Part shown: piece after piece, positions 1 through 64,000 of the stretch
How the letters are laid out: each line of letters begins with the position of its first letter
How positions within the stretch are numbered: position 1 is the first letter of the stretch
DNA from: Eledone cirrhosa
Taxonomy: Eukaryota
Assembly: GCA_964016885.1 (NCBI GenBank)
Contig: OZ024741.1
Coordinates: 347,076,001 to 347,140,000 of the forward strand
Direction of reading: 5' to 3'
Length of the DNA: 64,000 nucleotides
Position numbers and translations under genes: made by a program
Notes under the pieces: model-generated
The model's database searches: none
Seen by the model: the letters and a program-made list of their open reading frames with translations, nothing else
Told to the model about the DNA's origin: nothing

Positions 1-302
1 GGTTCATGTGGCCAGCGATAAGCTTTGCAGTGCGGACAAACAGAGGCAAAGAGACTCCCTGCATTATGTTGTAGTATTATGGAAAGAACAGTTTGCTCTT
101 GGAAAAGTTCCTCTGTAGGATCCTTTGCTAGACCTTCAGTTGACCTGTTCCTTCTTCTCTGAACGTTTGCTGTATTTTTTGCAAATTGTTGTTGGTGTGT
201 TAAATGAATTACATTTGTAGAAATTTGTAGGGATGTTGTAGAGCGATTATTATTTGATTGATTTGCCCTCATATCTCTTTGGCGTTGTGTGTCTGCTGCC
301 AT
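1..302 (-). mobile_element. Possible Helitron Rep/Hel N-terminal fragment (ORF runs off the window edge)
   Basis: Hand translation of the minus strand from ATG at 302 is open to base 1 and ends ...LQHNAGSLFASVCPHCKAYRWPHE, resembling the H-x-G-x4-5-CxxCxAxxWxxE zinc-finger start of Helitron RepHel proteins. The rest lies outside the window. Confidence 0.4.
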
Positions 303-423
303 GCGTTGGGATTTAGATGAGAAATGTTTTCTGCGTCCAATATTCACTCTCTGTCATGTATTTATAAATATATGTTATCTGTACGGTGAAATCTTAGAAA
401 TAAATATACGTTAAAACAGAAGA

Positions 424-469
<46 letters not shown>

Positions 470-560
470 AATGGAAAAATTTGAACAGGGACAAAACAGA
501 GAGGCAGTACAACGAATGTTTATTAATTTCACGCTCAGGAGAGTGGGGTGTTGGTGAGGG

Positions 561-597
561 ACGACGTTTCGGGCATAAGCCCTTCCTCAGGTGGGAA
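561..597 (-). ncRNA. Minimal type I hammerhead motif in Neptune pLTR (weak stem I)
   Basis: Minus strand reads cccac-CTGAGGA-a-gggc-ttat-gccc-GAAA-cg-TC-gt. Core and stem II are intact; stem I has only about 2 bp. Confidence 0.6.
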
Positions 598-2085
598 GTG
601 TGTGGGAACAGAGTTCAAAGGGTGTGTAGGGGAGTGGTGGAGAGACATATAGCGAAAGGAAACGGTGCGAATGAAAAAAATAAAAATAAAAATAAAAATA
701 AAGCATGATCAAAATACAAGGAATGAAATAAATTTAAATATAAAAGCATGATCAAAATAAACTGAAATTAAAAGGGGGTAAAACAGGTGGTGGCAGGGTG
801 TGGGGTGTGTAGGGGTGGTGGCGGGTAGAGTGGGGATAGGGAGACGGGGTGTCCGAGCGGAGAGGGTTGAAGGTGTTGTGTGTGTATAGGTGTACGTGTG
901 TGTGTGTGTGTATGTGAAAGTAAGGGTTGGGGGAAGAACGGGGTTGGATGTTCAGGAAGAGGTGTGTGGTGTAGGGGGGAGTGTCTGTGCGTGTGTGGAT
1001 AGAGGGGTGGGGGGGGAGAGGAATCAGGAAGCTGAGGGTGTAAATATGTGGTGGAAAGCACGTGTGTGTGGGGTTTAAGCGTGTTGTGGGTGTAGGTGGC
1101 GTGTGGAGAAAAAACAAATTTTGGGGGGCTGTGTGTGTGGGTCAGTTATATAGGTGATTACGTAAGAGGATGGTTGAAAAGTAGGTAAAATCCAAAGGTG
1201 TTTAGTGGATTCTGTGGTGGTCAATTTCTGCGTGCGAGTATTCCATGAAGCGATGGTCGGAAGAGGAGAGATTTGGGGTGCGCGCGCAACAGGAAGTGGT
1301 CAAGCAGTGGGAGTGCTGTGTGTCTGTTTGTGCTGGGAGGTGGTCAGAGGGCATAGCAGCAGTCGGTGGAATGGTAAAGGGGCGAGGATGGGTAGGTGTG
1401 AAAGTTGGAGTGAGGAGGGTGTGTGTGTCTATTAGTAGAGGTGTTAGTGGGATGAGTGAGTGTGTAGCGAGGGTGTGGGTGGAGAGGGGGTAGAAGGGTG
1501 TGTGTGGTTCTATGGAGGGAGTGGGGTGTACTGGTGTGTGTGTAGTTTGATGAAGGGGTGTTAGTGGGTGTTAGTATAAGGGAGGTGGAGAGGGGTTGAA
1601 TGCAGGTGTGAGTGGGGGTTAGTGGTGGTAGAGTGTGTAGAGTTGGTGGTGTACGAGGGTGTGTGGGTACGTGTGCGTGGGGTTGGGGGGGGTGTTAGTG
1701 ATGTTAGTTGCATGTGGGGTGGGTGGTGTAAGTGGGTGCGTGTGTTCGTGTGCTTGGGGTTAGGGGGTGTTATTGAGGTTAGTTGCGGGGTGGTGGGATG
1801 GAGGTGTGGGGGTGAGAGGTATGGGGGTGAGGGTTAGTGGTGGTAGTAGGGTGTGTGTTTAGTGTGAGTGCGTGTATATATGTGCCGGTGGGTGTGTGCG
1901 TGTGATAAGGAGGGGGGAGGAGGAGAAGAATGGAGGGATGTTAGTATGTTAGTTGGGTAAGGGTGGTCAGATGAGGGGTGGAGTGGAGGTGTTAGTATGG
2001 TTAGTTGTGAGGTGGGCGGTGAAAAGGAGGGGTGTGTTAGTGGTGTTAGTGGGGGATAAGTGTGAGGGGAGGGGGCGGTCGAAGG

Positions 2086-4806
2086 CTAAAGGAATAAGGG
2101 TGGGGAGTTCAGGCCGTGGGGATTGTGGGTCTGTAAGATGAAGATAGTTCGTTGTTCGACCCTAAGGCGATTGGCGGGTGTTCCGTGGCACTGGAGTAGG
2201 CCACAGACTGTGAGATGGCGTGCGGAATGTCCAGGGCCACCAAAGTGGCTGGCGATGGGGAAACTACCCCCGAGACGAATATCCTGGAGGTGCTCAGTGA
2301 ATCGGTCCGCCACGCGACGTCCCGTCTGTCTGACATAAGCGAAGTCCGTAGACTAGGCTGGAGGAGGTGCAGCGGAAGGCATGCCGGACAGAGAGAGAGT
2401 GGCCGTTGGGACCCTGGAAGGTGGTGGTGTTGGAGATGTGGGGACAGGTGTTGCAGCGGGGCCTAGAACAGGGAAAGGAACCGGGGGGGGGGGAACAGAG
2501 CGTGGGTTGGCGGTAGGGAGCTGTGGACGAGGAGGGTGCGGAGATTGCGTGCGCGTTTGAAGGAGGGGAGTGGTGGGGTTGGGAAGATGTGGGAGATGGA
2601 GGTGTGGTAGGTGATGGGGAAGGGGAGACGGTGGGTGGGTGTGCGGTGGCGTGGGGTGAGGGTGGTGGAGCGGGGGACAGCACGGGCGCGGGTGAGAGCG
2701 GTGTGGACGAGATAGAGGGGGGGGGGGTAACCTCTGCCGATGAAATGGCTGACTAGGGAAAGGACCTGGGACTCAAAGTCAGCATCTCGGCTACAGAGGC
2801 GGCGGATCCTGAGAAGTTGGGAGTAGGGAATGGAGTGTTTAATGTGGGTGGGGTGAGAAGAGGTGAGGTCGAGGTAAGAGTGGGAGTCGGTGCGTTTGAA
2901 GAAGGCGGAGGTGACGAGGGAGTGGTGGGAGGGGTCGAAGGCGACGGAGATGTCAAAGAAGTGGACGTGGGTGGTGGAGATAGAGGTGGTGAAGTGAAGG
3001 GAGGGGTGGAAGGAGCAGAAGAAGGAGAGAAAGGAGTCGAGCTGTTCTCGGGTGAGGGTCGTGGCTCCGATACATTCGTCAATGTAACGACCGTACAGTT
3101 CGGGCGTGGGGCCGGTGTACTGGGCAAAGATTTGGGCCTCAACATGGCCAACAAAAAGGGTGGCATAGTTCGGGCTCATTCTTGTATCCATGGCTACCCC
3201 CGTGACCTGTTGGTAAAACTCACCCGAGAAGGAGAAACAATTCAGGGTGAGGACCAGCTCGGCGAGGCGAAGGAGGGTGGGGGTGGAGGGAATGGGGGAG
3301 GGGCGAAGGTCGATGTAGTGTTTGAGGGCGCGTAGGCCATCGGCGTGAGGGATGACGGTATAGAGGGACTTGATGTCTAGGGTGAAGAGGAAGGGCTGTG
3401 GGCCGGGTGGGTAGGTGAAGGAGTCGAAAAGGCGCAGGGCGTGGTTGGTGTCGGATATGTGGGAGGGGTGGGTGGTGACAAGGGGGGCGAGGATGGAATC
3501 GAGAAAGGCGGAGATGAGTTCGGTGGGGCAGTTGCAAGCGGAGACGATGGGGCGGCCGGGGTTGTCGGGTTTGTGGAGTTTGGGGAGGAAGTAGATGGTG
3601 GGGGTGCGGGGGGTGCGGGGGGTGCGGACGATGAGGTGGGAAGCGGTGGGGGGAGGAGGGTGGAGGCGATAAGGTCTTTGATGGTGGAGGAGACTTGTTG
3701 GTAGAGGGCGGTAAAAGAGGGGGTTACAGAGCTGCCTGAGGGCTTCGGCCGTGTAGAGGTCCGCGCGCCACACCACTACGGCGCCTCCCTTGTCCGCCGG
3801 TTTGATGACGATGTCATCTCGGCTACGGAGGGAGCGGAGAGCGAGGAGTTCGCTCCGTGAGATATTGTACCGTTTGGAACGGTGGCGGAAGTCGAAACGA
3901 TTTACTGCGCTATGGCTGGCATCGACGAAGGCAGCCAGGGTGCTAAATTGCCCTGGGGCCGGCGTCCAAGAAGATGGTCGTCGGCCCAGGGCGAGAAACG
4001 GGTCTGGGGCGTCCGGAGCCGGTGGTGCTCGGCTGAAATGTGCCTGTAGCTTAGTGCGTCGCACGAATCGCTCGACTTCCGTTCGGGTGCGGAACTCGTC
4101 GCTCTGCGGAGTGTGGGGTATGAAGCGAAGGCCTCTACTAAGGAGTGAGCGCTCAGGTGCGGAGAGGGGGAGGTCAGGGGGTATGGTGACACCAAGGGAT
4201 GGGGTTTGGGTGTTTGGGGGGAAGGGAGGGTGTGGTGAGGGGTGAGGTGGAGGGTGGAGATTGGGTAGGGGTGTGGGTCGAGGGATAGGTGGAGAGTGGT
4301 GGGCGTATGGGGATGGGTGGGTGGTGGTATTTGGCGGTGGTTGGGAGGAGTGAGTGTAACTTGCGGGCTTTGGTGGAGCTGAGGAAGGAGAAGAGGTTGT
4401 GGTTGAGGTTTGGGATGAAGGAGAGGATGGCTTGGGCAAGGAGGGGGTGGCAGGTGGAGTTAAGGCGGAGGAGGGTGGGGGTCAGTTGGTGGTCAAGTTG
4501 GCGGATGGTGGAACGGGAGGTGCGGATGGAGTTGCGCATCAGGAGGCGTGAGGATCGGGTGAGGATACCTTTCGTGGAGGGGGAAGCGGCGGGGGAAGAG
4601 TGGAAGTGTAGACGGAAGCCGAGGGGGATAAGGTGGAGGCGGAGGCAGTGGCTGACGAAATGGATGTGGCTGGAGTGCCGTGTTTTGGCGAAGAGAAGGT
4701 AGGAGAGTTGAAGAGCAGAGGGGAGATAGCAGGGTGGGAGGAGGGGGGTGAGGAAAAGTTTGAGGCGATTATGTAGTTGGTGGAGAAAGGATCTCAGGCT
4801 GGGCAT
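2086..4806 (-). pseudogene. Frameshifted PLE polyprotein (N-terminal domain, RT, ZnF, GIY-YIG endonuclease)
   Basis: Split over ORFs 4174-4953 (HIHFVSHCLRLHLIPLGF), 2463-4439 (RT), 2294-2683 and 2086-2313 (EN). Catalytic YIDD appears as YIDE. Confidence 0.85.
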
Positions 4807-5721
4807 GGTGGGCGTTGGGTGAAAGCAGGGGGAGGGATGAGAAGGAAGGGGTGTTAAGCGGGGTGGAGTGAACGAAGGAGTGAGTGCGAAGGATAGGCAG
4901 AGACGGGGAAGGGAAAATGAAACAGAAAAACGTAGGGAGGGAGGAGTAAACACGGGAAAATTAAAGACAAAAAATCATAAAGTTAAAAACACAGGCGATC
5001 GTGAACAAAAAATCATAAAGGTAAAATCACAGGCAATCGTGAACAAAAAATCATAGAAATAAAATTGTAAGAACACAGGCAAAGAATCATATACGGATAT
5101 ATATATATATATATATATATGACACGGAGAAAAGAAATCTTTGAAATAAATGTATGTTTCATATACTTATTATCGTCTGCTATTCGAAACACCAGATAAA
5201 ATGAGAGAGAGAGAGTAGTATGAGGTAGTCCTAACAACAGTGGTAGCAGCAAAACGCGTATAAAAACAATATGTCACAGTCATTCTATCTATCTGTATCT
5301 CTCTCTTCATATACTCACAAAATCTCTCTCTCTCTGTCACAGTCACTCTATCTGTATGAGGTAGTCATAACAACAGTGGTAGCAGGAATACGCGTATCAA
5401 TATATATATATCTGTCACAGCCACTCCTCTCTTTATGTACTCACCCATACAATGCCTCTTTCTTGCTCTAGCAATTTTATAAAATCAACGAACTACATAC
5501 AAGCACACACAGCAGCGTGTTGAAAAAAATCCAAGTCGCTTCATCTTTCTCTTTCACTCTCTCTCTCTATATATATAGTACAGATGTACCAGAAGTATTG
5601 AAATTTGAAACTTTTTAAAAGAAGTGAATCTTGAATAATATTTTTGATACATGTTTAATCATGTGTTATGAAATTTAGTACATAAATTATGTAATATTCA
5701 TTCATTATTTATTCAAAGTAA

Positions 5722-5910
5722 GGGCGGTTGATTGGCAGTATCGGTAGAGGGTCGGACGCCATGCTTTCCAGCATAGTTACGTCCCTTTACGATCTGAGTT
5801 CAAATCCCGCCGAGGTTGACTTTGCCTTTCATCCTTACGGGGTCGATAAAATAAAGTACCAGTAATGCACTGGATAATTGCTGGCCTTGTGCCTAAAGTA
5901 GAAACAATTA
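5722..5910 (+). mobile_element. Octopus tRNA-derived SINE with Nin-type domain
   Basis: A-box-like TGGCAGTATCGG, B-box GAGTTCAAATCC, GCCTTTCATCCTTACGGGGTCGATAAAATAAAGTACCAG domain. TSD tttattcaaagtaa on both sides. Confidence 0.88.
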
Positions 5911-6968
5911 TTTATTCAAAGTAATCCAACTTATTTTACAAACGGGATAAAAAATTATACTCTGACGCAGTCCCGCGTTCCTAGCTTTATTATAATTTAG
6001 ATACACCTTCGCGGACATACATTCCGATAAATACACATACTTTCACACAGACACACACATACAGTTATGATAGCGTTCGGTGAATTGGAAACGGGAGGGT
6101 AAAACAAGTATAACCTTTTATTTATTTATTAACAACACAGTTTAACTATTTTTTTTAAAAACTCATTTGTATAAAAATTTAATATAATGCTTACAGAACG
6201 AAAACACAAACAAATATAATATATATGCTGCATCCAGGATGTGGGAAGAAGCAAGAGTCATTATCTGTAACGTCCCATTCACACAAATACACATACTTTC
6301 ACACAAACACATACATACATTCACACAAACACACATTCACACATATACATTTACACAAACCCACACATACAGTCATGATAGCGTTCGGTGTACACTTATT
6401 TATTTATTTATTAACAACAGTTTAACTCTTTTTTTTCTTTTTTACTCATTTATATAAAAAATTAATATAATGATTACAGAACGAAAACACTAACAAATAT
6501 AATATATACAAAGGAAAGGGAAAGAAAAAAAACGAAGGAGAAATAATACACAAGCACGTAATACTAACATCTTAGACCCCATAGAACATTATGCAGGCGA
6601 AAGAATGCAAAAAAAGGAGACGCTACCAGAGCAAAAGATAGCAATATAGCGAGGGAAACTTCCCTAATATTTTTTGAGGCAGGCCAGCACGCTCGCGGCG
6701 TTACATGGGGTGATGGCGAGGATGAATTATATTCTCGTACTAGTCTACTTTCTTGCACTGGGTGGCTGCTGGCCCGGTGTTTGGGATAGAAACCGTTATT
6801 TATTTATTTTTTTCGTGGTGGTCTCTGTAGTATTCCGACCCCCCCCCCTCTGTTGACCTGTCACCGTCCGATACACACACTTATACCCCGCATAAGGGTC
6901 CCTTTATCTCCGTCACACCTAGGTTTTTTCTATCATTATCATGTTTTCTTATTCTTTTTTTATTCTAC

Positions 6969-7004
<36 letters not shown>

Positions 7005-7049
7005 TAAATCTATCTATCCATCCTTTTACTCACTTATTTGTTTATTTAC

Positions 7050-7358
7050 TCATTTATGTATTTCTTGTGGAATATTATTTACGTATTTCTTATTTACTTA
7101 TGTGGAATATTACTTATGTGTTTCTTATTTACTTATGTGGAATATTATTTACGTATTTCTTATTTACTTATGTGGAATATTACTTATGTATTTCTTATTT
7201 ACTTATGTGGAATATTTTTCATGTATTTCTTATTTACTTATGTGGAATATTCTTTATGTATTTCTTATTTACTTATGTGGAATATTATTTTTGTATTTCT
7301 TATTTACTTATGTGGAATATTATTTATGTATTTCTTATTTACTTATTTATGTATTTCT
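7050..7358. repeat. 35-bp minisatellite, about 8 copies
   Basis: Unit ~ttatgtggaatattatttatgtatttcttatttac. It explains the repetitive ORFs 6853-7474. Confidence 0.9.
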
Positions 7359-7689
7359 TCAGCCTAGCAATAGCGAGAGAATTAAGTCTTAGTAACCGGA
7401 TTCTGCTTATATTTCTTTTCTCTCTCAGTACCTTTTACAGTTTTACATTTTCATCGTTCTACTTACCGTTTTGACCTCCTCCCCCTCCCCCTCCCCGGCG
7501 TCCTCTTTGACCTCACACCCAGCTGTAGCTGGCACCACCAACGTATGAATGGGTCTACCCCGCCCCCTCTCCCCTTTTCTCCTACTGGCAGGTTTGGCTA
7601 CCTCCCCCACCAACTTGACATCGCAGAATTACTACTACCTTGTGGGATGACCAATCCTGGTGATTATCTCTTTGACCATATATGGAATT

Positions 7690-7784
7690 GCCCCTTGACA
7701 AGTTCGGCTATTTAAATACCAGAACTGATTTTTCATTCAGTACAGAATTAGCCGTCGAAACGGCTTGAGCTCAGCCGTCGGGGT
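7690..7784 (+). ncRNA. Type I hammerhead ribozyme, U3-A8 core variant with full stem III (solo pLTR remnant)
   Basis: gcccc-TTGACAA-g..cggcta..tagccg.c-GAAA-cggct-tgagctc-agccg-TC-ggggt. About 95 nt upstream of a (TA)n tract. Confidence 0.75.
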
Positions 7785-7875
7785 CTTACTTACTCCTATT
7801 ACCCACTCTACTACCCTAAGTATTGAGTACTTTGGTGCGTTATGGTCCACCTGGTTCCTTACCACTTTTCCTTCG

Positions 7876-7919
<44 letters not shown>

Positions 7920-8681
7920 GCTCACGTGTGTGTGTGTGTGTTCGGTTAAAATCAACTGACAAATAACGAGGTGCTTCATTTTATTAATGTCCCCAGGCGT
8001 TTCAACTTGAATATAGACAGAAGATCTTCAGTGCATTAATCCAGGATTGCAAATCAGAATTAACACCATAAAAATCTTTCTTAAAACATTATTTTCTCTA
8101 TGATAGAAGAATATTTTATAAGTAAGCATGCATTTAATACTTCTATCTAATATAAACTACTCTTTAAATCTGCTTTTATTTATAACTAATCGCTTTCTGG
8201 TGAAAAAAAGAAAATCCTTTTATTCACAATTAATCAACAAATACATTGCCATGTGCCTTTCCTTAACATTCTTCTTTCTAAAAAATATTTTTAAAAGCCC
8301 ATTTCATTTCTTATTCGTGAAGGAAATTCATGCTTATTTAGTTCAATCAAGTAACTGCGTTTTTATGTGTCCCCTGTGATGAAATAATTTTCTCGGAATT
8401 TCTTTGAAAACATTTACACAAAACATCTTCAATTTATTTACAGTATCGACTATGATTCTTATTTTCTCAGGGGATCTCATCATCCACATCCTGAATTAAT
8501 GGCCTGATGTTGCTTATGTATTATAAGCTGACACTGAAGTGCAAATGAGTGTAGACATTAATAATATTATTTGCAGTACGTCTTTGGAAGTTTATTCTAT
8601 TAAATAAAAGTTTAATATATCGAGTCTCTCCTCATTGGATGAGAGGCTGGGATTATACCCAATTTATTCATCTCATGTAAA

Positions 8682-9467
<786 letters not shown>

Positions 9468-9782
9468 TTTGACTTAATTATATTATATATATATATACGT
9501 AAAATGTAAACAGAAATAACGGTACAGTATGTGGAAGGAATATATAGGTCACATTTGCCTGTTACCCTTTCAAAATCGATAACAAAGTACCAGTCTAGTA
9601 CTGGGTCGGTTCTTCCGCTATATCTCTTCCTCATTTCCTCTCTCTCACCTTGTATCTTTCTCTAGAAGAAATCTGCTGTACTTAAGTCTGGAGAGGTATG
9701 AGATCTGCAAGGCTTAAAATGTCCAAGAAACACCATATGTCAATACGGGGCTCTTACGAGTCTATCAGGAGTTACAAGCACC

Positions 9783-9970
<188 letters not shown>

Positions 9971-11090
9971 GCAAGCGTGTGTTTGTCGCCAGACACTATC
10001 AATACGTGTCAAAATATTCCTATCCTGTGAAGTTATGCTTTTTATGCTCTAGCATACTAATAAATCTAATGCCACCTACCATCATACTTACCAAACTTTA
10101 TTTTACCTTCTCTCTGAGGTAGATGCCCAATGGTTTCATCCACATCTACATACTTAATCTAGTAATACGTAATAACTTTTACAAATTTTGCATCTATGCA
10201 CTACTTATACGATGCACGAGAAGAAATTTATTGAATATTGAACTGTGTGGAAACCGATATTTCGGGAAGATATCAATTCCTATGCATACGCACAAAAACG
10301 ATTATATCATACATCCTTTCTGTAAATATATGCTTATTCATGCTGTATGCTTATGTGTTTGTGTAAAACGTAAAGAATATCCAACATACAAACAAACAGT
10401 ATATAAGTGAAGAGGTAATTGATTAGTTTGGCATTTTTTTCAATCACATTTCTTCATTCCTTGTACAACATACTAACCACAATGATTACTTATTACTAAC
10501 TTCCTCTCCCACATTATCTTCGAGGCCATTTCCGTGACTGCACTAAAGATAGCTATATGAACAATGAGAGGAATCTGTTGATGGACAGTTTAATCTGCAC
10601 AATTTAATTCATTCTTATGAAGAAACAATAATTGCCAATGTTATTGTTGCTTTAGTGGCCCTAACGTTTTGACCATTATACATAAGACATTTCTTTTCAC
10701 ATGACGAACATCAAATATGCATGAATGCACCGTTAAGAATATTATTGTGGAAGTGAACATATTTGAGAGTTATTTAAAATGCGATATTCCAATCCATTCA
10801 CATTTGCGTTGCATTGCAGCATGACACACTTAGTAACTTATAACATTCACACCTAAGTAAGAAAGCCGCCTGCTTTACGTAGGTTCACTTACTAGAAGCC
10901 GGATTTCCGATTCAAGTTATATTTCTTATGAACATTTCAAAATATTTATGCAGTTAGATGTTTATTGAACATTTATAATGAATGCACATTGACACAAAAA
11001 ATGTGTTTCATTAACATACGCACACATACACTTAAACACACATTCCCTCTCAGTTACTCGTTATATAAATATAATTCATATTGTGTGTAA

Positions 11091-11122
<32 letters not shown>

Positions 11123-11161
11123 TGAATTCACAAATCAAAGGTATGTTCAAAACATTTATCC

Positions 11162-11206
11162 GCTGACAATTGTTTCTTCCAAACCTACGCTTGGAGTCTT
11201 CGGAGC
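11162..11206 (-). ncRNA. Type I hammerhead motif, C4 variant (CCGAAGA), solo pLTR remnant
   Basis: gct-CCGAAGA-c-tccaa-gcgtaggt-ttgga-a-GAAA-c-aatt-g-TC-agc, on a ~150-bp fragment between (TA)n tracts. Confidence 0.7.
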
Positions 11207-11794
11207 ATTTTTAATGTTTGTACATATACAATTTACCTCCTACTCAACGTAGGAGACATACAGATACACATATATATATATATTGATGTACCGTGTGGAG
11301 TTGATGCGACATATATTATACCATATTTGTACAGTAATACAAATTAAGATTAAAATCAAAATTCAAAAACAAGATTAAAAGCATAGGTTGGACTACATGC
11401 GACAGATAATACAGATAATACAAGAGAATAGTCTAATAATCAAATTAAATAGATATTATATGCGTTAGTCATATATAGAGGGATGGAACAAGCAAATGTA
11501 TCATGTATATATGAGTACTGTGAAGTAAGGCGTTACATGAAATACAACCACTTTAAGCGGGTATGTAAGTGTATTATGGTGGTTGCAGTGTGAGGATATT
11601 TTCTGTATATTGCAAATTTGTATGTGTGCAGAAAAAGGAAGTTATATTTTTCACAACCATCACTATTTTCACATCTAGAACAAGGTAGTTACAGTTTTCA
11701 CATCCATCACATAAGTTACGATGTATTTGTTTTGAACGTTTGTTGTAGTAATGGATTATAACGTATTGCAACTCAGTGTTATTAATCCACATTT

Positions 11795-11900
11795 AATCCC
11801 GCCGAGGTTAACTTTGCCTTTCATCCTTACGGGGTCGATTAAATAAAGTACCAGTAATGTACTGGATAATTGCTGGCCTTGTGCCTAAAGTAGAAACAGT
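11795..11900 (+). mobile_element. 5'-truncated Nin-type octopus SINE
   Basis: Same 3' half as 5722-5910. TSD ttattaatccacattta. Confidence 0.85.
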
Positions 11901-12726
11901 TATTAATCCACATTTATAGGTTTGTGAGAATTAACAGCAGTTTAATATCCGGAAGTGGGTATGCAATTAAGGGGAGCTAATGCGTAAGGGGAGGTAACTA
12001 GCTCATTCTAATCATTTAATTCATTGCTCTAATAGAAATTATATGGTGCCTCAGTTGAGTCCCTTATATAAAGGTTATATATTTATATTTAATTTTAAAT
12101 ACAGTCTACTCTCTCATAATGTATTAAAGGTTTCAATAGGAAGTTGTCTACCCATTATTATATAGTGCCATAATTGAACTTCCCATACAAATTGCTATAT
12201 CTTTATATCAAATTAACCTTAAATACAGTCTACTCTCAAAACATAATGAAGGTCCAATTAGATTTTTGTCTACCCAACATTTGGTAAGCTCTGGAACAGC
12301 GTACAGCTGTTTGCATGATAAATTAGATACATCCCTTGAGTGAACAAATACATCCCCTATATACAATGTTATTAATCCATACATTTGATTATAAATGCAT
12401 ATATAATTCATTGTTCCAATATATATGTATATATATATGTGCATATTTGTATTCATACATATATACATATATATGAGTGAGATACACTCGTGATGTTTTG
12501 TGACATTCTCGTTACAGGTAATTTTATTGACCTACGTAACTCTCTCTTTATTACATCTTTCATATGGTTATAATAAGCTAACATGCCAAATCCTTTTTTC
12601 TTCAGGTGGTAGGTTCGGGCCGTTACAGAACTTTAAACGCTACTCTTCAAGCACATCTTGTGACAGTTGACTGGTTCCACAACTTGGAACAAATTGGAGG
12701 CTTGATATGCAATACAATATGTATGT

Positions 12727-12799
<73 letters not shown>

Positions 12800-12806
<7 letters not shown>

Positions 12807-13182
12807 GGATTACAAACGAGAATATATACTGTCAGAACATGTTTATATAAAAGCACCTACGTACGTTTCGCCCGAAAAGGGCTTCTCAAGGGCATAGAAA
12901 ACTACAGAGTGTTCGGTACAGGACCAAGAAGGGGTTTTAAAGTGATACATACATCAAAGTTCATTCTTAGTTCAAACATACACGTTATTGAATAACAACG
13001 TATATGTTTGAACTAAGAATGAACATTGATGTATGTATAACTTTAAAACCCCTTCTGGGTCCTTTACCGAACACTCTGTAGTTTGCTATGCCCTTGAGAA
13101 GCCCTTTTCGGGCGAAACGTACGTAGGTGCTTTTATATTGACATGTTCTGACAGTATATATTCTCCTTTGTAATCCTTTCAT
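12800..13182. repeat. ~190-bp-arm inverted repeat of a pLTR 3' end, each arm with a U3-A8 HHR motif
   Basis: Arms 12800-12990 and 12990-13182 are near-perfect reverse complements. gccc-TTGAGAA-gccc-ttttc-gggc-GAAA-cgtacg-TA-ggtgc at 13090-13130 (+) and 12853-12893 (-). Confidence 0.85.
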
Positions 13183-13342
13183 TTGTAACCGCTCTGCTTA
13201 TCTTCTCGCCCGCTAAATATTAACGCTTCCAATATTTAAACCTGTTGGCACAAGTATTGAGCACAAATGCACAACCTTTTGGCAACTAACTATATGTATC
13301 GCGTATCCCTTTAAACCTCTTCTTCTCTCTCACAATACTTAA

Positions 13343-13565
<223 letters not shown>

Positions 13566-13761
13566 TTTAATATATCTACTAACATAAGCGCACAGATGTA
13601 CGCTAATGCCAGAAAATACACAGGTTATGTCATAGTACCTAGGTGGTTCAATGCAGGAGGATGCAGAACAATAATATAAAAGACGTAAAATAAGAAAATA
13701 AAAAAAAAATAAAAAAAATTTTTTAATAAAATAAGATGCTGAGGTTACATATGTCGTATAC

Positions 13762-13849
13762 TCATAATAATTATTTCTACGGTTCTCCATGCAATCGAGA
13801 TGTCCTTCATGCATTTGTTGTTGATTATGTGAACGGTTTCTTCAGATGA
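13762..13849 (-). ncRNA. Type I hammerhead motif with extended stem II (3' pLTR)
   Basis: tcat-CTGAAGA-aaccgttc...gaaccgta-GAAA-t-aatt-a-TT-atga. Confidence 0.65.
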
Positions 13850-15102
13850 AGATCGATATATTTGATATGCCGCTGGTAGGAAAATACACATTCTAATGCC
13901 TGTGCGCCCAGCATACATATGAGTTCCTTGAAGGGTTTGCCAGCCGTCGCGTTTGTTAGAAAAAGCTATCACCGAAAAAAGACAAAAAGAGCGAAGAACC
14001 GTGTGCAACAAAAACCCAGTAGACAGTTGAAGGAACACAAGGAGCTCTGAGGGTGCGGTGGGGTATACATTTAGTTGACGGCCATCTATAGACAACAACA
14101 GCAACGACAACAACAACTACAACAACAACGACATTTACAACAACAACGACAATAACATCAAACCGCCGACCGAAAGTTATCCACACTGGTCGCAATAGTC
14201 GTGCTGATACCATCACCCAATTGCAACAACAAGTAAAATAACAGCTACAGTAAAAAACACTTACAACGACAACAGCAACAAACAACAACAACAGCAAAAA
14301 CACAGACCAGCGTCGTGTATACAGGTCCTAGTTTTCGCAGTGACGGTACCACCCTGTTGACCGTAAACAGCGATAAGGCCAAAGCAATAAACAGGAGTTT
14401 AGAGGTAGGTGGTTACACAGAGTTGGTGATATCAATCACCATCACCATACACAGTAACAACAACAATGACAGCGACAACAAACACCAACACCACCCATCA
14501 CCTATCCCGTTCGTGGCAGTAGTGGTGGTATTCACTATGTCAGTATTAAGCCATTGGTAACACCAATAACAATAACAAAACCAGCGAAGACCGCACCACG
14601 GCGACGGCGACAACAGGAAAAAGCCACGCTTCCATGAAAATTAAACTAACCAGAATAGTAGTCCGTTGAAACAAGGGGGTGAAAATGGATACAAAACATA
14701 GATGGGTATTTATATATATAAAAACATTCCCATTTAATACAACCCTCCTCTCTCAGTGGAGGCACAAGGCAAGCAATGATCATAGCATTCAGTGACAACA
14801 ATACTATCAAAATGGCTGTTAGGAGGCCATGGAGGAGAGTTACGAGAAGCGAAAGTAGGAAGAGGAACAAATAGAAGAAACGAGAACACAATAATAAAGG
14901 AACGTGACAAAATACATAAAGAAACAGCAGTAGGTATATAAACAGAGGACTAGGGAATAAAGGAAAAGAAAACAAGTACACATATAGACTCCAGGTATGC
15001 AAACAAGATATTCAAGGATCACCCGACGCTGGGGTTGCCGCGAGGCTATGCCCACCTCCACGGACAAGATTGCAAAAGTGTTCAACTAGCACAACTACGT
15101 TG

Positions 15103-17640
15103 CTAGTCCGTACAGTTTGAGGAAGGTTCCAGAAATCTGTGGAGGCAGGTGCTGAAGAAGTTACTCCTTTTATTGGTAACTCGAGCTCCTCTCTTGTTTA
15201 TTTCCATAATCTCGGTGGCACACAAATCGCACGAGTCATGTCCACCCTCTCTGTAGGGTAGAGCCGATGCTACCTTGGACCACGACATGGTGAATTCTGC
15301 GTTATCCCGTTTGAGACGAGACACTAGTTCCGAGAGGGCGTGCTGCTGTGCCTCTTATCCGCTCTCCTAAAAGTGTGGCAGTGATTGTACTAGCGTTCCT
15401 TAAACTTATTAGCCGTAGCTCCGATATAGGTGAAGGCATGGTTGCTGGTATTCACCCTACATTCATATACTAAGCCACTGCCGAGGCACCTACCCTCCAG
15501 GGGGCAGCTACCGGGGTTCTACAATTACAACCCGGAGGGTGTTGCCGCGTGTATCACCAGAGCGCGTTGTGTGATTCCCCGGTCATTCACGCTCCAAGAC
15601 GGAAGAGGAAGAGGTATTTGCGCGGTGAGTCTTCTCACCGTTGCTGTCTCCCCTGGAGTTGCGGACGTTTTTTAATCTACTGCGGTTCAAGGCTTCTATG
15701 TTTTGTGCTAGGTTTCTAGTTGTGGGGTAGGACAATTTAACCGTGTGCCTGTTGAAGATGGCGTGGTACCAGTGTTGCTTATGGAAGTGCTTATCCAAAG
15801 CCCTGAAGAAAGAGGCCGCTATGTTGTTGCGTAAACCGGCGTAAAAGGGGGAGCGGGATTAAACCAAATGTCATTACGGGAACCGGTTTGCTTCTTGTTG
15901 TAGTCCCCAATCCCTGCACCCGTTCCGTCGGAGTATGTGTTATCTATACGCTGTGGACGTCTGGGAATAGCCATGCACCCCAATTCGTCGCTGCCCGCTG
16001 GGTTGGTTACGTCGATCGGAGCACCCCTAGCTGAATGGTCCCCGCTCATAGCAAGGGAGGCTGTTAGTACCTTCCATGTTCACTTCCGGGCCCACACATG
16101 TGCCCCACGGCTCCACCGCGTCCGCTTCACTGCTTTCCAGAGTAGGCGAGGTCAGGTCCCTTCCTGATAATCCATGGTTAGCAGTTCCTCCAGGATTACT
16201 CAGTGGTGTTGTATCAGGGATGAGTAATGAAGTCCTAGTCGTGTTGGTCCCGTCGTTGATTCCAACTGAAATGTTACCGTCAGCGGTACCGTAGTTCATT
16301 AGACTAGGTATAGACTTAATCCCTTCCTTGTACCCAGCATTACTAAGGGCATTATTATAGTAGCTAGCTACGCTATTGAAAGTGTCCTGGTTAGCTGACA
16401 GAGAAGAAATCCTACGGGATACGCTATTAACAATGACCTTCCTGACTGAGTCGGGGTGGTTGGAGTTGGCATTCACGTACTTGAGGTAATCGTTCGGCTT
16501 GTGGTACGGGTTGTAGAGGCCAGACTCTAGATTGAGGGTAACATCTAGGAAGTTGACTACCTTTCTATTATTTTCTATGTCTATGCTGAGGCCTAGATTT
16601 TTTAAAAAATTTAAACAAGTCCTTTCTAGTCCTATTTATCATGCTGTTGCTGTGGTCGAGTAGAGTAAACAACGCATCGTGGCGGTATATTCCACCGCCT
16701 AACGAAGGGATCTCGCTTTTCAGGTCACTGAGGATGTAGACGCACATCAGGTCAGTAACCTGCTCCGAGTCGCTCGATCCCGTCGTGATGTCAAAATTGT
16801 CCGGCCACTCTCTCCTAGTCCAGAGCTCACCGTCGAAACCTATCAGTGTCCTCCTGGCAGTATGGATGATGTTAATTTCATCCCTGGCTAAATCAGTATG
16901 CTTGCGTGCAAACATAAGTGCCTTATTAAGCACGACCAGCGATATGGATGCGTAATAGTTACATATATCAAGCTGTATATAATGTGTCCCACCTTTTCAC
17001 TGCAGGCCGTTAAACCACTCAGTCACTTCCACCGTTCTGGACCATTGCTGTAATTGGATCTTTTTTCTAAGGGTTGGTAAGATTCTGTCCAGTATTTTCT
17101 TGCTAATACACCCGATGTCAGACTTTGATGGTACTATAAGTCTGACTGGGAGTTCTGTTCGGAAGTTCAGTTTGTGATCCTTCAGCAAGATACTGGATTC
17201 TTTGTGTTGGTAAGGCCCGGTCCTATCCCTAAGACTGAGTTTATTCACTATTCTATTAATCCGCTCGCTAATGTCGTCAAGGTTAGCCTGTGTAGTTTTT
17301 CTGTAATTTTTTCTAAGTTCCTTAAGTATTAGTTTTCTATATGTTGCCACATCCAAGTTGTAGAGGTTACCCGTTTTATCCGTTGAACGAGAATTCCGTC
17401 TGAGCGTTTTAGTGCAGAGATCCTATTCGCCAGTTTCTTGAGGTGAAGCTGCTCCTTAGATGGGAACCTGTAGAATTTGACGCCTGTAATAATATTGGCC
17501 ATCTCTTTCTCAAAGCCCTCCATAAGTTTGTTTTGCGGTGGTTTTTTTCTAGATTTAAAACCGAACGTAGAGTCCGGGCTGCCAGTGTTCACATCATTCG
17601 TAGGGATTTTCCTATCGTAGTCGAAGGCCTTCCATCGCGA
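15103..17640 (-). pseudogene. Multiply frameshifted Naiad-type RT-GIY-YIG ORF, 5'-truncated
   Basis: ORF pieces 17329-17592, 16997-17356, 16568-16933, 16027-16476, 15583-15798 and 15103-15324 are collinear with the protein at 55002-57685. Confidence 0.88.
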
Positions 17641-18059
17641 CGACTACGACCTGTATACACGCCGCTGGTCTGTGTTTTTCCCTGTTGCCGTTTTAATTGT
17701 TTTTACTGTAGTTGTTGTTTTAGTTGTTGTTGTCAATATGGTGATGGTATCAGCAAGAGTATTGCGACCAGTGTGGATAACTTTCGGTCGGCGGTTTGAT
17801 GTTATTGTCGTTGTAGTTGTCGTTGTAGTTGTTGTTGTTGTCTATAGGTGGTCGTCAACTAAATGTATACCCCTCCCCATCCCTCAGAGCTCCTTGTGCT
17901 CCTTCATCTGTCTTTTCTTCTTTTCTTCTTTTTTCTGTGATAACTTTTTCTAACAAACGCGACGGCTGGCAAACCCTTCAAGGAACTCATATATATGCTG
18001 GGGGCACAGGCATTAGGATGTGTGTTTTCCTACCAGCGGCATATCAAATATATCGATCT

Positions 18060-18147
18060 TCATCTGAGGAAACCGTTCTCATAATCAACAGCAAATGCAT
18101 GAAGGATATCTCGATTGCATGGAGAACCGTAGAAATAATTATTATGA
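18060..18147 (+). ncRNA. Type I hammerhead motif with extended stem II (inverted pLTR copy)
   Basis: tcat-CTGAGGA-aaccgttctc...gagaaccgta-GAAA-t-aatt-a-TT-atga. Confidence 0.65.
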
Positions 18148-18192
18148 TTAAACGATATACGTAACCTCAGCATCTTATTTTATTATATATAT

Positions 18193-18259
<67 letters not shown>

Positions 18260-20708
18260 TACTTGTGTGTGTGTGTGTGTCTATGTATGCATGTATATAC
18301 ACATACATGTGTGTGTATAAAATTCATACATATATTCATATATAACAATACAAAAATAAATGTCCGCATAAGTTTGTGTATCAATTAAGCGCTAGGATGT
18401 TATGAGGTTTCCTATTCTTTCTGTAAACATTTGTATATGTATAATCGCGTATCGTTCATAATTAATCTGTACAATCAGGCATATCGCATCAGCAAATTGT
18501 CACAATTCACATTCATTATGTGCATTAATGTCACCACAGCCTACCAAATTCATGCCATATTATTATTTCCTTGTACATGTGGAAATGGTTCACTGTGAAT
18601 GATAATTAGACACAAATATGTTCATTTAAATATTACGCGAGTATAATATAACACATACACTATCAACTTTGTGTGTTACATCTTGCTTATTATCTCTGGA
18701 AATTTAATACAATTGCAGAAGCAATATAGCGCACATTCCTAAAATAGAAACTGATTCAATTAACGCTTAATTAAATCGCCAGTACTACTAAAAACGTGTG
18801 TGAAGATATGCTATCAAAGATGCATAAATGCCAGATGCGTTTGGAAATAGCAGGATATGTAAATATGCTGGTAAATGTAGTATGTTGTTCGCATATTTCA
18901 ACATTAGCACTTGATATCACGAATAATATAACACCAACAGAATTACCATCAACAGTGTATTCAAGGAAGTGAGAATGGTGCCTCTAAATAGAGATTGAAC
19001 TTACTAGAAATGGCTGCAAAATTACTTTTACGTACGTTTTATGGAAAGAAAATATTCAATATTATGATCCCAGGTTTCTTGGTTCTGAATAAAACATTGG
19101 TAATCACGGCTGGAATGCTTCTGCTCTTAAGTCTTTTCAGTCGAACTAAAACTTGGACAAGGTTTTAAGAACGTCTACAACAAGAATATCTACATCCATA
19201 AATCATATTTGCTGTTTAATTTCTTTTTAGTTAATGAACATTCATGTCATGATTTTACACAGTAACCGTCAGTGGTGAAAGCTGGGATGAAAGAGAGGGT
19301 AGGCAGCAAACTAAGCGTTCCAGGTTTGTGTATGTATTAATGGACGTATCCCAGATTAAACATCTTGAAATAAGCGACAATTTTTCCCTAGCCTGGAATA
19401 AGCAAGGATTGATAACGTTAGATACTTCACTCCCACGGAAAATGAATTCATCGAAATTTTCAAAAATTCCTTTCAATTAACTGCACTTCTCTAATTGTTT
19501 CATATATGAGCAAGATTTACTGATGTCTATTATGAAAGTCAGGTTGATTCAAACGAACGTTTGTCACCAGATTGGTCGAGTATCCAAATGTTATTATCTG
19601 CGTAGCGTATTGCGGAATGTTTATTTATAATTAGAAACAATAGTTGAATATAGTTATAAAAGCAGCATATTAACTGGAAATCCGCTGTGTATTCTGAGAC
19701 AAAGATTATGCTGCTGATTTTATATTAGGATTATGTTTCAATTCATGTTTCGACGCTTCTTACTTATTTAAAATGTATCTTTGTTCATCTGTCTTAGTAC
19801 TTGTTCTGATTTTAGAAATGTACAATCAAGGAAGAAGAACATCACCGCATCTCTGTACACCATTTCTAATGCGACACTTATAATTATAATCGAATTTGTT
19901 GCCAACATAAATTTCTGAGAGAAAGAACTAAACAAAATAGCGAAGTCAGTAAAACTATTTGTAAATTGGAAAGATATAATACTATCAATAGAGGAGAGTC
20001 TCGCATTACTTCAATAATGTAATTAAAATGAAAAGAATTTTGACAATTAAAAAAAAAGATCTCGCTTTATTAAATAGAATCTTTTTGGAAATATCTCCAA
20101 ACATAGATGACAATACATAGGGTAACCAGAAAGAATACGTAGATACGTGTGAAAGCAGTCTTGTTTGTAACAACAACAAAAGAAAGAAAATTAATCCATT
20201 TTGATATTTGCTACAAAAATTTAATTATGTATGACGATCTGAATCTTAACACCTCAAAGGCAATCTAATGAAACGTTCATATTCTAGTGATCGTGAATAA
20301 CCTGTGCATTGATTACTGTTTCCATACACACATACATGCATACATACATATATGCATACACACATACATACATACATACATAAATGTATACATACATACA
20401 TACATACATACATACATACATACATACATACATACATACATACATACATACAAATTCTAATTATCTTATTTCACCCATGGATTATTAATAAATTGAATTT
20501 TCTCGAGCAGTTACCTCACGAAGAAAGCGAATCGGTATAATTTTATGTGTGCTTGATCTTATCATATATGGAAATATTTTGTAGTATATTAAATTAATTC
20601 ATCGCGTCTTTATTCATCCATTGATTTATTTTTGTTTTTTCACATCATTCATTTCTAAATTTCACAAAATATTTCAGTGAGTCTCTAGCCAGATGTAAAC
20701 ATTTTCAG

Positions 20709-20765
20709 ATATTGCATACATCTTATATCTGTCCTGAGGAAATGATTGAATCTGAGAAGAATAAA
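20709..20765 (+). other. Candidate 57-nt host exon
   Basis: ttttcag acceptor and gtaagt donor. Open in phase 0 as ILHTSYICPEEMIESEKNK. No recognisable homology. Confidence 0.2.
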
Positions 20766-20992
20766 GTAAGTATTTACTGAGAGACATCACAGAAAGGAAA
20801 TCTTTAGATCTGTATACACAATGTTTCTACTATAGAGCAGCGTATCATACTTATATATTGCGGTGACATTTAGTTCATTGGTAATAAAATATAGGATATG
20901 TATAACATATTGCCTAAAATATAATATCGTCCACTTCGCTATGAATGACAGGAGAAAATATCGAATACACTGATGCTAAAATAGTTGCCAAC

Positions 20993-21036
<44 letters not shown>

Positions 21037-21854
21037 TAAATCATGTCCCTAGAATTATTAGATAAAATATATACTATTTCCTCTCCCAATTAGCATAATT
21101 AACCATATACAAAATCAATTAGACCAGGCTATAAGAATAAAGGCTCCTATGAAGAAATATTTGATAAATAACCGAAAGCAGCCTCTCGGGGTTGACCACA
21201 ATCGAGTATTTACCCTACATTTCTATAGCATGTAGAAACTGACCAAATATACCGTCAACCATACACAATTAGGTATAAATTTAAAGTTAGAAGAAATGGG
21301 TACATACCGTAATTTTATCCCTACCATGGTTTCGTTCGTATTTTGAGATATCCTATTAAGGATAAATCTCGAGTATCGAACAGGAGACACACTCAATAGG
21401 ACAGTTAATTTTCCAAAGCGATCCCGCCAGAAATAGATTAAAAAAATGGCTAAGTATCGTGACGTGGCAGTGGTCAAGTTAGAAAGAATATTTCTAGGGA
21501 CATGATTTATGATATATTGCTCTGATTATTTAATTTATTAATTCTTCATTGAGCCTACTCGTGAAAGGTTGCCACATATATATCTCTGACTTTATGTATA
21601 TGTAAATATTTATATATATATATATATATATTACAATAAGATATAGGTAAAATATTATTGGTGAAACGTAATTTTGGGCAATATATCAATACATAAATGT
21701 ATGCAAATGCCCACCTGTAATTTAAAATTCCAATATTAAATTATCGATGGAGAAAGCAGAAAGGAACGAGTAAATTTGAAGGATAATAAACTTTTATTAA
21801 TTCGCAGCCAATTACACGTCTACCTTTCTATCTATATTATTCTTTCTTCCTTTA

Positions 21855-21884
21855 TCTATCTATCTATCTCTCTATCTATCTATA

Positions 21885-21927
<43 letters not shown>

Positions 21928-21951
21928 ATATCTATCTATCTATCTATCTAT
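21855..21951. repeat. (TATC)n microsatellite, left flank of the LINE
   Basis: Direct inspection. It continues as tatctatctatc at 24781-24795. Confidence 0.9.
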
Positions 21952-24780
21952 CATTGTAAACAACAGATGGTGGTACTCTCTCAAGAGGGTAGTTAGATTA
22001 GACTCGATGGGTTTTAGTAAAGAATTAGTGTTAGATAGAACTAAAACAGAAAATGAACTGGTAGATAAAGTATAAGAGGCACTTAGGAGTGGCAACGTAG
22101 CCAGTGAGATAGCGACGTGAACGGCCTTGGACCAGTTCTGCGACGCAAAGCATGAATGCTGCGTTGTCAGAAGCAAAATACGTGCTCTGGGAAACGAGGG
22201 AGCCAACGCTGTTAGCTGGGCCCGAGTGACGGAGGCGAAAAGTGGCAACATGTCCACGATTCGGTCTTTGAAAGACCAAGACAAACACGTGATACACGTG
22301 AGCCGAAGCAGATGTGCGCGGCCTTTCAGCGGCACTTCGCTCAGCTGTTCGTGCCGGGCGGGTCGCTGGGAGGGGCTAAGGATTTAGGTCCATACCTCTA
22401 CGGCCTACCGCGACTCTCGGACAGCGAGCCAAGTTTTGCAAAAGGCCAATTTCGTCCACTGAGATAGGGGATGCGCTGAGCCAATGCAGCAAAGGCAAAT
22501 CTCCAGGACTCGACGGTCTACCCTACGAATTTTACGTAGCAATGTCGGACTTGTTCTCCAGTCCCCTGGAAGTTTTCTACTGCAACTGGCAGCAGAACGG
22601 GAAAATTCCCAGTTCTGTGACCAAGGGCGTAGTCACTTCAGTCAGGAGGGACGAGAATCAGGGGATGACATAGGCAACTTCGGGCCCATAACTCTGCTAA
22701 ACACAGAGTTACAGATTTTGGCCAAGGCTTTGGCAAAGAGGCTGGCGCTAGTCGTCGACAACCTGATGGGAGAAGCGCAGACATGATCAATCCCGACCAT
22801 GTCCATACATGACAACCACCACCTCATGCGATACATCATAGAGAGGGTAGGGTGTAAACCCGGCTTCGGTGGGGCCCTGATCAACTTGGATCAGTCTAAG
22901 GCTTTCGATAGGGTTGACCATCGTTACCTGGATGCGGTGCTCGAGGCGGCAGGCTTCGGACCCGTGTTCAGGGGCTGGATTGCTGCAATGCACAGCAGCA
23001 ACATCCGCTCAAGGGTCAAGGTGAACGGCTACCTCACGGAGCCGTTCCATATCACGCGATCCATCTAACAGGGATGCCCTCTCTCCTCCCTTCTGTACGT
23101 ACTGACTCTCGAGCCACAACTGCGGAAGTTGGAGCTATTGCAGGGCATCCCTTTCGAACCGGGACTGCGAAAAGCGGCGTCGGCCTACACCGATGACGTG
23201 ACAGTTATGGTGTCGTGCACCTCGAAAATCGGGGAGGTCGGCACCATAGTGGAGGAATACGAAAAGTTCACAGGAGCGAAGCTGAACCGGCACAAATTCG
23301 TCGGTTTGCAACTCGGAACGTGGAGAGGGAAACCGATGTCCTCCGATGGTGTCATCAGACGCTGGACGGTAAGACCGGTAGAGCTGCTCGGGGTCTGGTT
23401 TGGTCCGGACCTCCAGGTGGAGAAGAACTGGAACGAGGTGACGGCCAAGATGTTTGCGCTCACCCAGAAGTGGGCCGAGTGCAAACTATCCTTGAAAGGT
23501 CGAGCGGAGGTGGCGAACACTTTTATAGCCTCCGTCATCTACTACTGCTTGGCCGTCGTGCCTTGTCCAGCCAAAACGCACTCCAAAATGGAGCGCGCGC
23601 TCTTCCAGTTCATTTGGAAGAAACGGGCTGAGAAAATCTATCTGCTGCCAACACCCTTCAAACGGAGGGCTGGGGATGACGTGGCTGACGTTGCGCAAAC
23701 ACGCGCTCAGGTTGCGGCAACCCACGTATTCTGCACCGGACAACCGGTGTGGGCCCCGTTCGTGAGGCGAGCCTTCCCACGACTCGTCTCGCTGACCGAG
23801 GTGCAGTCCTACGTCAAGCAAATACCGAGGAAAATGGGCGACTAGCACATCGAATGTGCTCAGGCGTTCACAGTCCTCTGCCAAACGGACCCGGCGATCA
23901 GTAGAGACTCCACTCGACATTCTATAGAGGGTTGGTCCGCAGAAAGTGCTACGACGCGCTCGGAGAAACTCTAGGCGTAGAGGAGGACGAACTGGCGGTA
24001 GGACCTTCCGCCCGGGACCAATGGACAACTTCCAAAAGTCCCTGGCCTGGCAGTGCTACCGAGGAGCTCTACCAATTCGAGACAAGCTCTACAGACACGG
24101 GCTCCCGGGCAGGGACCTTTCGAAAAAACCTGTGCGAGATGCGTGCGCGACGAGGAAACCGTCGCGCACGCATTTGTACACTGGGCGTTACCAACCTGTG
24201 GGGCTATGTAGAACGACTATTGTCGCGGGTGGAACCAATCCAGTTGACCACCGAGTCCATTGTTATTATCAAACCGCCACCCCCCCCCCCTTCAAAAACG
24301 AGGGATAGGCGGTTTTCCTATGTGTTATGGCTATGGTGAAAGAGCTTATATGGTGGACGAGATTAAAAGGGCTGAGGTCAGACACTTTCTCTCCGGCGAG
24401 CAGCTGATTCGTTTTTTCAAATATAATTTTGGAAGAAGAATCAGGATGGAGAGAGTGGTACTGTACCCCTGCAAAGTTTATAAAAGGTGGGTGAATGTGG
24501 CAAAGATGGCCCGGGTGGTTGGGCCTTCTCTCTATATAAACCTCTAGGTTGAGGAAAAAGAGGAAGTGAGGAAGGGAGTACTCACTCTTGGTGCTCCTGG
24601 AGATGAGGGTTGTGCATTGTTTCAGGGTGTGTACAACCCCTGTGTAACGCCTCCCCCTTATTGGGGATTTCAATTCTTATTTGTTATTTTATTAATAGTT
24701 TTATTTTCATATACCTGTATATAAACTCCCCATTTGTATTTGTTACATTCTTTTGTGCCCTTGTGGCTAGTCATTTTTTT
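21952..24780 (+). mobile_element. 5'-truncated, decayed L1/Tx1-clade non-LTR retrotransposon (ORF2 RT and C-terminal Zn-binding region)
   Basis: Motifs KSPGLDGLPYEFY, NFGPITLLNTELQILAKALAKRL, LDQSKAFDRVDHRYL, QGCPLS, AYTDDV, LLGVWFG, LSLKGRAEVAN, LAWQCYRGALPIRDKL. Many stops and frameshifts. Confidence 0.88.
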
Positions 24781-24974
24781 TATCTATCTATCTATCTCTT
24801 CATAGATATAATCCTGATGATTTCACACGAACGTAATGATCTCTAGTCATATAAGTCAGTTCTATATAAATAAAATATGCTTTATTTTTAATAATATATT
24901 AGGTAACATATTTAACTGTTGCCTATTTGCGATCCCCTTCGGAAACCCATGCCTATAAAAACACACACACATAC

Positions 24975-25157
<183 letters not shown>

Positions 25158-25191
25158 ATATATATATATACATACACATGTATATATATAT

Positions 25192-25430
25192 CACCTTGAC
25201 CTTGACCGACCAGTCTGTCGGGCGCCAGTCGGCGCCGCTGGTCACAGCCCGTCGTGCTGTTTTAGCCATAAGATAACGCCATCCCACTGGCTGGGCGAGC
25301 AGGCTGGTACTCATTTCTACAGCTGAGTAAACTGCAGCAATGTGAAATAAAGTGTCTTGCTCAAGGAAACAACACACCAGCCTTTCGATTGCAAGCCCAA
25401 TGAACTAACTACTAAGCCATGCGCCATCAC
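25192..25430 (-). mobile_element. CORE-type tRNA-derived SINE
   Basis: Minus strand begins gtgatggcgcatggcttagtagttag (A box) and contains the CORE-like ccttgagcaagacactttatttcacattgctgcagtttactcagctgtagaaatgagtac. Confidence 0.75.
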
Positions 25431-25944
25431 ATATATATATACATACATATATATATATCTTTAAAGCGTAGAAATATCCGAGACCCCCAGTAGACAACTG
25501 ATAAGGAATCCCCCTCCCCCCGTATTGCTTTCTTCTTATTCTTACTACATTTAAAGCTACCTTAAATAGTAACTACACAGCCTATCCTATTCTCCATATA
25601 TTATATCATGTTTTTGCTGTGAACAGTCTTCCCTCTCCTACCTACCTATTTCGTTACTACCTACTCTTACCCACTTTCTCCCTCTCCCTTTCTCCCTCTC
25701 ACTTTCACACATTCTCTCTCTGCTTGCCACCTCATTGTTTCCATCGCCTGACCTTCTAGTAGTCTTTTTCTCACTAACAACTCGCTGGGGTCAGACGTGT
25801 GTCTTTTATCTCTCGCACACACGCTCTTGAACTTAAGTTATCTCATCGCTGTGGTTTTGGATTTTCTTACCTTAAGTTGCTCGCACATTGCACGGTTTGT
25901 TATTTTTTTCAGCAATAATAATAATAATAATAATAATATGCACA

Positions 25945-26286
25945 AGGTAAGTATATACGTTCAACAATCTGTCAGGAAGGTATACGTTGCTGACGATAGC
26001 TAATAAGCTTGAAACTAGTACAGCGTTCCTTTGTCAGTGTTGAACAAACGAGCAACGATGGTTGCTGGACACTACGGCTTAATACAGGATGTTTGTTTAC
26101 AAACACACCGAGCATTATAATAAATGTTCAGTGAATCCATACGTACATATATATATGTGTGCATGTATGTATATATATATACATACTACTGTGCGTCTGT
26201 ATACATATATGTATGTACGTGTACATACTTATTTTTAAGTAACAGCCGTACTAAGAGTGGGAAATGAAATTTCGTTTCATTTTTCC

Positions 26287-26292
<6 letters not shown>
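25945..26292 (+). mobile_element. Diverged solo copy of the 466-bp HHR repeat family
   Basis: Aligns by eye with the reverse complement of the array unit (cgttcaac.atctg.cag, HHR, ttcct.tgtcagtgttgaacaaa, gtttgtttacaaac, actaagagtg.gaaatgaaatttcgttt). Ends in (TA)n. Confidence 0.82.
25984..26026 (+). ncRNA. Type I hammerhead ribozyme (canonical core)
   Basis: acgttg-CTGACGA-t-agct-aata-agct-t-GAAA-c-ta-g-TA-cagcgt. Confidence 0.88.
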
Positions 26293-26333
<41 letters not shown>

Positions 26334-26420
26334 CACACACACATATATATATGTATGTATATATGTACATATATATATATATTTATATATATATATATAC
26401 TGTATATATATATATATTTA

Positions 26421-26498
<78 letters not shown>

Positions 26499-26522
26499 TG
26501 TGTAGATATATATATACATATA

Positions 26523-26575
<53 letters not shown>

Positions 26576-26898
26576 AATATAAATATATGTAAAGTTAATC
26601 AGTATTAATACTTGAAATACTTATGCATAAGTGATGATACAAGTATCCTAACACAAAATAATTTAGAAATTACGCGCAATTTGTAAAATATTTAATGCAA
26701 CGATGCGTTTATATATCGAAGTGTAAAAAGTACTTAAAATCCATTACGTGAAAAATCACTTGATTATTGATACTATGACCTAGTTTCTCACTATAAATAA
26801 CATTACTAGACACAAAACACATATGAATATTGCTTTCTCGTACGTATCCCTCCTTTATCCACCCCATACACACATGAACCTCGCATATATATATATAC

Positions 26899-26952
<54 letters not shown>

Positions 26953-26995
26953 ATATATACATATCCACCCCATACACACATGAACCTCGCATATA

Positions 26996-27072
<77 letters not shown>

Positions 27073-28585
27073 ATATATATATATTTATATATATATATAT
27101 GTGTGTGTGTATTCATATATGTTTGTGCGTGTGTGTATGTATGTGTGTAAATCGTGCTATTATATTCCTGGTGCTTTCATAGATTTTATAATTGCGTTGG
27201 TCTGCATATTAAATTACTACGCCAATCTAAATTAGAACTCAATACCAATGCTTTTGGGAATCTACTATTCTATGGCTTAACTATACTATATGATAAATAT
27301 TTATTTAATAATCGTTAACGTAAATTATAATATACAGTAGGACCGGCATATAATGATATATGAACAAAACCTTGACAATAGAACAGAATGGTCAAACCAA
27401 CCATGTTGTTTTGTCTTTACTGTCAATTGAAAATAGAGGATCAGTGACTTCATCTCGTTTCATTGTTTCCAAGACTGGTTTACACTCTTGAAACTGATTG
27501 CCAAGTTTACATGCTTCCAGCGGAACATGTTCTTCTTAAAATCTCATTCGTGGTTGATATGTTAATCTGTGTAACGGATTAGGTATAGCATATGCGTAGA
27601 CAGCAAATGTATTTAAACTGCGAAATCAAGGAGCAATTAAAATTCCTGTAATCGATAATTATTTTCATTGTCACCGCTGATATCAATTGCTATATAGTCA
27701 TGGTGGGAGTTGTACTCGGAGAATAGAATAGAAAAACTGCAGGACAATTTCTGCGGCATTGTAATTTTCGGATGTGCATGATTTTACGTTGGCAATGCGG
27801 ACTTAAATATTTAGTTCCACCCTAGATCTGATCCATATTCTAATCATGTCTATCATTAAAATAGTATCTCTACAGATCTTATTATTTAATGGGTACGTGT
27901 TTTCTATCTGAATCATAACACTAGAACACACGACTCTCCCTGCACAATCTGCCTTCGTCAAATTGTGTCCATATGTTTGGGAATATGTATATGTATAATT
28001 TTGAGTTGATATGTTTACGTTAATCTCTGCTTCTTTATTCCACCAAAAGCATATCAACCAAAATGCCAGGTTTAATTAGAAATCCATCAAATATACTGCA
28101 CTGCTTGATGGAACCCCCTGCTCAAAGAGATTAGTTATGTGAAACCCATAGGTTACCGCTCAAAATACGATAAATTTGACAATGTGGATTGGAAAATATC
28201 GACACACAGAAAATACTGAATCTGTCGCTTTAACTGATTTGGATGGTATTTAAATATCCGGACGTTCAGATCAAAGTAACTATATAAAGAACAAATAGTA
28301 AACTGTTGTATTCATAATTCGATATATCGTTCGAATCTAGATATATTACGCAAATGTACCTCTCCCTTCTTTAATTCTAATGGATTATTCACACTTTCGT
28401 CCGGGAATATCAATATCTGTTTACCAAATTAATCAACCAATTTATATATAATCTCGCTAAAAATAAGAGAGAAATGGAAAACATTGCATCACAAAACTAT
28501 ATCGAATACACAAACAAGATATATACATATATGTATCTCTCTCTCCCTCCCTCCCTCCCTCTCTCACTCCCTCTATTTATCTATT

Positions 28586-29020
<435 letters not shown>

Positions 29021-29461
29021 TTAAATACTTTAAACTTAATTAAATATTCGAAATAGCATCTCACTATAATTCGATATAGAGTAACATTTATTAGTAGCTC
29101 TTTCCCCTAATTATATGCATTCATGCTTATTTTTTACCTTTTAATGTTTTAGCTTCCTTATGTTTATGCGTTAATGACTAAAGGCTACAAGGTACACAAC
29201 CACCCGTAATTGCATGAGTAAATATATATCTATGTAGGATATGGAAATATATTTATGTGTGTGTATATATATATATATTTATGTATGTGTATCAGTGTAC
29301 GTATATATATATATGTGTATATGTATGTGCGTGTGTGTATGTGTGTATATATATATATATGTTGTGTTTGTGTGTGTGTACATGTGAGTATAGGTGTATG
29401 CGTGTTTATATATTAGTGTGTGTACATGTATTAGGAGTGTACATATAAACACACATATATA

Positions 29462-29524
<63 letters not shown>

Positions 29525-29545
29525 ACATATATATATATATGTATT

Positions 29546-29584
<39 letters not shown>

Positions 29585-30490
29585 GTGGGTATAGGTGTGT
29601 ATGTGTGGATAGGGATATGTATGTATATGATTATGTGCATACGTGTAAATGTGTATTTAGGTTTGCATCTATTTGTGCGTAAGTATATTTTTGGTTGGAT
29701 ATCAAGATAACTGTACCTCTCTATATATATAATGTGGATATATACACTTTGTAATCTATGGTATTTATGTGTTTTAACTATGCCAACATGTATTTATCTG
29801 AGTTTGATTATTTATGCATAAACATACTTGATAGTATTTTAGAGCGTATCATACGCTGTATTATACTAAGTGCAATTTACCACACCGTACTATATTGTGT
29901 TGGTTAAGTTGTATATTATAGCATTACTGTATTTCATTATATTATTATAATTTTCATCTTTTAATTTCATCTTTTAATTTATTTTCACCTAAAAACTCAA
30001 TACAACACTAATCACCATTTATTTTGACATTCTTTTTAACTTCGCTATACTAGATACATTCAACTATCAGTTTAACAATCCCTTTCCTCCTAATAGATTT
30101 TTATGCCAATTCTACCATTAACACCATTCAACCATTCATTTAAAAGGGTCATGACCTCAACTAAAGTGTATTACTTTTCATCTTAACACCATATGAAAAA
30201 AACAATTAGATTCGTTAGTTCTTCAACTAACTCCAAATAAGGACATGATACTAACATACTACTAATTCTGAATAAAATTATTATTGAATAAAATTATTAT
30301 TGCTTTTGAAAACACTGCTGATATGCATGTAAGTAAATATTGTCTTTATTTGATAGTTTGTAACTAACCTTACATAGATCAATAACGGAGTATAGCTACA
30401 ATGTATTATCATCATCTAGAAACGATCGTAAAGCAGTGAAGTATATCTCTAATGACTTGATTTTTAATTTCATTGTTTTAACTTATAAAT

Positions 30491-30528
<38 letters not shown>

Positions 30529-30732
30529 TAACGATCGTAAAATGATGATTTTTTTAATATAAGGAACTTGTTCTTTGTTTTTAGTTCATTGTTTTGATTA
30601 ATTTATCTTGACTCTGTTTTCCTATGATTTTTATCGAAAGTTTTTGAATGCATCTTCTCTTTTCATGATATTTGGATTACATTGAGTTCTTCATACGAAT
30701 TGGACACTGCCATATATTTTGGTAGATTTATC

Positions 30733-30801
<69 letters not shown>

Positions 30802-30943
30802 GATCCGGCTATACTTGGTGGAGTCGTATTGGTATCGTAGGTATATACACCTTGACGTAACTAATTAAACGTAACAGAGAACATCCAATCTTCATGCCCG
30901 AACACAGCCGATCTATTCGATAGAACGAGTGAAATAGAGAGAA

Positions 30944-31020
<77 letters not shown>

Positions 31021-31034
31021 GAGAGAGAGAGAAC

Positions 31035-31095
<61 letters not shown>

Positions 31096-31445
31096 AAGGA
31101 TGTTAGTGAAATCGATGATGAATCGCACACAATCTTGGAGTGGTATGTTTTAGCGTCATTGAAGGGCATAAAGGCAATGTTCTCTGCCGGTTAATGGACG
31201 TCAGTGCAAAAAGACCAGTAAAAATTAACAAATTATTCTATCCTAATTTCTACTTCGCACGCACGTGCACCTACACCGCCCACACACTCACCCTCTCCCG
31301 CATATATATCTATATCTCTATATAGACGCACATACATATGTCTATAGTTATACACACACACGCACACACACCCACCCACACACTCATATATATATATATA
31401 TATATATGCCCCTAGATATGTATATACTTATATACACACACACAC

Positions 31446-31537
<92 letters not shown>

Positions 31538-32294
31538 GTGTGTGTGTGTGTGTGAATGTATATATATATATATATTTATGTATAGTGAGTGATAAAAGAG
31601 ACTGATATATGCTCTTCTTTAACATTCACACTTGCCTCCGAATATCCATAACACCAATTTAACTCCCATTTATATATCTCATTCTTGAACGATATACTTC
31701 TTTATATCATATATTACGATAATATCATCCTCACCAATTACAGCGATATATCTGTGATATTTCACAAGTGTGTTCAATATGTCTGAAAGATAACCTATAA
31801 GACACACTATTCCAGGAGAATTAACATTTCGAAAACCAACACATTTAGACGGCATATTGGCATACATAATTGATTCTCTTGTGGAAGTATATTAGACGTT
31901 CAATTGTACTTAAATGATAGGCAAAACTCTAATGGGTGTCAACTACAGCAGTCTCTCTCACTTAGATTGGCCTCGTGAATATCGCCATTAAGGAAATGTA
32001 ACGGTCAAATCGCTAAAGATTACATTCCAAATAACAACTAGGCTAAAATTAAATTATATCTTTTCTATCACCCGCAAGAAATGACTCGGTCAATTATTAT
32101 TACCATATTATTAGAGTAAATACATTTCCTCCCGTTTTAACTTCGTTGATTTCGAAGTCAGTATAAAGATACCTTTACAGGTTATATTTTACGAACGACA
32201 TTCACTGTCGCTCTATACGGCAGACAAATTGCTTCACACTTTCTTTATTTATTTAGCTTCACCTTTACTTGCCATAATATATTTAACTTCAATC

Positions 32295-32440
<146 letters not shown>

Positions 32441-33284
32441 CTTCACATTCACTCGGCATACCAAACAGTAATATGAACAATTTCTTGGAAGATAATAAAA
32501 TAATCTAAGCGCAATTCACATGTCCTCATTTAGAGCTAATACAAAATTAATAAACAAATTGAAAATATCAATTGAATGATGGTGTGGACCTCTTTTGAAT
32601 CAGTTTAGAAATGTATTGAAAGCTCACTGGCTGAAAAATATATTTCATTATAGAAATATGGCAATATGCATTAGAACCAATTAGATTCAAGTTACTATCA
32701 GTATTCCATATCATATTAGATTTTACCTCTTTAGTTCCACACTCAACCAATTCGCTCATAATATTTCTAGCATACAAACATCATTTGTCAATGTCAATTA
32801 AAATGATGCCAATGTCATTTTGAAAGACAGGGTAATATTGATTTATGAAATGTTCACGAAGATAGGGATTTCTTAGCCAATTAAACGGAATACCTCTATG
32901 AATAGCAGTTATGCTATCGTCCATAAAGAAATGCGAAAGAATAGGAGAACAATATTTACAAAGTGTAAGTAAATATATTGTGATGGGGAAATATGTATAA
33001 TGTTAATATTAATACTAATAATAACACCTCCATTATTGGATGTAGAGGCCTCGTCCATATACTACATATGCTTAAAAGTAAAGCAGTGATATAAAAGATG
33101 GTGTGATGAATATTTACAATAAGATTTGAAGGAATGGAGACAGATTCAAAATATCTAAATATAAGAAACAAAGAACCTCCTCTTACACTGGTGAGAACTG
33201 TCACCTATAGTAGATAAGCAGCACACAAAATCTGTCTGACACATGGGCCAGTTAAATAAGATCATACAGTTCGTTTATCCTTCG

Positions 33285-33830
33285 TACATTTTTTTTATTT
33301 GCATTTGAAAATGGAGCAATGATATGTTGAAATATTTCTGTTGAAATATAATGGGTAATAAAAACATCAATGTGCTTTGTTTATTTATTATCGTTTGCAG
33401 TTTTGTTTTCCGTCGGTTAGATTAATAACCGCATGGCTGTTTGGTTCTTTAATACGAAATGTTGATGGAAATAATATTGGCAAGATCCCATTTTACGAGG
33501 GCAATCCCAGAAGTAAGGTCTCCTTCCGATATTGCAACTTCCGATATTGCAACCTTTCCGTTAAAATCCTGTGGATGGTGCTTCGGGAAACCTCAGGAAC
33601 CAAAATGCAGAGAGCATCCAGAGTGATCCGCATATTTTCCTCGGAAGGAGACCTTACTTTTGGAATTGCCATCGTAATAATAACTGCACGAAATTCGCAC
33701 TTGGCGGTAGCGTTCAACGGGAGCTCCATTCTCAACGGCTGCCAAGCCAAGATTGAGCATCCCAGCGAAGCGCCCGCATGCTTGATTGGGAGTGAAGGAA
33801 TCACCAATCACAATAGTGTTGCCAAAGGCC
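33285..33830 (-). mobile_element. Mariner-type DNA transposon remnant with internal deletions
   Basis: ORF 33493-33807 contains ATAKCEFRAVI (mariner HTH start) and VSRSTIHRILTERLQYRKL (second HTH). Confidence 0.6.
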
Positions 33831-34089
33831 GTACGAACAGTTTCCCTGCGTCCCCATCGCTTTGGAGACCTTACTTTTAGGATTACCCTCGTAGATTACT
33901 ATTTCCATGTCCGCGGAGTCAATAATATTTGGTTTGAGATATCAAATTCAATATGGATGAAGTTTTGTTTATGTATATAATACCACTGATAGACATTTGT
34001 AAAATAAAAGCACGAGGACATTTTCATTATTAAATTTCATACCTTATTCCATATTTGGCATACAAATCTGATAAGGGCCGTAAGAATTT

Positions 34090-34500
34090 TCCTTTGCAAG
34101 AAATGGAGCCTCTCACGAATACTCTGGCAAATAGGATCGACGGCTTCGATAACAGAGCCTCGAGGACCGTGGAAGATATCAGATGGTACAACCACGTTTC
34201 CAGCGAAGAGTTTCGTGCTCGCGCGTATCAGCCCATAGCCTCCCACCTAATAGACATTCGCCGCATACTCTTGTACTGACATGCCCTACATCTCCCGACA
34301 GATCATAATACTGGATCTTATTATTCGGGCTGAAAGAGACTCCACTAAAAAACCTCGCACCAAAAGACATTAAGGGACATATCGAGACGTCACCTCATAC
34401 GATGCAGATGGCCTGGCACAGGGCCACCAGCGCTGGAGGGCACTGCTGTATCTGGTCCGCTCTATAAACGATAATGCCTTTGGGATCGCCTTTTTAGGAT
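34090..34500 (+). mobile_element. RTE-type LINE 3' fragment
   Basis: NRIDGFDNRASRTVEDIRWYNHVSSEEFRARAYQPIASHLIDIRR matches the RTE post-RT consensus (F..R.LR.I..I.W...VSN.E...R). Confidence 0.6.
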
Positions 34501-35986
34501 GACCCCAGTCCCATCGAGCTAGACCAAAAGCAATTCTTGTGACGATTTATGTTGGTAATGTATGCACTCTTCATTAACTATAAATATTTAATTAAGTAAT
34601 TTCCTTCAGTAGATCCGCTTACTTTCGTTGTCTTTTCAATTAATAATATTTACATATTCATTCATTCTTCTTTCAATATCTATTATTCCGTGCTGTGGCA
34701 AGATAATGAGTTATCTCAATTGAAGTTTTGACCGCAATCGTTAAATTGGATTAGTGGTTTGGTAAATTCTCATTGGGTCCATTAGGTTTCAAGCGGTAGT
34801 TATTTCAGTTAATTTACGTTTCCTAAAACCATCGGATATGAATAAATAACGCAAGGTCTATTCACCCCATTGATATATTTAGATGATAATATGTGCAAGA
34901 ATATTAATAGAAATTATGAAGGATAGTGAATGGGAGAATGGTGAGTGTGTCTTGCAAAATGATTTTCGGGATTATTTTCCGGCCTTTATTTTTTTAGTTC
35001 AAATCCCACCGTTAAATACTGAAACCATTTAATAAATGCCTGATATTTTCTAAAATGCAAGAATCCGACAATTAATATTTGGATCATATGATGGTGGATT
35101 CGAATTCATATTATTAAGAAATTATGCCCTATATTACGAGTAAAATCCACAAAAATACACACAGATTCTCTCATACTATCGTATGTACACCCAAACTAAT
35201 AAAGGGAACCACATTAAATGTTATAATGCGAAAGAAGTTTACAGCTATCTCATTCAAGTATATATAATTATATTCTGTGATAACAGCATTTCCTTAATAT
35301 TCTGATAAATTACATTACTGAAATACTAAGGAAAAATACAAATGATCGAAATATTTATACATATGAAATGACTTTCCTGAAAGGATAATGAATGATATTG
35401 TTCTTGATTTGATTCACGTCACCTTTCATGTGGCCAACTTATATATGAAGTGTTTCCAACAGTTAGATTCACGTAAGTGTGCTTCTTTATTAGGTAACGT
35501 GAATCTAGGATTATATTTTTCAATCTATCGATCGAGATTAAATATATGTAGGTTGGCTTTAAATATATGTAAGTTGGCTTTCATTTCTGAGAGACCAAGT
35601 GATCGTATATAGGTCTCATGGCTAGTTTGGTACTCGTTTGATTAAAACACCTCATGGGAATTCGTTTATGTATATTCATGAATTATTTGCCAATTTTCCG
35701 AATAATGCGTGAGTGTGTTGATGGATTAGATATGATTGTTTGAAAGAAAACAATATTTCGCCGAGGGTCAGGCAAGTAACTATTTTGAGATTAAAACCTA
35801 TCGATAATTATATATTTTCGCTTCGATATATGCATAGATATTTCACTTATCTCACAATATATTCATATATGTATATATATAATTACAGCTATACATAATA
35901 AACGTACGTATAAGATTAAGATCTAAATAAGCAATAAAAAATCGAACACAATTTTAAGCTAGTTTAGAAATATTGTGACAATTTAT

Positions 35987-36170
35987 TGGATTGGCAGTAT
36001 CGGTAGAGGGTCGGACGCCATGCTTTGACGCATAGACATACAGCCTTGCCATTCTGAGTTCAAATCCCGCAGAGGATAACTTTGCCTTTCATCCTTAAGG
36101 GGTCGATAAAATAAAGTACCAGTAGTGCACTGGGTAATTGCTGGCCTTGTACCAAATGTAGAAACAATTA
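35987..36170 (+). mobile_element. Nin-type octopus SINE
   Basis: Same sequence family as 5722-5910. Confidence 0.85.
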
Positions 36171-37637
36171 TTTCCTTACGTTGCTTCGTACATAACAAAT
36201 AAATGTATATGGACTATCAATGCATGACTTCTAATATCTTAATACATTCAGCAGATGACATCAATGTGAGGTTTATGTTAAAACCTAACACAGGCGCATG
36301 ACAATAAATCCTTAGCAGAGGATCGTAAATTTTAGTGATCCACAAATTAATTGGTCCTTAATTTTAATGGCGGTGGAAATAATTTGTCGGTGGAAATTGA
36401 AATCAGATATTAATAAGATGATAATATGGAACATACACTGAATGTTATTTTGCAGATCCAGACCCGTTTGTTATCTATAATAATATTTATATCAATGCCA
36501 ACGCACAAATTTAACTTGAATATTCATAGTCGCTTTATTCGAAGCTAATATGTTATTCGTGTGTAAGTTTATGCGGTCTTGCTTTAGCCAATAGTAGGAA
36601 ACACATTTCTGTTTTAAATAACATTTGGATTAGAACTATTTAAATTATCTTATCAAATTATTAACACAAAGATCGTTTCACCTGCGGGGAAGGGGATGGC
36701 CTCCGATTTTTAGAATGCAAAAGGCAATAAAAGAGCCACAACAATAATACGTCCATTATTCCAAGAATCCGTGTTTTTGTTGGATTTAAGGGTGAAGTGG
36801 CGTGATACATTTCATGTTAAGCTATTACATTCAGTAATTCTTTTCATGAAAATATATTTGTTTAAGCTGGAACCGGTTGGAGATGGTATCATTCACATTT
36901 ATATTAGCCATCTTTATATCACACTTATACGTGGCAGGCGTCGAGGCACTTTATGTAAATTCTGTTATTTGTCACCGAACTCGGAAATGGTCCAACAATC
37001 GCAGTATTCGAAGTAATTTCTAGATGATGTTTCAGGATTAGTTTATGGGCCACTAGGTGAGAAATATCAAAATAGATTCGGATATAATCCTTTGTCATAT
37101 TATTCATGATCTCTGTGCCTTAATATTTCAAATAATATGCAGCCAGTATTGCGCTATAAGCCAAAATATCAAACGCGGTTGTCTGAATAGACATGTATTT
37201 TTACTTATTTTCTATCTTTTTATTTCATCTTTAATGTAGTTATGACTATACACCTCGCTCTCTATACACAAGAACTCATCCTCCAGTCTCCTTCTGAGCA
37301 AGGAAGATGGGAAAAAACTTACTGCAATACTTAATTTTAAATCTTTAATTTTTAGTTTTTAATTCTTTTTAATTTTTATTAATTCTTTTTAATTGTAATA
37401 CACAATATTTGATGGGATGAATTTTAATAATACATTGAAACCGGTAAAACTTTATATACTTTTATACATTATAAAACTTGTTTTAAAAGGAATTGTCCCT
37501 CTGATTTTTTCAATAATGTCACTTTGACGAATCAAAGAAAGGAAAAAAAACAGACGCTAAAATATAATTTCCGTGCTATTTCCAACTTCACCTTTTCCCT
37601 TTATCCACTGTTTTGTATAGAACCTTACTTCCCTTTT

Positions 37638-37668
<31 letters not shown>

Positions 37669-37896
37669 TAGATAAGTGAAGTAAGGTTATATATATATAT
37701 ATATAAATATTGAAAGGATAACAAGGACGATTGGTTCATCCTTCATTACATTTATTGGTAGGTGACGCGCGTTTCGCCACTGATCGGCTGAAGGTTCGAT
37801 CTGTATCGATCTTACCCGACTCAATAATCGGCAGATCGACGGACCCAAACATCGAGTGCTCTCCCGGGTGAACCTGCAGTAACTCCAACTTACACT

Positions 37897-37938
<42 letters not shown>

Positions 37939-38163
37939 GGATTAACAAATAATAGTTAAATGCAGTCCACTTAGGTGAAGTCCAGTTATGGTATTCCAGG
38001 TAGTGGATGATATTAACGCTTGGCTTGGTTTGACTCAACAAGGCGTTTTCATAGTGATGCTGCGGGTATGCTGTAATTCCTATGTTGTAAACACTTGGAG
38101 TAATAATAAATCAGGAAAGAAGGTTTACATGGTTTGCTATACAAAAAAGTTTTTAATCACATA

Positions 38164-38269
38164 GCTTACATTTGTTTCACTGAACTGGTATGTCTAGAGA
38201 TCGCTATCCGCCTAATTTTGCGTCACTCGATCGCCAATACAGAATTATAACCAGTCAGATCTTCGGAGC
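38164..38269 (-). ncRNA. Type I hammerhead motif, C4 variant with long stem II insertion (3' pLTR)
   Basis: gct-CCGAAGA-t-ctgactggt..(~65 nt)..accagttcag-t-GAAA-c-aaat-g-TA-agc. Confidence 0.7.
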
Positions 38270-38629
38270 ATGCGAGAATGAAGAAAATACACAGGCAAGA
38301 AAATAAAAGAAAATATGGAGTAGTTATGGCATTCAATTAGAACAATAAACAACAACAATTATTACAACAATGCTATCAATAAACTATTTAAGGAGACCCT
38401 GACATTACTTAGGTGGGGGGTATATAATGTATCTAATGTTACGGCGTGAAAACCAGCTGTCATAAGGCAAAAAGTATCGTAGTGTGTATCAATTTTAAAT
38501 TATAAAGATAAGCTAGTTTTTACAGTCTTTCTCTTCATCTTCAACCGTATACATGAGTGGGACCACTGTCAAAGCTCAATAGTTGTAGAGTTAATACAGA
38601 GGTTAACGAATTAATATACGCATATATCT

Positions 38630-38700
<71 letters not shown>

Positions 38701-39032
38701 TAAATACATATACACATATATGTGTACATAGACACATACATACACACTAATATACACTCGTACAAAAATATACATACATGCAAAGAGAAAAGCGTGCTAA
38801 TTGTAATATGGCAAAAAGAAGGTAAAGTAACATTGTAGTAGTGAAATGAGAAAAACTAGGATCTAGGATCAAATGATTGCAGCAGCTGAGAAGGAGTAAG
38901 ATTGTTGGTAGATGAGGTATTTACAGACTATTGTGTGGTATAGACTTGTGAAGGAAATAGTATACTTAATGAATATATATTTTTTGTGGGTAGTAGGTAT
39001 CCTAATTTAAAGCTATGTTATGTTGGTTCGAT

Positions 39033-41417
39033 TCACGGAGGTTTGAATCTTATGAATTTAGTGGTTATTCTATGCCTGCAGAAGATAGATCTTTCTAACT
39101 TATTATTAAGTAGTCTTTTAACATTTCTAAGGATATACAATAGCTCAAGATCACACAGCCCGCAATAGGACATACCTGTACTATAGGTTTTAGCAGCCGA
39201 CAACTTCGACCAGTTGATAGTGTAGCTAGCGTTGCTGTCCTTCAATTCCCATATTTTTCTGGCGAGGGTGGTGGAACCCATAAGAGCTCGGTTTTTCATC
39301 GAGTGCCTGTGCACATACCATCTTTTCTTAAAAGAACCCGCGGTAGATCCTATGTAATTCCAAGTGGAGTTACCCGAGATGACAGTGCACATGTACACCA
39401 GGCTCGAATCGAGACATTTATTCGCCAATGGGCACCTATCTGGGAGGTGACAGTTGCAGTTTGAGGCGCTATTATGTGCAGCTTTTACATTCCTATTTAG
39501 TACCCTGTTATAAGTGGGTTGTGATATATGCCCAATGGGGTTTTGCTGCTACGCGTTTGTATGCGCTTGTGGTTGTGATGTTGTGATGAGTTTATGCTTA
39601 TGTATAGGTGCAATTGATTTACTTGAGATATTTCTGCGGTTGATCTTGCGTATGTGTGATTCTATGTTAGCTGCTGTTGAAAAAGAGAGTTTTATAGTAG
39701 ATCTATTGAGTAGTTTGTGATATCTATGCGAGATAGGGAAGTGTTTATCTATTAGTTTAAAGAATATAGAAGGCAGTCTAGTTTTTATAGAGGAGTTGAA
39801 TATTGGGTTGAACCATAGGTATTTCCTTTGTCTGTTTCTTCTATTGTTTCTAGGGTTTACGTTATTAGTGTTTTGGCCGTTTACTCTAGGTGTTACATGT
39901 CTAACCCTATGTCTAGTCAAGCTATTCCTATTATTATGTGAGCGGTTGGAGTAGAAATTACTAGGATTGTTTATGTTGTCCTTATTCACTATATACTGTA
40001 GTTTATCTTTATGACCGGCCCTACTTAATGCTGCATTATAATAGTCAGCATGCTCGTTAAAGATTTCTAGGTTTGAGGATAGGCGGGATATTCGGAGGGA
40101 TATACTACGTGCTATGGATTTAATTATGGATTTGGGGTGATTTGAGTTGTAACTAATGTAGGCAAGATTTTCATTATTTTTGTGGAAAGGTTCTATTAAT
40201 CCAGTATTTAGATTTAGAGTTACATCTAGAAAATTTACCTTCTTATGGTTTAGTTCGTAGGTAATACTTAGGCCTAGTTTTTTGAAGAATATTCTAATAT
40301 TTTTCCTTAGTCTTTCCATGCTCTGGTTGTTTAGGTTCCTAGCTATAAGTAACGTGTCGTCCCTATAAATTCCTCCTTGGAGGTTACTGAATTCCTTATG
40401 TAGGTTGTGTGCTATGAATAGCCCCACGATATCTGTAATTTGCGCAGAATCATTTGAACCCATTGTAATATCGAAGCTATTTATTCTATCCTTTCTTACC
40501 CAGTAGTTATTTTCAAATTTTACGATAGTCCTTCTAGCCGCTATTATTATTTCAATTTCATCATGGGTAAGATCAGAGTTATTTTGGGCAAATATAAGCG
40601 CCTTATCTAGGGTAGCTGGGGATATGGATGCATAATAGTCGTCTATATCAAATTGTATGAAGTTACACGTATCCCTATTTTGTATTTTATTGAACCATTT
40701 AATTGCCTCGTTAGTGTTGCCCCATAGATTGATTTCTAGTTTACCCTTTATTTGTGCGATTACCCTATCTAGAATGTTTTTGCTAATTTTACCTATGTCT
40801 GACTTGGATGGGCATATTAATCTAATGGTAGGATTAGTTTCAAAGTTATTTTTGTGATCTTTCAGGTTAAATGTAGGGTTGCACGGGGTAAGCGGTTCGG
40901 TCCTATCTGAAATTCCGAGTTTATTAACTATCTTGAGGCCCTCCATGTTTATGCTGGTGAGTGTAGATTCATTTGTTTTTTTATATTTTTTATGTAGTTC
41001 ACGCTGAATAAAGTTATTGTATGTGTTAATGTCCATAGAGTATACGTTTGATGTTTTGTCTGCTTTTACTATGATACCGTTAGTGTCTTTTAGTTTTTTA
41101 AGTAATGTGTTTAAGTCATTTTGCAATTTGTTGTGATTTGTTCTTTTTTTAAATTTAGTTTCACTTATCATGTTCATAAGGTCCAGCTCGAAGGCATCGA
41201 GTGCGGGGTTGTTTGGCGGGTTTTTGCAGGATTTAAACCCGTAATTCTCCTTGGAAAATTTCCTTCTGTTGGTATTCGGTCCCTTATCGAAATGGTAAGC
41301 TTTCCATCGGACCCTGCGGATGAAATCATTAGTCCGTCGTATCATGCCCAGTGTATAGTCCTTTTTTGTAGGTACAGGTATGTTTTTTAGTGACATACCT
41401 ATACAGTGCTTCTCCAT
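39033..41417 (-). pseudogene. Naiad-type RT + GIY-YIG ORF (~794 codons) with one premature TAG
   Basis: SLKNIPVP, RRVRWKAYHF, KADKT, FDIDDYYASI, ITMGS, GGIYRDD, WFNP, CNC...CPLANKCL, VY..YIG (GIY-YIG), CGLC..E..NK..CRH. TAG at 39549-39551 is CAG in the inverted copy. Confidence 0.92.
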
Positions 41418-41694
41418 GTTGTTGCCGTGCGTTAATGGTGTTGCTCGACCAGGTGGGAGCTAAATATACGGATTAACAAATAATAGTTAAATGCAGTCCA
41501 CTTAGGTGAAGTCCAGTTATGGTATTCCAGGTAGTGGATGATATTAACGCTTGGCTTGGTTTGACTCAACAAGGCGTTTTCATAGTGATGCTGCGGGTAT
41601 GCTGTAATTCCTATGTTGTAAACACTTGGAGTAATAATAAATCAGGAAAGAAGGTTTACATGGTTTGCTATACAAAAAAGTTTTTAATCACATA

Positions 41695-41800
41695 GCTTAC
41701 ATTTGTTTCACTGAACTGGTATGTCTAGAGATCGCTATCCGCCTAATTTTGCGTCACTCGATCGCCAATACAGAATTATAACCAGTCAGATCTTCGGAGC
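41695..41800 (-). ncRNA. Same hammerhead motif in the 5' pLTR
   Basis: Identical to 38164-38269, spaced 3531 nt away. Confidence 0.7.
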
Positions 41801-42165
41801 ATGCGAGAATGAAGAAAATACACAGACAAGAAAATAAAAGAAAATATGGAGTAGTTATGGCATTCAATTAGAACAATAAACAACAACAATTATTACAACA
41901 ATGCTATCAATAAACTATTTAAGGAGACCCTGACATTACTTAGGTGGGGGGTATATAATGTATCTAATGTTACGGCGTGAAAACCAGCTGTCATAAGGCA
42001 AAAAGTATCGTAGTGTGTATCAATTTTAAATTATAAAGATAAGCTAGTTTTTACAGTCTTTCTCTTCATCTTCAACCGTATACATGAGTGGGACCACTGT
42101 CAAAGCTCAATAGTTGTAGAGTTGATACAGAGGTTAACGAATTAATATACGCATATATCTACGCG

Positions 42166-42205
<40 letters not shown>

Positions 42206-42585
42206 AATATAAATACATATACACATATATGTGTACATAGACACATACATACACACTAATATACACTCGTACAAAAATATACATACATGCAAAGAGAAAA
42301 GCGTGCTAATTGTAATATGGCAAAAAGAAGGTAAAGTAACATTGTAGTAGTGAAATGAGAAAAACTAGGATCTAGGATCAAATGATTGCAGCAGCTGAGA
42401 AGGAGTAAGATTGTTGGTAGATGAGGTATTTACAGACTATTGTGTGGTATAGACTTGTGAAGGAAATAGTATACTTAATGAATATATATTTTTTGTGGGT
42501 AGTAGGTATCCTAATTTAAAGCTATGTTATGTTGGTTCGATTCACGGAGGTTTGAATCTTATGAATTTAGTGGCTATTCTATGCC

Positions 42586-43569
42586 GGTCATAAAGATAAA
42601 CTACAGTATATAGTGAATAAGGACAACATAAACAATCCTAGTAATTTCTACTCCAACCGCTCACATAATAATAGGAATAGCTTGACTAGACATAGGGTTA
42701 GACATGTAACACCTAGAGTAAACGGCCAAAACACTAATAACGTAAACCCTAGAAACAATAGAAGAAACAGACAAAGGAAATACCTATGGTTCAACCCAAT
42801 ATTCAACTCCTCTATAAAAACTAGACTGCCCTCTATATTCTTTAAACTAATAGATAAACACTTCCCTATCTCGCATAGATATCACAAACTACTCAATAGA
42901 TCTACTATAAAACTCTCTTTTTCAACAGCAGCTAACATAGAATCACACATACGCAAGATCAACCGCAGAAATATCTCAAGTAAATCAATTGCACCTATAC
43001 ATAAGCATAAACTCATCACAACATCACAACCACAAGCGCATACAAACGCGCAGCAGCAAAACCCCATTGGGCATATATCACAACCCACTTATAACAGGGT
43101 ACTAAATAGGAATGTAAAAGCTGCACATAATAGCGCCTCAAACTGCAACTGTCACCTCCCAGATAGGTGCCCATTGGCGAATAGATGTCTCGATTCGAGC
43201 CTGGTGTACATGTGCACTGTCATCTCGGGTAACTCCACTTGGAATTACATAGGATCTACCGCGGGTTCTTTTAAGAAAAGATGGTATGTGCACAGGCACT
43301 CGATGAAAAACCGAGCTCTTATGGGTTCCACCACCCTCGCCAGAAAAATATGGGAATTGAAGGACAGCAACGCTAGCTACACTATCAACTGGTCGAAGTT
43401 GTCGGCTGCTAAAACCTATAGTACAGGTATGTCCTATTGCGGGCTGTGTGATCTTGAGCTATTGTATATCCTTAGAAATGTTAAAAGACTACTTAATAAT
43501 AAGTTAGAAAGATCTATCTTCTGCAGGCATAGAATAGCCACTAAATTCATAAGATTCAAACCTCCGTGA
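42586..43569 (+). pseudogene. Inverted 5'-truncated copy of the ORF 3' part (linker and GIY-YIG), frame intact
   Basis: ORF 42613-43569 is near-identical to the reverse complement of ~39033-40017. Confidence 0.9.
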
Positions 43570-43901
43570 ATCGAACCAACATAACATAGCTTTAAATTAG
43601 GATACCTACTACCCACAAAAAATATATATTCATTAAGTATACTATTTCCTTCACAAGTCTATACCACACAATAGTCTGTAAATACCTCATCTACCAACAA
43701 TCTTACTCCTTCTCAGCTGCTGCAATCATTTGATCCTAGATCCTAGTTTTTCTCATTTCACTACTACAATGTTACTTTACCTTCTTTTTGCCATATTACA
43801 ATTAGCACGCTTTTCTCTTTGCATGTATGTATATTTTTGTACGAGTGTATATTAGTGTGTATGTATGTGTCTATGTACACATATATGTGTATATGTATTT
43901 A

Positions 43902-43971
<70 letters not shown>

Positions 43972-44332
43972 TAGATATATGCGTATATTAATTCGTTAAC
44001 CTCTGTATTAACTCTACAACTATTGAGCTTTGACAGTGGTCCCACTCATGTATACGGTTGAAGATGAAGAGAAAGACTGTAAAAACTAGCTTATCTTTAT
44101 AAATTAAAATTGATACACACTACGATACTTTTTGCCTTATGACAGCTGGTTTTCACGCCGTAACATTAGATACATTATATACCCCCCACCTAAGTAATGT
44201 CAGGGTCTCCTTAAATAGTTTATTGATAGCATTGTTGTAATAATTGTTGTTGTTTATTGTTCTAATTGAATGCCATAACTACTCCATATTTTCTTTTATT
44301 TTCTTGCCTGTGTATTTTCTTCATTCTCGCAT

Positions 44333-44438
44333 GCTCCGAAGATCTGACTGGTTATAATTCTGTATTGGCGATCGAGTGACGCAAAATTAGGCGGATAGCG
44401 ATCTCTAGACATACCAGTTCAGTGAAACAAATGTAAGC
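44333..44438 (+). ncRNA. Same hammerhead motif in the inverted pLTR
   Basis: Reverse complement of 38164-38269. Confidence 0.7.
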
Positions 44439-44491
44439 TATGTGATTAAAAACTTTTTTGTATAGCAAACCATGTAAACCTTCTTTCCTGA

Positions 44492-44543
<52 letters not shown>

Positions 44544-44816
44544 CAGCAGTGATATAAACAGGTATTTACGTTTCGTTGGGTTCTGGGCCCCAACTCATTC
44601 AGCCTATCATGGACACGAGGAGATCGCCGGGGCACAGTATTGACATACGGCCTTTCTTATGGCATTGATTCTGTCATTGAAATGAATCTAATTTACATAC
44701 AAATAATATATATGTATTGATTTCCTAATTACTAATGAAAACAGACTGAAGGCTTTTTGTACAACTCTTGTTTCTGCTTCTACTTTTTTGAACCATTACT
44801 ACTACTACTACTGCTG

Positions 44817-44850
<34 letters not shown>

Positions 44851-45467
44851 ACAGACTCTCTCACGCATATGTGAGTGTTTGTGTGTGTGTATGTAATATT
44901 GAATCTTATAGTAAGTCGTAAGTAATGTAGTGGAATTAAGAATAATATTCAGGAAATATGTTGCATGGTTAGTTGGATAACTTATCTATGCTGCAATGGT
45001 GACTATCACAAAAAATCGGCAGCAATAACGCATGTGTCAAAGAAAAACACGTGGCCACTAGCGTTTTGCACAATTCAATCCAAAAAATTGATATGTGGAC
45101 CAATTTCGTATATCCCAAATGAATGTTCAATTAATTTGGGATATACGAAATTTATGAAAAAATATCCCATATTTTATTCTCATAAATTTATGCTATTGTC
45201 CTCTAGCATTATTATTTCTGTTAAATGATATATTTTTTATTATGAAAATTGCGAACGATGAAAACTATTAATAATCCTTTTCTTTACGTATGTACGCTGC
45301 TGATTGATCTGATATCCAGTAAATTTCTAAAAAGAATGCGACGTAGATTTCGCTATCTTTTTTGCCTTAAACAAGCAATTAGGTATTGTGCACCCAATGT
45401 AATATATTTAAGCAAAATTAATTCTAAATGTCTTGAAAGTATCTACTTTTTGAGAATCATTAGTAAA

Positions 45468-45657
45468 TAATTGTTTCTACTTTAGGCACAAAGCCAGCAA
45501 TTACCCAGTACATTACTGGTACTTTATTTTATCGACCCCGTAAGGATGAAAGGCAAAGTTAACCTCGGCGGGATTTGAACTCAGACTGTAAAGGGACGTA
45601 ACTATGCTAGAAAGCATGGCGTCCAACCCTCTACCGATACTGCCAATTCACCGCCCT
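45468..45657 (-). mobile_element. Nin-type octopus SINE
   Basis: Reverse complement of the 5722-5910 family. Flanked by a cattagtaa repeat. Confidence 0.85.
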
Positions 45658-45668
45658 AGCATTAGTAA

Positions 45669-45853
45669 ATAATTGTTTCTACATTTGGCACAAGGCCAAC
45701 AATTACTCAGTGCATTACTGGTACCTTATTTTATCGACCCTGTAGAGATGAAAGGCAAAGTTAACCTCGGCGGGATTTGAACTCAGAATGGCAAGGGCCG
45801 TATATCTATGCGTCAAAGCATGGCGTCCGACCCTCTACCGATACTGCCAATTC
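45669..45853 (-). mobile_element. Second adjacent Nin-type SINE (subfamily of 35987-36170)
   Basis: Shares the tttgacgcataga variant with 35987-36170. Confidence 0.85.
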
Positions 45854-48511
45854 AATGCGAGATGTTTTGATACTTTTTCGGAATATATTACTTGCTTCAA
45901 TCAATTGAAACGCCTTTTATCAATCCATTGATATTCATTGGCACACGTCATTATGTGCATCGTTGCTTATATGATTATTCATTGTACTTATATTTGAATC
46001 GAAATTTATATTGAAACTTTTTACAGTTATTTTTCTCGTATTGTCATTACGAGTGTGTTTTATGAAAGTAACTTAACACCGCACAATGTGATACTGAACT
46101 TCTACTTGACACCATATTTCTGAAGACGATCATTTTATAAGTTTGAATATCTAATCAGTTCTATTAATTCAATTATGATATGCATAAATGGAAATTATAA
46201 AATGATATTTGCATATATATTTTTCAAGTTTATGTAAATGGTGGGTGTTGTAATTTTAATTCGGAAATTATTACAATACTTATATGTGCTTGCAAATCAA
46301 GGATATAGTCACTAGTAACACTAGTAACATTAGTTCCTTGAACAAAGCCGGCCTTACGAACGAGAGAAACAAAAGTTACATCAATATTAGCATCAATAAT
46401 TGCAACCCCGACAATTACTAAACTTTAAAACCATGATCACAAAGTAATACATTAATAATACCAAACAAAATAACAATAAATATATAAATGAACAAGACAA
46501 GAATAACCACTGAGATTTAAACACAATCGTTCCAAGTTGAAATATATATAATGATTTTTGATTTAGGCATAAAGCCAACAATTTTGCGTCACTGGTACTT
46601 TAGTTGATGACACCTGTATGACTAAAATGCAAATTAATATAGGAGAGATTTGAACGCAAAATACCAATGGACGTAACGATATACAGTGGTATATAGATGC
46701 TGCTAATCAAATACTGAAGCATTAACATTAACAAAATTAAATACGTTTGGAATAAATGTCAACGAAGCGGATGCTATTAAAATTCAAAAGACCGGAAGAG
46801 ACACAAAAATAGATCACCATTCCGTATGACATTTAAAAATACACCAAATTGAAAGCTCCCGGTTGTTACAAGAAAGGATGTATGCCAACTTTGCAATCAA
46901 AATTGAAGATATTGACACAATCTTTTCATAACAATATATTCGAGGGTCTACAGATTCAAAGAATGGTACACCAGGAAACAACAATTTAAAACAAACAAAC
47001 TTTAATCTTATTAGATAGAAAGAATAACAATCATTTGAAAAATTATCAATGAACAGACTCATTCTTACAACAACAAAAAGAAAACACCAGTAAAATTGAA
47101 CAATTTACTTGCCAACGTCAACAACATATCCATTTGTAAATTTAATACGGGAAAACGGCAACGGTTAAAGGCTTAAATGATGATATATTCGGAAGGAGGT
47201 CCTTATGATGGTTGTTTTAGTCACAACATTCCCGGTGTCATACCTTGAGGTCGTTCTTTACTTGTATGTCACAATCGTTTGCTTTTCGGAATTTCAAATC
47301 GAAGTATTTATCCATTCGAAAGTATAGATTGTTCCATTCCGTTGTTTATTGCTTGAAAGAAAGTTTAATTAACTTAATGTATCCAAGAACCGAACTTTCT
47401 AGCAGTGAAGGTTATTATTTATTTGTACTTGTATTGTAATTATATTGCCAGATCTAAATGTGAAATCTTAAATTACACATCACAACCATCAACGCATCGA
47501 CATGACAACAGTCGCAGAGTGACGTCACTATCACCTTCATCGTAGGAACCATTGCCGTTGATTTCGTCGTTGTCGTCATCTTTATCATCTTTATCATCAT
47601 CATTATCATTATCATTCAGAATTTCATCAACATTATCCACCTTAACATCTGCATCACTAACAGCATCATCATTAGCATCAGCACCAGCATCATATGTAAC
47701 ACATTGCTATTGATATATATATATATATATATGAACAGGCGAATGAGATGTCATGTGCCGAGAAGAAATGTATAGAATAGTTTCGGTATCTTGATGTTTG
47801 ATAGAGTGAGGGTTACATGTTTTAGAGTCATCGTTGGTAATTAACTCCATGTCCGCCATACGTGGGTAAACAACATATTAAAGATCGTTTAGCTTTTGAT
47901 TATCCTATTTAAAATTGTACATTTATATAAACAGATTCTCAGATATGTCTCAAGAGGACATGTTTAGATAGATTTTCGATATGGCTGCTGTTACTGATTC
48001 GTCGCCAAGCCAAATTCAACTGCGCTGTAGATATTGATAAATATATATACTATTCATGATCATTGGAACAAAATATTCACGATCAAATAAATGAATATTA
48101 AAAAAGAAAACATTGACATTCAAAGGCACCAACTTAAAAAACAAATTTAATCTTATAGTAATCGAGTTTAACACCAATAAAACAATTTTCATTCATAAAA
48201 TAAATATTATACTCTGCCTCTCTTTCTCTTTCTATACTGCATTTACACATTGAAAACCATCTATAATACTTACCCACATGTAACTCTCATCACTGTAATA
48301 AAGAATTCCGTTAATTGTTGCGCCCGACGGAAAATGATTAAATACATCGACTGAAATAATGAAAGGAAAATTTGTCTCCGGTGGGACATGAAAACACAAT
48401 GTAGAGAACAGGAAGCATACAGCAATGGTCTAGCTGTTCTTCCTATTTCATAATGCTATAATCAGTACTGATATAGAGATTACTAGATGTACAATATATA
48501 TATATATATAG

Positions 48512-48739
48512 TATATCAACTAGAAATTGATTGACATATATATATATCTAAAATAAACATATGAAACAATCACAGGGAATAATTTGTAAAAGTGTGTAAG
48601 CACACATAGCTAGGTAGGTAGCTAGGTAGGTAACTACGTAGCTATATGTGCTTACACACTTTTACAAATTATTCCCTGTGATTGTTTCATATGTTTATTT
48701 TAGATATATATATATGTCAATCAATTTCTAGTTGATATA
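48512..48739. repeat. Near-perfect ~100-bp-arm palindrome
   Basis: tatatcaactagaaattg...aagcacacatagcta / tagctatatgtgcttac...tttctagttgatata, with a (TAGG)-like spacer. Confidence 0.9.
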
Positions 48740-48822
48740 AAATGCTCGGATCCATTCATTGGTATCTTTGAGCATATTCTACAGTGGATATGGCGCATGT
48801 CTCTCAGATATGACACTCTTAA

Positions 48823-48871
<49 letters not shown>

Positions 48872-49025
48872 TTTCTTTTAATATGATTTTAATTTTTGAA
48901 TGTAAATTGCCATGCTAAAATATTATAATTGATGTCACTCCACTGTGCATCGATATATACATATGTTTCTGTATGTCTCCTGTGTTGGAAAGGAGGTCAT
49001 GTATGTAAACAATCATTGAAAAATT

Positions 49026-49071
49026 GCTCCGAAGACACCAAAACCTCGGTTTGGACGAAACAGTTGTAAGC
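49026..49071 (+). ncRNA. Type I hammerhead motif, C4 variant, solo pLTR remnant
   Basis: gct-CCGAAGA-ca-ccaaa-acctcgg-tttgg-ac-GAAA-c-agtt-g-TA-agc followed by taataaa and (TA)n. Related to 11162-11206. Confidence 0.68.
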
Positions 49072-49621
49072 TAATAAATGGTTTGAACAGAACTTTGATT
49101 CATTTGATTTCTATATATATATATATATATATATACAGAAATATCCATGGTTAGTTGTGGGGTCTAGTCTGCATGAAGAACTCAAATTTAATCCATATGT
49201 TGAAAATGTTGTAGGTTAAAATAAATCCCGGAAAACAGTAAAACATCAAAAGGAAAACAGAGTCATGATATAAGTTAAAACAATGAAATAAAAATTCAAG
49301 TCATTAGAGATATACTTCATTGCTTTACGATATTTTCTAGGTGATTATAATACATCGTACGCATATTTCGTTATCGATCTATGTAAGGTTAGTTACAAAA
49401 TATCAAATAAAGAATATATTTACATACGTGTATATCGTCGACCGGTTGCATTAGAGGTCATGTGTAAACGATTCACGCCAAACAAATCGATTTAAAATAG
49501 GAATATATTGCAAAGGAAAATGATGATCAAGATCGACATCAAAAGTCAACCTGTTCAGAAAATAGGTAAGAAAGTATGTGTCAATGATATGTGTCTACAT
49601 ACATAAAGGCACCCCCCCCCC

Positions 49622-49659
<38 letters not shown>

Positions 49660-49939
49660 CAAAATTAAATCGGAATATCGAAATTCGAATCGCGAATGTA
49701 TTAGAATTCGTAGGAAAAGGGAGAACTTGGCGTTAATGATGCTGTTAAAACCGCAAAATAGGGTAGAAACAGCGTTGCATAAAACGTTGGCTCGAACAAT
49801 TGATAGGAAGGAAGAAATAGAATGGAAGAGGAGCGATCACAAACATTTAAATACACATATCAGCCTCTGGTCTGAAAGCTTTCTATAGATTGCTTGAGCC
49901 GCTGATTTCTGCCCTTCGAGGTACTGTTTAACACAACAC

Positions 49940-50136
49940 CGTCTCAACGACATCCAGAGTTGACATTGCACTCAGTGCTCCTGTGGGAGCCCCTACATGG
50001 ACACACTGGAAGAGGAAGACCAAGGTTAACGTATGTCGATGCCCTAAGGACAGACACTGGTCTGTTGGAGACGCAGGACATGGCAGCGATAATGAGGGAC
50101 AGAAACCGCTGGAGAGAACTCGGGAATTTTACCCGT

Positions 50137-50138
<2 letters not shown>
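49940..50138 (+). mobile_element. RTE-type LINE extreme 3' fragment
   Basis: LHSVLLWEPLHGHTGRGRPRLTYVDALRTDTG...MRDRNRWR. Confidence 0.7.
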
Positions 50139-50185
<47 letters not shown>

Positions 50186-50341
50186 ATATTTTAGAATCAG
50201 CGAGCAAGTTTGAAGTTATTATAAGTTTGAAATTATTATAATGCACATGTACGCCAATACTCAACTTTTTCCATTTCTCCGAGGGGTCTTAACCCCACTA
50301 TCAGCCTAAATAATGTCTTTAATTTCTTTAATCAAAATACG

Positions 50342-50397
<56 letters not shown>

Positions 50398-50536
50398 TTA
50401 ATTATGTAATAAGCAACACAATATAATTATTCCATTACCCAAAGTCACACTATTCTAAAAGAGAGGCGTCTGAAGGCGTTCATCAAAAACTTGGGAAATG
50501 GAATAATTATATTGTGCTGTTTATTACATAATTAAA
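50398..50536. repeat. Imperfect inverted repeat (~45-bp arms)
   Basis: ttaattatgtaataa...ttccattacccaa / ttgggaaatggaataatt...ttattacataattaa. Confidence 0.75.
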
Positions 50537-50595
50537 TAGCTCTGTACTATACATAGAGCACCCTTCTTTCCTTTACCTCTTCCAGGGAAATACTT

Positions 50596-50659
<64 letters not shown>

Positions 50660-50690
50660 AAAAAATAGAGGTGTAACACACGAGTTGTGA

Positions 50691-51090
50691 TATATTAGTA
50701 AAAGGAAAAGAAAATGCTGACAAAATTTTCCCAGTGAAAAATAGTTTAATTAGGAATAAATATAAATTAGTAATAAGTATTGGTTAGTATTCAGTTTTAG
50801 TTTTAAGTTTTTACCGGTTGCGCATTCCAATGCTTTTCAAAAATAATTTTGAGATAGAGCGCTCGTGTTGTTTTCTCTAAACCGCAATTGGAGCAAACAT
50901 CACGATTAGAGCAACCAGCACGAGCGCTCTATCTCAAAATATTCTTGAAAATCATTAGAAATGCGCAACAGGTAAAAACTTAAAACTAAAACTGAATACT
51001 AACCAATACTTATTACTAATTTATACTTATTCCTAATTAAAGTATTTTTCACTGGGAAAAATTTGTCAGCATTTTCTTTTGCTTTTACTA

Positions 51091-51092
<2 letters not shown>
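50691..51092. repeat. ~190-bp-arm inverted repeat with a degenerate HHR in each arm
   Basis: Arms 50691-50880 and 50906-51092. The left arm on the minus strand reads ttt-TTGAAAA-gcatt-gg-aatgc-GCAA-c-cg-g-TA-aaa. Confidence 0.85.
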
Positions 51093-51122
<30 letters not shown>

Positions 51123-51166
51123 AAGTTAAATAAAAGTCAAATGATTAAAATTTAGCTTCGTTTATT

Positions 51167-51221
51167 ACTGCTATATATATTTCAGTGACAGCCATCTTTG
51201 GCTGTGACCTCTTCAGGCAGT
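51167..51221 (-). ncRNA. Type I hammerhead ribozyme (inverted pLTR)
   Basis: actgc-CTGAAGA-ggtc-acagcca-aaga-tggctgt-cact-GAAA-tatata-TA-gcagt, followed by aataaa. Confidence 0.85.
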
Positions 51222-52420
51222 TTGAATTAGTATGGTATAGACAAGTACATATGTTGTTTAGGTGTATGATATTGTCAATACTCTGATATGCCCAGTTCCT
51301 TGTTGGGTTGTTAATTCACTGGGGAACTGGAGTCATATGAATTCAAACAAACGAATTTTAGTGTCACAGGTCCCCTTCTCCTCTCATTGGTCAGTTATTA
51401 GTGTTGTCATTGTTGGAGTTAGCTTAAAAATTGATAAAATGGTAGAAGGGACAAGGTGTTGAAGGAACAAAATATCAAAAAATGTGTCAAACTTCCCATT
51501 GTTCAGTTCTGAGAGCATTCCTCAGTCAGAAGTCTATAGAATTCTTTCTGGGGTGAGGCTTCCTGTAGTGTTTATGCCTGCTATTGTTCAGTACATTTGA
51601 CCTCCACCATTATTTTGGTACTGTTGTTGTTGTAGTGGTCAGCTTATATCTTGCTGCTGCTAACAATTTAGAAGTATTCAGTTTGTGTTTTCTCTTCATC
51701 CCACCCGCCACCATCGTAGTGGTGGTGGCGGTGGGGGGGGGGGGGGGGTTATTTCATGTATATGAAGAAATATAAGGCAATAAATGAAGAAAACAGAAGA
51801 TAAATAAATAATATAATAAAATAAAATAATTAATATAATTTGTGTAATTTGAAAATAAATAAATAAATAGAGAATAAAGAATAAAGAGTAAATGAGAGAT
51901 TGGTGAAAAAGTAATGATAATGTATATGGAGAAGTGAGAAATAATGTAGGATAAAGTGTGTGTGTGTGTGTGCTATAACCAATCTCAAGGTCAGAATATG
52001 TTGGATAAATTGGTATGATACAAGATGTTAAGATGAGATATTCAATGTGTTTGTGTTATAATCTATCTCAACTTAAAATAAATATAAATATAAGGTTATA
52101 CAGTGAAGAGGGCAGAAAACAAATAACAAATTAATATAGAGAAATCAAGATTTAAGATTGGAACTTTAAAGTCAGAAATCTGGTAAATTAAAAGTGTTTG
52201 TGTTATAGATGTTGGCCAGATTATTATGGCTGTGTCCGATTCTGTCTCTAGGCTATCATGGTGTCTGCTCCGCCTGGGTTGTTCCCTATGGCTTGAGGGG
52301 AGTTCACAACCTAGGGTGTTGTAATTGTCCATATAGCTTGAGGGAGGTCTGGCCGAGATGTGTTTTCATGTTCTGTAGAAGTCCCTATAGCTTGAGGGGA
52401 GTTCACATCTTCTTGTGTTG

Positions 52421-53764
52421 CTACTGTCCATATATTTTGAGAAAGGTCCCGGCTCTAAGGTGTCTGCATGTCCCGAAGAAGTCGGTTCTGAGGTTTATCA
52501 GGCCGCTTCCACCTCTTAGTATCTCGAGGGTCTCGTTCAGGCATAGTTTGCATATGCAAGATCCCCCTTTATCGGGTGGTACTTTCCTGATTATGTACCA
52601 GGCCAGAGAGTATGGGGTCCTGTCCAGCTAAAGCTTCCAGATCAGGTCGGAGAGAGCTGTGCTTTTCCTTTTGGCCTCTTTCTTGAATGAATGGCGATGG
52701 TTGTACCAGCGGTCCTTAAAGCTCGTTGATGTGGCTCCTATGTAGAGGTGTTCGGAGTTGGGGGTTTTAACCCTACAACCGTACACTATGTTCTTCTTGA
52801 GACATTCATTACCAAGGGGGCATGATTCGGGGTTTCTACAGTTGCAGAGGGTGGGCGGCCTCTGCGTGCTTAGATTAGGGTTCTCATTATGTGTTACATG
52901 TTGGTCATACCCCATGCTCGGTGGGGGGTCCTTGGGTCTGTTTGTGTTTCTTGGGTGGGCTCTGGGTCCCCCCTTCCCTCCTTTCACATGGTTCTGCTGA
53001 GTGTTTGTATTGCCATCTTCTGGTTGTGTGTGGTTTTTAAGCCTACTTCTGTTGATGCTAGCTATGTGTTGGGCCAAATTTCTCGTGGCGGAATACGAAA
53101 GCTTCACAGTGTGTCTGTTGAAGATCCTGTGGTATCTGTGGTCCCTCGGGAAGCATTTGTCAAGTGCTCCAAAGAACAATCGGGCCAAGCTTTTCTTTAG
53201 GGCCGCTGAGTAGGGTGGGTTGTACCACGTGATTTGTCGGTGTCTCCTCCTATATGTGTGGGTTGGGGGCTTCGTGATTTGTTGGAGATTTGTTGGTTTG
53301 CTGGTAGTTTCCGCACTGTTGCTTCCCTTTTGGGCTCTATACTTTCTGTTATCTTTACGGCCCGGATTTGTGGGGTGGTTGTTGTCTGCCCCGGGAGATC
53401 CATCGTGGGGTGGTCGCCCGTTTCCTACCCCCCCACGTGTCCTGCGGTTGGGGTTGTCCGTCCTGGGGTAGTTAGCATCACGCCTGAGACTGCTACTCAT
53501 ATTGTGCTCCATCTCGTGGTCAAGCGCACTAGTCCCCACCGCCCGTGTGGTGGTGTCTGGTACATGGTGCCTATTTGATTTTGCTCTGCTTGTATTGTTA
53601 GGGTTCGCCCTCCCCCCTCTGGTAACGCGGTTGTGGGTGTCTGTTGGACTATCCACCTCCCGGCTTTTCGGACTATATGTTATATTTTGTCCATGTGCCG
53701 CCTTCTTTAGAGCTGCGTTGTAATATTCCGCGTTGTAATATTCCGCGTTGTAATATTCCGCGTG
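52421..53764 (-). pseudogene. Inverted 5'-truncated copy of the ORF 3' half, with AAG>TAG stop at 52628-52630
   Basis: ORF 52628-53656 matches the forward ORF without the poly-G frameshift. Confidence 0.9.
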
Positions 53765-54744
53765 CTATAACACAAACACTTTTAATTTACCAGATTTCTG
53801 ACTTTAAAGTTTCAATCTTAAATCTTGATTTCTCTATATTAATTTGTTATTTGTTTTCTGCCCTCTTCACTGTATAACCTTATATTTATATTTATTTTAA
53901 GTTGAGATAGATTATAACACAAACACATTGAATATCTCATCTTAACATCTTGTATCATACCAATCTATCCAACATATTCTGACCTTGAGATTGGTTATAG
54001 CACACACACACACACACTTTATCCTACATTATTTCTCACTTCTCCATATACATTATCATTACTTTTTCACCAATCTCTCATTTACTCTTTATTCTTTATT
54101 CTCTATTTATTTATTTATTTTCAAATTACACAAATTATATTAATTATTTTATTTTATTATATTATTTATTTATCTTCTGTTTTCTTCATTTATTGCCTTA
54201 TATTTCTTCATATACATGAAATAACCCCCCCCCACCGCCACCACCACTACGATGGTGGCGGGTGGGATGAAGAGAAAACACAAACTGAATACTTCTAAAT
54301 TGTTAGCAGCAGCAAGATATAAGCTGACCACTACAACAACAACAGTACCAAAATAATGGTGGAGGTCAAATGTACTGAACAATAGCAGGCATAAACACTA
54401 CAAGGAGCCTCACCCCAGAAAGAATTCTATATACTTCTGACTGAGGAATGCTCTCAGAACTGAACAATGGGAAGTTTGACACATTTTTTGATATTTTGTT
54501 CCTTCAACACCTTGTCCCTTCTACCATTTTATCAATTTTTAAGCTAACTCCAACAATGACAACACTAATAACTGACCAATGAGAGGAGAAGGGGACCTGT
54601 GACACTAAAATTCGTTTGTTTGAATTCATATGACTCCAGTTCCCCAGTGAATTAACAACCCAACAAGGAACTGGGCATATCAGAGTATTGACAATATCAT
54701 ACACCTAAACAACATATGTACTTGTCTATACCATACTAATTCAA

Positions 54745-54799
54745 ACTGCCTGAAGAGGTCACAGCCAAAGATGGCTGTCACTGAAATATATATAGCAGT
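54745..54799 (+). ncRNA. Type I hammerhead ribozyme (5' pLTR)
   Basis: Identical motif, with a perfect 5-bp stem I (actgc/gcagt). Confidence 0.85.
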
Positions 54800-55001
54800 A
54801 ATAAACGAAGCTAAATTTTAATCATTTGACTTTTATTTAACTTTATTTTACACTACTCCGGAGTAACCAAACCAACCTGCGCACTTCGTCGAGTGCTCCA
54901 GCCTGCATACTGAGGTGTTGGTATACAACCAACATAAACTCAAAATCTATCTAGCTCCCACACGGGTTGAGCGCTTCAAACAGTAGCGGACCTAAGTCAC
55001 T

Positions 55002-57685
55002 ATGGATAAACTGGCAACCTTAGCGTCACTGAAGGACATCCCCCTACCTGATAAACGAGAATACACCAGTGATCTCATCAAGAGTACGGACTCCCTCATC
55101 CGTAGGATGAGATGGAAGGCGTTCCACTTCGAAAGAGGAACGCAGAAAACTACAAACACAGAAAACATGGAGTACCTTTTTCGATCAAGGAGGAATCCCC
55201 CCCATAACAGACTAATGGAGGAGTTTGAAAACGAGATGATTAACATCATATCCAACCTCAAATTCTCCGGAAACCCAACCAGAAGTCAGGAGTACCTCAG
55301 ACACCTGAGAAACCGGATTACAGTACTTAAAGGGACAACTGGAATACTTGTCCATGCTGACAAAACAAACAACCTCTACAACATGAACACTGAACTGTAC
55401 AATAAACTAATCCTCAGGGAACTGAGGAAGTGCTACAAAAAAACACCTGGATTTACCCTGGATGAGATCAATGCCACAGCTTACAGGATTATATCCAGAA
55501 TCGGCATAGAGGACAGGACTGCCCCATACCAACCAAGGGAGCCGCGGATTACCCTTAAAGACCACAAGTCAAACTTTGAGTCCGACCTCCCTGTCAGACT
55601 AATAGCCCCCTCCAGATCTGACCTAGGGATCGTCAGTAAAAGAATACTGGATAGGATTTTGCCCAAGCTTCGGAAAAAAACCAAATTACAGCAATGGTCA
55701 TGCACGAGAGAAGCAATAGAATGGTTCAAAATACTGCAGGAGAAAAGTAGGACCAGCTTTATACAACTGGACATCGCAAGCTACTACTCCTCAATCTCAC
55801 CCATAGTACTTAATAAGGCCCTATTTTTAGCGATGTCCAATACGGACCTAACCCGAGAGGAGGTGAGCATCATCCACGCCGAAAGAAAGACCTTAATCCG
55901 CTTCGATGGAGACCTGTGGACCAGGAGTGATTGGCCAAATAACTTTGACATCACGATGGGCTCCAGCGACTCAGCGCAGGTAACGGACCTGGTTGGGCTC
56001 TACCTGCTGAAGCAGATAAAAGATGAAATCCCCTGCCTGGGCGGCGGATTATATCGTGACGATGCTCTATTCACAGTACATGACCACAGTACCAATATGT
56101 TGGAGGGTATGAGGAGGCGTATTCGCCATTTCTTTAAGAACCAGGGGCTCAGCATAGAAATAGACCCAAATAGGAAGGTAGTTAACTTCCTAGACACCAC
56201 CCTAAACCTGAACACCGAGCAATACTACCCCTACCACAAGCCCAACGAGAAACTAGTATATGTTAACGCCAAATCAAACCACCCTAGATCCATAACCAAG
56301 GCAGTGGTGAAGAGTGTCTCGGACAGGATCTCCAGCCTGTCCGCAAGTAAGGAAATATTCAACAACCACGCGGAATATTACAACGCAGCTCTAAAGAAGG
56401 CGGCACATGGACAAAATATAACATATAGTCCGAAAAGCCGGGAGGTGGATAGCCCAACAGACACCCACAACCGCGTTACCAGAGGGGGGAGGGCGAACCC
56501 TAACAATACAAGCAGAGCAAAATCAAATAGGCACCATGTACCAGACACCACCACACGGGCGGTGGGGACTAGTGCGCTTGACCACGAGATGGAGCACAAT
56601 ATGAGTAGCAGTCTCAGGCGTGATGCTAACTACCCCAGGACGGACAACCCCAACCGCAGGACACGTGGGGGGGGGGGGGGGGAAACGGGCGTCAACCCCA
56701 CGATGGATCTCCCGGGTCAGACAACAACCACCCCACAAATCCGGGCCGTGAAGATAACAGAAAGTATAGAGCCCAAAAGGGAAGCAACAGTGCGGAAACC
56801 ACCAGCAAACCAACAAATCTCCAACAAATCACGAAGCCCCCAACCCACACATATAGGAGAAGACACCGACAAATCACGTGGTACAACCCACCCTACTCAG
56901 CGGCCCTAAAGAAAAGCTTGGCCCGATTGTTCTTTGGAGCACTTGACAAATGCTTCCCGAGGGACCACAGATACCACAGGATCTTCAACAGACACACTGT
57001 GAAGCTTTCGTATTCCACCACGAGAAATTTGGCCCAACACATAGCTAGCATCAACAGAAGTAGGCTTAAAAACCACACACAACCAGAAGATGGCAATACA
57101 AACACTCAGCAGAACCATGTGAAAGGAGGGAAGGGGGGACCCAGAGCCCACCCAAGAAACACAAACAGACCCAAGGACCCCCCACCGAGCATGGGGGAAG
57201 ACCAACATGTAACACATAATGAGAACCCTAATCTAAGCACGCAGAGGCCGCCCACCCTCTGCAACTGTAGAAACCCCGAATCATGCCCCCTTGGTAATGA
57301 ATGTCTCAAGAAGAACATAGTGTACGGTTGTAGGGTTAAAACCCCCAACTCCGAACACCTCTACATAGGAGCCACATCAACGAGCTTTAAGGACCGCTGG
57401 TACAACCATCGCCATTCATTCAAGAAGGACGCCAAAAGGAAAAGCACAGCTCTCTCCGACCTGATCTGGAAGCTTAAGCTGGACAGGACCCCATACTCTC
57501 TGGCCTGGTACATAATCAGGAAAGTACCACCCGATAAAGGGGGATCTTGCATATGCAAACTATGCCTGAACGAGACCCTCGAGATACTAAGAGGTGGAAG
57601 CGGCCTGATAAACCTCAGAACCGACTTCTTCGGGACATGCAGACACCTTAGAGCCGGGACCTTTCTCAAAATATATGGACAGTAG
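55002..57685 (+). CDS. Naiad-type RT + GIY-YIG ORF with one frameshift in a poly-G run
   Basis: SLKDIPLP, RRMRWKAFHF, HADKT, LDIASYYSSI, ITMGS, GGLYRDD, WYNPPYS, CNCRNPESCPLGNECL, IVY..YIG, CKLCLNE, CRH. G16 at 56667-56682 corresponds to G7TAGG in the inverted copy. Confidence 0.85.
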
Positions 57686-58879
57686 CAACACAAGAAGATG
57701 TGAACTCCCCTCAAGCTATAGAGACTTCTACAGAACATGAAAACACCTCTCGGCCAGACCTCCCTCAAGCTATATGGACAATTACAACACCCTAGGTTGT
57801 GAACTCCCCTCAAGCCATAGGGAACAACCCAGGCGGAGCAGACACCATGATAGCCTAGAGACAGAATCGGACACAGCCATAATAATCTGGCCAACATCTA
57901 TAACACAAACACTTTTAATTTACCAGATTTCTGACTTTAAAGTTCCAATCTTAAATCCTGATTTCTCTATATTAATTTGTTATTTGTTTTCTGCCCTCTG
58001 CACTGTATAACCTTATATTTATATTTATTTTAAGTTAAGATAGATTATAACACAAACACATTGAATATCTCATCTTAACATCTTGTATCATACCAATTTA
58101 TCCAACATATTCTGACCTTGAGATTGGTTATAGCACACACACACAAACACTTTATCCTACATTATTTCTCACTCTCCATATACATTATCATTACTTTTTC
58201 ACCAATCTCTCATTTACTCTTTATTCTTTATTCTCTATTTATTTATTTATTTTCAAATTACACAAATTATATTAATTATTTTATTTTATTATATTATTTA
58301 TTTATCTTCTGTTTTCTTCATTTATTGCCTTATATTTCTTCATATACATGAAATAACCCCCCCCCCCCCCCGCCACCACCACTACGATGGTGGCGGGTGG
58401 GATGAAGAGAAAACACAAACTGAATACTTCTAAATTGTTAGCAGCAGCAAGATATAAGCTGACCACTACAACAACAACGGTACCAAAATAATGGTGGAGG
58501 TCAAATGTACTGAACAATAGCAGGCATAAACACTACAGGGAGCCTCACCCCATAAAGAATTCTATAGACTTCTGACTGAGGAATGCTCTCAGAACTGAAC
58601 AATGGGAAGTTTGACACATTTTTTGATATTTTGTTCCTTCAACACCTTGTCCCTTCTACCATTTTATCAATTTTTAAGCTAACTCCAACAATGACAACAC
58701 TAATAACTGACCAATGAGAGGAGAAGGGGACCTGTGACACTAAAATTCGTTTGTTTGAATTCATATGACTCCAGTTCCCCAGTGAATTAACAACCCAACA
58801 AGGAACTGGGCATATCAGAGTATTGACAATATCATACACCTAAACAACATATGTACTTGTCTATACCATACTAATTCAA

Positions 58880-58934
58880 ACTGCCTGAAGAGGTCACAGC
58901 CAAAGATGGCTGTCACTGAAATATATATAGCAGT
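58880..58934 (+). ncRNA. Type I hammerhead ribozyme (3' pLTR)
   Basis: Identical motif, 4135 nt from the 5' copy. Confidence 0.85.
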
Positions 58935-59100
58935 AATAAACGAAGCTAAATTTTAACCATTTGACTTTTATTTAACTTTATTTTACACTACTCCGGAGTA
59001 ACCAAACCAACCTGCGCACTTCGTCGAGTGCTCCAGCCTGCATACTGAGGTGTTGGTATACAACCAACATAAACTCAAAATATATATATATATGTATATA

Positions 59101-59241
<141 letters not shown>

Positions 59242-59448
59242 CCAAATATATATTTTCAAAGAGCGCTAATTATATGCAAATCAGAATGTTGAGCGAATGT
59301 ATATATAAGCCAAACAATATATTGTGGGTATTTATATTGTGGGTGTTTATCATCTAACCGTTAGAATGTATACATATATACTCACCTTGTGATGAATATT
59401 AAGTCCGTAAGTGAGTTTATCATTTTTCAATATGATTTTTCAAAGAGT

Positions 59449-59578
59449 TACGGCCCTTTACGATCTGAGTTCAAATCCCGCCGAGGTTAACTTTGCCTTT
59501 CATCCTTACGGGGTCGATAAAATAAAGTACCAGTAATACACTGGTTAATTGCTGGCCTTGTGCCAAAAGTAGAAACAA
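59449..59578 (+). mobile_element. 5'-truncated Nin-type SINE
   Basis: B box plus Nin-type domain. TSD atcatttttcaatatgatt. Confidence 0.85.
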
Positions 59579-59713
59579 TCATTTTTCAATATGATTGAAT
59601 ATTCGTATTTCGGATATGTTTATGTTATAAGAATGTGTATACATATAACTGCATTGGCACACTTTCGGCTACCCACGTTACCTTAAACTTCGGTGCATCT
59701 GATAGTACAATAT

Positions 59714-59810
<97 letters not shown>

Positions 59811-59873
59811 AATATATATATATATATAATTACATTTATGCACACAAACACATACACACGAAAACACACATAA

Positions 59874-59909
<36 letters not shown>

Positions 59910-59965
59910 CTCGTTTCTGAATTTGTTTAGCAAGATTCTTCATCTGAAATCGTGTGTTGAAACCG

Positions 59966-60291
59966 ATATTGTCATACTTTGGGAGGGTCATGTTGCCAAT
60001 AAGAAACACATGATCCAGTTGCTTTCACTTCAATTTATTATATATTTATAAATTTATAAATTTACAAATTTACAAACTTATAAATTTCTGGGTGGTTGGT
60101 TGGTTCCACAACCAGATAGTTGTTTATATATAGTCATAGTCCTTTCCTCACACACTCTGTGACCTCTTCAGTGGCTGAAATTTATAAGTTTGTAAATTTG
60201 TAAATTTATAAATTTATAAATATATAATAAATTGAAGTAAAAGCAACTGGTGCGTGTGTTTCTTATTGGCAACATGACCCTCCCAAAGTAT

Positions 60292-60298
<7 letters not shown>
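59966..60298. repeat. ~120-bp-arm inverted repeat with ~88-bp spacer
   Basis: atattgtcatactttgggagggtcatgttgcc...ataaatttc / gaaatttat...ggcaacatgaccctcccaaagtataacaatat. Confidence 0.85.
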
Positions 60299-60326
<28 letters not shown>

Positions 60327-60416
60327 TATATATATATAATTACATTTATGCACACAAACACATACACACGAAAACACACAGAACACACACACACACACAC
60401 ACATACACACACACAC

Positions 60417-60456
<40 letters not shown>

Positions 60457-60719
60457 CGAATGAGCCTGAGGGAGAAATTGTGGCAATGTTTATATAGATG
60501 AAAGAGCAATCTATATATTGAATCTCTGTCGATATGTCATTTGCATTACTCTTCAAACAAGTAAGTACACAAAATATGATTTCTAAATCTGACTTATGTT
60601 GGACAGCAGTACGTCTCAACTACATAGTGAGACTAGACGAGGGTTGTGACAGATATATATTTACAAAGTCTTGGAACGTGCATGAATGTAAATCGCACAC
60701 ACATTTCAGTATACAGATA

Positions 60720-60806
60720 TAATTGTTTCTACTTTAGGCACAAGGCCAGCAATTATCCAGTTCATTACTGTTACTTTATTTTATCGACCCCGTAAGGATG
60801 AAAGGA
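60720..60806 (-). mobile_element. Short 3' fragment of Nin-type SINE
   Basis: aattgtttctactttaggcacaaggccagc...cgaccccgtaaggatgaaagg. atacagatata is duplicated on both sides. Confidence 0.8.
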
Positions 60807-61089
60807 AATATACAGATATAATGTCCTCTATATATGACAACGCGCGAAAAAACATGCACACATAGACATACACATCCATACATAATTAATCTTTGTGCGA
60901 GTATTCCATCATAAACATACAAACATATATGTGTGAATATAAATATATATGTGTGTACGTGTGTTGTGATGATTTTGTGTGTGCATGGGTGTGTCTGTAC
61001 CTTTATGTGTTTCTGCATGCTCCGGTACATCATGTCTGTATGGTTGTCAATATTCATAACTATATACTATATACTAGAGACGCTTGTGT

Positions 61090-61126
<37 letters not shown>

Positions 61127-61712
61127 TTAAGAAGAACAGAACGAGTTTCACATTTGGGTTTTACTTGATTAGTCTCAGTTATACACTTTTCATAGATTGG
61201 TGGATCCAGACCTATATTATGATTACCGACCTAATAACTCCAGCCACAATCTTCTCATCAGACACGATACTCACGCAAAGCCATCATCTCATAGAGTGCT
61301 AATATTGGTACCTTTCTCAGTAAACGACGAATCTCCTGATACACCTAATATACATACACATAAACACACACATACACACACACACACATATAAATATATA
61401 TATATATATATAAATTGAAACAAAATGAAAACGAAATTTCATTTCTCACTCTTAGTATGGCACTTACTTAAATGCAAGTATGCATGTATACGTACATACA
61501 TATATGTATACAGACGTACAGTAGCATGCACATATATATATATATATACATATATACATACATATGCATACAGGTACACATACATATATGCACGTATCAG
61601 TTTAGCGGCGCTAACGTCGCTTTGTTCGTTTGTAAACAAACTGAACAGCCTGAATTTATGCCATACGGTGTTAAGGCAACCACGTCACCTTTTTGTTCAA
61701 CACTGACACAGG

Positions 61713-61757
61713 AACGATGTACTAGTTTCAAGCTTGTTAGCTATCATCAGCACCGTT
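61713..61757 (-). ncRNA. Type I hammerhead ribozyme, unit 1
   Basis: aacggtg-CTGATGA-t-agct-aaca-agct-t-GAAA-c-ta-g-TA-catcgtt (7-bp stem I with one G-U). Confidence 0.9.
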
Positions 61758-62178
61758 TACCCATCTGCCAGATAGTTGAACGTTCGAAAGTATATACTTT
61801 CCTTATGAAAATTAACGGCTGAGCAGCCTAATTTGCATATTGAGTGAGTTAAATCGGTCAGGCATACCGAAAACGATAAATTGAAACAAAATGAAAACGA
61901 AATTTCATTTCTCACTCTTAGTATGGCACTTACTTAAATGTAAGTATGCATGTATACGTACATACATATATGTATACAGACGTACAGTAGCATGCACATA
62001 TATATATATATATACATATATACATACATATGCATACAGGTACACATACATATATGCACGTATCAGTTTAGCGGCGCTAACGTCGCTTTGTTCGTTTGTA
62101 AACAAACTGAACAGCCTGAATTTATGCCATACGGTGTTAAGGCAACCACGTCACCTTTTTGTTCAACACTGACACAGG

Positions 62179-62223
62179 AACGATGTACTAGTTTCAAGCT
62201 TGTTAGCTATCATCAGCACCGTT
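62179..62223 (-). ncRNA. Type I hammerhead ribozyme, unit 2
   Basis: Identical to unit 1. Confidence 0.9.
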
Positions 62224-62644
62224 TACCCATCTGCCAGATAGTTGAACGTTCGAAAGTATATACTTTCCTTATGAAAATTAACGGCTGAGCAGCCTAATTT
62301 GCATATTGAGTGAGTTAAATTGGTCAGGCATACCGAAAACGATAAATTGAAACAAAATGAAAACGAAATTTCATTTCTCACTCTTAGTATGGCACTTACT
62401 TAAATGTAAGTATGCATGTATACGTACATACATATATGTATACAGACGTACAGTAGCATGCACATATATATATATATATACATATATACATACATATGCA
62501 TACAGGTACACATACATATATGCACGTATCAGTTTAGCGGCGCTAACGTCGCTTTGTTCGTTTGTAAACAAACTGAACAGCCTGAATTTATGCCATACGG
62601 TGTTAAGGCAACCACGTCACCTTTTTGTTCAACACTGACACAGG

Positions 62645-62689
62645 AACGATGTACTAGTTTCAAGCTTGTTAGCTATCATCAGCACCGTT
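62645..62689 (-). ncRNA. Type I hammerhead ribozyme, unit 3
   Basis: Identical to unit 1. Confidence 0.9.
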
Positions 62690-63110
62690 TACCCATCTGC
62701 CAGACAGTTGAACGTTCGAAAGTATATACTTTCCTTATGAAAATTAACGGCTGAGCAGCCTAATTTGCATATTGAGTGAGTTAAATCGGTCAGGCATACC
62801 GAAAACGATAAATTGAAACAAAATGAAAACGAAATTTCATTTCTCACTCTTAGTATGGCACTTACTTAAATGCAAGTATGCATGTATACGTACATACATA
62901 TATGTATACAGACGTACAGTAGCATGCACATATATATATATATATACATATATACATACATATGCATACAGGTACACATACATATATGCACGTATCAGTT
63001 TAGCGGCGCTAACGTCGCTTTGTTCGTTTGTAAACAAACTGAACAGCCTGAATTTATGCCATACGGTGTTAAGGCAACCACGTCACCTTTTTGTTCAACA
63101 CTGACACAGG

Positions 63111-63155
63111 AACGATGTACTAGTTTTAAGCTTGTTAGCTATCATCAGCACCGTT
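63111..63155 (-). ncRNA. Hammerhead, unit 4, with G12>A core mutation (probably inactive)
   Basis: Plus strand reads tagttttaag instead of tagtttcaag (63127 C>T), so GAAA becomes AAAA. Confidence 0.8.
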
Positions 63156-63576
63156 TACCCATCTGCCAGATAGTTGAACGTTCGAAAGTATATACTTTCC
63201 TTATGAAAATTAACGGCTGAGCAGCCTAATTTGCATATTGAGTGAGTTAAATCGGTCAGGCATACCGAAAACGATAAATTGAAACAAAATGAAAACGAAA
63301 TTTCATTTCTCACTCTTAGTATGGCACTTACTTAAATGCAAGTATGCATGTATACGTACATACATATATGTATACAGACGTACAGTAGCATGCACATATA
63401 TATATATATATACATATATACATACATATGCATACAGGTACACATACATATATGCACGTATCAGTTTAGCGGCGCTAACGTCGCTTTGTTCGTTTGTAAA
63501 CAAACTGAACAGCCTGAATTTATGCCATACGGTGTTAAGGCAACCACGTCACCTTTTTGTTCAACACTGACACAGG

Positions 63577-63621
63577 AACGATGTACTAGTTTCAAGCTTG
63601 TTAGCTATCATCAGCACCGTT
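63577..63621 (-). ncRNA. Type I hammerhead ribozyme, unit 5
   Basis: Identical to unit 1. Confidence 0.9.
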
Positions 63622-64000
63622 TACCCATCTGCCAGATAGTTGAACGTTCGAAAGTATATACTTTCCTTATGAAAATTAACGGCTGAGCAGCCTAATTTGC
63701 ATATTGAGTGAGTTAAATCGGTCAGGCATACCGAAAACGATAAATTGAAACAAAATGAAAACGAAATTTCATTTCTCACTCTTAGTATGGCACTTACTTA
63801 AATGTAAGTATGCATGTATACGTACATACATATATGTATACAGACGTACAGTAGCATGCACATATATATATATATATACATATATACATACATATGCATA
63901 CAGGTACACATACATATATGCACGTATCAGTTTAGCGGCGCTAACGTCGCTTTGTTCGTTTGTAAACAAACTGAACAGCCTGAATTTATGCCATACGGTG

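Follow-up and report, generated by a model that had tools for sequence, protein, structure and literature searches.

Co-varying helices in the hammerhead motifs of a retrozyme-like repeat family of Eledone cirrhosa

The probable retrozyme copy and its relatives in the window

In the 64,000-nt stretch of Eledone cirrhosa DNA analyzed here (the window), the element at 25934–26292 is probably a 5′-truncated copy of a non-LTR retrozyme, whose hammerhead motif combines an invariant core with co-varying helices I and II and is predicted to cleave itself after GUH only when two copies pair via the hexamer ACUAGU. The element and its relatives in the window comprise the following features.

25934–26292, plus strand: subfamily-B retrozyme copy, 359 bp, 5′-truncated, about 0.85 unit (BLAST against rotated units, alignment to the A and C units)
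25977–26031, plus strand: type-I hammerhead block of this copy (sequence, pair counts)
26259–26285, plus strand: predicted 12-bp 3′ hairpin immediately before the fixed 3′ end (fold of 3′ ends, alignment)
26290–26588, no strand: (TA)n microsatellite adjoining the 3′ end of the copy (TRF, period 2, 147.5 copies)
8780–9467, minus strand: subfamily-C copy, 1.47 units of 468 bp, with (TA)n on either side; hammerhead block at 9073–9127, core at 9084–9114
61410–64000, minus strand: subfamily-A tandem array with a 466-bp unit, at least 5.6 copies, running past the end of the window (TRF, 99% matches)
61720–61750, 62186–62216, 62652–62682, 63118–63148 and 63584–63614, minus strand: hammerhead cores of the array (sequence)

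BLAST against rotated units slightly extended the subfamily-B copy, which the sequence-only reading had placed at 25945–26292. Its 3′ limit is the fixed 3′ terminus of its family, and it is most likely the dead, single-armed product of one insertion event. Read on the plus strand, the hammerhead region runs ...AAGG-TAT-ACGTTG-CTGACGA-T-AGCT-AATA-AGCT-T-GAAAC-TA-GTA-CAGCGT-T-CCTT..., that is, a distal helix (AAGG/CCTT) and a UAU/U internal loop enclose stem I (ACGTTG/CAGCGT), CUGACGA (25990–25996), stem II (AGCT/AGCT, loop AATA), and GAAAC-UA-GUA (26011–26020). The succession of stem I 5′ strand, CUGANGA, hairpin II, GAAA, the position of helix III, GUH, and stem I 3′ strand corresponds to the type-I topology with an open helix I. 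The cleavage site of this copy is predicted between positions 26020 and 26021.

The alignment of whole units revealed homology among the three loci, which are copies of a single AT-rich, non-coding repeat family with units of 424–468 bp and a GC content of 0.355–0.382 (36–38%). Subfamily A is represented by the array (466 bp), B by the copy at 25934–26292 and by arrays elsewhere (424 and 430 bp), C and C′ have units of 468 and 466 bp, and D has a unit of 434 bp; the unit periods of other arrays are 424, 430, 434, and 466 bp. Whole-unit identity is 249/426 (0.58) between A and C, 0.76–0.79 between A and B, 0.76 between A and D, and 0.96 between C and C′. The array contains no stop-to-stop open frame of 120 or more amino acids, and its 3′ end at 61410 adjoins (TA)n.

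Three relatives with different but paired stem I sequences had been described from the sequence, and all of them were recovered in the window: aacggtg/catcgtt in A, acgttg/cagcgt in B, and aatattg/caatatt in C. The stem II strings agct/agct (A and B) and gttgt/acaac (C) were confirmed, as was the variation at N7 (U or C) and at H17, which is A or, in subfamily C on the minus strand, U; two copies at a further locus (L063) additionally have C at this position. The core CUGANGA...GAAAC-UA-GUH, which had been called invariant, is present in all three relatives, but the invariance is broken in one of the five array hammerheads of the window, where G12 is replaced by A at position 63127 (core 63118–63148). 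Representatives of A, B, C, C′, and D all carry the conserved core positions (C3 U4 G5 A6 N7 G8 A9, G12 A13 A14, A15.1–U16.1, and an H17 other than G).

A search of the window with the pattern CTGANGA-N6-30-GAAAC-N0-8-GTH returned eight matches, compared with a mean of 0.15 in shuffled sequences (0 of 100 shuffles reached eight). Six of the eight are copies of the family, namely four in the array, one at 9084–9114 on the minus strand, and the one at 25934–26292. The remaining two overlap at 560–590 and lack a stem I complement. Genome-wide (3.0 Gb, 1,796 contigs), the pattern CTGANGA-N6-20-GAAACTAGTH was found 20,753 + 19,686 = 40,439 times, whereas the reversed control pattern gave 9 + 12 = 21 matches.

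In sequencing runs that carry the labels of two other organisms, 0.80 and 0.76 of the sampled A-unit words are present; thus, near-identical copies exist beyond the label of the source organism. Six runs, none listed as RNA, contain this sequence; contigs of four of them provided depth over 61571–61876 and contained neither joints nor molecule ends.

Covariation and selection on the hammerhead fold

The sequence-only reading had ascribed the motif to selection on RNA catalysis instead of chance matches. The comparison of subfamilies A and C, a sample of 51 distinct copies, and the genome-wide counts lend good support to selection on both the fold and the core of the hammerhead. Since paired bases change jointly between the subfamilies, the fold is considered to be under selection.

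Subfamilies A and C were compared inside the 55-nt hammerhead block, from distal helix strand to distal helix strand. Among the 18 pairs, seven changed on both sides, nine were unchanged, and two changed on one side only; one of the one-sided changes breaks a distal pair. All seven double changes from A to C (CG>UA, GC>AU, GU>UA, UU>GC, AU>UA, GC>UA, and CG>GC) result in Watson–Crick pairs in C. Assuming uniform substitution, the chance that all seven would remain canonical is approximately 1.3 × 10^-3, as calculated from the option counts. Only one of the 19 unpaired positions of the block differs, which is the change of H17 from A to U permitted by the consensus, compared with 16 of 26 positions in the flanks (Fisher's test, p = 1.2 × 10^-4 against the flanks and 1.2 × 10^-3 against the unit-wide divergence). 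The comparison of A and B adds a flip of pair 2.3/1.3 from G.U to U.G and a change from U.G to A-U in the distal helix.

For the larger sample, 93 distinct genomic instances from 64 loci were reduced to 56 distinct sequences, 51 of which were kept. Five sequences were left out: microsatellite or foreign sequence cuts three of them short, a fourth has an indel, and the fifth (L045) is unrelated. In the 51 sequences, 87.8% of the cells were paired, compared with 80.0% after shuffling (0 of 500 shuffles reached the observed value) and 32–52% (maximum 51.6%) when the partner strand was slid. The covariation score was 0.238, compared with 0.097 after shuffling (0 of 500) and at most 0.095 with a slid partner, and changes on both sides occurred at eight pairs. 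Because the pattern used to collect these sequences itself requires the core, the invariance of the core within this sample is given by construction; the stems and the comparison between subfamilies are the only data unaffected by this bias.

Two pairs were counted over the whole genome.

Pair 10.2/11.2 (C clade): U-A 5,264 and A-U 2,645; unpaired U.U 3 and A.A 1 (4 versus 7,909)
Pair 2.3/1.3: G.U 13,762 and U.G 7,422; unpaired U.U 243 and G.G 71 (314 versus 21,184)

The mismatched intermediates are mostly scattered single copies and were never amplified. A purine at position 2.5 is found in 198 copies, which are scattered singles as well, and most of them among the 100 matches listed retain the old partner. 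Since these copies are mostly uncompensated, they are attributed to the ordinary decay of dead copies and have no bearing on the master lineages; selection therefore acted on the replicating lineages and not on the inserted copies. The covariation stems from a handful of events at the level of subfamilies, not from thousands of independent ones.

Helix III and deviations from the standard motif

Helices I and II are paired and show compensatory change, with the exception of pairs 10.1–11.1 and 2.7–1.7, which are unpaired in most subfamilies. More than 20,000 copies carry a mismatch at 10.1–11.1, the pair that closes helix II: U.U in subfamilies A and B, C.A in subfamily D. G-C occurs only in C; A or C at position 10.1 was counted in 1,644 motifs. 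The unpaired state of 10.1–11.1 may lower the activity. Pair 2.7–1.7 is U.U in B and D. Minimum-free-energy folds of subfamilies A, B, and C contain helices I and II but mispair bases of the core.

As read from the sequence, helix III consists of A15.1–U16.1 and C15.2–G16.2 around a loop of two nucleotides. Two base pairs and a 2-nt loop do not suffice for hairpin closure. The hexamer ACUAGU is self-complementary (self-duplex −6.8 kcal/mol), so that helix III could form only between two motifs, and the single hammerhead of the copy at 25934–26292 would need a partner RNA. The corresponding hexamer is ACGCGU in a second family with a 311-bp unit and ACCGGU in a third family. In the second family, motifs with an S-S loop were found 9,627 + 9,389 times (approximately 19,016) compared with 69 + 60 in the control. 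The 100 listed matches with S-S loops comprise 97 GC and 3 CG loops, all of them palindromic and none CC or GG. The palindromic nature of the hexamer, which two further families share, points to a dimeric hammerhead.

According to PMC4209133, most metazoan type-I hammerheads have 6 bp in helix I, 4 bp in helix II, and a helix III of 1–2 bp with a small palindromic loop, and act as dimers in tandem repeats. The combination of 1–2 bp and a small palindromic loop is likewise given as that of an active dimeric ribozyme in PMC7229834 and PMC4209133.

None of the copies passes an Rfam gathering threshold. The best family for all three relatives is Hammerhead_HH9 (RF02275, clan CL00010), whose gathering score of 52 is not reached by their 18.5, 21.4 (B), and 37.7 (C) bits. 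The core, helix I, and helix II align to the HH9 model; its 3-bp helix III with a 5-nt loop, however, is deleted in the copies studied here, which is why Rfam calls none of them.

The second family was encountered at C1:1239857–1244284 of genome G000 (L083–L089) and has approximately 19,000 hammerheads genome-wide. It shares the architecture with a GGA-UA bulge and a 14-nt hairpin II with an AAYA loop; its pair 10.1–11.1 is A-U or U.U, and two-armed arrays are frequent. In a third hammerhead-like motif (L009:183, minus strand, and L020:2600, plus strand), helix III is replaced by the quasi-palindrome ACAGACUGU; this motif has an imperfect helix I of about 15 bp, CTGATGA, and a short hairpin II.

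Insertion anatomy and Penelope-like elements

The anatomy of the insertions was surveyed in 88 arms at 64 loci, which are centered on hammerhead hits and hence represent a biased sample. The canonical 3′ terminus of the respective subfamily was reached by 33 arms, and in 29 of these (TA)4 or more followed within 40 nt downstream. The 5′ ends of the arms are spread over every tenth of the unit. Head-to-head (−,+) pairs were found 26 times (52 of the 88 arms) and a tail-to-tail pair once. The 3′ terminus lies just after a hairpin, which is present in A, B, and C with different sequences (fold z-scores −1.2, −2.0, and −3.8, respectively). All three relatives in the window end at the canonical 3′ terminus next to (TA)n, and none has a second arm.

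As a genomic fossil of cleavage, arms starting exactly at the site were sought among the 88, and none was found; the seven arms with a 5′ end at most 25 nt away were inspected. A single arm has its end precisely at H17, and one such case carries no weight. This 43-nt D hammerhead fragment (G000 C1:64633322–64633364, L055) starts in (TA)n and is followed by unrelated, (AAAACT)-like sequence. Between the 5′ end of the C copy and (TA)n, the stretch at 9468–9490, read on the minus strand, is taattaagtcaaag, which matches an internal piece of the C unit in reverse complement. The stretch may be the scar of a template switch or a minimal second arm.

For Penelope-like elements, (TA)n targets and tandem and inverted 5′-truncated copies are described in PMC8557442, and the cleavage of both strands in AT-rich DNA with internal initiation in a stem loop in PMC11167929. 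The insertion footprint of the retrozyme family matches that of these elements. The genome contains 10,596 GIY-YIG (Penelope-like) candidates, and 150 of 150 scored above the cut-off. In 18 GIY-YIG loci (L064–L081, out of more than 10,000 candidates), a regular-expression and BLAST search, which extended at most 900 nt to either side of seven long ORFs, detected neither a canonical hammerhead nor words of the 3′ hairpin. Similarity of these 18 loci to the retrozyme unit did not extend beyond microsatellite-like stretches. Because the 18 sampled loci showed neither a hammerhead nor similarity to the unit, no helper, partner, or ancestor is named here.

Two kilobases upstream of the copy at 25934–26292, a reverse-transcriptase (RVT_1) fragment lies in an open frame at 23069–23845 on the plus strand (27.4 bits against a cut-off of 29.6, E = 3.2 × 10^-6). 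This sub-threshold fragment was the only Pfam result for 10 ORFs of the window.

Proposed propagation and alternative explanations

Based on published retrozymes and Penelope-like elements (PMC7229834, PMC4209133, PMC11167929, and bioRxiv 10.64898/2026.07.22.740005), the following route is proposed. The arrays would be transcribed as multimers, in which adjacent hammerheads would form a double hammerhead and excise a unit-length RNA. This RNA would likely be circularized by a host ligase. A Penelope-like reverse transcriptase/endonuclease would then likely nick AT-rich (TA)n DNA and start copying internally near the 3′ hairpin, and copying that runs around the circle or along the multimer would give rise to arrays of any length. 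We also entertain, as a distinctly speculative extension, that the retrozyme is copied by Penelope-like elements that lack a canonical hammerhead. In that case, the parasite would bring its ribozyme itself instead of inheriting it from the helper, and the palindromic helix III might serve as a switch that cuts multimers (or protein-bound RNA) and spares finished circles.

A different role of the fold is unlikely but deserves consideration, namely that it is selected mainly as a structure recognized or assisted by a Penelope-like reverse transcriptase, or for another role at the RNA level, and that self-cleavage to circles is not key to the spread of the family. The Penelope-like element PAc, as described in PMC11167929, gives this explanation some weight: its hammerhead cleaves only with protein, cleavage is dispensable for insertion in vitro, as mutants of the catalytic bases show normal insertion, and RNA-seq yielded no reads with an end at the site. 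The array ends in the family studied here are likewise set by the 3′ hairpin and the tail and not by the cleavage site, and most copies have U.U or C.A at 10.1–11.1. A mere helix scaffold, however, does not account for the unpaired catalytic nucleotides (CUGANGA, GAAA, and an H17 other than G), which matter for catalysis and are kept across subfamilies that are only 58% identical. The retention of a palindromic helix III in three families fits a double hammerhead, multi-unit arrays need a multimeric or circular template, and circles of retrozymes have been documented in coral, mussel, and axolotl (PMC7229834).

It is very improbable that the family is a neutral satellite, with a relic motif that was merely swept along in recent amplification and whose structure is not under selection. 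Copies within a subfamily are indeed near-identical (99% in the array), and the single copies with a purine at 2.5 decay uncompensated, as such a satellite would. Between the old subfamilies, however, pairing was preserved in all seven double changes while the flanks diverged, and mismatched intermediates of pairs 10.2/11.2 and 2.3/1.3 were never amplified. That the three loci are chance matches to a consensus that is short and does produce unrelated matches (at 560–590 and in locus L045) is refuted by the shuffle counts in the window, the genome-wide control, and the alignment of the three loci over whole units.

Relation to known systems

The family is best assigned to a known class, the animal non-LTR retrozymes with dimer-type type-I hammerheads, and the class, the dimer idea, and the link to Penelope-like elements are already in print. 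As in the metazoan non-LTR retrozymes (Cervera & de la Peña, 2020, PMC7229834), the repeats are short, non-coding, and arranged in tandem, ranging from parts of a unit to long arrays, and each unit carries one type-I hammerhead and has a low GC content; thousands to more than 100,000 copies and co-occurrence with Penelope-like elements are shared features, too. The same source gives retrozyme sizes of 220–245 nt for coral, 350–390 nt for mussel, and 330–350 nt for axolotl, and the unit of 424–468 bp lies at or above the upper end of the overall ranges (RNAs of approximately 170–400 nt, repeats of 150–450 bp). Helix III is short and of the type described there, for amphibians, as requiring a dimer, whereas the invertebrate retrozymes are of the efficient monomeric kind. 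Furthermore, the metazoan retrozymes include documented RNA circles, whereas the family described here is known from DNA sequence.

The dimeric hammerheads of newts and salamanders (Forster et al., 1988, cited in PMC4209133 and PMC7229834) share the type-I topology and the tandem genomic repeats, as well as a helix III of 1–2 bp with a small palindromic loop, by which two motifs must pair. Unlike these satellites, the present family occurs in another animal group and has an unrelated repeat sequence, and its palindrome is ACUAGU (ACGCGU and ACCGGU in the sister families).

The third point of comparison is the hammerheads in the pseudo-LTRs of Penelope-like elements (Cervera & de la Peña, 2014, PMC4209133; PAc, Frangieh et al., 2024, PMC11167929). 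Common traits are the insertion into AT-rich or (TA)n DNA, tandem and inverted 5′-truncated arms, a 3′ end fixed internally beside a stem-loop, and a possible need for a partner or protein. In contrast to Penelope-like elements, the element described here lacks an ORF and is not similar to any of the 18 GIY-YIG loci sampled, and unlike the minimal Penelope-like hammerhead form, it has full helices I and II with loop–bulge features.

A literature search joining hammerhead or retrozyme with cephalopods, which was not exhaustive and did not include supplements, found no printed description of this retrozyme family; PMC8557442 was the only relevant entry among its 12 top rows. The words octopus, cephalopod, and squid are absent from PMC7229834. 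The current understanding is unchanged by this family. It adds a very large invertebrate-style retrozyme family with at least 40,000 motifs and several subfamilies, and it provides a clean natural compensatory series, in which one pair occurs as G.U, U.G, U-A, and A-U and another changed from U-A to A-U with almost no intermediates. A dimer-type helix III is palindromic across three families. The natural variants represent ready-made sets for cleavage assays, including the G12A array copy as a control, and the family offers a system for asking what Penelope-like enzymes recognize.

Further features of the window

The match at 560–590 on the minus strand reads CTGAGGA-A-GGGC-TTAT-GCCC-GAAAC-GTC, with a good hairpin II and no helix I formed by the flanks, and is probably due to chance or belongs to another element. 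At 12905–13078, a near-perfect inverted repeat of 174 nt was scored by the plant miRNA model MIR946 with 57.5 and 55 bits on the two strands, compared with a gathering score of 190; the repeat appears to be a MITE-type hairpin and not a miRNA. A tandem repeat with a 35-bp unit (8 copies, 93% matches) is located at 7066–7346.

Follow-up and report, generated by a model that had tools for sequence, protein, structure and literature searches.

Two Penelope-like elements of the Hydra clade

The DNA analyzed here, referred to as the window, is a stretch of 64,000 nucleotides from Eledone cirrhosa (contig OZ024741.1, positions 347,076,001 to 347,140,000 of assembly GCA_964016885.1). It contains two elements, E1 and E2, with the complex layout of Penelope-like elements (PLEs): upstream of a full copy lies a tandem repeat of part of its own tail (the pLTR), an inverted copy truncated at its 5' end flanks the full copy on the other side, and the whole structure sits within (TA)n. 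Unit spacing is 3531 bp in E1 and about 4133 bp in E2, longer than in published Hydra families. The coding regions and inverted arms are as follows.

39033-41417, minus strand: E1 coding region, with the RT frame from 41417 to 39549, a stop, and then the CxCX5C linker and GIY-YIG from 39548 to 39033
42583-44496, plus strand: E1 inverted 5'-truncated arm, terminating at end point X beside (TA)n
55002-57685, plus strand: E2 coding region, with the RT frame at 55002-56909 and the linker and GIY-YIG in another frame at 56630-57685
51116-53764, minus strand: E2 inverted 5'-truncated arm, terminating at X beside (TA)n

The open reading frames of E1 and E2 are 45% identical over 525 amino acids (E-value 5e-158). 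Both carry the RT motifs RWK (RRVRWKAYHF in E1, RRMRWKAFHF in E2) and DKT (KADKTSNVY and HADKTNNLY, respectively). By eye, a CxCX5C linker was recognized in each element (CNCHLPDRC in E1, CNCRNPESC in E2), and CGLC (CxxC) and CRH (CxH) were found to flank a conserved E and N in E1. The GIY-YIG domain is C-terminal to the RT in both elements, and a single frame runs from the RT to the endonuclease (EN) in the inverted E1 arm. Pfam detected GIY-YIG with an E-value of 5.4e-4 and 20.6 bits, which is under the 22.6-bit cut-off, and reported no family for the RT frames at E <=0.01. No obvious CCHH was seen inside the GIY-YIG core when the E1 and E2 translations were inspected by eye, unaligned to canonical PLE endonucleases.

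Hammerhead motifs are present in both elements, in different forms.

54745-54799, plus strand: canonical type-I hammerhead of E2, with copies at 58880-58934 and, on the minus strand, at 51167-51221
41695-41799, minus strand: hammerhead-like motif of E1 (core CCGAAGAU, long insert in stem II), with a copy at 38164-38268

As read by a pattern script, the E2 hammerhead is ACUGC-CUGAAGAG-stem II-UGAA-AUAUAUAU-A|GCAGU with a gap of 26 nt, a form equal to that of the published Hydra hammerheads in File S2 of PMC8557442. A canonical hammerhead core was found in 7 of 9 E2-type loci, and the E1 core CCGAAGAU in the window copy as well as in all three other loci (3/3).

Craig et al. (2021; PMC8557442) characterize the Hydra clade by an RT followed by a C-terminal GIY-YIG, RWK, DKT, CxCX5C, (TA)n targeting and a 3' hammerhead, and the Naiad clade by an N-terminal GIY-YIG, a CxC domain joining it to the RT, DKA and the absence of a canonical hammerhead. 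Insertion into (TA)n was found for E1 and E2 and also for the related families B, C, F and G, and a canonical 3' hammerhead in E2 only. Both elements exceed the length of less than 3 kb given for Hydra elements, a weak criterion that is itself worded "generally" in the passage of PMC8557442 that states it. By these sequence characters, E1 and E2 are Hydra-clade Penelope-like elements. An earlier description of the window from its letters, the sequence-only reading, had labeled them as Naiad; this identity is ruled out by the C-terminal EN, the DKT motif and the canonical hammerhead of E2, and RWK, DKT and CxCX5C fit the Hydra clade.

A short motif at the seam between tail and 5' UTR

The same reading had drawn attention to a short motif located 25 and 29 nt before the start codons of the two elements, and the letters at both sites are as it described. 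The E1 motif reads tatt-TAGCTCCCAC-CTGGTC-GAGC (41462 to 41443, minus strand), with the ATG at 41417 another 25 nt further on, and the E2 motif reads tatc-TAGCTCCCAC-ACGGGTT-GAGC (54952-54972, plus strand), with the ATG at 55002 another 29 nt further on. In both elements, the motif is located where the upstream tail copy meets the 5' UTR of the unit. The downstream tails stop at the point at which the motif would be expected next (...CCGTATAT|(AT)n at about 37937 in E1, ...CTCAAAAT|(AT)n at about 59080 in E2), so that the claim of two downstream tails ending in (TA)n at this point is correct. The end point of the tail is called Y in the following.

41443-41462, minus strand: E1 motif U-A-GCUCC-CACCUGGUC-GAGC, a candidate hairpin directly 3' of Y
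41463-41477, minus strand: E1 tandem junction, end of the upstream partial tail copy (GUUAAUCCGUAUAU followed by U), the putative start-site zone Y
37933-37946, minus strand: E1 true 3' end, tail bases of the junction followed directly by (TA)n
54952-54972, plus strand: E2 motif U-A-GCUCC-CACACGGGUU-GAGC
54937-54951, plus strand: E2 tandem junction, tail end AACUCAAAAU followed by the linker CUAUC, the putative start-site zone Y
59072-59081, plus strand: E2 true 3' end, followed by (TA)n

The exact 10-mer TAGCTCCCAC occurs in the window only at these two sites. When one mismatch is allowed, there are 3 matches versus 2.17 expected, and 37 of 100 shuffles of the window reach 3; taken alone, the 10-mer count in the window carries no significance. 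The motif is more than a chance occurrence because of its position before homologous open reading frames and its recurrence across the genome. In the 3.0-Gb genome, the pattern TAGCTCCCACN{5,8}GAGC has 157 matches, versus 2 for the reversed control.

Other repeats in the window were also inspected. A mini-element embedded in TA (50539-50597) has a related GCUCU...AGAGC hairpin. No GCTC..GAGC element was found inside the retrozyme-like 466-bp hammerhead tandem at 61.7-63.6 kb.

Conservation of the core across families

Families were sampled by protein and not by motif, using the N-terminal 140 amino acids of each open reading frame as genome queries (13,430 and 12,012 first-look candidates, of which 150 were scored per search). 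DNA upstream of 40 protein matches with 51-95% identity was then compared; these and all other tool-run family comparisons refer to one genome, that of E. cirrhosa. The core is intact or has a single-base variant in 32 of the 40 loci, and the other 8 have suffered truncation or rearrangement ahead of the ATG. It is thus kept in 32/32 non-truncated copies, which represent about nine families or subfamilies with 45-100% protein identity. The search upstream of other start codons that the sequence-only reading had proposed finds the motif well beyond the two original elements.

The shared core is GCUCC-N6-7-GUY-GAGC, with a free loop and a gap of 9-10 nt between GCUCC and GAGC, and the ATG follows 25-35 nt after the core in all families and subfamilies compared. 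In an alignment of 30 distinct sequences with a mean column identity of 60%, the putative pairs G21-C39, C22-G38 and U23-A37 are each present in 30/30, C24-G36 in 29/30 and C25-G33 in 28/30. By eye, the UTRs of E1 and E2 had seemed unalignable outside the motif, which is not entirely the case: beyond the motif they have an ACGG block in common, and their tails share a GAGU/AACCAA block.

Copies end at the foot of the motif

In order to locate 3' ends, the last tail bases of six families were searched with wildcards behind them, and 100 listed matches per family were counted by hand. In 6/6 families, with hundreds to thousands of copies each, the 3' ends lie in (TA)n and 0-8 nt upstream of the core, so that the proposed relation of 3' ends to the motif holds in every family considered.

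E1: 471 matches; among 100 listed, 93 have a TA repeat directly after CCGTATA and 7 continue in tandem into the motif
E2: 2125 matches; among 100 listed, 6 are tandem; ends fall within the 7-nt linker
G: 508 matches; among 100 listed, about two-thirds end 4 nt before GCUCC and 7 are tandem
F: 159 matches; ends 6 nt before GCUCC; 13 tandem among 100 listed
C: 577 matches; ends 3 nt before GCUCC; 6 tandem among 100 listed
B: 1732 matches; ends 4 nt before GCUCC; 3-5 tandem among 100 listed

TA-type homology with the target is present at Y as UAUA or CUA types in E1, B and E2, and is limited to 1-2 nt in C, F and G. In family G, a better UAUAUA match is available 13 nt further upstream and is used by about 15 of the 100 listed matches, so position beside the core outweighs microhomology in this family.

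The E2 ends are particularly informative about the template. Among the 100 listed, 27 have no linker, 30 have CU, 28 have (CT)n of 2 or more, 1 has the whole linker CUAUCU, 8 have other letters and 6 are tandem. Linker letters (CU or CUAUCU) were found at the ends of copies that are 97-100% identical to the window copy. Because these letters exist only at the tandem junction, the template must have reached at least the foot of the hairpin. The (CT)n tracts between element and (TA)n, found at about 28% of E2-family ends among the 100 listed and as long as (CT)15-20 followed by (TA)n in three cases, resemble stuttering and are consistent with slippage on UCU at initiation. They may also result from later growth of a microsatellite.

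A second end point and head-to-head arms

The inverted arms end at a different position, X, which was mapped in E1 and E2.

41628-41643, minus strand: E1 X (..GAUUUA|UUAUU), then ACUCC; the same stretch is present at 38097-38112, and the inverted arm ends here at 44496
54842-54859, plus strand: E2 X (..UUUAUUUUA|CACU), then ACUCC; a copy is present at 58977-58994, and the inverted arm ends here at 51116

X is upstream of Y by 96 nt in E2 and by 170 nt in E1. For E2 X, 3893 matches were obtained, and among 100 listed, 49 terminate within a TA repeat, 48 continue beyond X and 3 show other arrangements; for E1 X (785 matches), 44 of 100 listed stop, 55 read through and 1 is unclear. Insertions are head-to-head pairs of one X arm and one Y arm, and the stretch from X to Y is the one-sided "tail" of PLEs.

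ACUCC follows 4-6 nt after X in E1 and E2, and is found at the equivalent position in one or more of the copies sampled from each of A2, B, C, E2b, F and G. Downstream of ACUCC, a GAGU block is conserved, except in G, which has GGAG. Both end points so precede RCUCC, with GAGU as the likely partner at X and GAGC at Y, a one-pair difference that would keep complementarity.

Joins between the two arms fall at palindromes or hairpins. Ten of 40 joins are located at -319 to -322, at TCATATGA; other joins fall in the hammerhead stem II loop, and another at the tail hairpin (L019). These positions suggest that two cDNAs meet via annealing or snap-back.

Predicted RNA structure around the end point

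The sequence-only reading had proposed that the motif acts in cis as a stem-loop. The data indirectly support a conserved cis-acting element linked to the 3' boundary (32/32 copies, 6/6 families), and pairing of its two halves is consistent with them. The hairpin is part of the minimum-energy fold in 5 of 7 families and is missing from the short-stretch folds of B and G. Fold energies of stretches of 61-66 nt were no better than those of shuffles (z from +1.1 to -1.1). The covariance check that had been suggested gave zero covariation for the 4-bp stem, the letters of which are invariant across the alignment of 30 sequences from one genome. As the stem never varies, pairing is indistinguishable from two conserved sequence blocks; on sequence grounds, pairing of the GCUC and GAGC halves is plausible.

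RNAalifold and single-sequence folds additionally point to a helix of 11-13 bp, in which the tail pairs with the stretch just 3' of the motif, enclosing Y and the hairpin.

41543-41555, minus strand: predicted E1 long-range helix, 5' strand GCCAAGCGUUAAU, in the tail
41424-41436, minus strand: predicted E1 long-range helix, 3' strand AUUAACGCACGGC, between motif and ATG
54903-54916, plus strand: predicted E2 long-range helix, 5' strand CUGCAUACUGAGGU
54973-54989, plus strand: predicted E2 long-range helix, 3' strand GCUUCAAACAGUAGCGG

This helix is present in the minimum-energy folds of E1 (z -1.48), B (z -3.75, 0/200 shuffles as stable), C and F, and absent from those of G and E2. When a wider stretch of E2 is folded, an upstream GCUC takes up the GAGC of the motif. 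Of the 13 helix pairs in the E1-type alignment, 3 are altered on both sides, and covariation is 0.108 versus 0.075 +/- 0.009 for shuffles (0/500 reaching it), a score to be read with the caveat that the sequences are related and from one genome, and that 5-25% of unconstrained alignments yield scores of this kind. The E2-type alignment gave no covariation signal for the helix. Many of the predicted pairs are G-U, which fits the sense RNA strand. Together, the folds are suggestive of a long-range helix that would bridge tail and 5' UTR across the end point.

Ribozymes and a splice site were also considered as sources of the boundary. Rfam at the gathering threshold reported no ribozyme match in the whole window, and did not report the E1 and E2 hammerheads either. 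Up to E = 10, no ribozyme family was found in 41200-42600 and 53700-55200, and the real E2 hammerhead was likewise missed. A known self-cleaving ribozyme at the motif was rejected, as Rfam is blank at the boundary and attempts to draw an HDV-like or hammerhead fold by eye failed. The hammerhead cut lies 152 nt before Y in E2, and the predicted cut 235 nt before the motif in E1. A hammerhead-cut linear monomer was also rejected as the main template, with only one of 40 E2 copies beginning at the cut site; the same count gives no help to a route in which the ribozyme makes circles. Finally, a 3' splice site at the motif was considered. Several families have AG directly before CUCC, but UG is found in F, L069 and L054/L055, and this candidate was dropped.

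Interpretation of the motif

On balance, we lean towards the motif being an RNA start-site signal for internal priming by the reverse transcriptase of the element, a reading of the sequence data that we rate slightly better than even. Transcripts that span the junction of pLTR and unit would carry the tail, Y, the hairpin and the 5' UTR in one RNA. Tail and 5' UTR would pair in the long-range helix, leaving Y single-stranded between hairpins. Bound to the RCUCC hairpins, the RT-EN, likely a dimer as in the Poseidon model, would cut each strand of the (TA)n target; one DNA 3' end would be set at Y and the other at X, and copying would then run in the direction of the RNA 5' end. At Y of E2-family RNAs, slippage on UCU would add (CT)n ahead of productive synthesis. 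Full-length copies would need multi-unit, circular or end-bridged templates, since in the usual layout of a partial and a full copy, there is no hairpin 3' of the full copy's own end.

The sequence-only reading had already suggested that the motif positions the RT for priming. This part gains indirect support, as it fits the internal initiation demonstrated in vitro for the Poseidon element PAc (PMC11167929), with the positions here inferred from genomic ends. The same reading had also raised an aid to translation of a ribozyme-cut RNA; a translation role for the motif finds no support, and its place before the ATG would be a by-product, the start site in this clade simply lying within the 5' UTR.

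Three other explanations have to be weighed against internal priming. The template could be a unit-length linear RNA that begins at the linker and hairpin and ends at Y. The helix would then join the 5' UTR to a 3' tail, located either on the same molecule or on another one, priming would take place at a true RNA 3' end with the RT bound to the 5'-terminal hairpin beside it, and the pLTR would arise by a jump from the 5' end to the 3' end. Such a template would agree with the predicted link between tail and 5' UTR, with 2 of 29 element loci that start at the motif beside (TA)n (L016, L017) and with short pLTRs of 20-40 nt (L009, L022, L023), and would give full-length copies from ordinary loci. 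We nevertheless find it unlikely: in 27 of the 29 motif copies, 20 nt or more of tail lie immediately upstream, the linker letters CU and CUAUCU at E2 ends would belong to the 5' and not the 3' end of this RNA, and no cutter was seen at Y, where Rfam has no ribozyme and the hammerhead cuts are 152-235 nt upstream. Alternatively, the boundary might simply be inherited, with transcripts of master copies reading into flanking (UA)n, through which they anneal to the nicked (TA)n target. In that case, an old accident preserved by descent would account for the tandem junction, and the motif would be kept for translation, stability or packaging in the 5' UTR. All families target (TA)n, E1, B and E2 have TA-type microhomology at Y, ATAT palindromes are favored at 5' joins as well, and the ATG is at a fixed 25-35 nt from the motif, as one might expect in this case. 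However, near-identical E2 copies show several junction classes among the 100 listed, G prefers the site beside the hairpin to a better-matching UAUAUA located 13 nt upstream, TA homology at Y is just 1-2 nt in F, C and G, and Y stays within 0-8 nt of the core in 6/6 families even though linkers and tails have diverged beyond alignment. This explanation is rather unlikely.

The signal could also be read in duplex DNA, with the GCTC-N-GAGC dyad acting as an internal promoter or start site, or being bound by the GIY-YIG/zinc-finger part of the protein so that nicking and insertion are directed beside existing copies. Inverted half-sites with a fixed spacing of 11-12 bp and a free spacer would suit a dimeric DNA binder, and the Drosophila virilis Penelope endonuclease, as reported in PMC11167929, needed the "tail" for recognition. 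In family C, however, the inner pair changes from C-G to U-G (4/14 sequences), which pairs on the sense RNA only, and the flanking helix likewise contains many G-U pairs. Insertions are also found in plain (TA)n far from other copies, and a promoter role would leave 3' ends abutting the motif unexplained. Taken jointly, the two versions of a DNA-level signal appear quite improbable to us.

The start-site reading can be extended to an initiation module that resembles telomerase. In such a module, the RCUCC helix would anchor the RT beside a single-stranded alignment and template stretch of 3-8 nt, where the nicked (TA)n end would be aligned by a few base pairs. A 2-nt template could be reiterated, yielding (CT)n tracts with as many as about 20 repeats ahead of long-template copying, and the X and Y modules on a junction-spanning RNA would serve a dimeric RT-EN to build head-to-head insertions. 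As a single joint claim, this is doubtful and offered tentatively; if true, the module would represent a transitional form, still alive today, that connects the TPRT of retrotransposons with repeat addition by telomerase.

For PLEs, start-site choice has been worked out only in vitro and for a single Poseidon element, which has not yielded a sequence rule. The E. cirrhosa genome provides a natural experiment, in which about nine diverged families keep a core of 5 + 7 letters while the surroundings drift, with thousands of insertion ends registered to this core. If the core is a start-site signal, it would be a compact, mutable RNA element for probing internal priming, would account for the one-sided "tail" and the paired inverted arms in the Hydra clade, and would allow PLE boundaries to be corrected in annotation. 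The (CT)n stutter would then provide a link to primer alignment and repeat addition in the style of telomerase.

Comparison with known systems

Telomerase RNA has a template with boundary and anchor helices, and some non-LTR elements have microsatellite 3' tails. As in telomerase, a short single-stranded template would here lie beside a helix, the primer would be aligned by a few bases, and repeats, in this case (CT)n, would be reiterated. Unlike in telomerase, repeat addition would be an optional prelude to copying of a long template, and the helix is 3' of the start. The RTs of PLEs are the sister group of TERT according to PMC8557442.

Stringent LINEs and R2 also have a small structured RNA by the cDNA start that is read by their own RT, as described in PMC4176376 and PMC11194090. 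In these systems, the signals are 5' of the start, at the RNA 3' end, whereas the motif here is 3' of an internal start (PMC4176376, PMC11194090).

The elements agree with the Hydra clade, as characterized in the sections of Craig et al. (2021; PMC8557442) that define it, in RWK, DKT, CxCX5C, CxxC/CxH, the C-terminal GIY-YIG, (TA)n and, for E2, the hammerhead. They differ from the Hydra elements described there in their units of 3.5 and 4.1 kb versus less than 3 kb, and in the E1 hammerhead core CCGAAGAU. The words "hairpin" and "stem-loop" do not occur in the main text of PMC8557442, and no description of a conserved 5' UTR or boundary element was noted in the sections consulted. A literature search for a described PLE hairpin or start signal led only to PMC11167929, and the motif itself was found undescribed in the texts that the search covered.

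Similar elements can be seen in the published Hydra consensi (File S7 of PMC8557442), which were read by eye, so that statements across phyla are unquantified. Hydra-1_Ajap has GCTCC-13 nt-GTCGAGC 29 nt before the ATG and a GCTCT...AGAGC hairpin at the consensus start, and Hydra-2_Ajap ends in ...TATATATTTAG-GCTCT...AGAGC plus 27 nt. Hydra-1_Obim has ...ACTCC...GGTTGGGCGCTTC 43 nt before the ATG, close to the GGTTGAGCGCTTC of E2, and Hydra-1_Crog has a GCCC.../...GGGC variant at the consensus start. If these hairpins are homologous, the element is old and its stem covaries.

The closest parallel is Poseidon PAc from Anolis. According to Frangieh et al. (2024; PMC11167929), the PAc RT initiates at two adjacent internal sites within a stem-loop that lies close to the pLTR/ORF junction. 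It requires RNA on the 3' side of these sites, and both DNA strands are cut and extended. The start sites define the "tail", and the hammerhead is dispensable; these are in vitro results. E1 and E2 share with PAc (PMC11167929) two nearby putative starts by the pLTR/ORF junction with a one-sided "tail" between them, a candidate stem-loop at the start, the use of both target strands, which leads to inverted arms, AT-rich targets, and a hammerhead away from the boundary. According to the same sections of PMC11167929, the PAc sites lie 111-118 nt inside the ORF at an AC-rich stem-loop, are 30-40 nt apart and are not homologous to the nicked DNA. In E1 and E2, by contrast, the putative sites are in the tail and the 5' UTR, 96-170 nt apart, and each is followed by RCUCC; at Y, 1-5 nt are often homologous to the target in a TA-type manner, and (CT)n stutter is seen. 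The PAc sites are cDNA starts, whereas X and Y were deduced from genomic ends alone. With these differences, the genomic record of E1, E2 and their relatives fits the scheme proposed for PAc, with signals that would be specific to the clade.

Ends of E2 copies

E2 is one of the two Hydra-clade Penelope-like elements in the window (37937-44492, E1; 51116-59080, E2), and positions in its tail are counted here from Y, the point next to (TA)n at which copies end. The 5' ends of E2 tail copies cluster at -319 to -322 from Y (10 of 40 copies fetched from this genome, G000 loci L071-L110), at the palindrome TCATATGA. Perfect head-to-head joins are present in many E2 copies, at this palindrome or at other hairpins, among them, at -189 from Y, the loop that closes stem II of the hammerhead. 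The hammerhead cut site itself served as 5' start in only one of the same 40 copies.

At the opposite end (G000 loci L071-L113), (CT)n with n of at least 2 separates ..CAAAAT from the (TA)n target in about 28 of 100 E2-family 3' ends among the matches listed, and occupies the same position in 12 of 40 fetched copies. Three ends that were inspected carry (CT)15, (CT)16 and (CT)20, each followed by (TA)n. The (CT)n looks like the product of reiterative copying of UCU during initiation. The corresponding place in the window is:

59072-59081, E2 3' end, ..CAAAAT/(TA)n junction

Tail and coding region of E1

E1 copies also end at Y, and not at the long TA run inside the E1 tail.

41782-41799 and 38251-38268, minus strand, E1 hammerhead-like motif core, two window copies
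38644-38760 and 42161-42254, internal (CA)n(TA)n microsatellite in the E1 tail

In the hammerhead-like core of the E1 family (CCGAAGAU), C replaces the conserved U4, both in the window copy and in each of three other loci, and stem II holds an insert of about 60 nt; the motif may be inactive, or a variant. The microsatellite gave sub-threshold Rfam miRNA matches (mir-297, 44 bits versus a gathering score of 90), which were rejected as low-complexity artefacts.

Between RT and EN the reading frame is broken by a stop at 39549 (minus strand) in the E1 window copy and by a frame change at 56909 (plus strand) in that of E2. Elsewhere in the genome, a search lists copies whose frames stay open for about 808 aa (E1 type) or about 894 aa (E2 type). 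One further copy, L041 (G000:C2:2343034-2343554), shares 95% identity with E1 at the start of its ORF, but the 5' UTR in front of this is wholly unrelated and lacks the motif; chimerism or transduction may account for this copy.

Other hammerhead-type cores in the window

61726, 62192, 62658 and 63590, minus strand, canonical hammerhead cores (CUGAUGA..GAAAC)
25990-26014, plus strand, hammerhead-type core similar to the tandem-repeat ribozyme
9090-9114, minus strand, hammerhead-type core similar to the tandem-repeat ribozyme
567-590, minus strand, hammerhead-type core
60143-60171, minus strand, hammerhead-type core similar to that of E2

The four canonical cores, all within 61726-63614, sit in a non-coding tandem repeat with its own TA/TG microsatellite, the first three 466 bp apart and the fourth 932 bp beyond. 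This repeat is retrozyme-like, and the GCTC..GAGC element is absent from it (61726-63614, minus strand).

Small TA-embedded element and inverted repeat pair to the left of E2

50400-50597, plus strand, small TA-embedded element
50690-51096, pair of 191-nt inverted repeats, flanked by two (TA)n tracts

The inverted repeat pair, whose arms are 90% complementary and 25 nt apart, lies immediately to the left of the E2 insertion. The small element begins with an imperfect palindrome (50400-50535), followed by the hairpin GCTCTGTACTATACATAGAGC (50539-50559) and a 38-nt tail that runs into (TA)n at 50598. Similar hairpins, of the form GCTCT..AGAGC, are present in the Hydra consensi published for sea cucumber (PMC8557442).

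Follow-up and report, generated by a model that had tools for sequence, protein, structure and literature searches.

Three related, non-coding, hammerhead-bearing repeats, which we call families A, B and C, lie in the window (the whole 64,000-nt stretch of Eledone cirrhosa DNA analysed here). Judged by the sequence features tested, they are non-LTR retrozymes that behave like PLE passengers. The reading we favour, and consider likely on balance, is that these retrozymes insert with two fixed internal ends, a long end (L) and a short end (S), both written by a PLE enzyme and probably from one circular RNA. A fixed internal end is an already known PLE signature, and circular templates for more-than-unit reverse transcription have been proposed since 2014, for PLEs (PMC4209133) and for retrozymes (PMC7229834). 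In the literature searched, retrozyme integration and circular RNA as a PLE template appear as proposals, and we found no demonstration of either. Nor did that literature show fixed internal ends in a retrozyme, a near-strict rule of one L and one S, or editing scars common to both arms. The features of the three families in the window are as follows:

61410..64000, minus strand: tandem array of family A, L arm, with a 466-nt unit (window sequence and adjoining contig)
61394..61409: (TA)n target tract, read from the sequence
61410..61414, minus strand: long 3′ end L (TTTAT) of the family A array, 310 nt past the predicted cut
61423..61447, minus strand: predicted hairpin between S and L, a prediction only, found in A, B and C
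61469..61471, minus strand: position of the short end S (phase ~248–251), read through in this arm of the 61410 array and equal to the end of the opposed arm
61713..61757, minus strand: type I hammerhead, CUGAUGA...GAAACUAGUA, predicted cut 61720/61719, from core and stems, recurring every 466 nt
8780..9467, minus strand: family B copy, L arm of ~1.47 units of 468 nt, with L 304 nt past the predicted cut 9084/9083
9467..9479, plus strand: inverted S arm of the family B copy, 13 nt, followed by a TA tract
25934..26292, plus strand: family C copy, single arm, unit ~422 nt, predicted cut 26020/26021, with L 272 nt past the cut

The family A array outruns the window and reaches C2:347143196, for a length of 5,787 nt or ~12.4 units. 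Beyond the window lies its inverted arm of 134 nt, which ends at S and is followed by (TA)n; no ORF of 150 amino acids was found in the array. Unit lengths are 466 nt in A, 468–469 nt in B and ~422 nt in C, tandem arrays occur in all three families, and the monomers align over their full length with the motif TTTATCG aligned in each. Hammerhead cores with stems I and II are present in the A, B and C copies, their cuts being predicted. The family B copy matches Rfam Hammerhead_HH9 at 9061–9132 with 37.7 bits, under the gathering score of 52, and exact matching finds 4,970 intact family B ribozyme junctions genome-wide. The elements end in S or L junctions without terminal repeats, and they show the features of PLE passengers: an inverted 5′-truncated arm, variable 5′ ends and a microsatellite target. 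In the family A array, two out of 11 complete units (63118–63125 and one past the window) carry AAAA in place of GAAA, a change predicted from the sequence to inactivate their ribozymes; the two units are four apart, inside a repeated four-unit block. Rfam microRNA matches in the window were rejected as microsatellite artefacts.

The first-pass annotation had placed a fixed insertion point at a TTTAT motif running into (TA)n, about 270–310 nt downstream of the ribozyme cut and not at the cut itself. All three relatives indeed end in this way, at 61410, 8780 (given there one base off, as 8781) and 26292, and the listed distances of 310 (A), 304 (B) and 272 nt (C) agree with the estimate. In exact-pattern counts across the 3.0-Gb genome, L junctions number 1,954 for family B and 2,636 for family C, and backwards controls give 0; only a single place genome-wide has a family B copy that stops at the cut with TA next to it. 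The end is therefore fixed, but it is not a single point: there are two, L and S, which are paired per insertion. S lies ~55–75 nt upstream of L, at phase ~248–251 in A, 228–235 in B and 209–221 in C. One spelling of S has 714 exact matches; a gapped S pattern covers one subfamily and counts overlapping matches, and is not used as a total.

Mapped against the hammerhead, 3′ ends are not randomly distributed. Among 26 family B loci chosen by the ribozyme alone and scored by eye, 24 arm ends fall at L and 17 at S, together 41 of 42. A TA run of at least 8 nt lies within 22 nt of 39 of those 41 ends (by eye), and a (TA)4 run lies within 22 nt of all 52 S ends tested, compared to 9.5% of random window positions, which bears out the proposed enrichment beside (TA)n. 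The 29 family C regions chosen by their ribozyme region comprise 25 that end at L or S (one borderline), two open arrays and two that end elsewhere (by eye). The 34 L ends among 34 family A loci are a biased count, because the query that found them itself ends at L.

In most insertions two arms of opposite orientation meet at their 5′ ends. We followed 90 consecutive family B L junctions on contig C1 and used 88, leaving out locus L225 (the structure is the same as L224) and locus L250 (unparsed, with an S junction listed). In 52 of these the 3′ end of the partner arm is S, in none is it L, and in three it lies elsewhere; six are open and 27 single-armed, and 10 of the 27 carry an S arm of a few bases. 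In a family B set picked by score, closed two-armed loci are L+S in 22 of 22 cases (by eye), and both the family A array at 61410 and the family B copy at 8780 obey the same rule. The exceptions, scored by eye, are two L+L insertions (L034 and L039) against 13 L+S in family A and one (L105) against eight in family C, together with one possible S+S pair among the 100 S matches listed. Such a near-strict rule constrains any model of PLE integration.

Both arms of an insertion are made of the same unit, and its copies within one insertion mostly agree fully or differ very little. Locus L192, for example, holds 18 identical units that differ by three substitutions from the nearest sampled locus. 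Arm lengths within an insertion are uncorrelated (rho 0.21, P=0.13), and the breakpoints of the two arms match in 9 of 52 insertions, where permutation gives 5.2 (P=0.07). That the L cDNA is blocked at the S primer is unsupported (9 cases, 7.1 expected), and an excess of S arms that stop at their own start is weak (5, with 1.4 expected; P=0.013, uncorrected, in 24 tests). By comparison, 12 arms have their 5′ end at the hairpin where 4.2 are expected (P=0.001), which we read as fold-back joining.

In the initial annotation, nicked (TA)n DNA primes by annealing to UAU; that such annealing determines the site is not supported. The homology is short, 3 nt at L and in most cases a single nucleotide at S: 38 of 47 L termini keep TAT, the last TAT of the 61410 array being common to element and target, and the S end wanders over ~8 nt and mostly has one T in common with the target. 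Monomer A offers 29 TAT sites and a UA tract of 17 nt, of which hardly any use is made; a single arm was seen to end in the UA tract (locus L038). With TA homology of just 1–3 nt and little use of the longer UA tracts inside the unit, annealing is not what selects the site. Insertions are also found in (ATC)n and in unique AT-rich DNA, and one of the latter, locus L125, has a 12-bp target duplication. Base pairing appears to set the register rather than the site, and the sites are likely picked by a protein bound near the hairpin that is predicted between S and L. At loci L092, L100, L104 and L131, retrozyme arms sit inside another repeat, in its (ATC)n tail.

Reverse transcription had been proposed to start internally and to cross the ribozyme junction, which the read-through arms and intact junctions corroborate. 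Family B arms have a median length of 584 nt and run to ~6 kb at most, with 64% of them longer than one unit. The template is continuous across the predicted cut. As to its nature, the annotation had left a circle, an uncleaved multimer or a template jump; of these, A>G changes fixed in all units of family B insertions favour the circle. The test covered 133 family B loci, with variants present in at most four loci and at least three covering units, at six threshold settings, and was applied to each unit outside its TA/CA-rich middle. Rare variants fixed in all units are A>G 24 times and T>C once in the RNA sense (14 loci vs 1), compared to 21 and 21 for single-unit variants. Requiring both arms and at least four units leaves 14 and 1, and examples of insertions with fixed A>G include loci L205 (23 units) and L192 (19 units). 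Among the fixed A>G sites are positions 270, 275, 338, 342, 343 and 422 of the family B unit. At locus L231 (C1:62076829-62081158), which contributes eight sites of the family B total, at least eight A>G changes are fixed in all covering units, as if it had been copied from a hyper-edited RNA.

ADAR sites disfavour G as the 5′ neighbour. At the A>G sites G precedes in 2 of 34 cases, compared to 24 of 124 background adenosines. For strictly private family B variants the counts are 8 A>G and 3 T>C (four loci vs three), which is not significant, and shared A>G variants may have been inherited from parent copies. Families A (2 vs 1) and C (0 vs 1, counted outside the long C28 arrays) give no A>G signal. 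The fixation of A>G across all units in family B implies that a single edited unit was amplified, most simply by repeated reading of a circle. The pattern of variants suggests that one edited template, probably circular, lies behind each such family B insertion, and we regard a circular template in general as a good bet.

The strongest competing explanation, which we consider unlikely, keeps the same PLE enzyme and start sites but assumes a template that is transcribed from a long parent array and stays uncleaved as a linear multimer, with no part for the ribozyme in insertion. Uncleaved RNA is the dominant substrate of the Poseidon PLE of the green anole in vitro, where ribozyme cleavage is dispensable (PMC11167929), and eight of nine Xenopus dimers are reported as uncleaved in vitro (10.64898/2026.07.22.740005). 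Possible parent arrays of sufficient length exist (loci L149 and L150), and some arrays contain partly shared, periodic variants. In the 61410 array, four variants occur in only some units and units 4–7 recur as 8–11, a repeat that one monomer circle cannot give; period-2 or period-3 patterns are present at loci L111, L201 and L205. DNA-level duplication or multimeric templates therefore also contribute to the arrays. If an uncleaved multimer were the usual template, however, edits should scatter among units, whereas the A>G excess is confined to the all-units class (24:1 vs 21:21). Moreover, several subfamilies each have long, uniform two-armed arrays despite a median arm of 584 nt. As a separate observation, loci L149, L150 and L089 on contig C28 are diverged, satellite-like family C arrays with higher-order patterns, and both 9-kb stretches fetched are filled by them.

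Improbable as the template is a cleaved linear monomer, with the reverse transcriptase leaving it at its 5′ end and resuming at the 3′ end of that molecule or of a different one. An end-to-end jump on one molecule would fix edits just as a circle does, and 5′ ends show a slight, non-significant excess near the cut: in 140 family B arms with 261 crossings of the junction, six ends lie within 5 nt of it where 2.9 are expected (P=0.074). This is no pile-up; the rate of stopping at the cut is ~2% per crossing. The junctions themselves are nearly scar-free, with intact spacing in 518 of 523 crossings in B, 70 of 70 in A and 54 of 54 in C (controls, 444/444 and 475/478), and arrays do not mix subfamilies, both of which speak against jumping.

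Still less probable is an origin of arrays and inverted arms in DNA-level events (unequal crossing over, circular DNA or fold-back repair) after insertion of a monomer, with the ends produced by (TA)n recombination: the duplicated unit blocks of the 61410 array and the very long satellite-like family C arrays on C28 fit it, but such events cannot account for opposed arms whose fixed ends differ, for a duplicated target, for an autonomous PLE family that obeys the rule too, or for an A>G bias on the RNA strand, and DNA-level recombination is probably a secondary process only.

The PLEs of the window are as follows:

37938..44496: two-armed Hydra-clade PLE, long end 37938 and short end 44496 (168 nt shorter), both in (TA)n
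51116..59080: second two-armed Hydra-clade PLE, short end 51116 and long end ~59080
13563..18185: third, Hydra-like PLE, decayed, with inverted arms; ends inferred from one copy
468..4974, minus strand: Neptune-like PLE (DKG, CX2-5CxxC) with a minimal hammerhead-like core and ends in (TA)n

The neighbouring PLEs had been called Naiads. As described in PMC8557442, Naiads have an N-terminal nuclease and DKA and no canonical hammerhead; here the GIY-YIG domain is C-terminal (after the RT), the motif is DKT, and the second element carries hammerheads (predicted cuts 51172, 54794 and 58929). The two large neighbours feature RWK, DKT, a C-terminal GIY-YIG, CxCX5C, CxxC and CxH. Compared to the Hydra diagnostics in the same source (C-terminal EN, RWK, DKT, CxCX5C, CxxC and CxH), these motifs place them in the Hydra clade. 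A Pfam search with six PLE proteins gave no significant match. ORF pieces of the first element lie at 39033–41459 on the minus strand, and its family is young, with open frames of 808 amino acids in the genome. At 44330–44440 and in its copies, ~60 nt upstream of the short end, we noted by eye a weak hammerhead-like core, CCGAAGA, with a long stem II and a 3-bp stem I.

The autonomous family follows the same rule as the retrozymes. In 30 loci of the first Hydra family there are 18 L-type ends, 16 S-type ends, one read-through and one unresolved, and all seven resolved two-armed insertions are L+S. The suggestion that the neighbouring PLEs supply the enzyme thus survives in part: target and tail behaviour match those of one PLE family, yet proximity does not identify the enzyme, because the PLEs and the retrozymes have no significant DNA similarity. 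At the DNA level, A, B and C share only short or low-complexity matches with the four window PLEs, UTRs included, and among ~280 fetched loci we found no PLE with an A-, B- or C-type ribozyme. We consider it highly probable that a PLE mobilises the retrozymes. Hydra is the leading clade for the enzyme, and the Neptune-like element is an alternative source.

A mechanism that would account for these features begins with a tandem transcript that would cut itself and, by analogy with other retrozymes, be ligated into a circle of 420–470 nt. The PLE protein would bind the hairpin between S and L or its vicinity, and its GIY-YIG nuclease would introduce staggered nicks, one per strand, in (TA)n or another AT-rich target, as the one 12-bp target duplication suggests. 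One nicked end would prime at L and the other at S, with pairing of 1–3 nt setting only the register; the paired ends are seen in the genome, and priming is the step we propose to explain them. Each reverse transcriptase would pass the ribozyme junction, often for several rounds, in keeping with the read-through observed, and the two cDNAs would be joined head to head at a short shared sequence, the structure found in the insertions. Single-armed copies would be those whose second arm is missing or spans a few bases, and some arrays would grow later by DNA-level duplication.

In its most specific form, which we hold to be somewhat better than an even proposition, a pair of PLE enzymes would act on one ribozyme-made RNA circle at two fixed sites flanking the hairpin. 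Each strand of the staggered break would be primed at a different site, both arms would be extended by rolling, and A-to-I edits on that one molecule would be copied into up to 23 units. If true, this would prove from genomic sequence that retrotransposition can use a circular template, and a single asymmetric two-site mechanism would explain both the tail and the inverted arm of PLEs. A young family with thousands of copies, two start sites and an A>G barcode, together with intact candidate enzymes of 808 amino acids, makes a direct test possible with a short RNA substrate and a target.

The families resemble the metazoan non-LTR retrozymes (PMC7229834; 10.64898/2026.07.22.740005): in both, tandem units that are AT-rich, non-coding and a few hundred bases long each carry a single type I hammerhead, and copies are found dispersed as well as in tandem. 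For those elements, mobilisation by PLEs and the use of circular templates have been proposed as well. With 422–469 nt, the units described here fall near the top of the range given there. The available portions of these two sources contain no mapped ends, two start sites, two-armed inverted insertions or editing scars. The second ties retrozymes to the pLTRs of PLEs, with ends unmapped in the portion available, and no pLTR homologue is found among the four window PLEs.

The closest biochemical parallel is Poseidon (PMC11167929), in which two internal start sites downstream of the hammerhead cut define the tail in vitro, the target is AT-rich, and both strands are nicked and extended. Poseidon, however, is autonomous, its starts fall within the ORF and lack homology to the target, and in vitro the two strands showed no difference in start site. 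The retrozymes described here, in contrast, are non-coding, have a tail of ~55–75 nt, match the target over 1–3 nt and usually combine one L with one S.

PLEs more widely have been described as having an inverted arm and, in many cases, a tail at just one of their ends (PMC8557442). The Hydra clade, as presented in that source, shares with the retrozymes (TA)n targeting, hammerheads, an inverted 5′-truncated arm and a tail often at one end only. Unlike Hydra elements, the retrozymes encode no protein and have no significant DNA similarity to the window PLE UTRs, and the Hydra tails here measure 95 and 168 nt. Chlamys PLEs differ in being mostly without hammerheads, and their non-autonomous forms, such as MRC1, resemble their partners at the 3′ end (PMC8557442). 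The consulted portions of PMC6765202 and 10.1101/2022.05.23.493040 held nothing decisive for the question.

Contigs of four sequencing runs, compared with one family B unit, contain the unit joint in four of four and no usable end pile-ups; we do not count them as evidence. In runs X4, X5 and X6, from three other organisms, family B accounts for 51–70% of sampled words, tandem joint included.

The window and the fetched loci hold further elements of related appearance. At 59730–60451, a short element with an internal inverted repeat (~60014–60250) and (TA)n at both ends resembles a small two-armed insertion of another family. Near-perfect inverted repeats with ~190 nt per arm lie beside (TA)n at 12796–13187 and 50690–51096, and are possibly further short two-armed insertions. 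A fragment at 23069–23845 resembles, by eye, a non-LTR (LINE-type) reverse transcriptase. Finally, the flanks of the ~280 loci contain at least 10 other hammerhead types, and the genome is rich in ribozyme-bearing elements.
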